Shown piece after piece: positions 1 through 64,000 of a stretch of DNA of 64,000 nt. Positions within the stretch are counted from its first letter, which is position 1; each line of letters opens with the position of its first letter. Source of the stretch: Acidobacteriota bacterium. GTDB taxonomy: Bacteria > Acidobacteriota > UBA890 > WLXD01. Location: the NCBI GenBank assembly GCA_963666215.2, contig CAXWPL010000005.1:256001-320000 (forward strand), in the 5' to 3' direction. The position numbers and the translations under genes were made by a program. The notes under the pieces were generated by a model. It did no database searches, was not told where the DNA came from, and saw only the letters and a program-made list of their open reading frames with translations.

Positions 1-1660
1 ACGGTGTCTTTCACGCCCGTGAGGCTCGGGTCCCCGAGCTCCGTGCCCCACACATGTGGCGCTCGCCGAGCGAGGTAGGCGGCCGCAGCTTCTTCGCCGG
101 CTCGGTCTCCTCCGTGGACGACGACGGCCGAGTTTGAGTGGAAGGCGTCGGGCACCATTGAAACCCTACCGACCCCCGCTTTGGGCGGCGCGCCGCGCAG
201 CTTGCCCTCGCGAGCCAGATCGCGGACGTAGCTGTTGCTACGCCCCATGAGCACGAGGGGCCTGTCCTCCTCGTCGGGCTTGGTCAGCTCGCGATCGAAT
301 CCGACGAGTGGGAAGCTGAGTCCGGTCGACTCCAGCCCGATGCGAGCGGTGAGCTCGGCAACTCCTGCCGCCGCGTATCCGGCTTCGGCAGCTGTCGCGT
401 CAGGGATGACGATCATGGTGTCGGAATCGTCGGGAATCCGGTCGCCGTCGTCGTCGGCAAGCAATCCGTCACGGGCGGAGAAAAGCTGCGTCAGGTCGAA
501 GGTCCGTGCCCGCGCGGGCCCTCGCGGCGTCGCGCCAAACCGGCCACGCCCGGCTCCCGCCGCCCGGGACGTCTGGAAGCGCTGTGGAGCGACGCGCGGC
601 GGATTGAGCATGCGGGCAGGGACGCCGCGACGCGGCAACTCGACGTCGGCGCCACCGTCGCTCAGTTGCACCACCAGGGTACGAACGCTGGCGTAGTTGA
701 GTCGATCGGGTCGCGTCCCTGCACGTGCCGGGCCTGCAGCAGCTCGAACCCCTGGCGTGCCTGCGCGGCATTTTCCTGCACGTCGACGCTCATCACCAGC
801 TGGACCGCCTCGGCGGCTCCCGTGGCGTACGTCACCTCGTCGAACGACACGGCTCCGGGCTCGATTGCCACTCCCTGATCGGCGAGCCACGCGGCCGCCT
901 CCTCGGCAATGCGCCCGTAGGTGTCGCCGTTCTGCCGTCCGATCACGCTCCACAAGTACGGGCTGCGCGACGCAAAGGCTTCACCGTCAGCCTGCGTGCC
1001 CGCGGGATCCGCGCCGGCGATGAACACCGTGTTGCCGCGCCGCGTGGCGAGTCCCTCGCCCTCTGCGAGTTGAGCGATCCGATTCGTGACACCGGCCGGT
1101 GAGCCGGCGTGAGACCCGATCATGAAGACCAGCGCTGCCGTGCCGGAGTCGGGGGCGTCGCCCTGAAAGACCAGCGGGAAGCTGAGGCCGGCGGTTTCGA
1201 GCCCGAGGCGCGCGGCCACGGCGGCGGCGGCGGCGACTTCGCCAGCGGCCGCGTCCTCGGGAAGGACGATGCGAGCCGAGACGAAGTCGATCTGGTCGTC
1301 ACCGTTGCGGTCCTGCAGTGCCAGGCCCGGCTCGAACACCGCGGCGAGGCCGCCGGCGACCATCGCTCCCTCCTGGACTCGAATCATCGCGCCCTCGAGA
1401 AGACTCGGACCTGAGGGAATTCCGGCAACCACCGGCGGAACCGCCACAAGCAGCAGACACACGAAGACAAAGGGTCGGATCCGCAAGCGATCACGTCCAC
1501 CGATTACCGCGGGCCGGCCGTTCACACGATCACGATCGTTACCTGGCCTACCCACTCGACGTGTCGCCCTCGAACCCATGGTTTTCAGCCTCTGTGTAGT
1601 GGTCCTCCTGGCGGAGGAGACCCCGATCCTGGCAGGAGTGTCTGCCGGCTCGCCGCCCAC
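1..1660 (-). pseudogene. Large secreted protein with an internally repeated domain (possibly the N-terminus of an M14 metallopeptidase-like protein); frameshifted near 707 and running off the window
   Basis: ORF 662..1660 has a signal-like stretch and the block LQDRNGDDQIDF...ARLGLETAGLSFPLV. A shifted frame (707 down to 3) has no stop and carries a second copy, LADDDGDRIPD...ARIGLESTGLSFPLV. No peptidase motif is visible in the window, so the family is tentative. Confidence 0.65.
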
Positions 1661-1816
1661 AGGCGCCGACCCGCGCGTTTCATGCGGGTGTAGGTGTACT
1701 CGAAATCGGCGTCTCGATAAAGCGAGAGGGCCTTTCTGGCCCGGCCGTGGCCCGATGTGTTGCCCTCCTCACCGAGCACAACCGGACTCGATCGACTCCG
1801 AAGACTCCGACCGGAG

Positions 1817-2500
1817 CTATCGCCAGAGGGTCCAGCGCGCTTCCTCCGGAGCCCACCACCACAACGTCAGCCGTCCGGTGGGTCCGTATACGCGGAGCGC
1901 CACCGACTCACCGTTGCGGTTACGCAGGTAGAGGCTCCCGGGGGAAGCGCTCCCCGCCGGTGACGCGGCGAGAATCCGGCTCCTCCCGAAAGCCACGCCG
2001 CCGCGCCCCGCAGAGGCGCCGCCAGGTGGCCCCACCGTGGGCGGAAGCCCGGCGAGAACGCCCGGAAAGGCCACATCCAATCGGACCGCGCCCGACAGAT
2101 AGCGATCAACACCGCTCGCCAGATCACCTCGCCGCAGGCCGTCGCCATCACCGTCTTCGGCCAGACGCCACTCGAGATCGCCGTCTTGCGGCGCATCGTT
2201 GAACACCATGCCGTGGGTACGCCTGGCGGCCGCGGCTGCCACCCGCAACCCGGTAACCCTCAAGGCAAGGTGGCGCGCCGCACCCCGCAGGCGCAGACGC
2301 TCGGTCCAGCGGGCGTAGATGGGTGCCGCCGCCTGCAGCAACACCAGCAGCAGCGCCAGCGATACCAGCGCCTCGAGCAAGCCGTAGCCGGGAGGCCCAG
2401 GTGGGGACCCGGACCCGGGCCTCCGGCTCGGCTGGCCGCCCCCTACCCCCCCACAGCTCCTCCTGGAATCCGGCGTCCGGTGGGCGGGTGCGACACGCAA
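1817..2500 (-). CDS. GspH/FimT-like minor pilin or pseudopilin
   Basis: Prepilin-like G|YGLLE with Glu at +5, then a hydrophobic helix, RLRGAARHLA, and a C-terminal GSLYL...TGR. Start codon uncertain. Confidence 0.7.
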   Translation of the reverse strand: MRVAPAHRTPDSRRSCGGVGGGQPSRRPGSGSPPGPPGYGLLEALVSLALLLVLLQAAAPIYARWTERLRLRGAARHLALRVTGLRVAAAAARRTHGMVFNDAPQDGDLEWRLAEDGDGDGLRRGDLASGVDRYLSGAVRLDVAFPGVLAGLPPTVGPPGGASAGRGGVAFGRSRILAASPAGSASPGSLYLRNRNGESVALRVYGPTGRLTLWWWAPEEARWTLWR

Positions 2501-2507
2501 CGACGGT

Positions 2508-2858
2508 CTACTTGTCGTCCGTAAGCTTGATGTACGGACGCATCTTCTCGAGCGTCGACTCGCCGATCCCGCGGATGTTGAGAAGATCCTCGACGCGCTC
2601 GAACGTCCCGTTGCCCTGCCGGAACTGAATGATGCGCTCCGCGGTCGCGGGCCCCACGCCTGGAATCGCCTGCAGCTGTTCCGTCGAGGCCGTGTTGATG
2701 TTGACTCGCACCGCCGGTTGCGGTGCCGCAGCCTGCTGGGTTGCCAGGAAAATCTCCGGCCCGGGAGTCGGCACGGCCACGGTCCCCGGCACGACCGGCG
2801 CCAGCGGCGCGCTCGTGGCGACCAGTGCGATGAGTACGGTTGTTGCGATCGTCAGCAT
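2508..2858 (-). CDS. comEA: ComEA family helix-hairpin-helix DNA-binding protein
   Basis: Signal peptide, VNINTAS..L..IPGVGPATAERII, GTFERVEDLLNIRGIG; AAGGAGG ribosome-binding site upstream. Confidence 0.9.
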   Translation of the reverse strand: MLTIATTVLIALVATSAPLAPVVPGTVAVPTPGPEIFLATQQAAAPQPAVRVNINTASTEQLQAIPGVGPATAERIIQFRQGNGTFERVEDLLNIRGIGESTLEKMRPYIKLTDDK

Positions 2859-3191
2859 GCTGCACCTCCTTGTGAGGAGTCGAGCGGCGGCGAAGCGGCG
2901 CCTGGCGCGGCGATCCTGCCACCGTCATCAATAGAACGGGCGGAACGCCCTACGTTGGCCCTACATAGGGATCAGACGGGCACCGCCAGGTGCTTTTCCG
3001 CCGCGTCGCGAGCAATCGCGCGCCGGTCGCCGCCGTCCGCCGCGATACGCACCGCTGTGCTCGATTGCGCGCCTATGAGGCCCATGCTAGCGTCCGCACA
3101 CGGGGCGGCATCGATCTCTCTCCGCTTTGGCTCCGCGCTCCCGACTCCGCGAGCGCCGCCGCCCGACTCTTCCCGACTCTCGAGAAATCCG

Positions 3192-4652
3192 ATGGGCAAG
3201 GCCACGCACGACGAGTTCGTCACCGAGATCGCCTCGAAGTCCGAGGACTTCCCGCGCTGGTACACCGACGTCGTGCGTCGCGCCGAGCTCGCCGACTACT
3301 CGCCGGTGAAGGGCTGCATGGTGATCCGACCTTACGGATACGGCCTCTGGGAGAACACCCGCGACCACCTCGACGCGCGCATCAAGGCAACCGGACATCA
3401 AAACGCCTACTTTCCGCTCTTCATCCCCGAGAGCCTCCTGCAGAAAGAAGCCGACCACGTCAAAGGCTTTGCTCCCGAAGTCGCATGGGTGACTCACGGC
3501 GGCAAGAACAAGCTCGAGGAACGTCTTGCCGTGCGACCGACCTCCGAGGCCATCATCTGCAGCATGTACGCCAAGTGGATCCGCTCATGGCGCGACCTGC
3601 CGGTGCTGATCAACCAGTGGGCGAACGTGGTTCGATGGGAAAAGGTCACGCGCTTCTTCCTACGCACCACCGAGTTTCTATGGCAAGAGGGCCACACGGC
3701 TCATGCCACGGCGGACGAGTGCGAGGAAGAGGCGCGCAAGATGCTCGGCGTGTACACCGACTTCCTGCACGAAGACCTCGCGATCCCGGTTGTCCCAGGA
3801 ATCAAGACCGACAAGGAGAAGTTCGCCGGCGCCGACCACACCTACACGGTCGAGGCCCTGATGAGCGATGGCCGGGCACTTCAGGCGGGCACGTCCCACA
3901 ACCTCGGGCAGAACTTCGCCAAGGCCTTCGACATCCGTTTCGAAGATCAGAACCAGCAGCTGCAATCGGTTTGGCAGACCTCGTGGGGCATGACCACGCG
4001 CGTGATCGGGGCGCTCATCATGACCCACGGCGACGACAACGGACTCATCTTGCCGCCGCGGGTGGCCCCCTACCAGGTTGTCATCGTGCCGATTGCCGGA
4101 CGCAAGGGAAACGACTACGAAGAATCGGTGCTGCCAGCCGCGATTGCGCTACGAGAGCGACTGCAGGAGGCCGGCGTCCGTGTGTTCCTCGACGATCGAG
4201 CCGAGCACACACCGGGGTGGAAGTACAACGAATGGGAGCTCCGCGGAGTGCCGCTCCGCGCCGAGATCGGTCCACGTGACGTGCAGAACGAGCAGACGGT
4301 TTTTGTGCGACGCGACAACCGCGCCAAGGAGTTCGCGCCGCTGGCTGACGTCGGTGCAACCGCCACGCGGCTGCTAGAGGAGCTGCAACACGACATGCTG
4401 GAACGCGCCCGCGCCTTTGTCGAAGAGAACACGCACGCTATCTCGAGCTACGACGAGTTTCGCGAGCAGATGGCCGGCGGACGCGGCTTTCTGAGGGTCA
4501 ACTGGAGCGGCGATCGAGAGCTCGAGGAACGCATCCAGCAGGAGACTTCGGCAACAATCCGCTGCCTCCTGCTCGACACCGAGCCCGACGGGCCCTGTTT
4601 CATGACGGGCAAGCCGGCCGAGCACGTGGCGTTGTTCGCCAAGGCGTACTAA
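3192..4652 (+). CDS. proS: Proline--tRNA ligase, archaeal/eukaryote-like type without INS editing domain
   Basis: VRPTSE, NQWANVVRWE, FLRTTEFLWQEGHT, QAGTSHNLGQNF, C-terminal KAY. Start trimmed to the ATG at 3192. Confidence 0.97.
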   Translation: MGKATHDEFVTEIASKSEDFPRWYTDVVRRAELADYSPVKGCMVIRPYGYGLWENTRDHLDARIKATGHQNAYFPLFIPESLLQKEADHVKGFAPEVAWVTHGGKNKLEERLAVRPTSEAIICSMYAKWIRSWRDLPVLINQWANVVRWEKVTRFFLRTTEFLWQEGHTAHATADECEEEARKMLGVYTDFLHEDLAIPVVPGIKTDKEKFAGADHTYTVEALMSDGRALQAGTSHNLGQNFAKAFDIRFEDQNQQLQSVWQTSWGMTTRVIGALIMTHGDDNGLILPPRVAPYQVVIVPIAGRKGNDYEESVLPAAIALRERLQEAGVRVFLDDRAEHTPGWKYNEWELRGVPLRAEIGPRDVQNEQTVFVRRDNRAKEFAPLADVGATATRLLEELQHDMLERARAFVEENTHAISSYDEFREQMAGGRGFLRVNWSGDRELEERIQQETSATIRCLLLDTEPDGPCFMTGKPAEHVALFAKAY

Positions 4653-4782
4653 CCGCTTCCCGGGCATACCGATCCCCTTCGCGCCTTCGATCGGATCGCG
4701 AGCTCGGGTTCGCCAGCTTCGACAGTGGCGGTCGCGAGAAGTGAAGGGTCGCCGCCCGCGTTCGCCTGGTCGGGCGGATGTG

Positions 4783-6975
4783 CTACTGGGAGCTCACATC
4801 GAGCTTCGCGAGCAACTCCAGCGCCGCACGCACGTCAGGCTGCTCGGGGTCCAGTTGCAGCGAGGCGCGATAAGCCGCCGCCGCGTTGGCCGGCTCACCC
4901 AACGCCTCGAGGATCGCGGCGAGCTCCTTCCAAGCAACGGCCGTCGGCCGCGCGGCCACGAGCTGCCGCACCAGCGGACTCGCCTCCTCGGCGCGGCCAA
5001 CGCCGCGCAGCGCGCGACTGAGGTTCAGGATGTCCGCGGGCCCGGCGCCGCCCGAGCCACGTAGGCGCGTAAGCGCATCGATGCTGGCGTCGAAGTCCTC
5101 CTCGTCGAGAGCCAGCTGAGCCAACGATCGCAACAAGTCGGGCGACCCCGGCGTGCGCTGCAGCCCGGCCACCAGATAGTCCCTCGCCAGTTCACCCTGG
5201 CCGACGCGGGCGTGCTGCAGGGCGCGGGCGCGGTACTCGGATACATCGCCCGGAGCGGCGTCGCCGCCCAGCAGAATCTCTGGTGTTCGCGGCTCGCGTC
5301 CGCTTTCTACAACCGTGATCGGGGCCTCGACGCTGAGCTCCTGTCCGTTCCCTACTCGAGCGCTCAACCGAACCTTGTAAGCCCCCGGCTCAACCCCGTT
5401 CAAGGGCAGCTCCACCCGCAGGTCGGTTGGTGACGGGGCCGGCTGCGTAGGCAGATCCGCCGTGTACACCGTCGACCTGCCGACGCCCGACTCGTCAACG
5501 AGCGTAACGGTCGCCACAATCGTCGGTGCAACCGCGGCCGCAAGATCAGGCACAACCTGCGCCAGCACCAACAGCTGTCCGCGGTTGCCAACAATCCCAT
5601 CGACGCTCGGCACGAGTTGCGAGTCGCCAAACCGGAACGCCCGCGGCCCGGTCTCGGTTGGCGGCGTTCGTGCCGGCACGGCGGCACGCGCAAGCAGCAG
5701 CTCGCTCATCGCCCAGCCACCCTCGGGTACCGTGGGCACCCTCACTCGCACCGACTCAACCGCCCGCTCGTCGGCGACCTTGTTGACGAAGGTCAGCGAC
5801 ACGTCATACACGCCAGGAATCATGTCGACGCGATCGAACCAGGCCAGAGGCGCTCGGATCACCTCGTCCTTCTTGGCCTCATCGAAGTGTTGCTCGACAT
5901 TCTGGCTAACGGTCTCGACCTCGGTCTTCCGAAGGTCAGTGATCGTCAGGTCAACCCCGAGGCTGACGTAGTAGTCGTCTTCGTACTGGCCGAGCAGAAC
6001 TCGCTGCGTAGGGATTTGCACGGCGTAGTGGATGAACGGAATGCCACGACTGTCCCAAAAGCCGTACGCCGCGAAATCCACCGGTACACGATCGAACGCG
6101 ACAACCGACTCCGCACTGCCGCGGTTTGCGAAGAAGCGCGTGGCATAGGCCGCATCCACGCGCCGGTACGGTGCCTCTGCAATCCCGCGCTGCACGAAAG
6201 CGTTGCCGGCGGACGGTCGCGGGTCACGAAAGTCGGTCGGCTCCGACAGGTTCATGTTGACGGCCGCGTGGGCGAGCTCCGCACTGAGTGATACGCGCAG
6301 GTGCTCGATGATCTGGACGGGCTCGCGCAGCTGCAGCGTGATTTGTTTTGCGAGTTGCTCTGGCCCATCGGCAAACGGGTCATACAGGCGGAACTCCTGC
6401 GACTGCTGCGGCCTGAAGAACAGCGTGTAGAAGAACGCGGGCAGGGCCGTGCCAATCGGATCGACGGCGTAGGTCCAGAGCTCCATCGGCCAGAACGCCC
6501 GGGGGGCGACGAAGCGCTGGACTTCCTGGGGCTCGCCGAGCTGGATGTACGTCCTGCCGCGATCGGTCATCCAGCCGGCGCGCGGCGTCTCCTGGCCAAG
6601 CTGGCGGTTGGCAAAGGCCACCCGACGGTAGTGTTCCTCGAGCGCCTCGTTCTTGACGGTCCCGGGACTCGGATCGCGGGTGCGCCAGAATGCCTTGATG
6701 AACCCCTCGCGCTCTTCGTCGCTGCCCAGCTTTTCGAAAACCTCGCGCTCGAACGGGCTGATGATGTAGATGACGTCGTGGGTTAGCCAGGCTTCGTGCT
6801 TTTCCGCCAGCGGCGCCGGAGGGGGGGCCCCCTCTTCGAGTAGCTGCGCCGACGCCTCCGGAATGGCCATCGTAGGCGTCCCGGCATCCGGCGGACGCCC
6901 CGCGGATGTGGCGATCAACGCCACCGTCAGAGCAACCAGCGTGCGCCAGCGGTACCGACTTCGGCCAGGGTGCAT
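4783..6975 (-). CDS. GWxTD domain protein with C-terminal TPR repeats
   Basis: DVIYIIS..E..F, FW.TRDPSPGTVKNEALEEHYRRV..AN and GWMTDRGRTYI.LGEP motifs; TPR-like C-terminus. Start approximate. Confidence 0.9.
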   Translation of the reverse strand: MHPGRSRYRWRTLVALTVALIATSAGRPPDAGTPTMAIPEASAQLLEEGAPPPAPLAEKHEAWLTHDVIYIISPFEREVFEKLGSDEEREGFIKAFWRTRDPSPGTVKNEALEEHYRRVAFANRQLGQETPRAGWMTDRGRTYIQLGEPQEVQRFVAPRAFWPMELWTYAVDPIGTALPAFFYTLFFRPQQSQEFRLYDPFADGPEQLAKQITLQLREPVQIIEHLRVSLSAELAHAAVNMNLSEPTDFRDPRPSAGNAFVQRGIAEAPYRRVDAAYATRFFANRGSAESVVAFDRVPVDFAAYGFWDSRGIPFIHYAVQIPTQRVLLGQYEDDYYVSLGVDLTITDLRKTEVETVSQNVEQHFDEAKKDEVIRAPLAWFDRVDMIPGVYDVSLTFVNKVADERAVESVRVRVPTVPEGGWAMSELLLARAAVPARTPPTETGPRAFRFGDSQLVPSVDGIVGNRGQLLVLAQVVPDLAAAVAPTIVATVTLVDESGVGRSTVYTADLPTQPAPSPTDLRVELPLNGVEPGAYKVRLSARVGNGQELSVEAPITVVESGREPRTPEILLGGDAAPGDVSEYRARALQHARVGQGELARDYLVAGLQRTPGSPDLLRSLAQLALDEEDFDASIDALTRLRGSGGAGPADILNLSRALRGVGRAEEASPLVRQLVAARPTAVAWKELAAILEALGEPANAAAAYRASLQLDPEQPDVRAALELLAKLDVSSQ

Positions 6976-7193
6976 CGGAAGACTCCTGAGCGTCGCTGCC
7001 TCGGATCGGCTCAACGAGACGCCGTGACGGCCGTGGGAAGCCTGAACAATCGAAGAGCGGTCAGGACTCGGTCCCGACCGCTCTCGATTGTATCTTGCGG
7101 CCAACCCCGATCTCACGCTCTCAGCTCAACCGCCGTTGCGGGCAAGCCGGTGCTTCAGGGCCGGTCTCTCAAACTCTTCGTGTCTGCGCCGCT

Positions 7194-7613
7194 CTACCAG
7201 TCGTCTCCGCGGAGCCCGCCTCGGAGAACAATCACGCCGAGGAAAGCGCTGATCGCGCCGACGCCGTACGACACATACGAGTCGTCGTTCTTTTTGCGAC
7301 CGAAGATGTCACCTTCGGAGTCCCAAAGGTCTGCGCCATTCACGATCACCGCGGCCCCTCCGAGAATCAAGAGAACACCCACCAAAACCTTGCCGCCGTT
7401 CTTGCCACTTTGGAGAACGACAGGGGTCGCCGCACCACTGGCCACGTCCTCGCCGATGATCGCTCTGGCAGCGTCATCGAGGGCGAGGCGGAAACCCGGC
7501 GTCGTGGTGGCGGCCACCGGCTTTTCGGGGCCCTCCGACGGAGCCGGAACTACGGCAAGCGCCGGCGCCGCAATCAGGCTGGTCGCGAGAACCATCGTGA
7601 TAATTCGTTTCAT
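7194..7613 (-). CDS. Hypothetical exported/membrane protein
   Basis: GAGGAG ribosome-binding site, MKR-type signal peptide and two C-terminal hydrophobic segments. Confidence 0.75.
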   Translation of the reverse strand: MKRIITMVLATSLIAAPALAVVPAPSEGPEKPVAATTTPGFRLALDDAARAIIGEDVASGAATPVVLQSGKNGGKVLVGVLLILGGAAVIVNGADLWDSEGDIFGRKKNDDSYVSYGVGAISAFLGVIVLRGGLRGDDW

Positions 7614-7660
7614 CGAGCTCTCCTCGTTCGTCTCGTCGTCCTGAGAACAAAGCCGCCGAG

Positions 7661-7693
7661 CGCCGCGGCCCGTTTATTCCGCGGGCCGCGGCG
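7661..7693. terminator. GC-rich stem-loop downstream of the TBDR gene
   Basis: Perfect 12-bp inverted repeat CGCCGCGGCCCG / CGGGCCGCGGCG. No clear U-tail, so it may be an mRNA-stabilising hairpin rather than a terminator. Confidence 0.5.
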
Positions 7694-7715
7694 ATCGGGT
7701 CAGGCTCGAGTCAGG

Positions 7716-10451
7716 CTAGAACAACCAGCGCAACGCAATGCGGAAGATCCGCGGGTTCGGGATCGACCTGGGATCGCCGAAGAACGGCTCACGCAGTTGG
7801 ATGTTGGTCACCGTGTCTTCGTTCGTGACGTTGAACACATCCATCAACAGACCGAGGTCCCCGAGAGCATTCGGCAGCTGGAACTTCTTCTCCGCCCGCA
7901 CATTGAGGTTCTTCAAGCTGTCGAGCGACGTAGAACCCATCTGCTCGATCGGGACCGTGACACGGCCCTGGTTGAAGCCACTGAACCGCTGCGTGTGTGT
8001 GAACGCTCCACTGCTCATGGCATCGAACTGGAAGCCGATGAGCGTACGGATCGGATCCGGCAGCAGGTACGAGCCCTGCAGCTTGAACACGTAGCGACGC
8101 GAGTTCGGTAGCTCACCCGGGGCACCCACGAACACGTTCGGCGTGTCGAACGCGGAGACGGAGCCCCCGTTGCCGCTCTGGCTGCTGGAGGTGAAGAAGT
8201 TGGCTTCCGACTTCTGCACCATCAACGACGCGATCAGCGCCCAGTTGTCGGCAAGCCGTTTGTTGACCAGGAACTGCACACCATTGTAGGTGCGCTCCAG
8301 ATTGCCATTCGGGTTGTTGACCATCAGGCGGAACCGGTCGAATATGTCGGCGTTGAAGAGCGTCAACGAATTGCCGTTGAGGTCCGTCACCGACACCGGC
8401 ACGAACGTCGAGCCGACGTCCTTGCCGCCGTAGAGGTCCTTATCGTCCTTGTGGACCCACTTCACGCCAACGGCCACATCTTCGAACAGCTGGTGGTCGA
8501 TGCCGACCGTGATCTGGTCGCTGTAAGTGTTCTGCAGGTCCGGATCGATCCCCAGCCCGGTGAGAGCGTTGGTCCTGAAGAACTCGGTGAACTGCGCACC
8601 GTCCCAGAACAGGCCCACGAAGTCCGACCGCTGCGGGTCGAAGTTATCGAAGGAGCTGCCGTGAGCCTCCTCGTAGAACCGACCCCAGAAACCGTGTAGA
8701 GCCGTACGACCGTCTCCGAAGACGTCGAAGTTGATGCCGGCGCGCGGCGCGAAGTCGTTGAAGGTGGGCTCGTCGGGCCGCGTGACGTCGACGAAACCGA
8801 TCTTCCACGAGTCGAAGCGGGCACCGAGATTCAGAGTGACACGATCGGCGATCGTCCAGTCGTCCTGAACAAACGCGGTGAGCACGTTGATGTTCGACGT
8901 GTTGCGCGTGAAGTCCGGATCGTTCTGGTAGGCCAGGTACGGGTCGCCGAAGTACGGGTAGTAGATGATGCCTTCACCCGCCCCGTTCAGGCCATAGCGC
9001 GCCTGGTCGTCGGTCTTCAGGTTCTCGTACTCGAGACCGAACTTGAACGAATGGCTACCCGCGAAGTCCTCGGCAAAGTATGAGACGTTGCCCTGGAAAT
9101 TCGTGCGCGCCCGGTCGAACGTGTAGTGCGCCCAGTAGGCATCCGTGAACCGGCCGGTGCCGAGATCGAAGCTCGCCGGTCCCTCGCTGATCGGAATCAG
9201 GTCGAAGAAGCCGTAGAAGCCCGAGTACTTCAGCTCCAGGAAGGCGTCCGGCGAAAGGACACTGTTCCACGTGATATTCGGGGTGATGTTCATCGACGGC
9301 TCGTGCGCGGTGGCCGAGATGTCGGTGTTCGGCCGCGCCGGGCGACCGTCGAGGGTATAGGTGTCGGCCATCACCGAGCCGATGAGCCGGGTGTTCTGGT
9401 TGGCCTGCCAGGTGAACTTGCCGAGGAAGCGGTCGGAGTTCTGCGGCGATACGTACTCCGCTCCGGCGCGCTGAAACGAGTCGTAGAACGCCTGGTAGCC
9501 GGCGAAGAACCAAATCTCGTCCTTCTTCAGCGGCCCGCCGAGATTCGCGGTGGCGTCGTAGCGGTAGTCGAGGACCGGAGGTGAAAAGCTACTCAGGACC
9601 GACGGACCGCCCGTGAGCGGGTTGGTGACGTTCTGCGTGTTGTCGCCGATGAAGAAGCAACCTTCACCCGGTGAACTTCGGGAACACCCGCCCTGGTAGA
9701 AGAAGTTGCCCTCGCCGTGGAAGTTGTTGCCTCCCGACTTGGTGACGACGTTGAAGACGCCGCCCTGGGCCTTGCCGTACTCGGCGCCGGCGCCGCTCGT
9801 GACCATCTCGACGACCTCGAACCAATCCGGGCTGTAGAACGGGAACTGGCCGCCTCCACCAGGATCGGTAACGGACACGCCGTCGACCTGGAAAGCGTTC
9901 GAGCCCGTTGGCGAGCCGAAGAAGCTCGGCGTCGAGCCCGTGTCGCCGGTACCGCCAGGGCTGGCGTCCGGCGACAGGTTCATCAGGTCGCGACCAACAC
10001 CGCGAATCTCGGGCAGTGTGTTGCGCAGCGCGTCGCTGTACTCGCTGCCGCCCTTCGTGCTCTTGATGTCGACGATCGGCGACCTCGCGGTGACCGTGAT
10101 CGTCTCTTCGACCGAGGCCAGACGCATGCTGACGCCGATGGTGCTGGTGCGACGAACGCCGACGTTGACGTTCTCGTAAACGACGGTGCTGAAGCCCTGC
10201 AGCTCGAAGACCAGGCGGTAGTTGCCCGGCGGAAGCAGCGTTGCACGATAAGTCCCGTCGGTACCGGTGAACACCACCTGCTGGCCGATCAGCGACGCCG
10301 AGGTGATGGTTGCCGTCACACCCGGAAGCGGTGCGCCATCGGCGTCGAGGACCGTGCCACCGACCGAGCCGGTGCTCGTTACCTGCGCGTGCGCCAGCCC
10401 GGCGGCCCCCACCAGCAGCAATGCCGCGAGGATCGTGAAGGCGCTCTTCAT
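7716..10451 (-). CDS. TonB-dependent receptor, Oar-like, with N-terminal carboxypeptidase-regulatory-like domain
   Basis: Signal peptide, G.V.D.DGAPLPGVT, plug motif AEYG...GGVFNVVTKSGGNNFHG, FVQDDWTI..RVTLNLGARFD, terminal Phe. Confidence 0.93.
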   Translation of the reverse strand: MKSAFTILAALLLVGAAGLAHAQVTSTGSVGGTVLDADGAPLPGVTATITSASLIGQQVVFTGTDGTYRATLLPPGNYRLVFELQGFSTVVYENVNVGVRRTSTIGVSMRLASVEETITVTARSPIVDIKSTKGGSEYSDALRNTLPEIRGVGRDLMNLSPDASPGGTGDTGSTPSFFGSPTGSNAFQVDGVSVTDPGGGGQFPFYSPDWFEVVEMVTSGAGAEYGKAQGGVFNVVTKSGGNNFHGEGNFFYQGGCSRSSPGEGCFFIGDNTQNVTNPLTGGPSVLSSFSPPVLDYRYDATANLGGPLKKDEIWFFAGYQAFYDSFQRAGAEYVSPQNSDRFLGKFTWQANQNTRLIGSVMADTYTLDGRPARPNTDISATAHEPSMNITPNITWNSVLSPDAFLELKYSGFYGFFDLIPISEGPASFDLGTGRFTDAYWAHYTFDRARTNFQGNVSYFAEDFAGSHSFKFGLEYENLKTDDQARYGLNGAGEGIIYYPYFGDPYLAYQNDPDFTRNTSNINVLTAFVQDDWTIADRVTLNLGARFDSWKIGFVDVTRPDEPTFNDFAPRAGINFDVFGDGRTALHGFWGRFYEEAHGSSFDNFDPQRSDFVGLFWDGAQFTEFFRTNALTGLGIDPDLQNTYSDQITVGIDHQLFEDVAVGVKWVHKDDKDLYGGKDVGSTFVPVSVTDLNGNSLTLFNADIFDRFRLMVNNPNGNLERTYNGVQFLVNKRLADNWALIASLMVQKSEANFFTSSSQSGNGGSVSAFDTPNVFVGAPGELPNSRRYVFKLQGSYLLPDPIRTLIGFQFDAMSSGAFTHTQRFSGFNQGRVTVPIEQMGSTSLDSLKNLNVRAEKKFQLPNALGDLGLLMDVFNVTNEDTVTNIQLREPFFGDPRSIPNPRIFRIALRWLF

Positions 10452-10580
10452 GGAGATAACCCTCCTGTTGGGTTAACTGTGGCCACCCGGACGGCGTCCG
10501 GGATTTGCGGCCGTGATCGTAACTCGTACCCGAACGCCAGTAAATCCAACGCTCGGCAAGGGAATCCAACATGATGTAAG

Positions 10581-10595
10581 GCAAAATCCGTGCCG
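10581..10595 (-). promoter_or_regulatory. Putative sigma-54 (-24/-12) promoter of the TBDR gene
   Basis: Minus strand CGGCACGGATTTTGC has GG-N10-GC spacing and is close to the TGGCACG-N4-TTGC consensus; about 130 bp upstream of the ATG. Confidence 0.65.
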
Positions 10596-10796
10596 CCCGA
10601 ATGACTTCTGGCCGGTCCCCACAAGCACTTGAAAACAAAGTGTTTAACGGCATCACGGCGGCCTTCGTACGCGGCCGCTGATTCAAGCGTACGTAGCGAC
10701 AATCCAACCAATTGGATCGCGTACCAAAATCGTGATCAGCGGAACGGCCGATCGCTCGATCGATAGCGGTGCCAGACGACGATTCCGAGCTCCCCC

Positions 10797-13071
10797 CTAA
10801 CTCTCCCCGAGCTGCCTCAGCAGCGCCGTTGCCTGGTCGAAATCGGGGTCGGCCTGCAGGGCGCGGCGCAGAGCGGCCACCGCCGAATCCCGACGCTGCA
10901 GCCGCAAGAGCACCAGTGCGTGGTTGAAATGGACGCGGGCGTCGGTGGGCTCGAGTTGCCCGGCGCGCTCCAGGGCGTCGCCCGCCGCCGACATCTCGCC
11001 CACCGCCGCGAGCGCCGTTCCGAGTTCGGCCCAGGCCGTGCCGTCGCCGGGCTCGAGCTCGGTCAGTCGACGCAGCTTGACGATGGCCGGCTGTGGTTGC
11101 CGGCGCAGCAGGTAGAGGTTGGCCATGTTGCGCATGAGCTGGGCATGGTCGGGGGCCATCGCTTCGCCGCGCAGGTAGGCGTCGAGGGCGGCGTCGAGAT
11201 CGCCCTGGGCGTGGAGCAGGTAGCCGAGCTCCATCGGGAAGGTGCTGACGTCCGGTAGGAGATTGATGGCCTCTCGCAGCAACTCGACCGCTCGCGCCGG
11301 CTCGTCGACCTTGCGATACGCGGTGGCCAGCTGCAGGTAGGTGAAGCTGTACGACGGATTGAGTTGCAGCGAGGCCTCGAGCTCCTCGATCGCTTCTTCG
11401 ACCCGGTCCTGCGCGAGGAATGCCCTCCCCAGGTAGTAACGAACGATGAAGTGATTGGGGGCCAGCTCGTCGAGCTCCAGGAGCGCTTCCTCGGCTTCCG
11501 ACCAGCGTTCGTTGGCAACGAGCTCCACGGCATCATCGATGCCATCGTTGAAGCCCTCGAAGACGGCGATGCGGTCCTTCGGATTTATCTTGCGAAGCTC
11601 CGGATCGAGCGCCGCACCAGCTCCGCCGCCGGTACCGCCGAGGTAGCCGAGTGCGCGCAGGCGCTCGAGCGTCTCGGCGTCGAGCGGCCGCTGGCCCGCG
11701 GCGTAGTCGGAAGGATCGTCGTCGCCAATCAGCTGCGCCAACTCGGCCGCCATTGCGGCGGCACGCTCGTGGGCGACGCCGTTATCCGGAAAAAGGTCCG
11801 CGACCTCACCGGCGTCGCGCCGTATTTCGTAGAGCTCCGGCCGGGGCGCTTCGATGTACTTGAAGCGGCCCTCGCTGTCGCGCAACGATCGGAGCTCGCT
11901 CCAGCCGAAGTGCAGCAGTGGCACCAAGCTCTCGGAGTACGCCGGGTGACCGGGCCGGTCGGGGCTGGCGATCAGCGGCCGCAGGTCGTGCCCGTCGAGC
12001 GGGCCCATCGAGCGGGCCCATCGAGCTGGTCAGGTCCGCGACGGGCTCAGGGAGTGCCAGCAATCCGAGCGCGGTCGGAAGAACGTCAACAAGACTCGCT
12101 TGACCGCTGACCTCGACTGCCGCCGGTATCGCGCCAGGCTGCCAGAGAATCAGCGGCACGCGCGTGGTGCTGTCGTAAATCAGGAAGGTGTGCCACTCCT
12201 CGTCGTGATCACCCAATCCCTCGCCGTGATCGGAGGTGACGATCACCAGAGTGTCGTCGCGGTGACCGGAGGCCCGCAGGCGCGCGAGGAGATCGCCGAC
12301 GAGCGCGTCGGTGTAGGCCACCTCGCCGTCGTAGGGTCGGCCCAAGTAGCGCGACGCATACGGCTCGGGCGGCTCGTAGGGTGTGTGGGGCTCGTACAAA
12401 TGAACCCAGGCGAAGAATGGCTCTGTCGCTGACGGTCCGCTGGCGCCAATCCACTCCATCGCTTCGTCGATGACGGCCGTTCCCGGGCGGTGGATGTCGG
12501 AAAGAAGATTCGAGTCAGCACCGCGCTCCAGGGAATCGAAGCTGGTGTAGGTATCGAATCCCTGCCCGATGCCGAAACGTGCATCGAGAACGAACGACGA
12601 AACAAAGCCGCCGGTGCGGTAGCCGCTCGCGCTCAGTATCTCGGCGAGGGTCACCGCGCCCGACCCCAGCGTGAACGTGCCGTTGTCGCGCACGCCGTTG
12701 TGGAAGGGGTACAGCCCTGTGAGCAAGGCGCTGTGCGACGGCAACGTGATCGGCACCGCGCTCGCGACCTGTTCGAAGCGCACGCCCTCGGCGGCGAGCT
12801 GATCGAGGACGGGCGTTTCCACGTTGGTCGCGCCGTAGGACCCCAGACGATCGGCGCGCAGAGTATCGAGCGTCACCAACAACAGGTTGGGACCGGCCCG
12901 CAGGTTGGCTCCCTCCTGCAATGGCCCCGCCGTGGCCGTGTTGAGACCGATCGTCAGCAGGACAACTCCGAGCACCCACAGCGGCGGCACTCGGCGACCC
13001 ACGGGCTCACGCTCTCGCGGCCGCGGCCATGCCGGCTCGGCGAAGCGATGCAGGCCGGCACGCGGTTTCAC
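10797..13071 (-). pseudogene. Sulfatase-like hydrolase/transferase with C-terminal TPR, split by a 13-bp tandem duplication
   Basis: The N-terminal part has LLLVTLDTLRADRL, TLPSH, WVHLYEPH and SDHGE. ORF 10797..12008 supplies the rest of the domain (LRALGYL) and the TPRs. GTG start at 13071 overlaps the upstream stop. Intact paralogue at 18528..20825. Confidence 0.85.
11995..12026. repeat. 13-bp tandem duplication (TCGAGCGGGCCCA)x2 plus TCGAGC
   Basis: Read directly from the sequence; it coincides with the frameshift. Confidence 0.9.
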
Positions 13072-14630
13072 GAACAAACCTCGGCGGGTGCCTTGAGCGC
13101 GGACCAAACGAGCGGACCGAGTGTGTGCCCGGCGGCCCGGGCCCTTCCGAGCGCCGCACGCGCCTGCTCCTCGCGGCCGGCTTGCAACGACGCCAGCACC
13201 CATTCGCGGTGCAACTCGGCATCGTCGCGGCCGGCGGCGGCCGCCGCCTCCAGAGTCTCGATCGCCGCCTCGAAATCGCCCGCACGGCGGAGCAACGCGC
13301 CAAGCCCGAGCAGCGATCCGGGGTCGGTGGGGTCATGTCCCAGCGCCTGCAGATAGGCGGCGCGGGCGCGTTCAGGGTCGTCCACCTGCTTGCGGTTGTA
13401 GTCGCCGAGCTCGCGCTGCTCGGCTGCGTCGGTAAGGCGCTTGAACATCCGCAGGTGATCCTGGCCCAGCGCGTCGCCACCACGGATCAGGATCGTGCCG
13501 AGCACGAAGTACGCTTTCACACTCCTGGGATCGGCACCCAGAATGGCCCGCGCAGCGGCGCTCGCCTCGTCTCCACGTCCCAACTGCATCAGCAATACGG
13601 CCCGCAGCTCCGCCGCGCTCTGGCGCGACGGCGCCCGATCGTCGCCGTCCGTCGCACTCGCAACGGCGAACTCCCGGAGGTCGTTGGCCGCCTGCTCGAC
13701 CTCGGCGAGCGCCACTTCGCGCTCGCCGCGCCCCGCGAGGATCTCGGCCACCTGCAAGCGGGCGACGCCGTGGTTCGGGGAGCGCCGCAAGATCTCTCGG
13801 TACTCGACCAGCGCCTCATCCTCTTGCCGCTGAATCCGCAGCTCGCTGGCCAGCGCCACGCGCGCTGGAACGAAGGCTGGCGACAGCTCCAGTGCCGCTC
13901 TGTACGCCACGATCGCGGCCTCCGCGTCGCCCAAGGCAGCATGCGCGCCGCCGAGACGTAACCACAGCGCGGGCTGATCGGGGCTCCGCTGTATCGCCAC
14001 CTCAACCTGTTCGGCGGCAAGCGCTGGGTCGGAAAGCTGCATCGCGATGACCCCGAGACGGACCACTGGCGCTCCCCAGCCGGGCGAGGCCTCGGCAAGT
14101 TCGGCGAACCATTCGCGGGCGCGGTCGATGTAGCCGCCGCGGTAACAGACCTCGGCGCGGTAGTAGTCGATCGGTGGATCGTCCGAACGGCTCGCTCCAG
14201 CAGCCTCCAGCGCTGCGGCCGCCTCGGTCAGCCTCCCGACCTCGAGGTAGGCCTGGCCCAAGAGGAACTCCACGGGCCCAGGCTCGCTGGTGGCGTCGCG
14301 GGCGAACTCAAGGTGGATCAACGCCTCGTCGAGCTCGCGGGCGGCGAAGAGCGCACGCCCGAAGTGGTACCGACCCACGGGATCCGCGGGGCTCAGGCGC
14401 ACCGCGACTCGCAGTTCCTCAACCGCCTCGTCGACCCGATTCGCCTCGAGCAACTCGATACCGCGCTGCACCAGCGCGGAAGTTGATGTTTGAGCCGCCG
14501 ACGACAGCGGCAGGGACACCACGAGCGTGAGCCCGGAGACGACGATCACCAGCACCAGCACCCGCGACCAGCTCCAGCGCACCGATCCGAAGGCGCGCGC
14601 ACCCTCCCACCAACAAGACCGGCGGCTCAC
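13068..14630 (-). CDS. Exported tetratricopeptide repeat protein
   Basis: Hydrophobic signal region followed by many TPR-like repeats; overlaps both neighbours by 4 bp. Confidence 0.85.
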   Translation of the reverse strand: MSRRSCWWEGARAFGSVRWSWSRVLVLVIVVSGLTLVVSLPLSSAAQTSTSALVQRGIELLEANRVDEAVEELRVAVRLSPADPVGRYHFGRALFAARELDEALIHLEFARDATSEPGPVEFLLGQAYLEVGRLTEAAAALEAAGASRSDDPPIDYYRAEVCYRGGYIDRAREWFAELAEASPGWGAPVVRLGVIAMQLSDPALAAEQVEVAIQRSPDQPALWLRLGGAHAALGDAEAAIVAYRAALELSPAFVPARVALASELRIQRQEDEALVEYREILRRSPNHGVARLQVAEILAGRGEREVALAEVEQAANDLREFAVASATDGDDRAPSRQSAAELRAVLLMQLGRGDEASAAARAILGADPRSVKAYFVLGTILIRGGDALGQDHLRMFKRLTDAAEQRELGDYNRKQVDDPERARAAYLQALGHDPTDPGSLLGLGALLRRAGDFEAAIETLEAAAAAGRDDAELHREWVLASLQAGREEQARAALGRARAAGHTLGPLVWSALKAPAEVCS

Positions 14631-16432
14631 GGCGCCCTCCTGGCGACAACGCCGTACAGCTCGTCCACGATCAGGCTGCCGGGCTCGACGTCGACGAGCT
14701 CGGTCACCGCGCCACCGGGCCAGACAATCTGCAAGGCATCGGCCCGACCCGAGGGCAGAAACACCAGCAACCGCCGGTCGCTGGCGCCCAGGTAGCCGTC
14801 GGAGGTGTGCAGCTCGACATGCTGCGTTGTCGACCCCGAGCGAACCGTGACGCGCGCGCCGTAAGCGGAGCGATTGCCGCTGCGACCTACCAGCGTCAAC
14901 CGCAGGGGCGCCGCCGCCATGTCGCCGTCGTTACGCAGCAGAACGGGCGGCTCGTTGAGATTGGTGACCAACAGGTCGATGTCCGCATCGTTGTCGTAGT
15001 CGCCGGCGAACGCCGAGCGCGATGGCGCACGAGCCTGCATCCCGGTCGCCTGAGAGAGCTCTTCAGGCGCACCCTCGCCAATCTCTTCGAACGTGGCGAC
15101 TCCGGTTTCGCGCAGCCGATTGAAAAATAAGTGGTTGCGCTGTGCATACGACTCGACGGGGTCGAGTTGCGGGTAGATATGTCCGTTGGCCACGAAGAGG
15201 TCCTGGTCGGCGTCGCCGTCGATGTCGATGAACAGAGCCGCCCAGCCCATGTAGGGGTGACTGACACGAGCCAAGCCGGAGGCCTCGCTGCTTTCGTCGA
15301 ACACGCAGCCACCCAGATTGCGGTAGAGCGAGTTGTTGTCGTTCTGGAAGTTGCTGACGAACAGGTCGAAGCGACCGTCGCCGTCGTAGTCGGCCGATGC
15401 CGCGCTCATGCCCGCCTGCTCGCGCCCATCGCCGCTGTAACCGGCGCCTGAGAACAGGGCCTCATCAACCGGCTGGCCACCCTCATCGCGGCGATACAAC
15501 TGGTTGATCATCGAGTCGTTGGCGACGTAAATCTCGGCGTCACCGTCGGCGTCGCAGTCGCTCGCCACCAGCGCGAAGCTGTAGGTCGCCTCGGGATCGA
15601 TCAGAGCGACGTCGGCCCTCACGAAGCCTTTCTCGGTGCCCGCGTGCTCGAGACGGTTGAGGTACAGCAGATCAACCTGCCCGGCCAGCCCTTCGGGCCC
15701 GCAGAAGACCTCCTCGCCGCGGTAGGTACAAAGGCGGTCCCCCAAGGTCGGGGTATTGAGAGGATCGAAATCGATGTACCGAGTGACGTAGAGGTCGAGC
15801 GCACCATCGCCGTCCCAATCGGTGAAAGCGGCACTCGCCCCCCAGCCTTCGTCTTCAACGCCGAGCCGCCAGGGGTCGAAGCTGCCGTCGCCGTTGTTGC
15901 GATAAAGGCGGTCAGTGCCGATCGCCGTGACGAACAGCTCGGGATAACCATCGCTGTCGACATCGGCCGTTGCCGCGCCGTTGCCCCAAGCCTGATCGCC
16001 CGCGCCGCCGCCCTCGGGTACGGGCACAAAGCTTCCACGGTGGCTGCGGAACAGCCTGTGACCGACGTCGCCGGGAGGTTGGCGCAGCGCCGCGATCGTA
16101 GCCGCAACGGGATTGTCGACCGGCCCGTCGAGACCGTTGACGAGAAACAGGTCGAGCCAACCGTCCATGTCGTAGTCGATCCAGGCCCCGCCGGATCCGC
16201 CGAATTCGGTGATGTAGCCCTTCTGCGGACTCCCGTAGCGGTGCTGGAGCGAGATGCCGGAGTCGTCGGAGCCGACGGCGACCAGTTGCGCCGTGTCCTC
16301 GGCGTGTGAGCGGCCCACGGCCAAGGTCGCGGCAATGGCGACGAGCAGCGGAGCGCAGAGGGCTCGCGCGACAAGATCGCGCAGATCGCGAACATACGGC
16401 GGCGCTGGCGCCGCCTCGGAAAGCCGCGTCAT
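14627..16432 (-). CDS. CRTAC1 family protein (FG-GAP/VCBS repeats plus ASPIC/UnbV domain)
   Basis: Repeated DxDxDGxxDL motifs (DYDMDGWLDL, DWDGDGALDL, DYDGDGRFDL) and C-terminal NRSAYGARVTV...GYLGASD. Confidence 0.92.
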   Translation of the reverse strand: MTRLSEAAPAPPYVRDLRDLVARALCAPLLVAIAATLAVGRSHAEDTAQLVAVGSDDSGISLQHRYGSPQKGYITEFGGSGGAWIDYDMDGWLDLFLVNGLDGPVDNPVAATIAALRQPPGDVGHRLFRSHRGSFVPVPEGGGAGDQAWGNGAATADVDSDGYPELFVTAIGTDRLYRNNGDGSFDPWRLGVEDEGWGASAAFTDWDGDGALDLYVTRYIDFDPLNTPTLGDRLCTYRGEEVFCGPEGLAGQVDLLYLNRLEHAGTEKGFVRADVALIDPEATYSFALVASDCDADGDAEIYVANDSMINQLYRRDEGGQPVDEALFSGAGYSGDGREQAGMSAASADYDGDGRFDLFVSNFQNDNNSLYRNLGGCVFDESSEASGLARVSHPYMGWAALFIDIDGDADQDLFVANGHIYPQLDPVESYAQRNHLFFNRLRETGVATFEEIGEGAPEELSQATGMQARAPSRSAFAGDYDNDADIDLLVTNLNEPPVLLRNDGDMAAAPLRLTLVGRSGNRSAYGARVTVRSGSTTQHVELHTSDGYLGASDRRLLVFLPSGRADALQIVWPGGAVTELVDVEPGSLIVDELYGVVARRAP

Positions 16433-18423
16433 CCAGCGCGCTCCGACGCCAGCGGCGCCGACGAGCTCGTCAGTCGCAGACGAGCTTCGAACTGGCTTCC
16501 CTTGCTGACGGCGGCGACCGACGAATCGCTGCCGCTCAGCGCCTGTTCAACGATCTCGCGCAGCGCTGCGGCGCGTTGATCGACCGGACGCAACCGCAGG
16601 ATCTTCTGCAGCACCTCCTGCGCAGCGACCCAGCGCTCACCTTCCACGTAGAGCTCCGCCAGCGCCAGGTGTGCGTCGGCGTCGCCCGGCCGGCCTCGGA
16701 CGACTGCGCGGCGCTCAGAAACGCGCTCGTCGAACTCGCTCAGCTTCTCGAAGCGGGCCATCTCGGCCTGGGCTTCATCATCGCGGCCAAGGCCGCGCAG
16801 TGACCGCCCCAGATTGAAGTGTGCGTTGGAGCGATACGGTTGCATCTCGATGATCCTCGTGAGTCTCGCGGCAGCATCACCATAGAGCTCCTCGCGCAAA
16901 TCGAGTAGCGCGAGCTCGTAGCTGGCGCCCACATGATCTGGAGACTGGGCCATCAGCGCGTCGAGCGCCTGACGGGCCTCCACGGGCCGCGCCAACTGGC
17001 TGCGCAATCGACCGGCCTCGAGCAGGAGGTCCGGGTCGGCGGGACTCATCGTCAAGAGACGCTCGATTTGTTGCGAAGCTTGCTCGAGCCTGGCCGAGTT
17101 GATGTAGACCTCAGCAAGCGCGCGGCGCGCTCCGGCGTCGTCCGTCTGCTCGGCAACCAGCTGCTCATAGATCGCCATTGCCTCGTCCGACTGAGGACTG
17201 TAGGCCGCCAGCAACGCCGCGCGAGCCATTCGGAGTGTGCGATCGCCCGGCGACAATTCGACCCCCCGCTCCAGAACGTCATGGGCCTCCTCGACACGCC
17301 CTTCCCCTTCGAGAACACGCGCCAGCAACAGCCGCGACGCAAGATCGTCGGGAGTGGCCTGGAGAGTCTCGTCGAGCAGAGCCTCTGCGGCAGGCCAGTC
17401 TTGTAGGCCGACGGCGACGAGTGCCAGGTTGTAGCGCGCCACACCGTTGGAAGGATCGAGCGTCAGCACACGTCGGAGGGTATCGCCAGCCTCGTTGAAC
17501 TGACTCGAGCGGCCCTGCGCTACGCCGAGCGCAAGTAGAACCTGGGGATCATCGGGCCAGTCTCTCTGGAGCTGGCGCAACAGGTCTACCGCCACGCTTT
17601 CGCCGCCGGTCCCGAGGGCGAGGTTGGCCAGCGCGAGCGGCGCCAGGCGAACCGTCGGATTGATCGCGATCGCGCGCTGGTAGGTCGCCGCGGCGCCGGT
17701 CACATCGCCCGCCGCCTGCAGCGCGCGGGCGAAGTAGAAGTTGGCGCCGTAGTGGTCGGGGTCGAGCTGCAGCGCCTCCTGCAGAGCGAGCTGCGCGGCC
17801 TCCGGATTGTTGCGTGCCATCTCCACCTGGCCGAGCCCGAACGGGCCGGCGGGCAAGTCCGGGAAGCCCACCTTGAGCGTGGCATACGTCTGGCTCGCAC
17901 CCTGGAGGTCGTTGCCTCCAAGCTGCGCGCGGCCGAGCTGCACGAGGGCTCGGAAATCGTTCGGCCGGGCGTCGAGCGCGCCGCGAAACTCGCGCATCGC
18001 GGCCACGAAGTCGCCCGTGCGCATGCCTTCGACGCCGGCCATCATGTGGCCTGCATACACCGGATCGCGTATCTGGCCCGCGGCCTGCTGGCCGTGGGCG
18101 ACGTTGACAGATGCCGCCACCCAGCTCAACAGGCACACCAGAATCGCGATTCTCCCAGGCGCGCCCAGAACCGCCAGGCACTCCAGGCGTTGCAAAAAAC
18201 GGGCGCAGCTGGCGTTGCACCGCGGGCGTGAGATTCGGTGGTAACTGGGTAACAAGACGATACTCGCCCGGATCGGAGACAATGGGGACGGGCGAGCATG
18301 CGCGATTGACCGCGGCGGAACGCCGTCACTACCATGGCCGATCGCTCCCGCAGCGCTTACCCGACAAGACTGAAGTGTAACCCGTGCTGGTGGCCGATTT
18401 CGCGGCGGTGCATTCGTCGTCAC
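16429..18423 (-). CDS. Exported tetratricopeptide repeat protein
   Basis: Many TPR-like repeats. The signal-like segment IAILVCLLSWVAASVNVAHG suggests the true start is well downstream of 18423. Confidence 0.85.
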   Translation of the reverse strand: MTTNAPPRNRPPARVTLQSCRVSAAGAIGHGSDGVPPRSIAHARPSPLSPIRASIVLLPSYHRISRPRCNASCARFLQRLECLAVLGAPGRIAILVCLLSWVAASVNVAHGQQAAGQIRDPVYAGHMMAGVEGMRTGDFVAAMREFRGALDARPNDFRALVQLGRAQLGGNDLQGASQTYATLKVGFPDLPAGPFGLGQVEMARNNPEAAQLALQEALQLDPDHYGANFYFARALQAAGDVTGAAATYQRAIAINPTVRLAPLALANLALGTGGESVAVDLLRQLQRDWPDDPQVLLALGVAQGRSSQFNEAGDTLRRVLTLDPSNGVARYNLALVAVGLQDWPAAEALLDETLQATPDDLASRLLLARVLEGEGRVEEAHDVLERGVELSPGDRTLRMARAALLAAYSPQSDEAMAIYEQLVAEQTDDAGARRALAEVYINSARLEQASQQIERLLTMSPADPDLLLEAGRLRSQLARPVEARQALDALMAQSPDHVGASYELALLDLREELYGDAAARLTRIIEMQPYRSNAHFNLGRSLRGLGRDDEAQAEMARFEKLSEFDERVSERRAVVRGRPGDADAHLALAELYVEGERWVAAQEVLQKILRLRPVDQRAAALREIVEQALSGSDSSVAAVSKGSQFEARLRLTSSSAPLASERAG

Positions 18424-18527
18424 GGTCTCCGGAGCCCGAGGCCCAGCGTTTCAAGTTGAACGATCCGGTAACGATTCGTCAACGCGTCCGCGCCGATCCC
18501 CGTAGAGGAGAACGCGTCATCGGAAAC

Positions 18528-20825
18528 GTGCGTCGTGGGGTCGTGGCGACCATCTTCGTGGCCACCGCTGCGGTTACGGCCTGCGGCGCGCCCGCCCGCT
18601 ATCCACGCGCCAACGTGCTGTTGATCACCCTCGACACTCTCCGTGCCGACCGGCTCGGTGCCTACGGGTACAAGGCAGCCGCCACCCCGGCGCTCGACAG
18701 CCTCGCCGCCGACGGCGTGCTGTTCGAGCGCGCCATCGCTCCGGTACCGCTGACTCTCCCTTCGCACACGTCGATCATGACGTCTCGCTTCCCGCCCCAG
18801 CACGGCGTGCGAGACAACGGAGCCTTCGACATCGCCCAAGACGCCGCCTTCGTGGCCGAGGTCTTCCGCAACGCCGGCTACGACACGGGAGCTTTCGTCG
18901 GCGCCTACGTGTTGCACTCGCGCTGGGGACTGGAGCCCGGCTTCGATACCTACAGCGACAATTTCGAATACGGCGACGCCAGCCAGGTTGCCGGACAGGT
19001 CGAGCGCCGCGGCGACCGTGTGCTGGAAGCCGCTATCCCATGGCTTTCGCGACGACGCGATGTGGACCAGCCGTTCTTCGCCTGGGTGCACCTGTACGAC
19101 CCGCACACCCCCTACAGCGCCCCTGAGCCCTTCGCCAGTCGCCACACCGACCCCTACGACGCGGAGGTGGCGTTCACCGATTCGCTCGTAGGCCAGCTTC
19201 TCGAGACTCTCGAGCGGACACGAAACGCAACCAACACCATCGTTCTCGTGACCGCAGACCACGGGGAAGGGCTCGGCGATCACGACGAGCCCGGACACGG
19301 CCTCTTTGTGTACGACACGACGCAGCGTGTACCCATGTTGCTGCGGCTCCCCGACCAGCGTGAGGCTGGGCGACGTGTGCAGGTTCAGGTGCCGAATCGC
19401 GACGTCGCACCCACGCTCCTGGAAGCGGCCGAAATCGCGATACCGGCAGCGTTCCATGGAACGAGCATGATGTCGCTCGTCGACGGAAGTAGCAGCAGCG
19501 GAGGTGACGGCAACGACGGGCCGCGGGTGGCCTACTCCGAAACCTATTTTCCACGCTTCCATTTCGGCTGGCAGGAGCTGTTCGCGCTCCACGCCGATGG
19601 CATGAAGCTGATTCTCGCGCCGCGCGTCGAGCTCTACGATCTCGAGAGTGATCCTGGCGAGCGGCGCAACTTGGCGCTGCAACAACCGGCCGTGGTTGCG
19701 CGAATGACGGAGGAGCTCGAGGCGATCATTGGCGACGCCGAAGCTGCTAGGCCGGGCCAGCTGGACGGCGACGCCGCACAGCGCTTGCGGGCCCTTGGGT
19801 ACATTGGAGGCGGAGTCGGAGGCAGCGAAGCCAATCCCGATGCCGGCCCCCTCCCCGATCCCAAAGACAAGCTGCCGCTGTTCCGCGACCTGACGCAGGC
19901 GCAGGGGTTTCTTCAGAGGGGCGAAGCCGAACGGGCGGTGGAGCAACTCAGGCGCGTCATCGCCGAGGACGACGGCGTCGTCGACGCGCACTTCACGCTC
20001 GGCAACGCGCTGTTCAAGCTGCGCCGCTACGACGAGGCGGAGGTGGCGTTCCGAGCGACCATGGCGTTGAGTCCAGAGTACGACTTGGCGCTCTCCAACC
20101 TCGGGCTCACGCACCTGCAGCAGGGCCGCCGGGAGCAGGCCCGGCAAGACTTCGAGGCCCTCCTGGCTCTGAATCCGGACAGCAGCTCGGCGAACTATCA
20201 GCTCGGCGATCTGGCGCTGCAGGACGGGCGTGCGGATGACGCGCTGCGCTACTTCGAGGCCGGGCTGCGAGGCAACAGTGCACTTCCGGCACTGCATTTC
20301 GGCGTCGGAGTGGCGCGACTGCAAACCGGCAACACGACCGGAGCGAGGGAGGCGCTGGAACGAGCCGCGGAGTTGGCTCCCACGCACCCGGAGGTGCACT
20401 ACTACCGGGCGCAGTTGGCGGAGGCCCGCGGCGACCTGGCGGCTGCCAGAGCGCTCTATCGCCGCCAGGTCGAGGTCAATCCGGCGCACCACCGCTCGCT
20501 GTTCAACCTGTCGCAGTCGGTCGCTCGCGACGGCAACCACGCCGAGGCCGCTGACCTGCTACGCGCGGCAGTGCGGGCGAATGGCGATTTCGCGGCTGGG
20601 TATCTGTATCTTGGACGTTCGCTGCTGGCGCTCGACGATGTGGCGCTGCTGGGTGAGGCCGAGGAAGCGGCGCGCCGCGGGCTGGCGCTCAACCCGCCCG
20701 CCGAGCTCCGCCCTCTTGGACACTACCTTCTCGCAGATATCTACACTCGTCGCGGCGATGGGCAGGCGGCGCAACGCGAGCTCGGCCGCGCTCGCGCGGC
20801 GGAAGCGGCGAGCGAACAAAGATGA
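18528..20825 (+). CDS. Sulfatase-like hydrolase/transferase with C-terminal TPR, possible lipoprotein
   Basis: NVLLITLDTLRADRL, TLPSH, WVHLYDPH, ADHGE, LRALGY and TPRs; lipobox-like VTAC. Start approximate. Confidence 0.9.
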   Translation: MRRGVVATIFVATAAVTACGAPARYPRANVLLITLDTLRADRLGAYGYKAAATPALDSLAADGVLFERAIAPVPLTLPSHTSIMTSRFPPQHGVRDNGAFDIAQDAAFVAEVFRNAGYDTGAFVGAYVLHSRWGLEPGFDTYSDNFEYGDASQVAGQVERRGDRVLEAAIPWLSRRRDVDQPFFAWVHLYDPHTPYSAPEPFASRHTDPYDAEVAFTDSLVGQLLETLERTRNATNTIVLVTADHGEGLGDHDEPGHGLFVYDTTQRVPMLLRLPDQREAGRRVQVQVPNRDVAPTLLEAAEIAIPAAFHGTSMMSLVDGSSSSGGDGNDGPRVAYSETYFPRFHFGWQELFALHADGMKLILAPRVELYDLESDPGERRNLALQQPAVVARMTEELEAIIGDAEAARPGQLDGDAAQRLRALGYIGGGVGGSEANPDAGPLPDPKDKLPLFRDLTQAQGFLQRGEAERAVEQLRRVIAEDDGVVDAHFTLGNALFKLRRYDEAEVAFRATMALSPEYDLALSNLGLTHLQQGRREQARQDFEALLALNPDSSSANYQLGDLALQDGRADDALRYFEAGLRGNSALPALHFGVGVARLQTGNTTGAREALERAAELAPTHPEVHYYRAQLAEARGDLAAARALYRRQVEVNPAHHRSLFNLSQSVARDGNHAEAADLLRAAVRANGDFAAGYLYLGRSLLALDDVALLGEAEEAARRGLALNPPAELRPLGHYLLADIYTRRGDGQAAQRELGRARAAEAASEQR

Positions 20826-20867
20826 CGATGAGCTCCACGCCATCGGGTGGACCAGGTCGCTAGCGCA

Positions 20868-20975
20868 CTAGGTGTGAGTTCCAAGGAGGTTGTTCACGAG
20901 CTCATTCCTGGTGCCCCCGGCTCGCCTCCGCGCGTCTGAAACGCCCCCGAGTACCCACTTGGAGAACACAACTAG
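20868..20975. mobile_element. MITE-like element or IS scar flanked by CTAG
   Basis: CTAG at 20868-20871 and 20972-20975; imperfect terminal inverted repeats (13/19 matches, shared TGTG...TCCAAG core); sits between convergent genes. Confidence 0.5.
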
Positions 20976-20987
20976 GCGGATCGCGGC

Positions 20988-21662
20988 CTAATCGTCCAAG
21001 ACCGCTCGGCAAACCCGTTCCGCAACCTCGTCGGGCGAGTTGTTCGCGTCGACAACAGCGTCGGCCAGCCCGTACACCGACTGGCGTTGCTCGTAGAGCT
21101 CTCGCGCCTTGACGTCGCTCGACCACAGCGGCCTCACGGCCTGTACAACGAGGCCTCCACGGCCCTGCCGAGCCGTCTCGCGGTCAGTCACGCGCGTCCG
21201 CAGCGTCTCGAAGCTACAGCGCAGCCACACAGTGACCGCCGCGCGGCCGCTGATCTCTCGATTGTCGGGATCGATGGGCGTGCCGCCGCCCAGCGCCAGG
21301 ACAGTACGTGGCTTCTGCACCGCTTGCCGCAGGGCGTGTTGCTCCCAACGTCGAAACTCAGCCTCGCGGAATAGTTTCTCTTCCTCGGCGTCACTGCCGC
21401 TTGAATCGGCACGTCCGCCCTCGTTCGCGGCTGCCGCGAAGATCTCGGCCACCGATCGACCCGCCGCGCGCTCGACGAGCGTGTCGAGATCGAGGAAATT
21501 CCAGAGCAACCGGCGCGCCACGAGCTTGCCTACCGTGCTCTTGCCGCTACCCATGAAGCCCAGCAAATGAAGCTGCAGCTTGCCGTCGCGAAGCCGATCG
21601 ACTGGCGTCAGCAAATCTGGCGGCGATAGCGAATCTGCGATCGGCTCAGAGTCCTCAGTCAC
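20988..21662 (-). CDS. aroK: Shikimate kinase
   Basis: GFMGSGKSTVG P-loop, DLD, FRRWE, ALGGGT, VRPLW. Confidence 0.93.
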   Translation of the reverse strand: MTEDSEPIADSLSPPDLLTPVDRLRDGKLQLHLLGFMGSGKSTVGKLVARRLLWNFLDLDTLVERAAGRSVAEIFAAAANEGGRADSSGSDAEEEKLFREAEFRRWEQHALRQAVQKPRTVLALGGGTPIDPDNREISGRAAVTVWLRCSFETLRTRVTDRETARQGRGGLVVQAVRPLWSSDVKARELYEQRQSVYGLADAVVDANNSPDEVAERVCRAVLDD

Positions 21663-23053
21663 GCCGCGAAGCCCTCCCAGTCGGGGCGGAATTCCGGATA
21701 GGAAACAGCGATGGCCTCTGCGCCTCGAATCAAGACGGCGCCCTGAGCGACCACCGACACCGCCGCCGATGCAAGGGCGATACGGTGATCCCCCGCCGCA
21801 TCAACCACGCCGCCGGCGAGACCCTGCCCGCCAGCAACCGACAGCCCGTCCGGATACTCGTCGACCGAGGCCCCCAGGGCGCGGAGCGCGGCGGCCGTGG
21901 AAGCGATGCGGTCGGACTCCTTGTGCCGTAACTCGGCGGCCCCGCGGATCTCGACTCCCAGTTCGGTGCTTGGCCCCAGCATCGCCAACAGTGGCAGCTC
22001 GTCGATCAAGCCCGGAACCGCGTCGGCTTCAATGCGACCGCCGCGCAGACGTCCGCTGGACCGCACTCGAAGATCACCGACCGGCTCACCGTGCCAATCA
22101 TCGACGGGATCGATCCGAATGTCGGCGCCCCATGAAATCAACAACTCGAGGAACGCGATGCGACGCGGGTTCAACCCGACGCCCGCCATCGTCAGTACAG
22201 ACGGCCCTCCCGCGCCGCGAGCAACCGCTTCGGATTGCCCGCTCAGCGTCGCGGCCGCCAGCCAATAGGCGGCAGACGAAGCGTCACCGGGGACCCGACG
22301 CTCGCTCACGAGCGGGCTCAGCAAGCGGCTGGCGTCTGGATGCACCGACACCGTGAATTCGTCATGGCACTCCACTTTGGCCCCCATGGCCGCGAGCATT
22401 CTCTCGGTGTGATCACGCGTCGCCAGAGATTCGACAACCTGTGTGCGACCGTCGGCGTACAGCCCTGCAAGTAGAACGCACGATTTGATCTGCGCCGACG
22501 CCACCGGTGGCCGGTACACCACGCCACGCAACGGCGCGTCAGCCAACCGCCCTGGCTCTTTGCAAAGAATACGCAGCGGCGGGCGGCCGTCCGGGGATGT
22601 TTCCACCCGAGCGCCCATGGCGCGCAACGGCTCGGCGACCCGGCTCATCGGTCGCCGGCTGAGCGACCGGTCTCCGACCAGCTCGCTCGCGAAGGTCTGA
22701 CCGGCCAGCACGCCCGCGAGCAGACGCATGGTCGTCCCACTGTTGCCGCAATCGAGGCGCTGCCGGGGCGCGGCCAGGCCGCGCAAGCCGCTCCCGATCA
22801 CCGTGGTCACGCTATCGCGATGGCGGCCGTTGTCGACGGAGGGGCCGGACGGGAGCGCCTCATCGACCTCGACCCCTAGCGCCTGTACGACGCGCACCGT
22901 CGAAGCAACATCCTCACCCCGTGGCAGACCCACCAACCGGCTCGTGCCGTCTGCCAGTGCAGCCAACAAAACAGCACGATGGCCGATCGACTTGTCGCCA
23001 GGAACGTCGACCCGGCCTCCAAACGCGGCGAGCCGCGGGACCTCCCAGTCCAT
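21659..23053 (-). CDS. aroA: 3-phosphoshikimate 1-carboxyvinyltransferase
   Basis: VPGDKSIGHRA, DCGNSGTTMRL, ASAQIKS, RDHTERML, LRHKESDRI, GDHRIA. Start trimmed to the ATG at 23053. Confidence 0.96.
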   Translation of the reverse strand: MDWEVPRLAAFGGRVDVPGDKSIGHRAVLLAALADGTSRLVGLPRGEDVASTVRVVQALGVEVDEALPSGPSVDNGRHRDSVTTVIGSGLRGLAAPRQRLDCGNSGTTMRLLAGVLAGQTFASELVGDRSLSRRPMSRVAEPLRAMGARVETSPDGRPPLRILCKEPGRLADAPLRGVVYRPPVASAQIKSCVLLAGLYADGRTQVVESLATRDHTERMLAAMGAKVECHDEFTVSVHPDASRLLSPLVSERRVPGDASSAAYWLAAATLSGQSEAVARGAGGPSVLTMAGVGLNPRRIAFLELLISWGADIRIDPVDDWHGEPVGDLRVRSSGRLRGGRIEADAVPGLIDELPLLAMLGPSTELGVEIRGAAELRHKESDRIASTAAALRALGASVDEYPDGLSVAGGQGLAGGVVDAAGDHRIALASAAVSVVAQGAVLIRGAEAIAVSYPEFRPDWEGFAA

Positions 23054-23063
23054 ACGCCGCCTG

Positions 23064-24599
23064 CTAAGCAGGCTCCCCCTGCGGCCGCCAAACGGCCAGC
23101 GCCACCGCCGCCAATGCGGCGACCGCCGCACTCACAGCGAGCCACGGCTCAACGGCCGCCACGAAGCTGGCGACGCCGGGGAAGTGCTCGGCCGGAAACT
23201 CGGCCAGGATACCGAGCGCCAGGACCTGTGCGATGACCAGGGGCGCGAGGTAGCGCAGCATGTTGAGCCACACGCCGCACCAGGCGAATCCCGGGCACCC
23301 ATCGGTGACCTCCGCGCGCGCCAGTCGCTGCTCCCAAACCCATCCCACGAACAACGCCACGAACAGCCCGCCGATCGGCAGCATGTAGTCGGAAACGACA
23401 TGGCTGATGAGATCGAACCAGTTCAGATTGAGGATGCCGATGTTGCCGAGCGCCCCTTGTCCCGCCGCGCCGCCAAGGAGGCCAGCGATCGACATCCCCG
23501 CCATCGGACCGGTAGCCAACGCCGAGGGCAACCCGAGCACGAAGATCATCCCGCCCAGCACCCACGCCGCCTTGGGCCGACTCCAATCACGCTCGTCAAT
23601 GAAGTAGGCCGCAACAACCTCGAGCATCGAGATGCTCGAGGTGATAGCCGCCATGAAGACGAGCAGAAAAAACAAGGTGGCGAACACGGTACCGCCGGCC
23701 AACTGGCTGAACACCACGGGTAGTGTGACGAAGATCAGCCCAGGCCCTTGGCCCGGCTCCATACCCAGGGCAAACAACGCCGGAAAAATTGCGAAACCCG
23801 CGGCAATCGCGATCCCCGTGTCGATTGCTGCCACGTCGAGGCTCGAACGCGGCAGATTGGCATCGCGCCCCAGATAGGACCCGTAGGTGATCATCGCGCC
23901 CATACCGAGGCTGAGCGTGAAGAAAGCGTGCCCCATGGCGGTCAGCAGAACCGACGGTGACAGCTTCGTCAGATCCGGCCACAGCAGAAAGCGGACGCCT
24001 TCACCCGCGCCAGGTAGCAGCAAGCCGCGTACGATCAAGATCACCAGAATCGCCAGCAAGAGCGGCATGAGCACCTTGCTGACCTTCTCGATGCCGCCGC
24101 GAATCCCACGAGCGACGATGGCGATCGTCACCAGCATGAACAGCGCGTGCAGCATGGTGCCCGCGCCACCACTGGTGGTCAGCCCATTGAAGTAAACGCC
24201 CGCGGCTTCGGGGCTCGAGAGCGCGCTCACATTCCCCAGAACGCTCTGCGCCAGATAGTAGATCACCCAGCCGCCAACCACGCTGTAGAACGACAGGATC
24301 ATGAATCCGGCCACCACGCCCAGCGCTCCCACGTGCTTCCAGAAGGTCCCGGGGCGCAACGCCTCGAAGGCACCCACAGGGTTACGCTTCGTGTGGCGGC
24401 CTATGGCGAGCTCCGCCAGGAAGACGGGCACACCAATAGCGGCAATGCACAGCAGGTAGACGGCGATGAAGGCACCACCACCGTTCTCTCCCATGATGTA
24501 GGTGAAGCGCCAGATGTTGCCCAGCCCCACCGCCGAGCCCGCCGCCGCCAGCAGGAACCCCGCCTTCGAGCCCCAGCTCTCGCGCACTGTGTCGGACAT
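23064..24599 (-). CDS. NSS (SNF) family sodium-dependent transporter
   Basis: RESWGS..GFLLAAAGSAVGLGNIWRF, GGGAF, FFTLSLGMG, GPGLIF. Confidence 0.95.
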   Translation of the reverse strand: MSDTVRESWGSKAGFLLAAAGSAVGLGNIWRFTYIMGENGGGAFIAVYLLCIAAIGVPVFLAELAIGRHTKRNPVGAFEALRPGTFWKHVGALGVVAGFMILSFYSVVGGWVIYYLAQSVLGNVSALSSPEAAGVYFNGLTTSGGAGTMLHALFMLVTIAIVARGIRGGIEKVSKVLMPLLLAILVILIVRGLLLPGAGEGVRFLLWPDLTKLSPSVLLTAMGHAFFTLSLGMGAMITYGSYLGRDANLPRSSLDVAAIDTGIAIAAGFAIFPALFALGMEPGQGPGLIFVTLPVVFSQLAGGTVFATLFFLLVFMAAITSSISMLEVVAAYFIDERDWSRPKAAWVLGGMIFVLGLPSALATGPMAGMSIAGLLGGAAGQGALGNIGILNLNWFDLISHVVSDYMLPIGGLFVALFVGWVWEQRLARAEVTDGCPGFAWCGVWLNMLRYLAPLVIAQVLALGILAEFPAEHFPGVASFVAAVEPWLAVSAAVAALAAVALAVWRPQGEPA

Positions 24600-24687
24600 C
24601 GTCTACTCCAGGGTCATGCGTCTAGCGGGTCTGATAGCGGCTCCGACGGCCAGTTGCCGCCCGGGCCGGATGACTCGACGGAGGTCG

Positions 24688-24816
24688 TCACTCCTGGTCG
24701 CGATCGGCCGATCTCCGATGAGCGTCCGCTCTCATCGAGAGCCACAACAGCCAGGCGAAACCGCCCCAAACGGAGCCGAGAATCAGCACCATCATCACGA
24801 TCGTTCCGGTTTGCAT
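24688..24816 (-). CDS. MetS-like NSS transporter small subunit (42 aa)
   Basis: Hand-translated MQTGTIVMMVLILGSVWGGFAWLLWLSMRADAHRRSADRDQE; single TM helix with WGG; GGAG upstream; directly after an NSS gene. Confidence 0.8.
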   Translation of the reverse strand: MQTGTIVMMVLILGSVWGGFAWLLWLSMRADAHRRSADRDQE

Positions 24817-24837
24817 GCTACTCGCTCCGCTGCGGCT

Positions 24838-26340
24838 CTACTGGGGACCCAGGGTGGCGTCGGCGATACGGCCGTTCAGCAGCTTGAACAGACCGATTGC
24901 CAGACCCCACTGGAAGAGGCAGGTGCCCAGCGTGAACACCGCGATCGGATTCCACCAGTCCTCGCCGCCCTGGGTCGCTTGGGACATCCACCAAACGATC
25001 ATCACGGCGAACTCGATTGGAATCAACCAGTTGACAGCGAAGTCGAACCAGCGCCCCACGGGCAGATCGTTGTCGGCCGTCTCGATGAGCTCCCGCCGGA
25101 AGCGCGCGGTACCGAACTTACGCACCGCCACGGCGAAGAAGAAGCCCGACACCATGAGGCCAACACCCCACACCGAATCCTGATTGTTGAAGAAGTCGAG
25201 GCTCAAGGCCGACGGGATCCCGAGAAGGAACCCGCCGCCACACACAAAAAACAGCGCCTTGCTCCGTGGTAGCCCGGCATCGATGAAGATGCGTGTCGAC
25301 ATTTCGATCATGGCAATCAGCGACGAGATCGCCGCCGCCACGAGCGCAACGAAGAACAGCACCAGGAAGACCGGCCCCCCCGGCATCTGGCGGAAGAGCT
25401 CGGGTACCCAGTAGAAGCTCAGTGCGGTGTTACCCGGGCCGGCGGTGGTCAGAATTTCCTCGATCTGCCCCGCCTGCTCGGGCGGAACCAATGCAAAGAC
25501 CGCGGCAATAACCATGATCCCGGCGAGGAGCGACGCCGAGTTGTTACCGAAGCCGATCGTCATCGAGTTCATGACGATGTCGTCGCGCTTGCGGGTGTAG
25601 ATCGAGTAGGTGAGCAGAAGGCCATAGCCGGCGCCGGTCGACCAGGCCGACTGTGTCAGGCCTTCGAGCCAGATCCGGTAGTCGAGCAGCTGTGAGAGAT
25701 CCGGGTTGAACAGAAAATCGAGCCCGGCGGCGGCGCCCGGCAGTGTTACGGCGCGCACGGTGCCGAGCATCAGGATCGCGAAAAGCAGGGGAATGAGCAG
25801 CTTGTTGGCGCGCTCGATGCCACCAACGACACCTCTGTAGACGATCGCTCCGGCCCCCGCAATCGCCACGAGATGGAAGAAAACCGGCTCCCAACCGCTC
25901 GCCTGGAACGACTCCCAGTAGTCGCGCCCTCCGGTCGTCGCGAGATTGCCGTTCATGGCACCCAGCAGATACTTGACGCACCAGCCCGCGACGACGGAAT
26001 AGTAGAACATGATCGCCATGCTGCAGAAGCCGACGAAACACCCCATCCAGGCGTAGTTACGGCCCATGATGTGGCCGAAAGCGCCCACCGTTCCCTTACG
26101 GGCGTGGCGCCCCATCGCCGATTCGATCATCAGCAGCGGAATCGACCACAGCAGCAGAAAGACGAACCAGGGAATCAGGAAGGCGCCGCCGCCGTTCTGA
26201 GCCGCGATGCGCGGGAAGCGCCAGATGTTGCCGGTGCCCACGGCCATGCCGATGGCGGCCAGCAGGAGGCCCCAGCGCGAGCTGAAGAGCTCGGCGGCCT
26301 TCGGAATCTTGGTGATCTGGGCTGAAGCGCTCGACGTCAT
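24838..26340 (-). CDS. NSS (SNF) family sodium-dependent transporter
   Basis: FSSRWGLLLAAIGMAVGTGNIWRFP, NGGGAF, WSTGAGYG; multiple TM helices. Confidence 0.95.
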   Translation of the reverse strand: MTSSASAQITKIPKAAELFSSRWGLLLAAIGMAVGTGNIWRFPRIAAQNGGGAFLIPWFVFLLLWSIPLLMIESAMGRHARKGTVGAFGHIMGRNYAWMGCFVGFCSMAIMFYYSVVAGWCVKYLLGAMNGNLATTGGRDYWESFQASGWEPVFFHLVAIAGAGAIVYRGVVGGIERANKLLIPLLFAILMLGTVRAVTLPGAAAGLDFLFNPDLSQLLDYRIWLEGLTQSAWSTGAGYGLLLTYSIYTRKRDDIVMNSMTIGFGNNSASLLAGIMVIAAVFALVPPEQAGQIEEILTTAGPGNTALSFYWVPELFRQMPGGPVFLVLFFVALVAAAISSLIAMIEMSTRIFIDAGLPRSKALFFVCGGGFLLGIPSALSLDFFNNQDSVWGVGLMVSGFFFAVAVRKFGTARFRRELIETADNDLPVGRWFDFAVNWLIPIEFAVMIVWWMSQATQGGEDWWNPIAVFTLGTCLFQWGLAIGLFKLLNGRIADATLGPQ

Positions 26341-26438
26341 CGGGCGCGAAGGTTACGCAGACATGCCAGCAGCGTCAATCTGCGGACCTCGCTCCACACC
26401 GCCCACGCGAGGATGACGGACTGTCGGTTGCCATCGGC

Positions 26439-27818
<1,380 letters not shown>

Positions 27819-27907
27819 CGTGGGTTCCTACTGTGCGGTTCGAGGGATTCCTGCGCTTCGAATCTCGCGACCCACCGCAGCGACGCGGTCGAGACGCGCG
27901 GGCAGCG

Positions 27908-28375
27908 TCAGGTGGATAGGCGAATCGCCATGAGCTCCTGGCCGTACTCGACTGGCTCGGAATTCTCCTGATAGATCGCAACGACCTCACCCGCCACGTC
28001 GGCGGTGATCTCATTCATCAACTTCATGGCCTCGACGATGCACAACGTCTGACCTTCCACGACGGTGTCGCCCACCTGAACGAAGTTGTCGGCCTTCGGC
28101 TCAGGCGCCGCGAAGAACGTTCCCACCATCGGCGAGCGCACCACATGCTCGTTGTCGGAGCTCGATACTCCCTCTGCGCCGGCGGCGCCGCCGCCGGCAG
28201 CAAGGGCGCCAGCTGCGGGGGCTGCTACCCGCGGCATCGTCACCGTCGCGGCGGGCTGTGCCCACGCGCCCGGCCGCCGGATGCGCACCTGCACGCCGTG
28301 TTGCTCGAGCTCCAGCTCGGCAACATCCTTCTCGATCATCAGATCGATGAGCTCTCTCAGCCGCTCAAGTTCCAT
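27908..28375 (-). CDS. accB: Biotin carboxyl carrier protein
   Basis: SPMVGTF and the EAMKLMNE biotinylation motif. Confidence 0.97.
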   Translation of the reverse strand: MELERLRELIDLMIEKDVAELELEQHGVQVRIRRPGAWAQPAATVTMPRVAAPAAGALAAGGGAAGAEGVSSSDNEHVVRSPMVGTFFAAPEPKADNFVQVGDTVVEGQTLCIVEAMKLMNEITADVAGEVVAIYQENSEPVEYGQELMAIRLST

Positions 28376-28516
28376 CGCAACGATCCCCGGTCAGTTCGGC
28401 CAGCCGATCCAGCTCTGCGGCTCGACCATCGAGCCCGACGGGCTCCAGTGGCCAAGATCCGGTGGTCCGGACGCCAGAGAATACCATCGGCGTGTTGGGC
28501 TGGCGCCGCCGAACCG

Positions 28517-29653
28517 CTACGGCGCAAACGGCCCCACCGGCAGACGATTGAGCGAGCGTGCTCCAGCTTCCTCGACGACGACCGTGTTCTCGATGCGGAT
28601 ACCCCAGCGGCCGGGATGGTAAACGCCCGGTTCCACAGTAAACACCATTCCTTCCCGCAATCGATCGTCGCTGCGTGCCGTCAACCTCGGCGGCTCGTGG
28701 ATCTCGAGCCCAACGCCATGGCCCAACCCGTGGACGAACGCCTCGGCCAGCCCTTCCTCTCGAAGCCGCGCGCGCGCCACCTCGTCGACATCGGCGGCAA
28801 GAACGTCGTCGGCGATCGCACCCATCGCGGCTTCCTGAGCGGCCGCCACCGCACTGTGCGCGGCAAGCCAGTCCGCCTCCGGCTCCGATCCGACCCAGCC
28901 GACGCGCGTCATGTCGGAGCAGTAGCCATTGAGCACGCAGCCGAAATCGATCAGTACCGACTCCGCAGCGGCGCCACCGATTAGGCGTGACGTCGGTCGG
29001 GCGTGCGGCAGCGCCGTGCGCTCGCCGCAGGCAACGATCGTCTCGAACGCCATGCGTTCCGCGCCCCGCCGGCGGCAGGCCAGATCCAGCAGGCCCGCCG
29101 CTTCGAGCTCGGTCCGGCCCACCAGGCCGCCGTCCACAACCTCCTGGAAGGCCTCTTCGGTAAGCGCCACCGCCGCCGCGAGGTACTCGTGCTCGACGGC
29201 ACTCTTCGTCGAACGCGCCGCTGCTACCGGCGCCTCCAGCGGAACCCACTGCACGGCCGATATGTCGCGTCGCAACGCGCGGAAAGTCGACACGCTGAGG
29301 TCGGACGCGTCGAAACCCACCACCACCTCACGCCGTTCGAGAAGTCGTCGCAACGAGGCCGAGAGACCGCCCTCGCCGACGACGATCTCGCAGTCGCCCG
29401 TCTCACGCGCTGCCTGCTCTCGATAGCGCGCGTCGGTCAGTAGCCGCGGCGGGCCCATCTCGCGGTCGAGCAATAGCCAGGCTGAGCTGCCCGTGAAGCC
29501 CGATAGGTAGCGTACGTCCGCGCCTCGGCTAATGAGGACCGCCGATAGACAGTCGCCGGTCGATGACGAACAGGCGGCCGCCGCGGCGTCTGCCACGGCG
29601 GCCCACCGTTGCGCGCGCTTGGAGGAGCGCTCACCGGTTGTGGAATTGCTCAC
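28517..29653 (-). CDS. Xaa-Pro peptidase, M24 family
   Basis: YLSGFTGS, DFG...GYCSDMTR, HGLGHGVGLEIHE, TVEPGVY, GIRIE. Confidence 0.93.
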   Translation of the reverse strand: MSNSTTGERSSKRAQRWAAVADAAAAACSSSTGDCLSAVLISRGADVRYLSGFTGSSAWLLLDREMGPPRLLTDARYREQAARETGDCEIVVGEGGLSASLRRLLERREVVVGFDASDLSVSTFRALRRDISAVQWVPLEAPVAAARSTKSAVEHEYLAAAVALTEEAFQEVVDGGLVGRTELEAAGLLDLACRRRGAERMAFETIVACGERTALPHARPTSRLIGGAAAESVLIDFGCVLNGYCSDMTRVGWVGSEPEADWLAAHSAVAAAQEAAMGAIADDVLAADVDEVARARLREEGLAEAFVHGLGHGVGLEIHEPPRLTARSDDRLREGMVFTVEPGVYHPGRWGIRIENTVVVEEAGARSLNRLPVGPFAP

Positions 29654-29688
29654 GCTGGCCGCGCTACCGAGCGGCGATCATGTCTTCT

Positions 29689-30228
29689 CTATTCGCCATT
29701 GATGATGATTTCGTTCGACCGAGCGGTAACGTCGCCGCTGACGAAGTCGAGCAGTTCCGCGATGACGATCACCGTGCCCGGGAGCACCATCGTCACCTGA
29801 TTCACGGACACTCCTCCGGTGTCAGTGAATGCCGCGCTCTCGTTGGCAAGGTATGCACTCGCCGAGGTGTCGCTGACGATGGTGAAGCGCACCGGCACCC
29901 CGGTGATCACGCTGCCCGAACGTCGGTCGCTGACAGAAGCGTGAATCGAAGTCTGAACAGGGAGCGTGCCCGTAAGTGTCGTGTCCTCGGTAGACGCCCC
30001 ACCGATCCGCAGAGTGATGACCGTGGCCGACGAGACCTCAGTCGTTGTCGCGATCACCTGGTTGGACGTTGCCTGGTAGCGCCAGCCGCCGCCGATGAGC
30101 AAGATCACCCCCACAAACGCGGCGGCAATCCACAGCTGGTTGCCGACGAGTTGCATCGACGGCATCCCGAAACCGGAGCCACTCTGCTCCTTTTCACCTT
30201 CATAGCCCAGCAGGTTGATGCGAATCAT
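29689..30228 (-). CDS. PilN-like N-terminus fused to an unrelated Thr/Ser-rich Ig-like C-terminus
   Basis: MIRINLL plus a TM helix directly after pilM. The remainder (GVPVRFTI, FTDTGG) resembles a Big_1-like domain, not the PilN coiled coil and ferredoxin-like domain. Confidence 0.65.
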   Translation of the reverse strand: MIRINLLGYEGEKEQSGSGFGMPSMQLVGNQLWIAAAFVGVILLIGGGWRYQATSNQVIATTTEVSSATVITLRIGGASTEDTTLTGTLPVQTSIHASVSDRRSGSVITGVPVRFTIVSDTSASAYLANESAAFTDTGGVSVNQVTMVLPGTVIVIAELLDFVSGDVTARSNEIIINGE

Positions 30229-30235
30229 CGGATCG

Positions 30236-31378
30236 TCACTCGATGACTCCGCGGAGAGCCAGGCCAAGGGCCACGGTGGCCTGTGGTCCGTTCTCCCAGA
30301 CGTACTCTGGGTCGAACCCACTCTCCGGGATGCTGACGCGCCGCAGCGGATCGAATCGCTCCACCGGCCAGCCGAGCTGTTCCTCCAGGCGACTGCTCAA
30401 GTCGGCCACATGCGCTCCCCCACCCGCCAAGAACACGGCGTCGAAGTGCTCCTTGGCGGACTGAGCCTGGTAGAAGTCGAAGGTCTTGCGGATCTCGTTG
30501 ATGATTCGGTCCGAGACCTCGGCGATGCAGTTGCGGACGCGGGGATCGTCGGCAGCGTCACCCAAGCTCGCGCCTTCCTCCCCCTCCTCACTCCAATCCG
30601 CCAACGTCGAGCTGTCGAGCGGAGCTGCCGGGCTTGATCCACTGTCACCGATTCGTCGCAAGACCTCTTCAGCGTCCGTCTCATCGAGCATGAACTGCCC
30701 GCCCAGCTCGCTCACGTACTGCCGCACGCCCACCGCGATATCGCGCCAGAACACCGGGCGACCACCCTCGAGCACCGCCATGTTGATGATGGAGGCTCCC
30801 AGGTTGAGCAGCACAACATCCTCGAACTGCCGCTCTGGGTAGTTGAACTCGAACGCGTTCTGCATTGCGAAGGCGTCGATATCCATCACCTTCGCTTCGC
30901 GCTTGGCGTGTTCGATAACACCGACGTGCTCATCGATTCGGTCGCGCTTCGCAGCAACCAGGACAACGTCCATGGTCTCGTTGTCCTCGTCGTCATCGAG
31001 AATCGCGAAGTCGAGGTCGACCTCGTCGATGGCAAACGGGATATGGGAGTCGGCCTCGTACGGGAGCGTGTCGCGCAGCTCCTGAGACGACATCCGAGGC
31101 ACGTCGACGCGGCGGACGATGACCGCGTTGCCGGAAATCGAGGCCGCGACCTGCTTGCTCTTGACCTTGTGCTGGTCGAGCAGCTCGGCGACGACCTGAG
31201 ACACAGCGTCGGGCTGGACGATGGCGCCGTCGACGATAGCTTCGTCGGGCAGCTCCGCGAGCCCGAAATTCGTCAGCTCGAACGGAAGGTCACCCTTGCA
31301 GGCTCGCAGGGAGACCAGCTTGACTGAATGAGACCCGATATCGAGTCCCACTTGTGATCGGGTCCGTGACAGGAACAT
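30236..31378 (-). CDS. pilM: Type IV pilus assembly protein PilM
   Basis: VGLDIGSHSVK, HIPF.IDEV.LDF, V.LVAAK, LAGGGA, VALGLALRG. Confidence 0.93.
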   Translation of the reverse strand: MFLSRTRSQVGLDIGSHSVKLVSLRACKGDLPFELTNFGLAELPDEAIVDGAIVQPDAVSQVVAELLDQHKVKSKQVAASISGNAVIVRRVDVPRMSSQELRDTLPYEADSHIPFAIDEVDLDFAILDDDEDNETMDVVLVAAKRDRIDEHVGVIEHAKREAKVMDIDAFAMQNAFEFNYPERQFEDVVLLNLGASIINMAVLEGGRPVFWRDIAVGVRQYVSELGGQFMLDETDAEEVLRRIGDSGSSPAAPLDSSTLADWSEEGEEGASLGDAADDPRVRNCIAEVSDRIINEIRKTFDFYQAQSAKEHFDAVFLAGGGAHVADLSSRLEEQLGWPVERFDPLRRVSIPESGFDPEYVWENGPQATVALGLALRGVIE

Positions 31379-31544
31379 AAGGGCCACCACCAAGCGGCGG
31401 ACCCGGCTTGCTTTTCGCCCGTTCCTATTATTGAGGGCAAGGGGCGGCGGCTGTCAAGCTCCGGTGGTGCGTTTCGCTGACTTTTTCTGCGAGTTGACGC
31501 GCGCCCATGTCACTCCGCAGGCGTCGTCGACCTGGTCGTAGGTG

Positions 31545-31574
31545 TTCACAAGGCCGTGTGCGCCCTGCTAGAAT
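31545..31574 (+). promoter_or_regulatory. Putative sigma-70 promoter of rpmB
   Basis: TTCACA-N18-TAGAAT with an extended -10 element (TGCTAGAAT). Confidence 0.45.
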
Positions 31575-31661
31575 GGCTCTCTCTCGCGGCCGCGCGCTCT
31601 GCGCGGCACCATCAGGCGCTCGCGGGCGCTGATCGATCTTCGCGCTCGAACGGGGTTTCGA

Positions 31662-31856
31662 ATGGCCAATCGTTGTGATTTCTGCGGCAAGGGGCCTCGC
31701 GCCGGCAACAACGTCTCGCACGCCAACAACCGCACGAAGCGCCGCTTCGAACCGAACATCCAGAAGGTTCGCGCGATCGTGAACGGGGCTCGGAAGCGCG
31801 TCCGGGTCTGCACCTCCTGCCTCAAGACGGGTCGCGTGCAGAAAGCGGTCTCCTAG
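31662..31856 (+). CDS. rpmB: 50S ribosomal protein L28 (Cys-containing form)
   Basis: [27 protein letters not shown]...CTSC. Confidence 0.97.
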
Positions 31857-31970
31857 CCGCCCGATCTTGGCTGCCTGGTGGGACCGCCCGCTGGCGCCCA
31901 GGACGTCGCCGACGGACTCACTGCTGCCGCTTGGGGCGTAGCGTAGGTTGTTGATCGGGCCATCTATGAC

Positions 31971-32363
31971 CTAGGCGTAGGCGACCATCTCGATCTCAAC
32001 GCGTCCGTCCTTTGGCAGCGCCGCCACCTGCACGGTCGAGCGCGCCGGCGGGTCCGATGTGAAGTACTCGGCGTAAATCGCGTTGCAGGCCGCGAAGTCG
32101 CCCATATCGGCGAGAAATATCGTGGTCTTGAGCACGCGGTCGAAGCCGCTGCCAGCGGCTTCGAGCACCGCGGCCAGGTTCTCCATGGCGCGCCTGACCT
32201 GCGCCTCTACGCCACCCTCGACCATTTCGCCGGTGCTTGGGTCCAATCCGACTTGGCCCGCCGTGAACACCAACGTGTGAGGCCCTTGGTGCAGGGTCAG
32301 GGCTTGTGAGTAGGGGCCGAGAGCTGCCGGGGCCTGAGCGGTATGAACGCGATCGTGGGACAT
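31971..32363 (-). CDS. ridA: RidA/YjgF family enamine deaminase
   Basis: APAALGPYSQA, KTTIFLADM.DF, PPARSTVQVAALP, VEIE. Confidence 0.92.
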   Translation of the reverse strand: MSHDRVHTAQAPAALGPYSQALTLHQGPHTLVFTAGQVGLDPSTGEMVEGGVEAQVRRAMENLAAVLEAAGSGFDRVLKTTIFLADMGDFAACNAIYAEYFTSDPPARSTVQVAALPKDGRVEIEMVAYA

Positions 32364-32478
32364 GGGTAAGACCTCCGAATCTGCGTGATCAGCAGGTGAC
32401 ACGCCAAAGGAAATCAGGGGCGATCAATAGACTCCGATCGCCAAGTCGCATCGCCGCTCGGCGCCGGCCGAGGGTGCT

Positions 32479-34689
32479 TCAGGGTACCCGGCCGCGGCGC
32501 ACAGCGCGTACCCCGTCGAGCTCACGAAGGCCCTTCAGCACGCGCTTCAGATGGCGGCTGTCGGTCACGTCAACGACGAGCTCGATCGTGCCGCGGGAGG
32601 TGTCCATCTTGCTCTCGATGTGGCGGATGTTGGTCTTGTCGTCGGCGATCTTGGCGGTGAGCCTGGCCAGAAGACCTTGACGGTCGTCTACGGCGACGGC
32701 GAGCTTGACAGGCTGCACCACCCCCTTGCTGCTGCGCCACACGACGTCGATCCGGCGCTCCTTGTCGAGCAGAAGTCGATCGATGTTGCCGCACGTCCGG
32801 GCGTGAACCGAAACTCCTTTGCCGCGCGTGACGTAGCCGACGATGGCCTCACCTGGCACCGGCCCGCAGCAGCGCGCGCGGTAGACCATGATGTTGTCGA
32901 TTCCTTTGACCTCGATCGCCGCATCGGCGGCCCAGCCGACCGCGCGCTCGAAGACGCGGCGCAGGCGACCAGGCGGCGCCTTGGGCTGTCGCCTGTCAAT
33001 GTCCTCTTCCGGCAGCAAGCGGGTGACCAGCGCCCGAACCGATACCTTGCCAAATGCCACCGCAACCAGAAGATCGTCAGCTTTGCCGAGGCCGAACTGG
33101 CTCGCGACGCTGTCCATCGAGCCGTCCTTCGACAGCCTGCTGAGGCGCGCGCCGTACTTGCGTAGCTCTTTCTCGCACATCCGCCGGCCCATCTCGACGC
33201 TGCGGTCCCTCTCCTGCTTGTTGAGGTGCGCGCGGATCTTGCTGCGCGCCCGCGTCGTCTGCACCAGCTGCAGCCAGTCGCGGCTGGGCGAAGCGTCCGA
33301 GCTCGTGACGATCTCGACGATGTCACCGTTCTTGAGGTGCTGACGTAGCGGCGCGAGCTTGCCGTTGACCTTGGCCCCGGAGCAGTGGTGCCCAACCTCG
33401 GTGTGCACCATGTAGGCAAAATCGAGTGCCACCGCCCCGCGCGGCAACGCCTTGATATCGCCCTTTGGCGTGAACACGTAGACCTCGTTGGGGTAGAGGT
33501 TGAGCTTGAGCTCCGAGAGGAACTCGCGGGGATCGGAGACATCTCGCTGCGACTCGACCAGTTGCCGGAGCCAGGCAAGCGCACGCTCGTTCTCGCCCGG
33601 CGTTGCCCCCTCCTTGTACATCCAGTGCACCGCGATCCCCTCCTCCGCGATGCCGTGCATCTGCTCGGTGCGGATCTGAACTTCAAACGGCCGGCCGGCC
33701 TCCATCAGGGTCGTGTGCAGCGATTGGTACATATTGGGCTTGGGCATCGCCACGAAGTCCTTGAAGCGCCCTGGCACCGGGCTCCATTGGTTGTGGATGA
33801 TGCCGAGCACCGCATAGCAGCTGCGGATGCTGTCGGTGATGATGCGGAAAGCAACGAGATCGTACACCTGCTCCAGGTCGAGCTCGCGCCCCGACATCTT
33901 GCGGTGCAGGCTGTACAAGCCCTTGACGCGGTGTTCCACCGTGCAGGGGATGGAATGTTCCGCCACGCCGGCGCGGATTCGTCGCTCGATGTTGTGCGTC
34001 AACCGTCGCGCGGCGCGCAGCCGGCCCTTGACGCTGGCCTCGAGCGCTGCGAATTCCTCTGGCTCGAGGGTCTTGAACGATAGATCTTCGAGCTCCCCGT
34101 GAATCCGAGCCATGCCCAGGCGATGCGCCAGCGGCGCGTAAATCTCCAGTGTTTCGCGCGCAATTCGCTGCCGCTTGCCCTGCGGCAGCACCGCCAGCGT
34201 TCGCATGTTGTGCAGACGGTCGGCCAGCTTGACGAGCAGTACACGCACGTCATCGACCATCGCGACCAGGAGCTTGCGGAAATTCACCGCCTGCTGCTCG
34301 AGGTCGCTCGTAAAGCGGACACGGCCGATCTTGGTCACGCCCCCGACAAGCTTGGCAACCTCGTCGCCGAAGGCTTCGCTCAGCCGTTCGGTGTCGACCT
34401 CCGTGTCCTCGAGGACGTCGTGGAGGATCGCAACGGCGACGCTGACGCCATCAAGACCGAGCTCGGCGAGGATCATGGCCACGGCCAGCGGATGGCTGAC
34501 GTAGGGCTCCCCCGACTTGCGGTTTTGACCCTCGTGCGCGTGCTCGGCGAACACGTGGGCGCGCCGTATCAGGTCAACATCACCGTCGGGCCGCTTGCGC
34601 TCGAAGATCTCGAGCACGTCCTCGAGCCGAACCACTCCGGAGCCGCCTATGGCGGCAGTTCGGGCACGAGAAAGGGTCCGGACGGCCAC
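32479..34689 (-). CDS. rel: Bifunctional (p)ppGpp synthetase/hydrolase
   Basis: RKSGEPY..HP, HDVLED hydrolase motif, RFKD, YQSLHT, EVQIRT, TGS domain (FTPKG), CC.PVPG and ACT domain. Confidence 0.96.
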   Translation of the reverse strand: MAVRTLSRARTAAIGGSGVVRLEDVLEIFERKRPDGDVDLIRRAHVFAEHAHEGQNRKSGEPYVSHPLAVAMILAELGLDGVSVAVAILHDVLEDTEVDTERLSEAFGDEVAKLVGGVTKIGRVRFTSDLEQQAVNFRKLLVAMVDDVRVLLVKLADRLHNMRTLAVLPQGKRQRIARETLEIYAPLAHRLGMARIHGELEDLSFKTLEPEEFAALEASVKGRLRAARRLTHNIERRIRAGVAEHSIPCTVEHRVKGLYSLHRKMSGRELDLEQVYDLVAFRIITDSIRSCYAVLGIIHNQWSPVPGRFKDFVAMPKPNMYQSLHTTLMEAGRPFEVQIRTEQMHGIAEEGIAVHWMYKEGATPGENERALAWLRQLVESQRDVSDPREFLSELKLNLYPNEVYVFTPKGDIKALPRGAVALDFAYMVHTEVGHHCSGAKVNGKLAPLRQHLKNGDIVEIVTSSDASPSRDWLQLVQTTRARSKIRAHLNKQERDRSVEMGRRMCEKELRKYGARLSRLSKDGSMDSVASQFGLGKADDLLVAVAFGKVSVRALVTRLLPEEDIDRRQPKAPPGRLRRVFERAVGWAADAAIEVKGIDNIMVYRARCCGPVPGEAIVGYVTRGKGVSVHARTCGNIDRLLLDKERRIDVVWRSSKGVVQPVKLAVAVDDRQGLLARLTAKIADDKTNIRHIESKMDTSRGTIELVVDVTDSRHLKRVLKGLRELDGVRAVRRGRVP

Positions 34690-34865
34690 GCGATCGCCTG
34701 CGGCTGACGGGGCGCAAGAAGCGCCGGTAACGAGCGACCCGGCAGTCGGCCGCTAGGCGCGGCTACGAGTGCGACCGCGACGACGATCCGCTACCGGGAG
34801 TTCCCCCGAGGATACCACCGGCGACGCCGAATTCGCTGGGGTCACAGCCAACTCGCCACCGGCGA

Positions 34866-36035
34866 TCACGCGCGTAGCTTGCGCCTCGCGGTCTCGCGCT
34901 CCTCCCACAGATACACGATGGGCGCGGCGACGAAGAGCGACGAGTAGGTGCCGATGACCACGCCGATGAGCAGTGCAAACGAGAAATCGTTGATCACCGG
35001 GCCGCCGAGCACGAACAGCGACACCACCACGATCAACGTCGTCATCGAGGTGAGCAACGTGCGCGACAGGGTTTGGTTGAGACTGAGGTTGAAACGATCG
35101 AACACGGGCATCCGCCTCTGGGTCGTGTTGTTCTCGCGGATGCGGTCGAACACGACCACGGTATCGTTCAGCGAATAGCCGACGATCGTCAACAACGCCG
35201 CCACGACCGGCAGATTGAACTCACGGCCGCTGAGCGAGAAAGCGCCGACGGCCACGAGGACGTCGTGCACGAGCGCGACCACGGCCGCGACACCGAAACG
35301 GAACTGGAAGCGGTACGTGATGTACGCGAGCAGTCCCACCAGCGCCCAGATGATCGCCTGCACCGTCTGACGGCGCAACTCCTGCCCGACCTGCGGCCCC
35401 ACCGACTGGCTGTCGACAACGGCGTAAGACCCCAGCCTCGTACCGTCGCGAACGGCGCTCAGGACGCGCTCGTCGGCGGTGTCAGCGCGGAAGCCGTCCC
35501 ATGTGGTGAGCAGCCCCTGCTGCGCCTTCGCCGCGTAAATCGCGTCGACCCCCTCTCGGTACGCGGCCTGCGCAGCCTCGAGGTCGAGGTCGAGGTCGAA
35601 CTCCAAGGGATTGGCTCGCAACAGGAGCGCCAGAACCTGATCTTGGCCGGCCATGTTGATGTCGAGCGCGTCGTCCTCCGAGCCATAAATGTCGGCAAGT
35701 GCCGCGGTTACAGCGGCGACGGCCGCGTCGATCTCGCTTCCTTCGGTGACCGCGCCGGGAGCCCTGATCAGCACCTCGTTCGAGCCCGCTTCGAATTCCT
35801 GCAGCGTCACTTCCGGCAGGCCCGCTGTGGTCAACGCGTCGCGCAGCGCGCCAAGGTCTGGCGCCTGCGCGAAGCGGACGACAATCTGGCTGCCACCGGC
35901 GAAGTCGATGCCGAGACGCGGCCCGCCGGCGAGGATGAGGGATCCGACGCTGACCGCGAGGAGCGCAGCCGACACGGCAAAGCCCAGGCTGCGCTTGCCG
36001 AGGAAATCGATGTGGGTCTCGCCAAAGAATCTCAT
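34866..36035 (-). CDS. secF: Protein translocase subunit SecF
   Basis: LGIDFAGG, GYSLNDTVVVFDRIRE, SRTLLTS, GTYSS. Confidence 0.96.
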   Translation of the reverse strand: MRFFGETHIDFLGKRSLGFAVSAALLAVSVGSLILAGGPRLGIDFAGGSQIVVRFAQAPDLGALRDALTTAGLPEVTLQEFEAGSNEVLIRAPGAVTEGSEIDAAVAAVTAALADIYGSEDDALDINMAGQDQVLALLLRANPLEFDLDLDLEAAQAAYREGVDAIYAAKAQQGLLTTWDGFRADTADERVLSAVRDGTRLGSYAVVDSQSVGPQVGQELRRQTVQAIIWALVGLLAYITYRFQFRFGVAAVVALVHDVLVAVGAFSLSGREFNLPVVAALLTIVGYSLNDTVVVFDRIRENNTTQRRMPVFDRFNLSLNQTLSRTLLTSMTTLIVVVSLFVLGGPVINDFSFALLIGVVIGTYSSLFVAAPIVYLWEERETARRKLRA

Positions 36036-36071
36036 TGCGGATCGGCCTCGGGATTCGAACTCGGTCGCTTG

Positions 36072-37628
36072 CTAGATGCTGAGGCTGCGCGGTCGAAGCA
36101 GCGTCCAAAGATCGAAGAGCACGCGCGACACGAAAACCGCGGTGAACATCGAGGCGAGGATGCCGATCACCAGCGTGACGGCGAAGCCTTTCACCGGACC
36201 GGTGCCGAACTGAAACAGGAACACCGCGGCCACCAGGGTCGTGATGTTGGCGTCGACAATCGCCGAGAATGCCTTGGCGAAACCCGTGTTGATAGCTGAG
36301 CGCACGGTCTTGCCGAGATTGATCTCCTCACGAATTCTTTCGAAGATCAGCACGTTGGCGTCGACCGCCATGCCGATCAGCAGGATCATGCCGGCAATAC
36401 CCGGAAGGGTCAGCGTCGCCTCCAGCATGGCCATGACGCCCATGACGATGACGAGGTTGAGCGCCAGCGCGACAATCGCGTTGATGCCGGCGCCCTTGTA
36501 GTAGACGAGCATGAACGCCACGACGATCGCCAAGCCCACGCTCGCGGCAGCCACTCCCCGATCGATCGACTCGCGGCCGAGCGACGGCCCCACAGAGCGT
36601 TCCTCTAGGTAGCGGATCGACGCTGGCAACGCACCCGCACGGAGCACCAGGGCCAGATCCTCGGCCTCCTCGAGCGAGTAGCCGCCACGGATTTGCCCGT
36701 TGTTGATGATGCGCTCCTCGATAATCGGTGCCGTCTGGACCCGATTGTCGAGGATGACGGCCAGGTAGCTGCCCACGTTGGCGCCCGTGGCTTCGCCGAA
36801 TTTCCGTGAGCCCTCGGCATTGAGTGTGAAGTTGACGGAGGGCAAGCCGAACTCGTCCTGGCCCATCCGCGCCGTCCTCAGGTCGCGGCCAGTAATGACC
36901 GGATCGCGGTCCACCAGGTAAAAGTGCGTGTGAGCCGCAACACCCTCGTTCCCCGTGCCGGTCACCACTTCCGAGGCCGCGGGTACCAAGCCGTCGGGCA
37001 GCAGCAGCTCGCGACTGTCGGCCGGGCCACGCTGCACCAACTTGAGCTCGAGCAGGGCTGTGTTGCGCAGCAGCTCCTTCACCCTCTCGGGGTTCTCCAC
37101 GCCGGGAAGCTGAACGAGAATGCGATCGCCGGTGATGCCTTGCCGCTGAATGATCGGCTCGCTGACGCCAAACTCGTCGATTCGGTTGCGGATGGTCTGC
37201 AGCGCCTGCTCGATCGCGGTGTCGCGGTAGCGAGTGGCCGTGGTCGCAGACAGAACGAAGCGGACTCCCGGGGCGCCGTCGTCGCCGCTGACGCGGGACG
37301 TGCTGTACACCGAGTAGTTGTCGGTTGCCACCTGAAGAGCGCGGTCTCGATCGGCATCCGACGCCAACAGCACGGTGCCGCCGCGAGTACCGTCAGGCGT
37401 CACGCTGGCCGCCTCAATGCCTTCGTCGGCGAGAAAGCGGCGGAACGAATCGAGGTCGTCACGGACCTCCGCCTCTACCGCCTCGTCGGCGTCCACGCTG
37501 AGCACCAGATGGATGCCGCCGCGCAGATCGAGGCCGAGCTTGATCTTCTCGCCGGGCGGATAGGACAGGAAGGCGAAGAGCGCGGCGACACCGGCGATCA
37601 GGATTAGCTTCCAGCGCAGCTCTTGCAT
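36072..37628 (-). CDS. secD: Protein translocase subunit SecD
   Basis: LGLDLRGG, VGPSLG, TLTLPGIAG, GMAVDANVLIFERIREE. Confidence 0.97.
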   Translation of the reverse strand: MQELRWKLILIAGVAALFAFLSYPPGEKIKLGLDLRGGIHLVLSVDADEAVEAEVRDDLDSFRRFLADEGIEAASVTPDGTRGGTVLLASDADRDRALQVATDNYSVYSTSRVSGDDGAPGVRFVLSATTATRYRDTAIEQALQTIRNRIDEFGVSEPIIQRQGITGDRILVQLPGVENPERVKELLRNTALLELKLVQRGPADSRELLLPDGLVPAASEVVTGTGNEGVAAHTHFYLVDRDPVITGRDLRTARMGQDEFGLPSVNFTLNAEGSRKFGEATGANVGSYLAVILDNRVQTAPIIEERIINNGQIRGGYSLEEAEDLALVLRAGALPASIRYLEERSVGPSLGRESIDRGVAAASVGLAIVVAFMLVYYKGAGINAIVALALNLVIVMGVMAMLEATLTLPGIAGMILLIGMAVDANVLIFERIREEINLGKTVRSAINTGFAKAFSAIVDANITTLVAAVFLFQFGTGPVKGFAVTLVIGILASMFTAVFVSRVLFDLWTLLRPRSLSI

Positions 37629-37638
37629 CGCGAGTCTC

Positions 37639-37655
37639 GGGGGGGGGGGGGGGGG
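37639..37655. repeat. G17 homopolymer (C17 on the coding strand) between yajC and secD
   Basis: Counted directly; lies 10 nt upstream of the secD ATG. Confidence 0.9.
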
Positions 37656-37691
37656 TGCGGATGGCCCTAGAGGGCTCGTTCCAGAAATCCG

Positions 37692-38027
37692 TCAGTCTTG
37701 ATTGGGCGGCTTGGCCAAGCTCGACACGCTCGGTTTGGTGACCTCGATCTTGACCTGCTCGGCGATCTTCAGGCGAATCCTGTCTTCCTGGATCCCGACT
37801 ACGGTGCCGTAGATGCCGCCGCTCGTGACCACCTTGTCGCCGTGCTTGAGCGCCGCGATCATCGCGTCGTGCTCGCGTTGGCGACGACGCACGGGAGCGA
37901 TCAGCAGAAAGTAGAAGATCGGCAGGAGCAGCAGGATCGGGACGAGCCCCGCCCACGGACTCTGGCCCTGCGTCGGGGCGATCAGCCAGATGTTCAGCAA
38001 TGGTGCGGACAAGCGCGAGATCTCCAT
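37692..38027 (-). CDS. yajC: Preprotein translocase subunit YajC
   Basis: IFYFLLIAP, L..GDKVVTSGGIYG; located between tgt and secD. Confidence 0.95.
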   Translation of the reverse strand: MEISRLSAPLLNIWLIAPTQGQSPWAGLVPILLLLPIFYFLLIAPVRRRQREHDAMIAALKHGDKVVTSGGIYGTVVGIQEDRIRLKIAEQVKIEVTKPSVSSLAKPPNQD

Positions 38028-38120
38028 GTCCCAAGTGCCAGGCAACGTACGTACGCTTCCCGCGCTCGGCAATGCGAATTGCACCGGGCCACCGCGCGCT
38101 CGACCGCGCTCATTCGCTGC

Positions 38121-39296
38121 CTATTCGCTCTCGACACCTTGGTCGATTCGGCCCAAGCGGGCACGCAGCTCGGCGAACTCACCGGCCGCGATAGCCTGAC
38201 GGATGCCCCTCATGGTGTCAAGATAGAAGGTCAGGTTATGGAGCGTGAGAAGCACGCTGGCGAGCATCTCACGGCGTTGATTCAGATGACGCAGATAGGC
38301 GCGCGAATAGCGCTCGCATGCCGGACAACCACAGGCCTCGTCGAGAGGCCTTTCGTCGTCGGCGTACGCCGCATGCCGTAGCGTAATGCGACCGCGGCTG
38401 GTAATCGCCACGCCGTTGCGGGCGTGGCGCGTGGGGATGACGCAGTCGAAGAGATCAACGCCTCGGGCCACCCCCTCGATGAGATCGTGCGGCGTACCCA
38501 TGCCCATCAGGTAGCGGGGCTTGTCGCCAGGCAGTTCCTCGATCGCTGCGCCGAGCGCCGACCAGGTCCGTGCCTTGTCCTCGCCAACCGAAAGACCACC
38601 CACCGCGTACCCGTCGAACGGCAACGCGGCAAGAGCAGCCGCGTGGGCCGCGCGAAGCTCCTCGTGCTCGCCCCCCTGGGCGATGGCGAAGAGTCCGCCA
38701 GGCAGCAGATCGCGACGTGCCAGGCTGCGCTCGGCCCATCGCTGACTGCGCTGCATGGCGGCCGCCGCGCGACCCCGGTCGGCAGGATTGGCGATGCACT
38801 CGTCGAGCACCATCGCCACGTCAACGCCCAGGTCCGCCTGGATCTCAACGACCCGTTCGGGGGTCAGTCGCGCGCGCGACCCGTCGATCGGAGATTGAAA
38901 CGTGACACCGTCGTCGTCGATGATGCGCCGGCCCGCAAGCGACATCACCTGATAGCCACCACTGTCAGTCAGGATTGGCCGCCGCCATCCCATGAACCGA
39001 TGCAAGCCACCGAGCCTCTTGACACGGTCTGCCCCGGGCCGGTCCGAAAGGTGGTAAGCGTTGGAGAGTACGATCTGGGCTCCGACCGCTTCGAGGTCCT
39101 GGGCTCGAACACCCTTGACCGCGCCGTAGGTGCCCACGGGCATGAACTCCGGCGTCTCGACGTCGCCGTGCGGTGTCCGCAGTCGCCCACAGCGAGCGCA
39201 GTCGGCGCCCATGGCTTCAGCGACGCCGGCCTCCGCCACCGGCTGGTCGCCGGGCGCACGGCCTGGGGCGGGCACAGTGATATCGAACTCGATCAT
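38121..39296 (-). CDS. tgt: Queuine tRNA-ribosyltransferase
   Basis: TPEFMPVGT, ILTDSGGYQV, GGLSVGE, DLFDCVIPTR, CGCPAC zinc site. Confidence 0.97.
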   Translation of the reverse strand: MIEFDITVPAPGRAPGDQPVAEAGVAEAMGADCARCGRLRTPHGDVETPEFMPVGTYGAVKGVRAQDLEAVGAQIVLSNAYHLSDRPGADRVKRLGGLHRFMGWRRPILTDSGGYQVMSLAGRRIIDDDGVTFQSPIDGSRARLTPERVVEIQADLGVDVAMVLDECIANPADRGRAAAAMQRSQRWAERSLARRDLLPGGLFAIAQGGEHEELRAAHAAALAALPFDGYAVGGLSVGEDKARTWSALGAAIEELPGDKPRYLMGMGTPHDLIEGVARGVDLFDCVIPTRHARNGVAITSRGRITLRHAAYADDERPLDEACGCPACERYSRAYLRHLNQRREMLASVLLTLHNLTFYLDTMRGIRQAIAAGEFAELRARLGRIDQGVESE

Positions 39297-40657
39297 CTGC
39301 CCGGCGAGGCCTTCGGGTTCGCCAACTCGTCAGGCGGCGCGCTCCCGGTCCCGCAAGCACCAGAGCCCGCGCTATCGGCGAAGTGATCGAAGCCGCGCGG
39401 CGCCAGCTCGCGTCGTTTGCCCTCGGCCACGATCGTGATCGCTGTCGCCTCGTCTTCGCCGACCGGTTGCGACTTTGGGGCACAGATTGACCCTATCCGT
39501 CGAGCGGCAACGCCGTGCCGCGCCGCCAGACCGGCGAAGGCTTCAGAACGGCCCGCATGGACGGCACAGAGCAACTCGTAGTCGTCGCCCCCGTGCAACA
39601 CCCATTGGAGCACCAAGTCGGCCACCGCCGCCGGCTGAGAGGGCGCGTCGCCCCAGTCGACGGGATCAGCGGTATCGGCCGTATCGGCGCGGTCGGCGCG
39701 GTCGACGGCGCCGATCAGATGAGCAGCCGCGAGCAGTACGGGATCCGCGAGCGCCTCCCTCTGCAGCACGGCTGCGACTCCCGAAGCACGGCACATCCGC
39801 TCGAGGTCAGTCGCAAGGCCATCGCTGACGTCCAGCATGGCAGCAACGAGGCCGGCGGCTCCGGCTTCGGCCCCGAGCTGTATCGGCGGGCAAGGTCGCA
39901 CGAAAGCGGCGACGCACACCGATGCGGCCGACTCATCATCGGGCGTTGTTTCCATGGCCAGCAGCTCTCGCCCGGCGGCTGCGCGGCCGGGATACCCGGT
40001 GACCCAGAGCTCCATTCCTTCAACGGCGCCGTCGCGACGAACCGGCTCACCCGGCCGGGCCGCAGCGGCGTCGACCGCGCGACTGTCGTCCGTGTGCTGA
40101 ATCACACCGATCGCGGTTACGGTCAGGCCGCGCTCAGCGCCGCGACCGAGGTCGCCGCCGATCACTGCCACTCCGAGCTCGACCTGCGCATCGGCCATGC
40201 CATCGGCGACGCCGTCGAACCATTCGTTCGGAGTGTCTCTGGGCGCCTGCACCGTGCACAGGGCCCAGCGCGGTACGGCTCCCATCGCCCCGAGATCGCT
40301 GCAAGCGACCGCGAGGGCGCGCCGGCCGAGCTGTTGGGGTGTCAGCCACGAACGCTCGAAGTGCACCCCTTCCCGCTGCGCATCGACGGAGAGAACCAAC
40401 CTTCCTGCGGGCGACCGGACCACGGCAGCGTCGTCCCCCGGCCCGAGCTCGAGGCGAGCCATCGCGTCGGCGAGGGCGGCTTGCGGAGAGGCGGCCGCGC
40501 CGAGCGATGCGGTCGACGCGGCGGTGTGACTCTCGGGGATCGCGGCGGCCAATCGGCGGCGGATACGCTCGATACGCCCGGTCTCCAACCCGCCATCAGC
40601 CCGGCACGCGGCGGATCCAGAAGCCCGTCGCAGCTCGCGGCGCGAAGTCTGGCTCAT
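39293..40657 (-). CDS. thiL: Thiamine-monophosphate kinase
   Basis: GPGDDAAV, EGVHF, SDLGAMGA.P, IGGD, DVSDGL, GGDDYEL, GFDHF. ATG at 40657 overlaps the upstream stop. Confidence 0.92.
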   Translation of the reverse strand: MSQTSRRELRRASGSAACRADGGLETGRIERIRRRLAAAIPESHTAASTASLGAAASPQAALADAMARLELGPGDDAAVVRSPAGRLVLSVDAQREGVHFERSWLTPQQLGRRALAVACSDLGAMGAVPRWALCTVQAPRDTPNEWFDGVADGMADAQVELGVAVIGGDLGRGAERGLTVTAIGVIQHTDDSRAVDAAAARPGEPVRRDGAVEGMELWVTGYPGRAAAGRELLAMETTPDDESAASVCVAAFVRPCPPIQLGAEAGAAGLVAAMLDVSDGLATDLERMCRASGVAAVLQREALADPVLLAAAHLIGAVDRADRADTADTADPVDWGDAPSQPAAVADLVLQWVLHGGDDYELLCAVHAGRSEAFAGLAARHGVAARRIGSICAPKSQPVGEDEATAITIVAEGKRRELAPRGFDHFADSAGSGACGTGSAPPDELANPKASPGR

Positions 40658-42243
40658 GGGTTCGTACCCCCTGGCTCGCCAACGTCGGCGCCGACCGACG
40701 CTGAGCACGCCTCCTGCAGCCGAACAACTTCGGCCGCGGCCCACGCGATCGCCTCTTCGGCGTCGCCAAAACGGCCCTGAACCTGCCGCCGCGCGGCACG
40801 ACGCAGCAACTGGCCCAGCTTCGGTCCGGGCGTCAATCCGGCGTGCTCGAGCATGCGTCCGTCCACCCAGCGGGGCAGCCGCGCGGCAGCAGCGAGCTCG
40901 GCGAGCCGCGTCGCGGCGCGATTTTCGGAGAACGGCACTGCGAGCTCGGCGAGAACGGCGGCGTCGAGCGCCGCCGCAGGATCGTCGAGCGCCTTCTCGG
41001 TAAGCTGTCGATCGAGGTCGTCGTTTTTCTCCACCGGCTCGCCAAGATCGCCGCCAGCGCACCGCGGGTCGTCGTCTTCGTTCTCGCTCCCGGCTTGATC
41101 CACCTGGTTGATCGCCAACGTCCACCGTGCGCGCCGGCTCGATTGGCGCAACCAGCGGCGAGACCAGCGGCGCCGTGCCATCTGATCGCAAAGAGCCTCG
41201 ATAGCGACCACCGCGTTGGCCCGCGTCGACTCCTGTGGCTGGCTCGCGGCCAACACTCCCAGGTCGTGAAGCAACGCCGCCAGCCGCATACACGCCGCTC
41301 GATCGCTCCACACCGGTGGGCGCCCTTGCCGTCGCCCAACATGTCTGGGTGGATCGGGAGAATCCGGGGAATCGGCAGCATCGAGACCAGCGCGATCGGG
41401 ATCTCCCTCGCGGGCCTCCAAGGCCTCAATGAGGCCATCGGTGGCACCTGAGACGGAACCACCGAGCGTCAGCTCGGCCAGACCGAACTCTGAGGCTAGC
41501 GCGACGCCGTCCGCCCAGCGCGGCCCTGAAAGTAGCAGCTCCCATTCGCTAGCCACGCGCTCGTCCGCCACGCTCGCGATTCGCGCCACGTTGCCGGCGA
41601 TGGCAGCACGTGTTGCCGGATCGAGATCGAACCCGGGCAGCGCGCTGGCGTAGCGAACTCCACGCAGCAAGCGCAACGGATCGTCGCGAAATGCGCCCTG
41701 GGTAACACAAACCAGCCGCCGAGCGGCGAGATGGTCGCGGCCGTGGAACGGGTCCATGAGGCGGGTCGCGAGGAGCTCTGGGTCGACGTCGACCGCGGGC
41801 CCCGGCGCAGACGCCTGGCCGCCCGGCTCCGTCTTGTCCCAGGGCGGGGAGACGCTCGCACGCGGCGCAAGTCCGCCGAGCCGCAATGCCATGGCGTTCA
41901 CGGTGAAGTCACGACGCGTCAGATCGTCACGCAGCGTGCCCAACGCGCGCCCGATGTCTACTTGTTGGCCGTGCCAGCGGAAACGTCGAGTGTCCTGGAA
42001 ACGATCGCCGATTTGCGCCGGCTCCCGACCCAGAGCGAGGCGCACGGCGTCCAGGAACACCTCGAATTCGGATTCGACGACGATGTCCAGATCGTGCGGC
42101 GGACGCCCGAGCCAGGCGTCGCGGAGGGCGCCGCCCACGAGCGCCACAGGCGCCGGATGAGCGCCAGCCAATCGATCGAGGCTGGCGAGCGGCTCGCGAC
42201 TGAGGAGTCGAGCAAGTGCGCCAAGGCCGTTGACGGTGTTCAT
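40654..42243 (-). CDS. cca: tRNA nucleotidyltransferase / poly(A) polymerase family protein
   Basis: LVGGALRD, DLD, DL.RRDFTVNAMA, FRDDPLRLLRGVRY, ERVASE. Confidence 0.85.
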   Translation of the reverse strand: MNTVNGLGALARLLSREPLASLDRLAGAHPAPVALVGGALRDAWLGRPPHDLDIVVESEFEVFLDAVRLALGREPAQIGDRFQDTRRFRWHGQQVDIGRALGTLRDDLTRRDFTVNAMALRLGGLAPRASVSPPWDKTEPGGQASAPGPAVDVDPELLATRLMDPFHGRDHLAARRLVCVTQGAFRDDPLRLLRGVRYASALPGFDLDPATRAAIAGNVARIASVADERVASEWELLLSGPRWADGVALASEFGLAELTLGGSVSGATDGLIEALEAREGDPDRAGLDAADSPDSPDPPRHVGRRQGRPPVWSDRAACMRLAALLHDLGVLAASQPQESTRANAVVAIEALCDQMARRRWSRRWLRQSSRRARWTLAINQVDQAGSENEDDDPRCAGGDLGEPVEKNDDLDRQLTEKALDDPAAALDAAVLAELAVPFSENRAATRLAELAAAARLPRWVDGRMLEHAGLTPGPKLGQLLRRAARRQVQGRFGDAEEAIAWAAAEVVRLQEACSASVGADVGEPGGTNP

Positions 42244-42347
42244 CGATTTCTTCGATTCATCCAAGCAAGCGCCGGACGACTGTCGGGCTTGTCCGATCAC
42301 GCGCTCTACGCTCCCTCGAGAGAAGTACGGAGCCCACTCACGACCGC

Positions 42348-42803
42348 CTACGGCTGCTGTAGCAGTCCCTTGAGCTCCGCCATGAACGCGTTCAGGTCCT
42401 TGAACTCACGATAAACAGACGCGAATCGCACGTAGGCCACTTCGTCGAGCCCGCGCAGCCGCTCGACCACCAGCTCGCCGATCTGCGCGCTGTCGATCTC
42501 GCGATTCGGACCGTCGTGAGCAAGTGTCTCGACCGCGTCGCAGATCTCTTCGAGCTGCTGCATCGAGATCGGTCGACGATGCGAGGCGCGCATCAGGCCG
42601 GCGAGGAGCTTGTTCCGGTCGTAGCCCTCGCGGCGGTCGTCTTTCTTGACCACCATGATCGGTACGGCCTCGAACTGCTCGTAGGTCGTCGTGCGCCGAC
42701 CACATTCGACGCATTCACGACGCCGTCGGATTACGCGCCCTTCGCGACTCTCACGAGAATCGACCACCTTGTCGTTGTTGTGGCCGCAATAGGGACACTT
42801 CAT
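42348..42803 (-). CDS. nrdR: Transcriptional repressor NrdR
   Basis: MKCPYC...VVDSR...IRRRREC..C, ATP cone, AYVRFASVY. Confidence 0.97.
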   Translation of the reverse strand: MKCPYCGHNNDKVVDSRESREGRVIRRRRECVECGRRTTTYEQFEAVPIMVVKKDDRREGYDRNKLLAGLMRASHRRPISMQQLEEICDAVETLAHDGPNREIDSAQIGELVVERLRGLDEVAYVRFASVYREFKDLNAFMAELKGLLQQP

Positions 42804-42812
42804 GACATCACG

Positions 42813-43838
42813 CTACATTCTTTCGGGCGCCAGCGCCCCCACCGAGCCCAACGTCATGCCCTCGCGGAATAGAAGCAGTAGCCCGATCGCGGCACCTGGC
42901 AAGAACACCAGTGCGTGGCTGATCAATGCGTAGGCGATCGCGCTGTCGTTGGGCACTCCCCACAGCGTCACGAGACCGATCTGGGCCGCCTTGTGGAAAC
43001 CGCCGATGCCCGCCGGTGTGGGGACGAGAACCCCGACCACCATGAGCGCCACCAGTGGGATGGTGGCGTACCAGGGCAGATCAATACCGAGCGCCCGGAA
43101 CAGCAAGAAGTACGTCAGGCAGGTGACGCTCCAGATTCCGACCGAGTGAAGTGCGATCGCGGCTACCAACCGCCCGTCTCGCAGCCCTGCGAGCCCGTCG
43201 ACAAACGACCTCCCGAGATCTTGCAGCTTGCCGGGCAGCAGCGCGAACAGCCGCCCTACGAGCCCCGATTCCAGATCGGGATCGTCTCCCTGCCGTCGCA
43301 CCCAGCGGAGCAGAATCGCGCCGCCGAGCAGCGAAACGAGCAGCGCCGCACTCCCGGTGACGCGCAATCCCGACATCACGCCCTGGGAATCGTCCCCGAG
43401 CATCGCGGGGGCCGGCAAGATGGCCAGATACGTCGCCAACAGCACGAGAACAGCGATCCCATCGAACGCCCGCTCGAGCACCACCGTGGCGATTGCCGCG
43501 CTCGCCGTCACGTCGTCTCGACGCGCTAGCAAGATCGGCTTGGCGACCTCGCCGATCCGCCCAGGCAGGACCACGGTGATCGCCCAGCCCATCAGCACGC
43601 ACGCCACGAGCCGGCCGAAAAGGGCGCGAAACCCGGGTAGCATGGGCGACAGGAGCAACCCCCACCGCCAGGCCCGATACACCTGAACGGAGACCGCCAA
43701 CACCACGGCAAGCAGCAGCAGCGACACGTCGGCGCTGCGAGCTTCGGCGAGTACCTGCTGCGGATCTGCGCTACGCAAGAACAGATAGAGCAGAACACAT
43801 GCGAGCAAGACTCCGACAACAGCCTGCGGTCGACGCAT
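42813..43838 (-). CDS. Lysylphosphatidylglycerol synthase TM-domain (flippase-like) protein
   Basis: RAWRW, LPGRIGE, ER.FD, PTPAGIG; multiple TM helices. Confidence 0.85.
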   Translation of the reverse strand: MRRPQAVVGVLLACVLLYLFLRSADPQQVLAEARSADVSLLLLAVVLAVSVQVYRAWRWGLLLSPMLPGFRALFGRLVACVLMGWAITVVLPGRIGEVAKPILLARRDDVTASAAIATVVLERAFDGIAVLVLLATYLAILPAPAMLGDDSQGVMSGLRVTGSAALLVSLLGGAILLRWVRRQGDDPDLESGLVGRLFALLPGKLQDLGRSFVDGLAGLRDGRLVAAIALHSVGIWSVTCLTYFLLFRALGIDLPWYATIPLVALMVVGVLVPTPAGIGGFHKAAQIGLVTLWGVPNDSAIAYALISHALVFLPGAAIGLLLLFREGMTLGSVGALAPERM

Positions 43839-44024
43839 GACCGGACACCCTTTGTTGACCCTGACCTATAAACCAACCCGAGCCCGCCGAATTCAAGCCT
43901 GACGAGCGCCGCACCCGCTAGGAAGCTAACTCATGCGAGAATCGGCGGCGCTCACACCCGTCGGCGGGAAACGCGCGGACGGGCTCCCGAATCGCAGATC
44001 AGCTTGTATCCAACCGAACACGCC

Positions 44025-44822
44025 ATGTCGCGCGAAGCGGAAACCGACATCTCGCAAGCGGTGGCGCTGATCGCCGCTGGGCGACGCCTCTATGAGCGCC
44101 GCATTCTGGCATCGTACGAGGGGAATCTGAGCGTGCGACTCGGCCACGGCGCGGGAAGTCCCGCGACTCCCGGAACGGGCGATGGCGAGCGTATCCTCAC
44201 CACGCCCAGCGGGGTGCACAAAGGGAGGCTCGAACCCGACGACCTCGTGCTCACCGACCTGTCTGGAACGCCGCTCAACGGCCGCGTCCCATCGTCGGAG
44301 CTGCCCATGCACCTGGCGGTGTACCAGGAGCGGCCCGACCTGCGAGCGATCGTCCACGCTCATCCTCCAACCGCCACGGGCTATGCGGTTGCCGGGCGTC
44401 GGCTGCCCACCGCGGCTCTGGCCGAGGTGGTAACGATGCTCGGCTGCGTGCCTGTCGCCCCGTACGGCACGCCATCCACGGATGAGCTCGCCGACGCGGT
44501 GCGCGAGCCGGTGCGCTCGTTCGACGTGCTGTTGCTGGCCAATCATGGCGCCCTCACCGCGGGCATCGACCTCGAGCAGGCCGAGGAGCGAATGCACCAA
44601 CTCGAGCACTTCGCCGAGATTGCCCTCGTCAGCCACCTTCTGGGAGGACCACAAAGCCTGTCAACGGAGCAGGTTGCACGGCTCTCCGAGCTGCGCGAGC
44701 GCGGTGGAGGACGCCCGGTGCCGCCGGCTTGCTACCCCTCGGACGACAAATCGGGCACCATTACCCTCACTCGCGCGCAGCTCGTCGAGCTCATTGCCGA
44801 CGCTGTGCGTACGATCCGCTGA
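44025..44822 (+). CDS. Class II aldolase (FucA-like) with a putative C-terminal BMC encapsulation peptide
   Basis: EGNLSVR, TPSG, PSSE..MH, HAH, NHG; linker followed by amphipathic TRAQLVELIADAVRTI. Confidence 0.9.
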   Translation: MSREAETDISQAVALIAAGRRLYERRILASYEGNLSVRLGHGAGSPATPGTGDGERILTTPSGVHKGRLEPDDLVLTDLSGTPLNGRVPSSELPMHLAVYQERPDLRAIVHAHPPTATGYAVAGRRLPTAALAEVVTMLGCVPVAPYGTPSTDELADAVREPVRSFDVLLLANHGALTAGIDLEQAEERMHQLEHFAEIALVSHLLGGPQSLSTEQVARLSELRERGGGRPVPPACYPSDDKSGTITLTRAQLVELIADAVRTIR

Positions 44823-44947
44823 ATTCCTCGGCAACTGACAGACCAAGATCGCACCGCTGAGCGAAGCCGCCCGGCGGCGAGCCCGAGCTGGGCAGCAACA
44901 ACAAAGCACCCACCAAGCGCGCCTCGCGCCCGCAAGGAGAACGATCG

Positions 44948-45238
44948 ATGGCAGAGTACGGTGACGCCCTTGGCATGATCGAGACGCGGGGCTTCGTGGG
45001 TATGGTCGAAGCCAGCGACGCGATGGTAAAGTCCGCCAAGGTCACGCTCGTGGGCTATGAAAAGGTTGGCGGTGGTCTGGTCACCGCCATCGTGCGCGGC
45101 GACGTCGCCGCGGTGAAATCGGCGACCGACGCTGGTGCCGCCGCCGCGCGCAGAGTCGGCGAGTTGGTCTCGGTGCACGTGATCCCGCGGCCGCACGGCA
45201 GCCTCGAGGACAACCTACCGATCGGTAAGAGCGACTAG
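44948..45238 (+). CDS. BMC-H hexameric shell protein (EutM/PduA/CcmK family)
   Basis: ALGMIETRG...ASDAMVKSA...RGDVAAVK...HVIPRPH; AAGGAG ribosome-binding site. Confidence 0.97.
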
Positions 45239-45327
45239 ATCGAGCTTCCGACAACCGTCGGCAAGTTCGGGTGTACCGAAGAACACCCCGTCTCACCCAT
45301 CTCACCACGGCCTGCTAGGAGAGCGGC

Positions 45328-45594
45328 GTGTTTCTCGCCCGCGTTGTCGGCACAGTGGTCGCCACCCGCAAGGACCCCAAGCTCGTCGGCAGCAAGTTGC
45401 TGCTCGTCGTCCCGATCGACGCCGAGGGTAACGACGAGCCCGGGTACCACATCGCGATCGACACAGTCGACGCCGGGTATCGCGAGCGCGTGATCGTGGT
45501 TCGAGGATCGTCGGCTCGCATGGCCGAAGGGCTGAACGATCGTCCGGTCGACGCGGCCATCGTCGGCATCGTCGACCACACGAACATCGAGTGA
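45328..45594 (+). CDS. BMC-P pentameric vertex protein (EutN/CcmL family)
   Basis: MFLARVVGTVVATRKD, AIDTVDAG, GSSAR, PVDAAIVGIVD. Confidence 0.95.
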   Translation: MFLARVVGTVVATRKDPKLVGSKLLLVVPIDAEGNDEPGYHIAIDTVDAGYRERVIVVRGSSARMAEGLNDRPVDAAIVGIVDHTNIE

Positions 45595-45684
45595 GCGACC
45601 GATTGGCAACCTCCCACGCGCAGCCGACCACGAGGCGCGTCCTCGCCGTCATACTCCCGCTCGCATCTCCCGGCGGCTGAGCGG

Positions 45685-45987
45685 TTGGACCTGGCGAGAG
45701 TCGTCGGAAGCGTCGTCTGCACGATCAAGGACGATGGCCTCCACGGCGTCAAGCTGCTGCTCGTCCAGCCGCTCGACGAAGCCCTGCAACCCCGAGGCCG
45801 AGCGCTCGTGACTCTCGACGCTATCGGCGCGGGCACAGGCGAGACGGTGTTCTTCGTCACCGGCCGCGAGGCTTCGTTCGCTTTCCTGCCGCGCATCGTC
45901 CCGGCCGACGCATCGATCGTCGCGATCGTAGACTCGGTCTACGTCGAGGCCGGCGCAAATGACCAGCCCGTGCGGACGAATCGATGA
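45685..45987 (+). CDS. BMC-P pentameric vertex protein (EutN/CcmL family)
   Basis: LARVVGSVVCTIKD, DAIGAGTGE, GREA, DASIVAIVD. Confidence 0.95.
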   Translation: MDLARVVGSVVCTIKDDGLHGVKLLLVQPLDEALQPRGRALVTLDAIGAGTGETVFFVTGREASFAFLPRIVPADASIVAIVDSVYVEAGANDQPVRTNR

Positions 45988-46349
45988 TCTTGGCTCGCGT
46001 GATCGGCAACGTCGTGGCAACACAAAAACACGACAAGTTCACCGGCTCCAAGCTTCTTTGCGTGCAGCCGATCGACCTGCAGGGCGGTGATATCGACGAC
46101 GCGATCGTCGCCGTCGACAGCGTCGGCGCCGGCCCCGGCGAGATCGTGGTCGTGGTCATCGAGGGACGTTCCGCTAGCCACGCGATGCAAATCGAGCTGG
46201 CGCCGGCGAACGCGGCCATCATCGGTATCGTCGATCAAATCGACCTCGACGAACGCGCCGAGGCCAAGATGGCAAGCAGCCCTCCCGCAGACAAGAATTC
46301 CCGGGACGCGGGGACCCTCAAGAAATCTGAACGCGGAGCCAGCCGTTGA
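45984..46349 (+). CDS. BMC-P pentameric vertex protein (EutN/CcmL family) with C-terminal extension
   Basis: MILARVIGNVVATQKH, AVDSVGAGPGE, EGRSA, AAIIGIVD, then about 30 extra residues. Confidence 0.95.
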   Translation: MILARVIGNVVATQKHDKFTGSKLLCVQPIDLQGGDIDDAIVAVDSVGAGPGEIVVVVIEGRSASHAMQIELAPANAAIIGIVDQIDLDERAEAKMASSPPADKNSRDAGTLKKSERGASR

Positions 46350-47296
46350 GCGCCACGGTACTTGCAGGCAAGCCGATCCAGGAAGCCATCCTCGCCGAAG
46401 TCGCCGAGGGGGTCCGCGCATTCACCGCGACTTCGGCACCATCGAGCCCGCCGCATCTCACTGCGGTTCTCGTCGGCGACGACCCGGCCTCGACGATCTA
46501 CGTGCGCAGCAAGACGCGCACCTGCCGCGAGCTCGGCATCAGCTCCGCCACCCTTCGCCTCGCCGCGACAACGACGACCGAGCAGCTCCTCGACGAGATC
46601 GCGCAGCTCAACGCCGACCCCTCCGTCGACGGCATCTTGGTGCAACTCCCATTGCCGCCGCAGATCGACGAGAAGGTCGTGCTCGATGCGATCGACCCAC
46701 GTAAGGACGTCGATGGCCTGCACCCTGAGAACGCCGGGCTGCTGGCCCAAGGACGGCCGCGCTTCGTTCCCGCGACGCCGGCTGGAATCATCGACATGCT
46801 GGAGCGACTCGAGATCGAGATCTCGGGCAAGCACGCCGTGGTGGTCGGTCGCAGCGAGATCGTCGGCAAGCCGATGGCGGCCTTGTTGCTGCAGCGGCAC
46901 GCCACAACCACCATCTGTCACTCGCGGACCGCCGACTTGGGCGCCATTACGCGACAGGCCGATATTCTGGTCGCCGCGGTTGGTGTTGCCGGCTTGGTGG
47001 GCCCCGAGCACGTCAAGGGCGGCGCCACGGTCATCGACGTCGGCATCAACCGCGTGGACGATCGCGCGCGTCTAGAGACGCTCCTGGGGACGCGTGCCGC
47101 GGGCGCGGATTGGGCCCGATTCGAAGAGCGTGGCTACCTCGTTGTGGGCGACGTCCGTCCCGACGTCGCCGACGTCGCCGGCGCCATGACGCCGGTGCCA
47201 GGTGGCGTCGGGCTGCTGACGATAGGCCTTGTTCTGGTCAACACACTCGAGGCCGCCAGACGACGCCAGGCGGCGGGCGAGCGCGATCTCGTTTGA
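46346..47296 (+). CDS. folD: Methylenetetrahydrofolate dehydrogenase/cyclohydrolase
   Basis: YVRSK, GILVQLPLP, KDVDG, GRSEIVGKP, IDVGIN, TPVPGGVG. Confidence 0.96.
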   Translation: MSATVLAGKPIQEAILAEVAEGVRAFTATSAPSSPPHLTAVLVGDDPASTIYVRSKTRTCRELGISSATLRLAATTTTEQLLDEIAQLNADPSVDGILVQLPLPPQIDEKVVLDAIDPRKDVDGLHPENAGLLAQGRPRFVPATPAGIIDMLERLEIEISGKHAVVVGRSEIVGKPMAALLLQRHATTTICHSRTADLGAITRQADILVAAVGVAGLVGPEHVKGGATVIDVGINRVDDRARLETLLGTRAAGADWARFEERGYLVVGDVRPDVADVAGAMTPVPGGVGLLTIGLVLVNTLEAARRRQAAGERDLV

Positions 47297-47326
47297 ACGA
47301 GATCGAGAGCGATTGAAAGAACGCCG

Positions 47327-48034
47327 GTGAGCCAACTGAATGGCGAACCCGACCCGCGCCCGCGAGCGACGGGTCGATGCACCAACGACGACCCCGCAGC
47401 CATCCTGTTGGTGGGTCTCACCGGCAACATCGCGGCGGGCAAAAGCACCGTCGGACAGCTCCTCGCTGCGCACGGTTTTCTGGTGATCGACGCCGATCGG
47501 CTCGGGCACGCCGTGCTCGAGCAGCCCGAGATCCAGCAAGCGCTGGTCGAGCGCTTCGGCGACCAGGTTCTCGGCGACGATCGTCGGATCGACCGCACGC
47601 GGCTCGGCGCCGTGGTCTTCGGCGACGCCCAAGCACGCGAGTTCCTCAATCACATCACCCACCCGCGCATCCGTGCCCGCGAACAGGAAAGCGTGGCGGC
47701 GTGGTCCGCCGATCACAATCCTGGAATCGCGGTGACCGAGGCCGCGCTGCTCGTGGAGACCGGAGGCGCATCGCGCTACCACCGGCTCGTCGTGGTGACG
47801 GCGGATGACGAGCTGCGACTCGAGCGACTGGCTCAACGCGGGCTCGACGCAGAACACGCGCGGCGGCGAATGGACAGCCAGATGGCGCAGCACGAGAAGG
47901 TCAAGGTGGCCGACTACCTCATCGACAACTCCCGAACCCTGCAGGCGCTCGCGACGCGCGTCGACGACGTGGTCGAGAGTCTGCGACGCGATCTCGAAGC
48001 GCTGGTCGCCGGGACCGACGCCGACGCCGGCTAG
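47327..48034 (+). CDS. coaE: Dephospho-CoA kinase
   Basis: VGLTGNIAAGKST, IDAD, ITHP, ALLVE, ADYLIDN. Confidence 0.95.
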   Translation: MSQLNGEPDPRPRATGRCTNDDPAAILLVGLTGNIAAGKSTVGQLLAAHGFLVIDADRLGHAVLEQPEIQQALVERFGDQVLGDDRRIDRTRLGAVVFGDAQAREFLNHITHPRIRAREQESVAAWSADHNPGIAVTEAALLVETGGASRYHRLVVVTADDELRLERLAQRGLDAEHARRRMDSQMAQHEKVKVADYLIDNSRTLQALATRVDDVVESLRRDLEALVAGTDADAG

Positions 48035-48447
48035 CTGGCCGGCTCGCCCCTCGGCAGTGCCTCGTAGCTGATCCCGGGATCGCAGGTCACGGCAACGCCG
48101 AGCACCCGCACGCCGGCGCCCAGGTCGGCTGTCGAGAGGCGCCCCAGAAGCCAGTCCGCGACGTCCGAAGCATGCGCCCGCCCGTCGCCGAGCTCGGGAT
48201 GACGCTCCAGCGTCGTGCCTTCGAGCTCGGCGATCTGCTCCTCGATCAGACGGCGCAGCCGTCTGAAATCGACCACGATGGCGATGCCGTCGAGCTGCTC
48301 CGATCCTGCTCGCACAGCCGTGCGCCATCGATGCTCGTGCAGAGTGGCGGCACCGCCGGCGGCATCCACCGCGTGCGACGCACGGAACTCGCACTCCACA
48401 CGCACCTCGTAGGTCGGCGGCGATCGTCGGGGCAACGAAACGCTCAC
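48031..48447 (-). CDS. QueD / 6-pyruvoyl-tetrahydropterin synthase-like T-fold protein (divergent)
   Basis: F.ASH, LHEH, VVDF..L; the usual catalytic Cys before HxH is absent. Confidence 0.7.
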   Translation of the reverse strand: MSVSLPRRSPPTYEVRVECEFRASHAVDAAGGAATLHEHRWRTAVRAGSEQLDGIAIVVDFRRLRRLIEEQIAELEGTTLERHPELGDGRAHASDVADWLLGRLSTADLGAGVRVLGVAVTCDPGISYEALPRGEPAS

Positions 48448-49655
48448 GCGCGCTCCTCACCCAGCGTGTTCCAGCCGTGGCAATGCGGGCAGCGGGTGAA
48501 CGGCTCGAGGCCGCGGAAGCGACACTCCAAGCAGACGTAGGGCTCGTCGACAAGTCCGTTCACACTGGCGTCGAGCAACTCAGTCAGACGTGCGGCAGCG
48601 GGGTCGTTGCTCTGCGGTGGTCGTCCATTGCTGCCACCGGCCACCCGCCCCTCGGGAGCCGAAGCCAGCGCCCGCCACAGCGCGCGCTGCACACCGAAGG
48701 CGTGGGGGCGCTCGCGCAGCGCCGCCGCCAGAACGTCGCTCGCTCCCTCGGCGTCGCCCCCATGAAGCCGCGAACGGCCGAGGGCCAACGCCGCCCACCA
48801 GGCGCGTGGATCACGCTCCAGGAGCTCGCCACATACACGTTCGAGGGTGGCGAGGGCGCCGCACTCGAGCGCGATATCGCTCAGAGCTTCGACCGCGGCG
48901 CGAGGCCAGGGCGCCGCAGAAGAGGTGGCCGCCGCCAAATGCTTCACGGCTTCGTCTTGCTTCCCTTCGGCGCGCTCCAGAGCGGCAATGCCGACCAGTG
49001 CCGGCGCATATCCAGCGTCGAGGTCCAGTGCCTTTCGGTAGTGATCCGCGGCCCGTCGCGAATCGGACGCTACGAACTGCTTGGCCCACTCGGTGTGCAT
49101 CGCGGGCAACAGGTCGATGTCACCGCCCTCGCCCACGGCTCGTAGTCGCCGGTAGAGCTCGATCGCCTCACCCCAGCGTCCGAACTCCTCGTGGATCCCC
49201 TGCAAACGCCTGAGGCCCGACACGTTGTCGAGGTCGAGCTCCAGAACCTCCCGAAACGTACGCTCGGCACGATCACTGAGCCCGGCGCGGCGGAAGTCCT
49301 CGCCCAACGACAGCAGGATGTGCAGGCGCTCCCCCTCGCTCAGGTCGGGGCGGTGCAGCAAGCTCTTGTGGACCTCGATGGCGCGATCGGCCTGCCCGGT
49401 TTCACGGAAGAGATTTCCCAGTGCGACGTGTGGCTCAAGCGCGTGCGTCTCGTCGTGTACGGCGCGTGCCAGCTCGCGAACGGCCCTGGTGGGCTCCTGT
49501 GAAGCGAGATAGCCGAGCGCCCGCAGGTAGTGCGGGCGCTCGGGCTGCTCCGGCCGACGCGGACGTCGGCGGCGCGACCACAGCTCTCCGATCAGCGCAC
49601 CCACCGCGAGCAGCGCCAACCCCACCCCGATGCTCAGTGGCCAGCTCGAAGTCAT
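48444..49655 (-). CDS. lapB: LPS assembly regulator LapB-like protein
   Basis: N-terminal TM, LGNLFRETGQADRAIEVH, TPRs, C-terminal CLEC...CPHCHGWN rubredoxin. Confidence 0.88.
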   Translation of the reverse strand: MTSSWPLSIGVGLALLAVGALIGELWSRRRRPRRPEQPERPHYLRALGYLASQEPTRAVRELARAVHDETHALEPHVALGNLFRETGQADRAIEVHKSLLHRPDLSEGERLHILLSLGEDFRRAGLSDRAERTFREVLELDLDNVSGLRRLQGIHEEFGRWGEAIELYRRLRAVGEGGDIDLLPAMHTEWAKQFVASDSRRAADHYRKALDLDAGYAPALVGIAALERAEGKQDEAVKHLAAATSSAAPWPRAAVEALSDIALECGALATLERVCGELLERDPRAWWAALALGRSRLHGGDAEGASDVLAAALRERPHAFGVQRALWRALASAPEGRVAGGSNGRPPQSNDPAAARLTELLDASVNGLVDEPYVCLECRFRGLEPFTRCPHCHGWNTLGEERA

Positions 49656-50194
49656 TCGCGAGCCCGCATTTTTTCGAGCAAATCGCCCCAAGCGCCGTGG
49701 GCTTCCACCATGTCGTCAACCAACTCGCGCAAGGCGCCCCGACCACCCGCCGTCTCGGTAACCCAGTGAGCAGCGTCAAGGGCCACCGGATGTGCATCGG
49801 CGACGGCCACCGCCAGTCCGACGCGTTCGAGCAGCGGCACGTCAATCAGATCGTCGCCGATAAAAGCCACCTCCTTCAATTCCAGGCCGCGCTCGGCGCA
49901 AATCCACTCGCCGGCGGCCAGCTTGTTGGTGCAGCCTTGCACGAGTGCGGCGGTGGGCAGCTCGGCGAACCGCCGCGCAACGGCAGCCGAGGTACGCCCC
50001 GTGATGACGGCGATCGGAAGGCCGATGTCGCAGGCGATGTGGACGGCACTGCCGTCGCGCACATGGAAGACCTTGGCCTCCCAGTCGTCGCTACCGTAGA
50101 CAATTGAGCCGTCGGTGAGGACGCCATCAACATCCACCGCCACCAGGCGAATGGATCGCAGGCGCTCCATGTATTCCTCGCGCGTCAGTCGCAT
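49652..50194 (-). CDS. kdsC: Kdo-8-phosphate phosphatase
   Basis: DVDGVLTDG, FHVRDG, ITGR, IGDDLID, GGRGALRE. Confidence 0.94.
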   Translation of the reverse strand: MRLTREEYMERLRSIRLVAVDVDGVLTDGSIVYGSDDWEAKVFHVRDGSAVHIACDIGLPIAVITGRTSAAVARRFAELPTAALVQGCTNKLAAGEWICAERGLELKEVAFIGDDLIDVPLLERVGLAVAVADAHPVALDAAHWVTETAGGRGALRELVDDMVEAHGAWGDLLEKMRARE

Positions 50195-50250
50195 CGGTCC
50201 TGGCCCGCGACGGGTCGACCCACAACTTGCCGGACCACCGCCTGCCCCGC

Positions 50251-51261
50251 TCAAACCATCTGCGTACGCCACAAATCGTGCAGATGCACGACTCCGGCGA
50301 ACGCTTCTGACGAATCGGTGACAATCAGAACCGTGATTCGACGCTCCTCGAGAAGCTTCAACGCTTCGGTGGCAAGCGCGTCGGCCTCGATGCTGACTGG
50401 CGAGCGTGTCATGCAAGCGTCCACCGAAAGTTCGTGCGGTGCGTCGGCGGAGCCTAGCCATCGGCGCAGGTCGCCGTCGGTGACGATACCGGCAACCTCG
50501 CCCGCTTCATCGACCACCACGGTCATCCCCAGACGCTTGGCGGAAATCTCGCGCACAGCGTCGCGCACACTCGATCCCGAGCGCACGAGGGGCACCTGCT
50601 CCCCCGAGTGCATGACGCTGTTCACTCGCAGCAGCCGGCGGCCCAGCGAGCCGCGAGGGTGAAACGACGCAAAGTCCTCGGGACCGAATCCACGCTCGTT
50701 GAGCAGCGCCATCGCCAGGGCATCACCGAGGGCGAGCGCCGCGGTCGTGCTGGCGGTGGGAGCGAGGCCCATGGGGCAGGCCTCGTTGTCGATAGCGACG
50801 TGCAACACCACGTCAGCCTCGCGAGCCAGGGTCGACATCGCCTCCCCGACCAGTGCAATCAAACCTACCTCGAGCCGGCGCATCGCCGGCAGGAGGGCAA
50901 CGAGCTCCTCGGTTTCGCCGCTGTGACTCAGAGCCACCACCACGTCGCCATCGACGATCATGCCGAGGTCGCCGTGGCCCGCCTCGGCTGGGTGCAGGAA
51001 AAAGGCCGGAGTCCCCGTCGAGGCCAGCGTCCCAGCGAGCTTCTTGCCGATAATTCCCGACTTGCCCATGCCGGTGCAGACGATGCGACCCGGGCACTTG
51101 AGCAACATCGTCAGCGCTGCGGACAGTGCCTCCTCGTCGAACTCGGCGGCGAGCTTCGTCAACGCCGCCGCCTCGGTGACAAGCACCTGCCTGGCGATCG
51201 CAAGGCTTTCCGCGCGACGGCCCACAAGTGGTGCCGCGTCAACTCCACTCGCCGGCTTCAT
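50251..51261 (-). CDS. kdsD: Arabinose-5-phosphate isomerase
   Basis: GMGKSG, HPAEAGHGDLG, EACPMGLAPTAST, FHPRGSLG, CBS pair. Confidence 0.95.
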   Translation of the reverse strand: MKPASGVDAAPLVGRRAESLAIARQVLVTEAAALTKLAAEFDEEALSAALTMLLKCPGRIVCTGMGKSGIIGKKLAGTLASTGTPAFFLHPAEAGHGDLGMIVDGDVVVALSHSGETEELVALLPAMRRLEVGLIALVGEAMSTLAREADVVLHVAIDNEACPMGLAPTASTTAALALGDALAMALLNERGFGPEDFASFHPRGSLGRRLLRVNSVMHSGEQVPLVRSGSSVRDAVREISAKRLGMTVVVDEAGEVAGIVTDGDLRRWLGSADAPHELSVDACMTRSPVSIEADALATEALKLLEERRITVLIVTDSSEAFAGVVHLHDLWRTQMV

Positions 51262-52091
51262 GAGCTCCTCCGAGCGCCATCGGCCTGTACGGCATCGTGC
51301 ACCCGCCGCAGCGACGCCAGAAGAAAATCGAGCTCTGCCAGCGGCAGCTGCGTTGTTGCGTCGCTGACCGCGCGCTCCGGCTCGTCATGGACTTCGATAA
51401 AAAGCACGTCCACGCCCGCCGCCACACCGGCGCGCGCCAGCAGAGCGGCAAACCGGCGCTCTCCTCCCGTTTCTCGTCCCAGGCTCGGCAGCTGCAGGCT
51501 GTGGGTCACATCAAGGACGACGGGGTAACCAAAGTCCTGCATGAACCCGAGCCCTTTGAAGTCGACGACCAGGTTGTTGTAGCCGAAGCTGGCTCCGCGC
51601 TCGGTAATCAGCAACCTCTCGTTGCCCGTCGAAGCGGCCTTCTCGACGACATTCCGCATATCCCAGGGGGCCAGGAACTGCCCCTTCTTGAGATTCACCA
51701 CACGGCCGCTCGCCGCTGCGGCGAGCACGAGATCGGTCTGCCTGCAAAGGAACGCCGGGATCTGAAGCACGTCGCACACCTCAGCCGCGGCTCCAACCTG
51801 TTCGACCGTGTGGACATCGGTGAGCACAGGCACGCCCACTTCAGAGCGAACCTCCGCGAGAATCTTCAGGCCAGCCTCGATGCCAGGGCCACGCGCCGAA
51901 TCGACCGCCGTGCGGTTAGCCTTGTCGAACGACGCCTTGAAGACGTATGCCAGGCCGCACGTCTCCGCTGCCGCCGACACGGCCTCGGCCATCCTCAAGC
52001 AATGGTCGCGCGACTCGATCGCGCACGGCCCCGCAATGAGCCCGAGCCCACCGTTGCCGAAAACAACGCTTTCGGAGACCTGCACACCCAT
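51258..52091 (-). CDS. kdsA: Kdo-8-phosphate synthase
   Basis: IAGPC.IES, KASFDKANRT, QIPAFLCRQTD, KKGQF, ERG.SFGY, DVTHS. Confidence 0.96.
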   Translation of the reverse strand: MGVQVSESVVFGNGGLGLIAGPCAIESRDHCLRMAEAVSAAAETCGLAYVFKASFDKANRTAVDSARGPGIEAGLKILAEVRSEVGVPVLTDVHTVEQVGAAAEVCDVLQIPAFLCRQTDLVLAAAASGRVVNLKKGQFLAPWDMRNVVEKAASTGNERLLITERGASFGYNNLVVDFKGLGFMQDFGYPVVLDVTHSLQLPSLGRETGGERRFAALLARAGVAAGVDVLFIEVHDEPERAVSDATTQLPLAELDFLLASLRRVHDAVQADGARRSS

Positions 52092-52228
52092 CGATCGTGC
52101 TCCGTGCCGCCGGTCGCGAGACATCACGCGGCCGCAGCGGCTAGGCGAGCGTCCGAGGTATCGGACCGCGCCGAGGAAGTTGGGATCTGGGACCCATTGG
52201 CGAACCGGAGGGCGTGGAGTCGGCGGCC

Positions 52229-54040
<1,812 letters not shown>

Positions 54041-54895
54041 CTACACAGCGTCATCGTCTTCGATCAGCTTCCGCACCCGCTCCAGATCGGCGGGAGTGTC
54101 CACCCCCGGCGCCACCTCCGGAACTTCGTATGTCTGGATTTCTTCTCCCGCTTCGAGAACGCGCAGTTGCTCGAGACGTTCGCTACGCTCGAGCGAGGAC
54201 GGCGGAATTGTAGCCCACCGCAACAGGGCATTCCGTCGATACATGTAGATGCCGACGTGCAGCCAGTACGGCCCCGGGAGCGCCGGAGCTCCGTCGAACT
54301 CGACCACCGCCCCACCGCCGCCCTCTTCGCCCTGGTCACAGGCCAGCGGACGGCTGGCTCGCCAGACGTTTCGCGGGAAAGGCAGCGCCGCGCGGCTGAA
54401 GTAGAGCGCCCGACCGTTGTGGTCGACGACAACCTTGACGACGTTGGGGTCCCAAAGATCCGCTGCCGCCACGAGCGGCGCGCGCAGGGTGCCGTAGTCG
54501 TGCTCCGAAGCGGCAAAGCTACCCAGCGCGCGGCCCACCGCTTGAGCGTCGAACAGCGGCTCATCTCCTTGAATGTTCAACACCAGATCGGCATCGAGCG
54601 TCGCGGCAACGTGTGCCACCCGATCGGTCCCCGAAGCGAGGTCGCCGGGCGTTTCGACAGCTCGGGCACCCGCGGTCTGAGCCGCGTCGGCGATACGCTG
54701 ATCGTCGGTCGCCACCACGATCTCCTCGGGACCTTCGATGCCACGACAGCGCTCGATAACGTGGGCGATCATCGGGCGACCGGCGAGCAAGGCCAACGGC
54801 TTGCCGGGAAATCGTGTTGAGCCGTAGCGCGCAGGGATCACGGCGACGCAACTCAGGGCACCGACTTCCCCGGACGGCTGCGCGGCCGTGGGCAT
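54041..54895 (-). CDS. kdsB: CMP-Kdo synthetase
   Basis: IPARYGSTRFPGKPL, SGTDR, NIQGDEP, VKVV, ALYFSR, LEQLR. Confidence 0.96.
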   Translation of the reverse strand: MPTAAQPSGEVGALSCVAVIPARYGSTRFPGKPLALLAGRPMIAHVIERCRGIEGPEEIVVATDDQRIADAAQTAGARAVETPGDLASGTDRVAHVAATLDADLVLNIQGDEPLFDAQAVGRALGSFAASEHDYGTLRAPLVAAADLWDPNVVKVVVDHNGRALYFSRAALPFPRNVWRASRPLACDQGEEGGGGAVVEFDGAPALPGPYWLHVGIYMYRRNALLRWATIPPSSLERSERLEQLRVLEAGEEIQTYEVPEVAPGVDTPADLERVRKLIEDDDAV

Positions 54896-54899
54896 CGAT

Positions 54900-55196
54900 C
54901 TAGCCGCGATCGCCGGCCGGCTCGGCGGCGCTGCCTACCGGCCCCGGGGGCAACATCTCTGCCAGCTCCGCCAGAGTGGCATCGAGTAGGGCCTCGGTTT
55001 GATCGTCCGGAATCACGACGTCGAAAACCTCCTCTGCCGCTACCAGCAGATCGATAATCTCCACCGAGGCAAGGCCCAGATCACTCTGCAGGCGAGACTC
55101 CGGGCCAATGTAGAGGGAGCGCTCTCGCAGCATCGGCTTGACCTCGTAGACGAGCTCACCCAGCCGCTGGATGACACCAGGATCGGCGGCGCTCAT
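54900..55196 (-). CDS. Acyl carrier protein
   Basis: SRLQSDLGLASVEIIDLLVAAEEVFDVVIPD; Ser retained but D replaced by A in the DS motif. ATG overlaps the FAAL stop. Confidence 0.8.
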   Translation of the reverse strand: MSAADPGVIQRLGELVYEVKPMLRERSLYIGPESRLQSDLGLASVEIIDLLVAAEEVFDVVIPDDQTEALLDATLAELAEMLPPGPVGSAAEPAGDRG

Positions 55197-56977
55197 GGCA
55201 GCTCGCGGGCCATGTACATCGTGCGGCACTTCGCGCGGCACCGCTTACCGCTGGTGGTGCGCGGAATCCGACCGCGCTCCACCAGCACAACGTCGAGCAA
55301 CGGGAGGCCCATACCGTCGGCGACCGCCTCACGGATCGCCGCAGCGACGCCACTTCGGCGACCGTTGTCGGAGCCGGCGGGGGCGGCGGCACGCCCGTTA
55401 CCGTTCGCCGGTGAAGCGACGACAACGATCCCCTCTCGGTCCCCGTCGTCGACGCCGAAAGCCACAGCGCTGCCGTCGCGAACCTCTGCAAGGCCCTCGA
55501 CCACCCACTCGATATCTTGCGGGTAGATGTTGCGGCCGTCGACGATGATCAGCTCCTTGGCCCGCCCGGTCACGAACAACTCGCCGTTGCGAAAAAAGCC
55601 CAGGTCGCCGCTATGCAGCCAGCCGTCGCGAAGCACCTCCGCGGTGGCGCGCTCGTTGTCGAAGTACCCCGACATCACCGAGTCGCCCGCGATGACGATC
55701 TCGCCAATCGTGCCGTCGGGAACCGGGAGTCCGTAGCAATCGAGAATTCGAACCTGCATGGCGCCGATCGGCTCGCCAACCCCGACCAGCACCAGGTCGC
55801 CGCTAGCGTGACGCGTGGCTTCGCTTACAAGGCCCGCGTTCTCGAACGAATCGCGCTCGCAACGCAGCAACGTATGGCGGCGATCAACCTCTGATCCGGT
55901 GACCATGAGTCCGACTTCAGCGAGCCCGTACGCCGGCGTGAAAGCCGTGGGCGACATGCCGAGGGGCTCGAACGCGGCCGAGAACGACTCGAGCAGATAG
56001 GGGTCGATCGGCTCGGCACCAACAATCGCGATGCGCCAGGCGTCGAGTCGCTGGCCGCCTGGGCGGCCGCGACGCAGCAGGTGTCGGTAGCTGGCGTTGG
56101 GTCCGGCGGTAGCCGATACACGATGGCGCTCCATGATCTCGAGCCAGCGGCGAGGACGACGCAGAAAGCCGAAGGGAGTCGTCATCACCAGGCTCATACA
56201 CGCGGCGGTGGCCGACAGGAGGTTACCGATCAGCCCCATATCGTGGAACAACGGCAGCCATCCACCGCCAATATCTTCAGGCGTGACGCCCAGATGGTCG
56301 ACGATGGCTCGGACGTTGGCCATCACCTGGCGGTTCTCCAGCACAACACCGCGCGGCGCCGACGTGCTGCCGGAGGTGAACTGAATCAGGCAGACGCGGT
56401 TGGAAGCGTCGTCACCGGCCGGGGAGCCCTCGGACCACGGCGTCGACAATGCCGCGCCGCAGGCCGGCTGTAGCTCGTCAGCGCGCAGCAAGGCACCGCC
56501 CTCCAGGTCGGCTGCGGCCACCAGTTCGTCGTCAACTCGAGCGAGCGCCTCGTCCACCAGAACACGCCGCGGCCGAGCCACTCGCAAGACGCCGCTCGCG
56601 TGCCGAACGTAGCTCGCCAGTCGCCGACGGCCGACCGGGGTCGGCAGAATGCTCGGCTGCAGGCCTCCCATCTGCGCCGCGAAAAACGCGGTCACGAGGC
56701 CGCGTAGATCGCCCAGTAGCAGGGCGATCCGATCGCCCGACTGCAGGCCGGTCCCGCGCAGGCGCCCCGCCATCTCGCCAGCCTCGTCGAGTAGTTGCGG
56801 CCAGTTCTGCCGCCGTTCCTCGCCGCCATCGACGTAAATCAGCCCGCGCTCTGGCTCCAGGCGCGCGGCGCGCTCGAGCAGGTCCGAAATCGTGCGAGGC
56901 TGGTCGCTCGGCAAGGCCGACTCATCCGAGAGGTGTCGGCCGGGCGTTGCAAGGCTTGTGAGTCGGCTCGGGGTCAC
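55193..56977 (-). CDS. Fatty acyl-AMP ligase (FAAL)
   Basis: QFTSGSTSAPRGV, WLPLFHDMGLIG, GAEPI, YGLAE plus FAAL-type insertion, GRAKELII..GRNIYPQDIE, RTTSGK. Confidence 0.92.
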   Translation of the reverse strand: MTPSRLTSLATPGRHLSDESALPSDQPRTISDLLERAARLEPERGLIYVDGGEERRQNWPQLLDEAGEMAGRLRGTGLQSGDRIALLLGDLRGLVTAFFAAQMGGLQPSILPTPVGRRRLASYVRHASGVLRVARPRRVLVDEALARVDDELVAAADLEGGALLRADELQPACGAALSTPWSEGSPAGDDASNRVCLIQFTSGSTSAPRGVVLENRQVMANVRAIVDHLGVTPEDIGGGWLPLFHDMGLIGNLLSATAACMSLVMTTPFGFLRRPRRWLEIMERHRVSATAGPNASYRHLLRRGRPGGQRLDAWRIAIVGAEPIDPYLLESFSAAFEPLGMSPTAFTPAYGLAEVGLMVTGSEVDRRHTLLRCERDSFENAGLVSEATRHASGDLVLVGVGEPIGAMQVRILDCYGLPVPDGTIGEIVIAGDSVMSGYFDNERATAEVLRDGWLHSGDLGFFRNGELFVTGRAKELIIVDGRNIYPQDIEWVVEGLAEVRDGSAVAFGVDDGDREGIVVVASPANGNGRAAAPAGSDNGRRSGVAAAIREAVADGMGLPLLDVVLVERGRIPRTTSGKRCRAKCRTMYMARELP

Positions 56978-57055
56978 GCGCTGGCTCCGACGATTTCGCG
57001 TCAGTCTGACTCGGGGAACCCGGAACGACGTCGGTCCAAGGCGGGGTCGAGAAAC

Positions 57056-58330
57056 TCAGGCCACGCCGGCAGGGGCGATCGCGGCATGCCGAGCATAAAC
57101 CAACGACCAGGCGTCTTCCGTATCGGCGCCGGTGATCAGCAACCCGTGGTTGGTGAGCCCGAGGATCGTTCGGTCCGGATCCTCGGTCCGGCTCAGACCG
57201 TCGACGATCGAATCGCACAGCTCCACGGTGCCGCACGGGTAGTGGTTGTCGGTGTACACAATGTCGTCGAGCTCGGCGTGAATGTGGATCATCGAGCCAA
57301 TCTTCGGGTAGGCGTCGTAGATCACGGCGTGAATCGACGTATCGATTGAGGAGCGCGCCTCGTCGTACCCGGAAGGAACACGCAAATAGACCGCGCGCTC
57401 ATCCCTATCGAACCGATCGATGTAGACCAGGTCGCGGCCAATGACATCGAGGGCGGCCTTGTCGACACCTCGGCCGGTCATCCAGAAGCCCGTCCTACCG
57501 GGCTCGCGAGCGCTCATGTTGCCGTAGCTGATCTGCCGCAGCCCGAGCACCTTGAAGTAACGCCGCCGGGCGCGCCCCGACAGCCCGTCCAGCGGAACCG
57601 CCGGCGGCACCAGATCGAGACCGTCAAGGCGCCGCGCGACGTCCTGTATCGACGCCGTCACGGCTGTTCCGGCACAAAGATCGGCTGCCAGATCGGTGCT
57701 GACGACGTTGTCGTCGATGTAGGTAACGTCGGAGCGCCGCACGAGAGTGAGAAACAGCTCGTCGAACAGCTCTGCCGTTGGGCCGCACGATGAATCGGAA
57801 TCAGGCTCGCCTTCAGCGGCGACGCGCTTGGTGCCAACGACCGTCTCGATACCACGCTCCGGGGTCACCAGCGTTAGCAGCAGCTCGTTGGAGTCATCGC
57901 CGGTGCCCTCGACATCGATGGCCAGATTCGCCATCACCGTCAGACCGGCCTCGTAGGCGCGCACAACTTTCGCGCCTTCACCGGAGCCCGGCTCTCCGAT
58001 ATAGATCAGCCCGATGAAATCCTGGTAGCTGCGGCGCACGATTGGCAGCCGCGACGCCACCATCGGATCGTCCATCACAGCCAGCGTGACATCGGCCTGC
58101 TCCAGCGAATCGGCTGGAAGGTCGAGCAGCTCGTAGCGGTCGGACTCCGCGAAGCGCCAGCGCAACTCGGACGCGAAACCCTGCAACATCGGTGAGCTGC
58201 TGGGTGCGAACAGGCGGACCGTCTTCATGTCGTCAAACCTAGGGAACTCGCTGCGAATCACCCGGTGCTGCCGGATGACCGCGGCCTCGTTTCGTTCGCG
58301 GAAGCGGGCCAACACCGACCGTACAATCAA
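57056..58330 (-). CDS. Class II aldolase/adducin-domain protein with long uncharacterised N-terminal domain
   Basis: C-terminal YGNMSAR, SSIDTSIH..IY, HIH and NHG motifs; about 250 N-terminal residues not recognised. Confidence 0.75.
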   Translation of the reverse strand: MIVRSVLARFRERNEAAVIRQHRVIRSEFPRFDDMKTVRLFAPSSSPMLQGFASELRWRFAESDRYELLDLPADSLEQADVTLAVMDDPMVASRLPIVRRSYQDFIGLIYIGEPGSGEGAKVVRAYEAGLTVMANLAIDVEGTGDDSNELLLTLVTPERGIETVVGTKRVAAEGEPDSDSSCGPTAELFDELFLTLVRRSDVTYIDDNVVSTDLAADLCAGTAVTASIQDVARRLDGLDLVPPAVPLDGLSGRARRRYFKVLGLRQISYGNMSAREPGRTGFWMTGRGVDKAALDVIGRDLVYIDRFDRDERAVYLRVPSGYDEARSSIDTSIHAVIYDAYPKIGSMIHIHAELDDIVYTDNHYPCGTVELCDSIVDGLSRTEDPDRTILGLTNHGLLITGADTEDAWSLVYARHAAIAPAGVA

Positions 58331-58373
58331 CAGGCATCGCGGTCGGCCCGGGGATGTGAAGCGGCAACAGTAT

Positions 58374-59324
58374 CTATTTCGGCATTCTCAGGCGCAATCC
58401 GCCTGGCAGCACTCGGAGCCTTCCGGGCAAGCGGCCCGGGATCTCCCCGTCGAGCTCCACGGCTACCGCCTCACCCTCGAGACTGAGCTCGGCGCACTCC
58501 AAATAGGTGACAGCCGGGTGATCGGTGCCCGTCCCTTTCATCAGGCGCGGCAGTTGCCGCAGCGCTTCAAAGGTCGGCATCGAGCCAATACAGGCGATCG
58601 CCAACAGCCCACTTCGCAGGTCGGCGTCCGGGCAGGGGCGCATGCCACCGCCGAAGAACGGACCGTTGCAGACCGAAAGGTTGAGCACGGCCGCGGAGTG
58701 GGCGTCACCCTCGTCGGCCGCCAAGCTCAGCTCGACGAGTTGTGGGCGCAGCAACTCCAATGCCGACGCGATGACGTAGGCCGGCGCGCCCATCGCGCCG
58801 AGCAGCCGCGAACTCGCCACACGTTCGGCAACCGTCGGGCCGAGTCCGATGTTGGCGGCGTTGAGGAAGTACTTGGTAATTCGACCATGATCCGTACTGA
58901 GGTCAGCTACCCCCACATCGACGAGCATCTCGTAGCCCTGCGGCAGGCGGCGCAGGTTGTCCAGCGGGTCGGGCGACAGCCCGAGTCCACGAGCGAAGTC
59001 GCAGCCGGTCCCCATTGGCACGTGGGCCAACGTCGGCGCGTCCTGCGACTCGGCCCCCAACAGCCCGTTGACGACCTCGTGCGCCGTGCCATCGCCGCCA
59101 ATTGCGACAACCAGGTCCACGCTGCTGGCCGCTGCCGTTCGCGCCAGGTCGGTGGCATGGCCGGGCCCGTTGGTCAATTCAACCCGAACGTCATCGCGTG
59201 ATTGGCGATCGGAGCCGGAATCGCCGGCGGCGGGCCAGCCGTTGAGAATCTCTCTCACCGACGCGACGCGCTTGCCCGCACGCCCGCTGGCAGCGACGGG
59301 GTTCAGGATGACAACCGTGCTCAT
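58374..59324 (-). CDS. Diacylglycerol/lipid kinase family protein (DgkB/YegS/sphingosine kinase fold)
   Basis: VILNPVA, GGDGT.HEVVNG, P.GTGCDFAR, NGPFFGGG, LDGE. Confidence 0.92.
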   Translation of the reverse strand: MSTVVILNPVAASGRAGKRVASVREILNGWPAAGDSGSDRQSRDDVRVELTNGPGHATDLARTAAASSVDLVVAIGGDGTAHEVVNGLLGAESQDAPTLAHVPMGTGCDFARGLGLSPDPLDNLRRLPQGYEMLVDVGVADLSTDHGRITKYFLNAANIGLGPTVAERVASSRLLGAMGAPAYVIASALELLRPQLVELSLAADEGDAHSAAVLNLSVCNGPFFGGGMRPCPDADLRSGLLAIACIGSMPTFEALRQLPRLMKGTGTDHPAVTYLECAELSLEGEAVAVELDGEIPGRLPGRLRVLPGGLRLRMPK

Positions 59325-59754
59325 GATCTCCTCGCGACCACGCAACATCCGAGCGCTCGTGGCTGCTCTCGCCCGCTCTTGACGACACGACAGGCGGAAA
59401 CCTATCGTAGCTCCGACCGCGGTCGTGTGAACGACGGCGTGGCGAGCGCGTTGCGTGGGAAGAACGCGTGTGCGTGGTCAATACATTCGGGAAGCCATCA
59501 TTCATACCTATCGATCATCCTCCTGCTGATGGTTCCTCTTGGGCTTCGGCCCTCGTAGGCCAATCAACCAAGAACAGCCCGCGCGCTCGCCACAGCAAGC
59601 CGTCGGATTTTTCCCTCTGGGCAAGGGTTCCCGTGCGCCTGGCGCCGGGGCCAGCGCTGTCGCGGCCCGTCGATTGCCTGGAAAGAGCCCTCCGTGCGAA
59701 CGGAGAAGATCCTCTTGGGCTGCGCACGGGCCGAGGCCGCGCGTAGGGGGAACT

Positions 59755-60927
59755 ATGCGTCCGATCCGGATCGCAATCGTCGGCGTGGGCAACTGCGCCA
59801 GCTCGTTGCTGCAGGGAATCGAGTGGTACCGCCGCCGGTCCACCGACTTCGCTACGCGCGACGCGGTGCGCGAAGAGCACCTCGGCCTGATGAACTACGA
59901 GATCGGCGGCTATCGGCCGTTCGATATCGAGGTGGTCGCCGCATTCGACGTCGACGGCCGCAAGGTCGGCCTGCCCGTCGAAGAGACGATTTTTTCGCCG
60001 CCCAACAACACGATGGTGCTGCAGCGTGATCTGCCCGCCACCGAGGTGTTCGTGCAGATGTCGCCCGTTCTCGATGGGGTGGCCGAGCACATGGCTGATT
60101 ATCCGGACCGGCAGACATTCGTTGTTGCCGACGAGCCGGCCGTCGATGTGGAGCGAGTGCTGCGCGCCAGCGGCGCCGAGATCCTGCTCAACTACCTGCC
60201 CGTCGGCTCCGAGGCGGCGACTCGATTCTATGCCGAGTGCGCGCTCAACACCGGAACGTCGTTCATCAACTGCATTCCGGTATTCATCGTGTCCGACGAG
60301 GGCTGGGGCCGGCGCTTCGCCGAGTCCGGAATCCCCTGCGTCGGAGACGAGATCAAGGCACAGGTGGGCGCCACGATCACGCACCGCGCGCTAGCTCGAC
60401 TCATGGTCGAGCGCGGCGCCCGGCTTGACCGCACCTATCAGCTCAACACCGGTGGCAACACCGACTTCCTCAACATGCTCAACCGCGACCGACTGGCGTC
60501 GAAGAAGATCAGCAAGACGGCGGCGGTGGCCTCACAGCTGCCGTATGAGATGTCGCCCGACGACATCCACATCGGCCCCTCCGATTTCGTGCCGTGGCAG
60601 AAGGACAACAAGCTCTGCTTTCTGCGACTCGAGGGGCGCGGCTTTGCCGGCTTCCCGGTGGAGATGGAGCTGCGACTGTCGGTGGAGGACTCGCCCAACA
60701 GCGCCGGCTGCTGCGTCGATGCCATCCGCGCCTGCAAGCTGGCGCGCGATAGAGGCATCGGAGGACCTCTCGAGGACATCTCGGCGTACCTCATGAAGCA
60801 CCCGCCACGACAGATGACCGACGACCATGCCCGACGACGAGTCGAGGCCTTCGTTAGCCACTCTCCACCGACTGACCTACCTTCGCCCGACAGCGATCGC
60901 GTGGACCTGGCGCACGCGACGGCGTAG
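59755..60927 (+). CDS. ino1: myo-Inositol-1(3)-phosphate synthase
   Basis: IAIVGVGNCASSL, YLPVGS, FINCIPVFI, YQLNTGGNTDFLNM, SKKISKT, DSPNSAG. Confidence 0.95.
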   Translation: MRPIRIAIVGVGNCASSLLQGIEWYRRRSTDFATRDAVREEHLGLMNYEIGGYRPFDIEVVAAFDVDGRKVGLPVEETIFSPPNNTMVLQRDLPATEVFVQMSPVLDGVAEHMADYPDRQTFVVADEPAVDVERVLRASGAEILLNYLPVGSEAATRFYAECALNTGTSFINCIPVFIVSDEGWGRRFAESGIPCVGDEIKAQVGATITHRALARLMVERGARLDRTYQLNTGGNTDFLNMLNRDRLASKKISKTAAVASQLPYEMSPDDIHIGPSDFVPWQKDNKLCFLRLEGRGFAGFPVEMELRLSVEDSPNSAGCCVDAIRACKLARDRGIGGPLEDISAYLMKHPPRQMTDDHARRRVEAFVSHSPPTDLPSPDSDRVDLAHATA

Positions 60928-61067
60928 TCTCCCGGGGGCCGTCAAAGGGGCGCTGGCCGCCCCTTCGGCGGTCAGCCGAGAACCGCCGACGTCTACCAGT
61001 TATCCGATGCCTCTCGAGATCCATTAGGGGCTCAGCATCGAGCCTCTCGCGAGGCCTCCGACACAGC

Positions 61068-61664
61068 ATGATCAGTCACTCCATCGCACGCTTCTTCCAG
61101 GCGCTGAAGGCCGCTATCGCCAAGGCGGTCAGTTCCATTGGAATCCATCCGAACTTCATCACCGTCTCATCGCTGTTCCCGATGGTGATCGCCGCCTGGG
61201 CTCTTTCCGAAGGACGTCTGGTGACCGCCGGGCTCTGGATCATCGCCGGCGGCGCGCTCGACCTGATCGACGGCGCGGTGGCGCGGCTCTCGGGCAAGGC
61301 GACGCCATTCGGTGGCGTGCTCGATTCAGTTGTCGACCGAGCCTCCGACACGCTTCTGTACGTGGGCGCGGTCCTCTACTTCGACCGCATCGGCGAGCCG
61401 CTCTACGTCGGTCTCAGCGCCATCGCCCTGGGCGGAGCGCTGGCCGTCTCGTACACCCGGGCGCGCGCCGAGAACGTCATTCCCGAATGCGAGGTCGGCT
61501 TCTTCGAGCGCGGCGAGCGCATCGTGCTGCTGTTGCTCGGATTACTGGTCAACCGCCTGCCCCAAGCCATCCTGTTGCTGGCGGTGCTATCGTGGCTCAC
61601 GACCGTGCAGCGATTGATCCATGCTCACCGCCACATCAGCGCGACAACAGCTCAGGATCGATGA
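61068..61664 (+). CDS. CDP-alcohol phosphatidyltransferase, probable phosphatidylinositol-phosphate synthase
   Basis: HPNFIT, DLIDGAVAR...FGGVLDSVVDR..D signature, VSYTRARAE, ER.ER; follows ino1. Confidence 0.9.
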   Translation: MISHSIARFFQALKAAIAKAVSSIGIHPNFITVSSLFPMVIAAWALSEGRLVTAGLWIIAGGALDLIDGAVARLSGKATPFGGVLDSVVDRASDTLLYVGAVLYFDRIGEPLYVGLSAIALGGALAVSYTRARAENVIPECEVGFFERGERIVLLLLGLLVNRLPQAILLLAVLSWLTTVQRLIHAHRHISATTAQDR

Positions 61665-61734
61665 CCGCAACTTCAACGCCGGGAGGGCGGCCGCCAAGAA
61701 CGGCCAACCAGAGGCATTACCAAGGATCCTCCTG

Positions 61735-62664
61735 ATGACTCAGATGCGCCTATTCGGGGCCCTCGTGGTGACGCTGTTCGCATCGGCCATCTTCACGTCG
61801 GCCAGCCCTCGCGGGTCGACGCCACGGTCGGCGGTTGCGGCTGCACAGAAGTTCTACGTCGCCGACGGCACGGGTTCTGGCAGCAAGGTCGCAGGTGATT
61901 GCGACTCCAATCCGAGCGAATTGTCGGTGCTCAGCTCAGGCTCGGGCAAGCTGAAGAAGATCGGCGACATCGACTTTAACCGGGTTTCCGCGATCGATGT
62001 TGGACTCAACGGCAAGCTCTACGGCGTGGGCGAGAAGAGCAACTGCGACATCGCCTTCATCGAGATCAACACGGACAACGGTCAGGGCACCGAGATCAGG
62101 ACAATCGGGAACGCGCAGGACGACGACAACATCGAAGCGGTCACCGACATGACAGTGCGGAACGCCAAGGAGTTCCTGCTGCACACGTTCGCGTTCAGCC
62201 CCCCGGTTGAGGACCTTCGCCGGATCAAGATCAAGAAAGGCAAGCTCAAGAAGGGGCTGGGTGTAGCCAGTGCCGATTGCTGTGGCGAGGGCCTCGCGCA
62301 CGTATCCAAGAAAGCTGCCGGCCGGTTGGGTTTCGAACAGCCGGCCGCAGTGACACACAACCCAACGCCAACGCCGAAAGAGCCGAAGGGCCTGTGGATT
62401 GTCAACGGCACGGCTGCGGAGCGCTACAAGAAAAAGGGCGCACCGGTGTCGTCGGCACCGATGGACTATGGACCCTTCGGCAAGGGTGCGCGGGTGAACG
62501 CCATGGACCGGTGCCGGGACCAAAAAGTCTACGGGCTGGTCAACGTCGGCGACGGCGGCCCCGAGCGTGAGCCCGGCCTGGTACTTCTCGACCTGGCAAC
62601 TGCCACGTTGCAGCTCGTGGTGCCCGAAGTCGTCGGCGGTGACGCGCTGGCCTGCATCGACTAG
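61735..62664 (+). CDS. Hypothetical secreted, Lys-rich, beta-propeller-like protein
   Basis: Signal peptide; recurring blade-like motifs (KLYGV...IEINTDNG, KVYGL...LLDLATA). Confidence 0.65.
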   Translation: MTQMRLFGALVVTLFASAIFTSASPRGSTPRSAVAAAQKFYVADGTGSGSKVAGDCDSNPSELSVLSSGSGKLKKIGDIDFNRVSAIDVGLNGKLYGVGEKSNCDIAFIEINTDNGQGTEIRTIGNAQDDDNIEAVTDMTVRNAKEFLLHTFAFSPPVEDLRRIKIKKGKLKKGLGVASADCCGEGLAHVSKKAAGRLGFEQPAAVTHNPTPTPKEPKGLWIVNGTAAERYKKKGAPVSSAPMDYGPFGKGARVNAMDRCRDQKVYGLVNVGDGGPEREPGLVLLDLATATLQLVVPEVVGGDALACID

Positions 62665-62709
62665 CTTGATCCAACGGCGCCAGATCGCCTCGACACGCTG
62701 GGGGCGAAG

Positions 62710-63684
62710 CTAGGCGGGTAGCGGGGCCGCCATGTAATGCTGGGGCTTGCGCTGATCGATCGCCGACGCGCGCCGCACACACCCGACGGTGCACGACGGC
62801 GCGCAGCCCTTGGGCGTGTGGTACTCGCGCTCGAGGTCGGCGCGGGTGTACTCGAGTAAGGCGGTACCCGGCTCGCCCCGACGCTGGCTGCAGTACGAGA
62901 CGTCGCCGAACTCATCGATGTACAGGTAGCGAGCGCCAGCGCGGCACTTCCAGTTGGAGATGCCGTCGCTCAGCATGTCGCGCTCCCAGCCCTCGCCGAA
63001 GCCATGAAAAAAGCTCTTCTTCGAATTGCCATGGATCTCGTGGTACAGCTCCGGCAGATCGGCACCGAGAAGCCCCGCGTCGAGCTGGCCCTCGTCGTCG
63101 TGCATCAACCCGACGGTCATGTAGAAGCCGAGCTCGCGAACTCCCGCAACGACCTCACGAGTTTCTTCCGGCGAGCAAGAGCCGAGCACCGCGTTGACGT
63201 TGACCGCGAACCTGGCGTGCTCGACCAAGAGCTTCAAGCGCCCCTTGAGACGCGACCAGGACTTCTGCGAGATCTCGTTGGGTTCGACATTGTCGATGGA
63301 GATCTGCAGCAGCGTCAGCCGGGCCTTGTTGAGGCGCTCGATCCAGGTCTTGGTGAGCGGGTAGCCGTTGGTGATCGAGGTGCACACCATGCCGAGCTTC
63401 ACCGAATGCGCAATCACCTCATCGACCTGCGGATGAATCATCGGCTCACCACCCGTGAGCGTCACCGACACGGTGCCGAGCTCACGCAGCTTGTCGAGCC
63501 TCTGTTTCAGAACGTCGATCGGGATCGGCGCCGAGACCTGGTCGTACTCGTTGCAGTAACCGCACGAGAGATTGCAGCGACGCGTGACGACGATCTGCGT
63601 CTGCAGCGGGACGTACGGATCTCTGAGGGCGCGCAGAACACCGCGCGTCGCACCGAGAAACGGCTGGGGTATGAGTCGCGCCAT
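62710..63684 (-). CDS. Radical SAM protein with C-terminal Cys-rich (Twitch/SPASM-like) domain
   Basis: CNLSCGYC, TGGEP, ITNG, ISID; C-terminal CRAG...DEFGDVSYC...C..SC...C. Confidence 0.92.
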   Translation of the reverse strand: MARLIPQPFLGATRGVLRALRDPYVPLQTQIVVTRRCNLSCGYCNEYDQVSAPIPIDVLKQRLDKLRELGTVSVTLTGGEPMIHPQVDEVIAHSVKLGMVCTSITNGYPLTKTWIERLNKARLTLLQISIDNVEPNEISQKSWSRLKGRLKLLVEHARFAVNVNAVLGSCSPEETREVVAGVRELGFYMTVGLMHDDEGQLDAGLLGADLPELYHEIHGNSKKSFFHGFGEGWERDMLSDGISNWKCRAGARYLYIDEFGDVSYCSQRRGEPGTALLEYTRADLEREYHTPKGCAPSCTVGCVRRASAIDQRKPQHYMAAPLPA

Positions 63685-63744
63685 GGTGTTGCGCCCTTGC
63701 CGCCGCAGCTGCGGCATGCGGTACCGGCCAATCGAGTCGGCCGG

Positions 63745-63900
63745 TCAGGCTCCGGGGAGCAGAAAGAGTAGCAGGATGATCAGAGCGCAGATGACGTCGT
63801 ATTGCCACGAACCACGGGGCCAGTTGAGGAACAGCCAACGTCCGGTCGAACCCCACATCGCCAACCCTCGGCGGGTGTCGGTTTGCGCGCGCTCTGTCAT
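63745..63900 (-). CDS. Small single-TM membrane protein (about 51 aa)
   Basis: Hand-translated MTERAQTDTRRGLAMWGSTGRWLFLNWPRGSWQYDVICALIILLLFLLPGA; alternative start at 63858. Confidence 0.6.
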   Translation of the reverse strand: MTERAQTDTRRGLAMWGSTGRWLFLNWPRGSWQYDVICALIILLLFLLPGA

Positions 63901-64000
63901 CGGATCGAATGCTTTCTCGGCGGCTTCTCGTACAGGTGCGGGTACGCGAGTCTATACGTTGGTCGCCAGATGCAGACTACATGCTGCGCGCGACAATGAA

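Follow-up and report, generated by a model that had tools for sequence, protein, structure and literature searches.

A probable composite envelope-lipid locus in an Acidobacteriota genome, with an inositol pair, a lipid kinase and an inserted aldolase-fold module

Introduction

In the mycobacterial and Bacteroides type of phosphatidylinositol pathway, MIPS is followed by a PIP synthase (PgsA1 or BT_1523) and then by a PIP phosphatase; the product of Ino1 is inositol-1-phosphate. A YegS-type kinase and a Kdo operon form no part of the phosphatidylinositol clusters described in the accessible portion of PMC9246714, in which the string 'Acidobacteri' has 0 occurrences. In Caulobacter a single region unites a DAGK-family ceramide kinase, a CDP-alcohol transferase, an ACP and an acyl-ACP synthetase, according to the accessible portions of PMC11324152 and PMC10331486.

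Here we analyse a locus that brings related functions together in an Acidobacteriota genome (G000), within a stretch of 64,000 nucleotides that we call the window. A first-pass annotation had proposed that its lipid genes jointly build or recycle an unusual inositol-containing lipid, in a combination that it did not recognise as a described pathway. Literature searches found no printed description of this gene combination, of the module around the aldolase-domain protein, which we call AldD, or of the two-domain architecture of AldD. On balance, our observations favour a composite envelope-lipid locus over one dedicated pathway, a locus that includes an inositol pair, an order-wide kinase pairing and an inserted module.

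Results

The genes of the locus are listed in Table 1. The first-pass annotation had described a minus-strand run of kinase, aldolase-domain protein, FAAL and ACP, divergent from ino1 and a CDP-alcohol transferase, with a radical SAM gene close by, and all of these were recovered in place. It had also reported no PKS, NRPS or acyltransferase; open reading frames were chosen by a GC3 criterion and Pfam matches listed only at E <= 1e-5, and among those called across the whole window the corresponding families number 0. The Kdo genes lend support to its description of the host as an LPS-making diderm. A near-identical copy of the region (0.97-0.99 of sampled words) is found in contigs of eight runs from three studies, and the region is therefore no assembly chimera; none of the RNA runs contains it. 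Operon signs are evident: the FAAL stop overlaps the probable ACP start as ATGA, and a gap of 4 nt separates the ACP stop from the kdsB start. The two back-to-back sigma-70-like sites in the divergent intergenic region are the only ones in the 15 kb scanned (49000-64000); their count is not above that of shuffles (1.2 +/- 1.0), and only their position is suggestive. Two further genes complete the plus-strand side and its flank. The hypothetical protein has tblastn matches in 0 of 20 related loci and is probably outside the system. The radical SAM gene, whose best NCBIfam match is PqqE at 65 bits (cut-off 381), adjoins the transferase in loci L029, L034, L048 and L052 and is absent there in L049-L051, L053 and L025, and is a variable neighbour.

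Table 1. Features of the locus, numbered from the first nucleotide of the window
Feature	Coordinates	Strand	Basis and remarks
kdsD, arabinose-5-phosphate isomerase (SIS+CBS)	50251..51261	-	Pfam; distal operon gene; syntenic in f1 and f2 loci
kdsA, Kdo-8-phosphate synthase (DAHP_synth_1)	51258..52301	-	Pfam
pyrG, CTP synthase	52229..53935	-	Pfam
kdsB, CMP-Kdo synthetase	54041..54895	-	NCBIfam NF003952 267 bits (cut-off 193), TIGR00466 191.7 bits (cut-off 155.2)
Putative dedicated ACP (divergent)	54900..55196	-	NCBIfam ACP models below cut-off; GL(A/T/S)S motif
FAAL (fatty acyl-AMP ligase)	55193..56977	-	PF00501; FAAL models and solved FAALs best
AldD, two-domain CoaB-like and class II aldolase-fold (modelled)	57056..58228	-	Pfam, AF2, Foldseek, VIA
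LipK, YegS/Rv2252/BmrU-type lipid kinase	58374..59348	-	TIGR00147; first gene of the minus-strand operon
Divergent intergenic region	59349..59754	.	sigma-70-like sites 59379-59431
ino1 (myo-inositol-1-phosphate synthase)	59755..60927	+	PF01658; extra locus-embedded copy
AIPS/PIPS-like CDP-alcohol phosphotransferase (putative phosphatidylinositol-phosphate synthase)	61068..61664	+	NCBIfam, solved relatives
Hypothetical protein, hydrophobic N-terminal stretch	61621..62664	+	no Pfam/NCBIfam match
Radical SAM protein, subfamily not assigned	62710..63717	-	PF04055

Judged by their sequences, Ino1 and the CDP-alcohol transferase appear to be a known, standard inositol-phosphate/PIP-synthase pair. 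The ino1 reading frame spans 59539-60927, with a probable start at M73 (59755). Its product carries the MIPS domain (PF01658, 115.7 bits, Pfam cut-off 27) and scores 423 bits with TIGR03450, under the cut-off of 638, so that it is not the mycothiol-type equivalog; it is one of three MIPS genes in G000. The transferase matches PF01066 (E 3.3e-16) and holds the motif D(x)2DG(x)2AR...G(x)3D(x)3D, which reads LDLIDGAVARLSGKATPFGGVLDSVVDRASD in the translation. Equivalog cut-offs are not reached (NF040950 154.7 bits against 180, NF045883 115.2 against 170, NF052561 86.6 against 350), and the PgsA, Pss and Cls models give E values of at least 9e-6 and 16-26 bits, far below the AIPS/PIPS scores. Among solved structures it scores best against mycobacterial PIPS; its solved relatives are PIPS 6h53 (4e-16) and 5d91/5d92. 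The earlier assignment as an inositol transferase thus holds, in that the protein groups with AIPS, PIPS and then DIPPS, not with PgsA, Pss or Cls. Among 401 Acidobacteriota genomes, 229 have a PIPS-like gene and 235 a MIPS gene, and the presence or absence of the two agrees in 28 of 30 itemised families (the exceptions are f12 and f23). Within the order the transferase is found in 23/26 genomes and MIPS in 21/26, with both in all 12 high-quality genomes. Phylum-wide co-occurrence with MIPS ties the transferase to a source of inositol-1-phosphate. Genes for a PgpA-family phosphatase and for CdsA are present elsewhere in G000.

The kinase LipK combines DAGK_cat (PF00781) and YegS_C (PF19279) domains and scores 149 bits with TIGR00147, above the cut-off of 118.65, which places it among YegS/DgkB-type kinases; its GGDG motif (G84 G85 D86 G87) is invariant. 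Used as a query against its own genome it retrieves only itself and is the sole YegS-type gene so found. We compared the window's own family (f1, 10 genomes) with a sister family (f2, 15 genomes) in an order of 26 genomes including G000, the LipKs of which form one clade (support 100/97). Among relatives, 16 loci are informative, and 15 of them show the transferase divergent from LipK (10/10 in f2, 5/6 in f1); at 15/16 informative loci of the order LipK is the first gene of an operon continuing into kdsB-pyrG-kdsA-kdsD. In the rest of the phylum, 20 PIPS loci show neither kinase nor MIPS alongside (0/20); the pairing, confined to one order, could be inherited synteny without shared function. 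Insertion of ino1 between the two halves is seen in only two of the 26 genomes, G000 and G106, and the order's usual MIPS copy sits elsewhere in the genome. Of the linkage between the divergent halves that the first-pass annotation had proposed, the part joining the transferase to the kinase operon stands in two families, and the membership of ino1 and of AldD-FAAL-ACP is not general. Could the genes presumably co-transcribed with kdsB-pyrG-kdsA-kdsD instead serve LPS, the FAAL and ACP providing lipid A with an uncommon acyl chain while the kinase and AldD modify an LPS precursor? The kinase at the head of the Kdo operon and the short distance from the ACP to kdsB speak for such a role, which we nevertheless hold to be very unlikely: the window is without an acyltransferase, kdsB-pyrG adjoins the transferase outside the order in only 1/20 loci, and AldD-kinase modules also occur in the monoderm, Gram-positive Thermoactinomycetaceae and in lipid contexts very unlike this one.

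Behind the kinase lie AldD, the FAAL and the putative ACP. The FAAL has an AMP-binding domain; FAAL models rank highest for it in NCBIfam, and none reaches its cut-off (NF006624, 384 bits against 600). Each of the 14 best solved relatives is a FAAL or a FAAL domain and aligns over the full length (3pbk, E 1.5e-73), and solved acyl-CoA ligases match at 1e-21 to 1e-26, mostly over the C-terminal part only; over its full length the protein is closest to FAALs, not to acyl-CoA ligases. The ACP reading frame covers 54900-55241 with a probable start at 55196. Pfam, PP-binding included, gives nothing at E <= 1e-3, and the ACP models of NCBIfam reach E 5.6e-8 and 32.6 bits, where the cut-offs are at least 70; all 13 orthologues (13/13) retain the serine of the GL(A/T/S)S motif, a candidate phosphopantetheine site. 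The transferase, Ino1, the FAAL and the ACP all score under the curated NCBIfam equivalog cut-offs.

AldD, as modelled, is a new protein of two domains: an alpha/beta N-domain resembling CoaB/PPCS takes up roughly residues 1-175, and the C-domain has a class II aldolase fold. Its reading frame spans 57056-58330; homologues begin with MKF or MKT and are about 360-370 aa long, which makes M35 at 58228 the probable start. The match to Aldolase_II (E 6.7e-16) is confined to positions 9-92 of a profile of 183. In the AF2 model (pLDDT 89.2) the C-domain resembles AraD and FucA (Foldseek, 1jdi E 3.6e-8 and 2opi E 6e-8), and the N-domain resembles CoaB (VIA, Z 11.7-9.1 in the best 6 matches), with an rmsd of 2.9 over 139 residues at the best of these, Z 11.7. 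Without exception, 49 sequences share residues D296, H315, H317, H361, G236, N237, S239 and R241, within the motifs GNxSxR, SxD, HxH and NHG, and in the alignment with AraD the D and HxH fall on AraD PSSD...HTH, positions which we take to be the AraD metal ligands. By fold and motifs the C-domain belongs to the class II aldolase/AraD/MtnB superfamily, with a putative Asp and HxH...H metal site and a putative phosphate-binding GNxSxR. Placement in a characterised subfamily (FucA, AraD, MtnB, RhaD, OtnC or NovR) was considered and rejected, the best NCBIfam match being mtnB at 27.8 bits against 137 and the Pfam match covering half the profile. Relatives with a DFP(CoaB)+Aldolase_II fusion exist, as does a decarboxylase-AldD fusion. 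On reading the translation no obvious CoaB glycine-rich loop is apparent in the N-domain, and when its profile was compared with that of one DFP fusion protein, the match fell short of significance (probability 5%).

How is this module distributed? Within the order AldD occurs in 13/15 f2 genomes, in 0/10 f1 genomes and in G000, and AldD-FAAL-ACP is likewise found in 0/10 genomes of f1, all ten of which have the transferase, with an adjoining kinase in 5/6 loci fetched. AldD-FAAL-ACP is an insert behind the kinase, present in the order only in the sister family and G000. We surveyed 80 AldD loci, which represent nine phyla or more; 67 of these loci are from outside the order. A LipK homologue is no further than 7 kb away at 54/80 and at 40/45 of those with enough flank, and the YegS-type kinase is AldD's constant partner across many phyla; in the Anaerolineae loci the kinase is not in view. 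An ACP and/or a FAAL stands beside AldD at 18/80 loci (ACP 17, FAAL 16), a PIPS-like gene at 10/80, all in this order, and ino1 at 1/80. Outside the order the count for a PIPS-like gene or ino1 is 0/67. From these counts it follows that the module is not inositol-specific; it is a conserved, widespread, uncharacterised lipid gene set.

These distributions bear directly on the single pathway that the first-pass annotation had in mind. In the version weighed here, a backbone derived from the FAAL, ACP and AldD would be phosphorylated, CDP-activated and given an inositol-phosphate head. The attraction of a single pathway is that all the genes are packed round one divergent region, where both of the promoter-like sites in the 15 kb scanned are located, that the arrangement is kept in 10/10 informative sister-family loci, and that the only ino1-inserted genomes of the order, G000 and G106, both have AldD-FAAL-ACP, their AldDs being sisters at 98/92. 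We nonetheless judge it unlikely. Beyond the scarcity of inositol genes beside AldD, AldD-bearing Acidobacteriota outside the order have a PIPS-like gene in 1/9 and MIPS in 2/9, f1 genomes have transferase, kinase and MIPS but lack AldD-FAAL-ACP, and the AldD-SDR-kinase operon of the Thermoactinomycetaceae stands bare. On the counts 2/26 (ino1 insertion), 0/10 (AldD-FAAL-ACP in f1) and 0/67, joint construction of one inositol lipid by all these genes is not supported.

A sphingolipid system of the Caulobacter kind was also weighed, in which the FAAL and ACP would act like AasR and AcpR in feeding serine palmitoyltransferase, the kinase like CpgB and the transferase like CpgA, the product being ceramide phosphoinositol. 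The genome search for serine palmitoyltransferase suggested earlier did return an Spt-like gene, with NF047600 as its top match, in a row of G000 genes at C1:276762-280274 with a GNAT-like 380-aa gene and an NAD-epimerase-family gene; the GNAT-like gene occurs in 10/10 f1 genomes, and the Caulobacter region unites the corresponding lipid functions. However, the Spt-like score of 436 bits is below the cut-off of 640, the GNAT-like gene is found in 0/15 f2 genomes despite their kinase, transferase and FAAL-ACP, f1 genomes with the Spt cluster have no FAAL-ACP at the locus, and CpgC-/CpgD-like genes are absent from the window. The word 'aldolase' has 0 occurrences in the accessible text on the Caulobacter cluster (PMC11324152). 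This reading is improbable in our estimation. Membership of a Caulobacter-type cluster was itself rejected, with Spt, bCerS and CerR absent from the window and the GNAT-like gene not co-distributed.

Discussion

How might the parts of a composite envelope-lipid locus act? The transferase would move a CDP-activated lipid onto inositol-1-phosphate and so give a phosphatidylinositol-phosphate-type lipid. Since the transferase stands back-to-back with the kinase that heads the Kdo/CTP operon, the supply of this anionic inositol lipid and that of the LPS core are probably co-regulated. In the inserted module, the FAAL would adenylate a fatty acid and load it onto the translationally coupled ACP, and AldD would then work on the acyl chain carried by the ACP. 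The CoaB-like domain of AldD may serve to dock a nucleotide or the phosphopantetheine arm, and a small phosphorylated ketol, for example DHAP, would occupy its metal and phosphate site, which resembles that of AraD and FucA. The kinase would phosphorylate the lipid alcohol so formed. The chemistry of AldD is a guess, as its fold family also includes epimerases, dehydratases, decarboxylases and iron oxygenases.

Carried further, AldD and the YegS-type kinase, here with a FAAL and ACP of their own, might constitute a new lipid-backbone route, the product of which, in this order, would be phosphorylated and then given an inositol-phosphate head. In such a route an aldolase-type metal site would couple a fatty acyl chain on the ACP to a C3 phosphate unit, and neither PlsB/PlsY-type acylation nor serine palmitoyltransferase would take part. 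The complementary distribution of the Spt/GNAT-like cluster (f1) and AldD-FAAL-ACP (f2) would fit alternative routes. We regard this proposal as a long shot; if it is true, an anionic outer-membrane lipid is made in step with Kdo in this order.

A composite locus of this kind can be set beside several known systems. Like the mycobacterial and Bacteroides pathway, it has a MIPS and an AIPS/PIPS-type transferase, with a PgpA-family gene in the genome; it differs in that the transferase falls under both curated cut-offs (154.7 against 180, 115.2 against 170) and that no phosphatase or IPC-synthase gene adjoins. Its transferase is divergent from a YegS-type kinase/Kdo operon, unlike the phosphatidylinositol clusters in the accessible portion of PMC9246714. 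With the Caulobacter ceramide-(di)phosphoglycerate cluster (CpgA, CpgB, AcpR, AasR), as set out in the accessible portion of PMC11324152, it has in common a DAGK-family kinase beside a CDP-alcohol transferase, accompanied by a putative dedicated ACP and an adenylating enzyme to load it; both are envelope-lipid loci of bacteria with LPS. In contrast to that cluster, Spt, bCerS and CerR lie outside the locus, with no bCerS-like gene found in the 15 genomes of the sister family; no CpgC- or CpgD-type gene is present here, AldD has no counterpart in the part of the Caulobacter account available, and the head group is predicted to be inositol phosphate. The full-length FAAL, translationally coupled to a putative small carrier protein, recalls the FAAL-ACP pairs of polyketide and lipopeptide pathways (FadD32, E. 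coli FAAL 3pbk), but the window is without a PKS, an NRPS or a condensing enzyme, and the downstream partner is an aldolase-fold protein. The fold and the metal and phosphate motifs of the AldD C-domain are those of the class II aldolase/AraD/MtnB superfamily. Its N-domain is closest to CoaB (phosphopantothenoylcysteine synthetase), although recognisable CoaB sequence motifs have been lost from it, and distant relatives fuse a true DFP to Aldolase_II. Unlike class II aldolases and CoaB, AldD has a gene context of lipid, not of sugar or coenzyme A.

RESULTS

A kinase-led Kdo operon and its inserts

By sequence and context, the lipid kinase gene (LipK) stands at the head of an operon that continues into Kdo and CTP genes. 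The ACP start at 55196 overlaps the stop of the fatty acyl-AMP ligase (FAAL) gene as ATGA and 4 nt separate the ACP stop from the kdsB start, which supports a single minus-strand operon. The region between LipK and ino1 holds two back-to-back sigma-70-like sites, the only ones in 49000-64000, a number that is no excess over shuffles; the listed sequencing runs containing the region include no RNA runs. The first-pass annotation had proposed that the kinase, an aldolase-domain protein (AldD), FAAL, ACP, Ino1 and a CDP-alcohol phosphotransferase jointly make or recycle an unusual inositol-containing lipid. It described the gene content correctly: the named genes are present in this 4.65-Mb, 65% G+C genome, and PKS, NRPS and acyltransferase families are absent from the ORFs called across the whole window, C5:256001-320000. 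The radical SAM gene adjoins the transferase only in some relatives (G039, G255, G106 and G225).

Features of the window, of its genome and of comparison loci (L)
Feature	Position	Strand	Remarks
PF03706 protein	42813-43838	-	lysyl-phosphatidylglycerol-synthase transmembrane domain
Class II aldolase	44004-44822	+	canonical, full-length; Aldolase_II E 2.6e-45, profile 2-183 of 183; outside AldD's subfamily, unrelated
kdsB, pyrG, kdsA, kdsD, HAD-family gene	downstream of ACP, in that order	-
ACP-like ORF	54900-55241	-	small
FAAL	55193-56977	-	solved relatives: top 14 rows all FAALs
AldD	57056-58330	-	half a Pfam class II aldolase match
LipK	58374-59348	-	YegS/Rv2252/BmrU-type lipid kinase; TIGR00147 149 bits, cut-off 118.65
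ino1 (MIPS copy 1)	59539-60927	+
CDP-alcohol phosphotransferase	61068-61664	+
Hypothetical ORF	after transferase	+	not conserved
Radical SAM gene	62710-63717	-	no assignable subfamily
Polyprenyl synthase, LolA	L001:1977-3873		past window end, beside radical SAM gene
MIPS copy 3	C5:557 kb		order-wide type
MIPS copy 2 cluster	C5:776114-779750 (L047:9124-12745)		outside window, at C5:776 kb
Spt-like trio	C1:276762-280274 (L144:6762-10274)		outside window
Type B clusters	L078:4215-12600, L041:3836-13274		examples; range L077-L137
AldD-SDR-YegS kinase operon	L071:9755-12516		and seven further Thermoactinomycetaceae loci
AldD runs with aminotransferase	L038:4400-13769 (G274), L036:4279-12075 (G312)		other Acidobacteriota

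Within the order, the linkage of the two divergent halves holds for part of the locus. In the sister family (f2), LipK-AldD-FAAL-ACP-kdsB is found in 11/11 loci fetched and the transferase is divergent from LipK in all ten that reach far enough, but ino1 lies between them only in the genome G106. In the window's own family (f1), the transferase faces LipK-kdsB-pyrG-kdsA-kdsD in five of six loci, while AldD, FAAL, ACP and ino1 are missing from the locus in 6/6, and AldD was found in 0/10 genomes other than the one studied here. What the order conserves is therefore the transferase paired divergently with the kinase-led Kdo operon, and AldD-FAAL-ACP and ino1 are inserts.

The AldD of this genome is sister to that of G106, inside the f2 clade (98/92), while its kdsD, kdsA, pyrG, kdsB and transferase are each nearer f1, which suggests lateral gain of the insert. 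The order's kinases form a single clade (100/97) with long branches for those of f1. With groups named after a tree had been seen, a kinase clade of this genome and G106 was rejected (p-AU 0.005), and its grouping with all f1 (p 0.25) or with all f2 (p 0.29) was allowed. The kinase tree is compatible with a shared history but does not confirm it. Transfer of ino1-kinase-AldD-FAAL-ACP as a single block from a G106-like donor was discarded, since the kinase pairing is rejected despite the sisterhood of the AldD proteins.

The inositol pair

The transferase scores best with the model of archaetidylinositol-phosphate synthase (154.7 bits); bacterial PIP synthase (115.2), the BT_1523 type of Bacteroides (86.6) and DIPP synthase (49.9) come next, against 16-26 bits with PssA, ClsA and PgsA, all these scores being under the curated cut-offs. 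Its nearest solved structures by sequence are the mycobacterial (6h53, 4e-16) and Renibacterium PIPS, and then AF2299 and IPCT-DIPPS. The genome also encodes CdsA and a PgpA-family gene. We interpret the two genes as a pair in which Ino1 supplies a PIP synthase. The PF03706 protein is encoded 17 kb away from the inositol genes, and a homologue, BT_1521, is reported close to the inositol-lipid clusters of Bacteroides (PMC9246714).

Across the phylum, a PIPS-like gene occurs in 229 and a MIPS domain in 235 of 401 sampled genomes, tallies that include two unpublished genomes, G049 in both searches and G024 in the MIPS search alone; no claim depends on either. Both or neither are present in 28 of 30 itemised families (exceptions f12 and f23). 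The two genes are normally unlinked: no MIPS gene lies within about 9 kb of the PIPS gene in any of 20 loci outside the order. A query with the window's Ino1 protein found ino1 in 2/26 genomes of the order, as if the transferase had no inositol source there; this idea was overturned by a Pfam search, which found MIPS in 21/26. The same search gives three MIPS genes in the present genome. Copy 2 adjoins an IMPase-family gene, an IS5 transposase and an IPCT/DIPPS-like bifunctional gene (260.8 bits with NF041135, cut-off 580). The cluster could serve to make di-myo-inositol-phosphate as a solute, or a lipid synthase that depends on CDP-inositol. CDP-inositol serves ether-lipid synthesis in Rhodothermus.

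AldD is a predicted two-domain protein of a small family

Because AldD homologues all begin MKF or MKT and measure 355-375 aa, the start is probably M35 at 58228. An AlphaFold model built from 49 homologues is confident (pLDDT 89.2, pTM 0.86). The C-domain has a class II aldolase fold, matching AraD (E 3.6e-8) and then FucA, pyruvic oxime dioxygenase, TqaM and NovR. The motifs GNxSxR, SxD, HxH and NHG are invariant and align with AraD's PSSD...HTH, which we take to be its metal ligands. Modelled alone, the N-domain (pLDDT 89.9) is nearest to the phosphopantothenoylcysteine synthetase CoaB, with Z 11.7-9.1 in the top six VIA rows; from about 8.9 downwards the matches are generic flavodoxin-like folds. 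This likeness is supported by weaker relatives in a library of 1.84 billion proteins, P0141 and P0151, in which a true Pfam DFP (CoaB) domain is fused to Aldolase_II. A profile comparison of the N-domain with one of these, P0141, was not significant (probability 5%), and Foldseek with the N-domain alone returned weak, mixed matches. Another relative, P0003, is fused to an Orn/DAP-decarboxylase-like domain. In this library about 140 representatives of the family pass E <= 1e-30, and 406 pass E <= 1e-10; as modelled, AldD is a compact, well-folded protein of a small family.

The AldD module across phyla

Eighty loci with an AldD alignment were fetched and sorted into five contexts.

Contexts of AldD
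Context	Loci	Taxa	Gene order
A	13	this order	transferase divergent from LipK-AldD-FAAL-ACP-kdsB
B	39	Ignavibacteriota, Bacteroidota, Aminicenantes, Calditrichia, Planctomycetia and others	LipK, PEMT+DUF3419 (BtaA-like), hypothetical, Orn/DAP-decarboxylase-like, AldD, MacB, ABC
C	15	Thermoactinomycetaceae, Gemmatimonadota	AldD-SDR; followed by LipK in 8 loci
D	5	other Acidobacteriota	ACP-AldD(-FAAL); some also with transketolase-like gene, Asp-type aminotransferase, SDR, Lgt-like gene
Alone	8	Anaerolineae, Acetothermia	AldD

A lipid kinase is AldD's recurrent partner in no fewer than four gene contexts across many phyla. A LipK homologue lies within 7 kb in 54/80 loci, and in 40 of the 45 whose flanks reach 6 kb or more upstream and 3 kb or more downstream. 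Within that distance ten of the 80 have a PIPS-like gene, all type A, and one has ino1; in the nine AldD-bearing Acidobacteriota genomes outside the order, a PIPS-like gene occurs in one and MIPS in two. The module is a lipid-context unit built on AldD and the kinase, not specific to inositol. The joint inositol pathway of the first-pass annotation is a possibility for this order that the distribution of the module does not favour.

The type B cluster of seven to eight genes includes a 390-aa hypothetical protein, a MacB-type permease, an ABC ATPase and sometimes Omp85; in one protein, P0003, the decarboxylase is fused to AldD. The cluster has the look of an undescribed route to an amino-lipid, exporter included. 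Its SAM-using BtaA-like neighbour is the reason why an MtnB role in methionine salvage was considered for AldD; the role was dropped, as the three other cluster types have no SAM enzyme. The bare AldD-SDR-kinase operon, flanked by unrelated sporulation and Suf genes, occurs in the cultured Gram-positive Melghirimyces, Kroppenstedtia, Paludifilum, Salinithrix and Marinithermofilum. In two other Acidobacteriota, runs of a transketolase-like gene, an Asp-type aminotransferase, YegS kinase, ACP, AldD and FAAL, opposite an SDR gene and an Lgt-like gene, suggest an amino-functionalised long-chain lipid made without Spt. The aminotransferase of one run (L038) was considered as Spt and rejected on its NCBIfam assignment to the Asp-aminotransferase type.

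Could the locus kinase, transferase and FAAL-ACP instead form a sphingolipid system? Spt, bCerS and CerR make up a ceramide synthesis trio. Elsewhere in this genome, an Spt-like alpha-oxoamine synthase gene stands in a row with genes for a 380-aa GNAT-like protein and an NAD-epimerase-family protein, adjoining MlaC, an outer-membrane efflux protein and an MMPL transporter; this is likely a ceramide synthesis cluster. The trio, as traced by its GNAT-like gene, also occurs in 10/10 f1 genomes. In Caulobacter, one region combines a ceramide kinase of the DAGK family and a CDP-alcohol transferase with an ACP and an acyl-ACP synthetase (PMC11324152). Yet f2 keeps the kinase, transferase and FAAL-ACP with the GNAT-like gene in 0/15 genomes.

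DISCUSSION

We favour an AldD-kinase lipid module set beside an Ino1-PIP synthase pair. How might the module work? Sequence and context show Ino1 with a PIPS-type transferase, and a FAAL coupled with a carrier protein of its own. FAAL would load a fatty acid onto the ACP, and AldD would use the acyl-ACP, its CoaB-like domain fitting a phosphopantetheine or nucleotide ligand of the kind that the CoaB reaction involves; AldD's metal site may also receive a phosphorylated C3 ketol. LipK would then phosphorylate a lipid alcohol, and CdsA with the transferase might place inositol phosphate on the module product, or simply on a diacylglycerol-based CDP-lipid. The link to the Kdo operon hints that the outer membrane is provided with anionic lipid and LPS core in a coordinated way.

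The literature searched yielded no description of the AldD-kinase module, with or without FAAL-ACP, no publication on class II aldolase, lipid kinase and FAAL together in Acidobacteria, only unrelated work for the BtaA/aldolase/DAG kinase/ODC combination, and no genes of this kind in work on 'glyceroyl alkylamine' biosynthesis. AldD is a defined target for lipid discovery. Since it is compact and well folded as modelled, has a recurrent kinase partner and is carried by cultured bacteria such as Melghirimyces and Kroppenstedtia, its product should be reachable by ordinary knock-out or expression and lipidomics, and the Thermoactinomycetaceae carriers are the most tractable hosts.

The inositol pair, as we read it, belongs to a known kind of system. 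Inositol lipids are described as relatively rare in Bacteria in the consulted part of PMC9246714, where the name Acidobacteriota has no occurrence and the breadth in the phylum goes unmentioned. Of the 401 Acidobacteriota genomes sampled, more than half have MIPS together with a PIPS-like transferase, which makes the phylum a large and unstudied pool of bacteria that probably produce inositol phospholipids.
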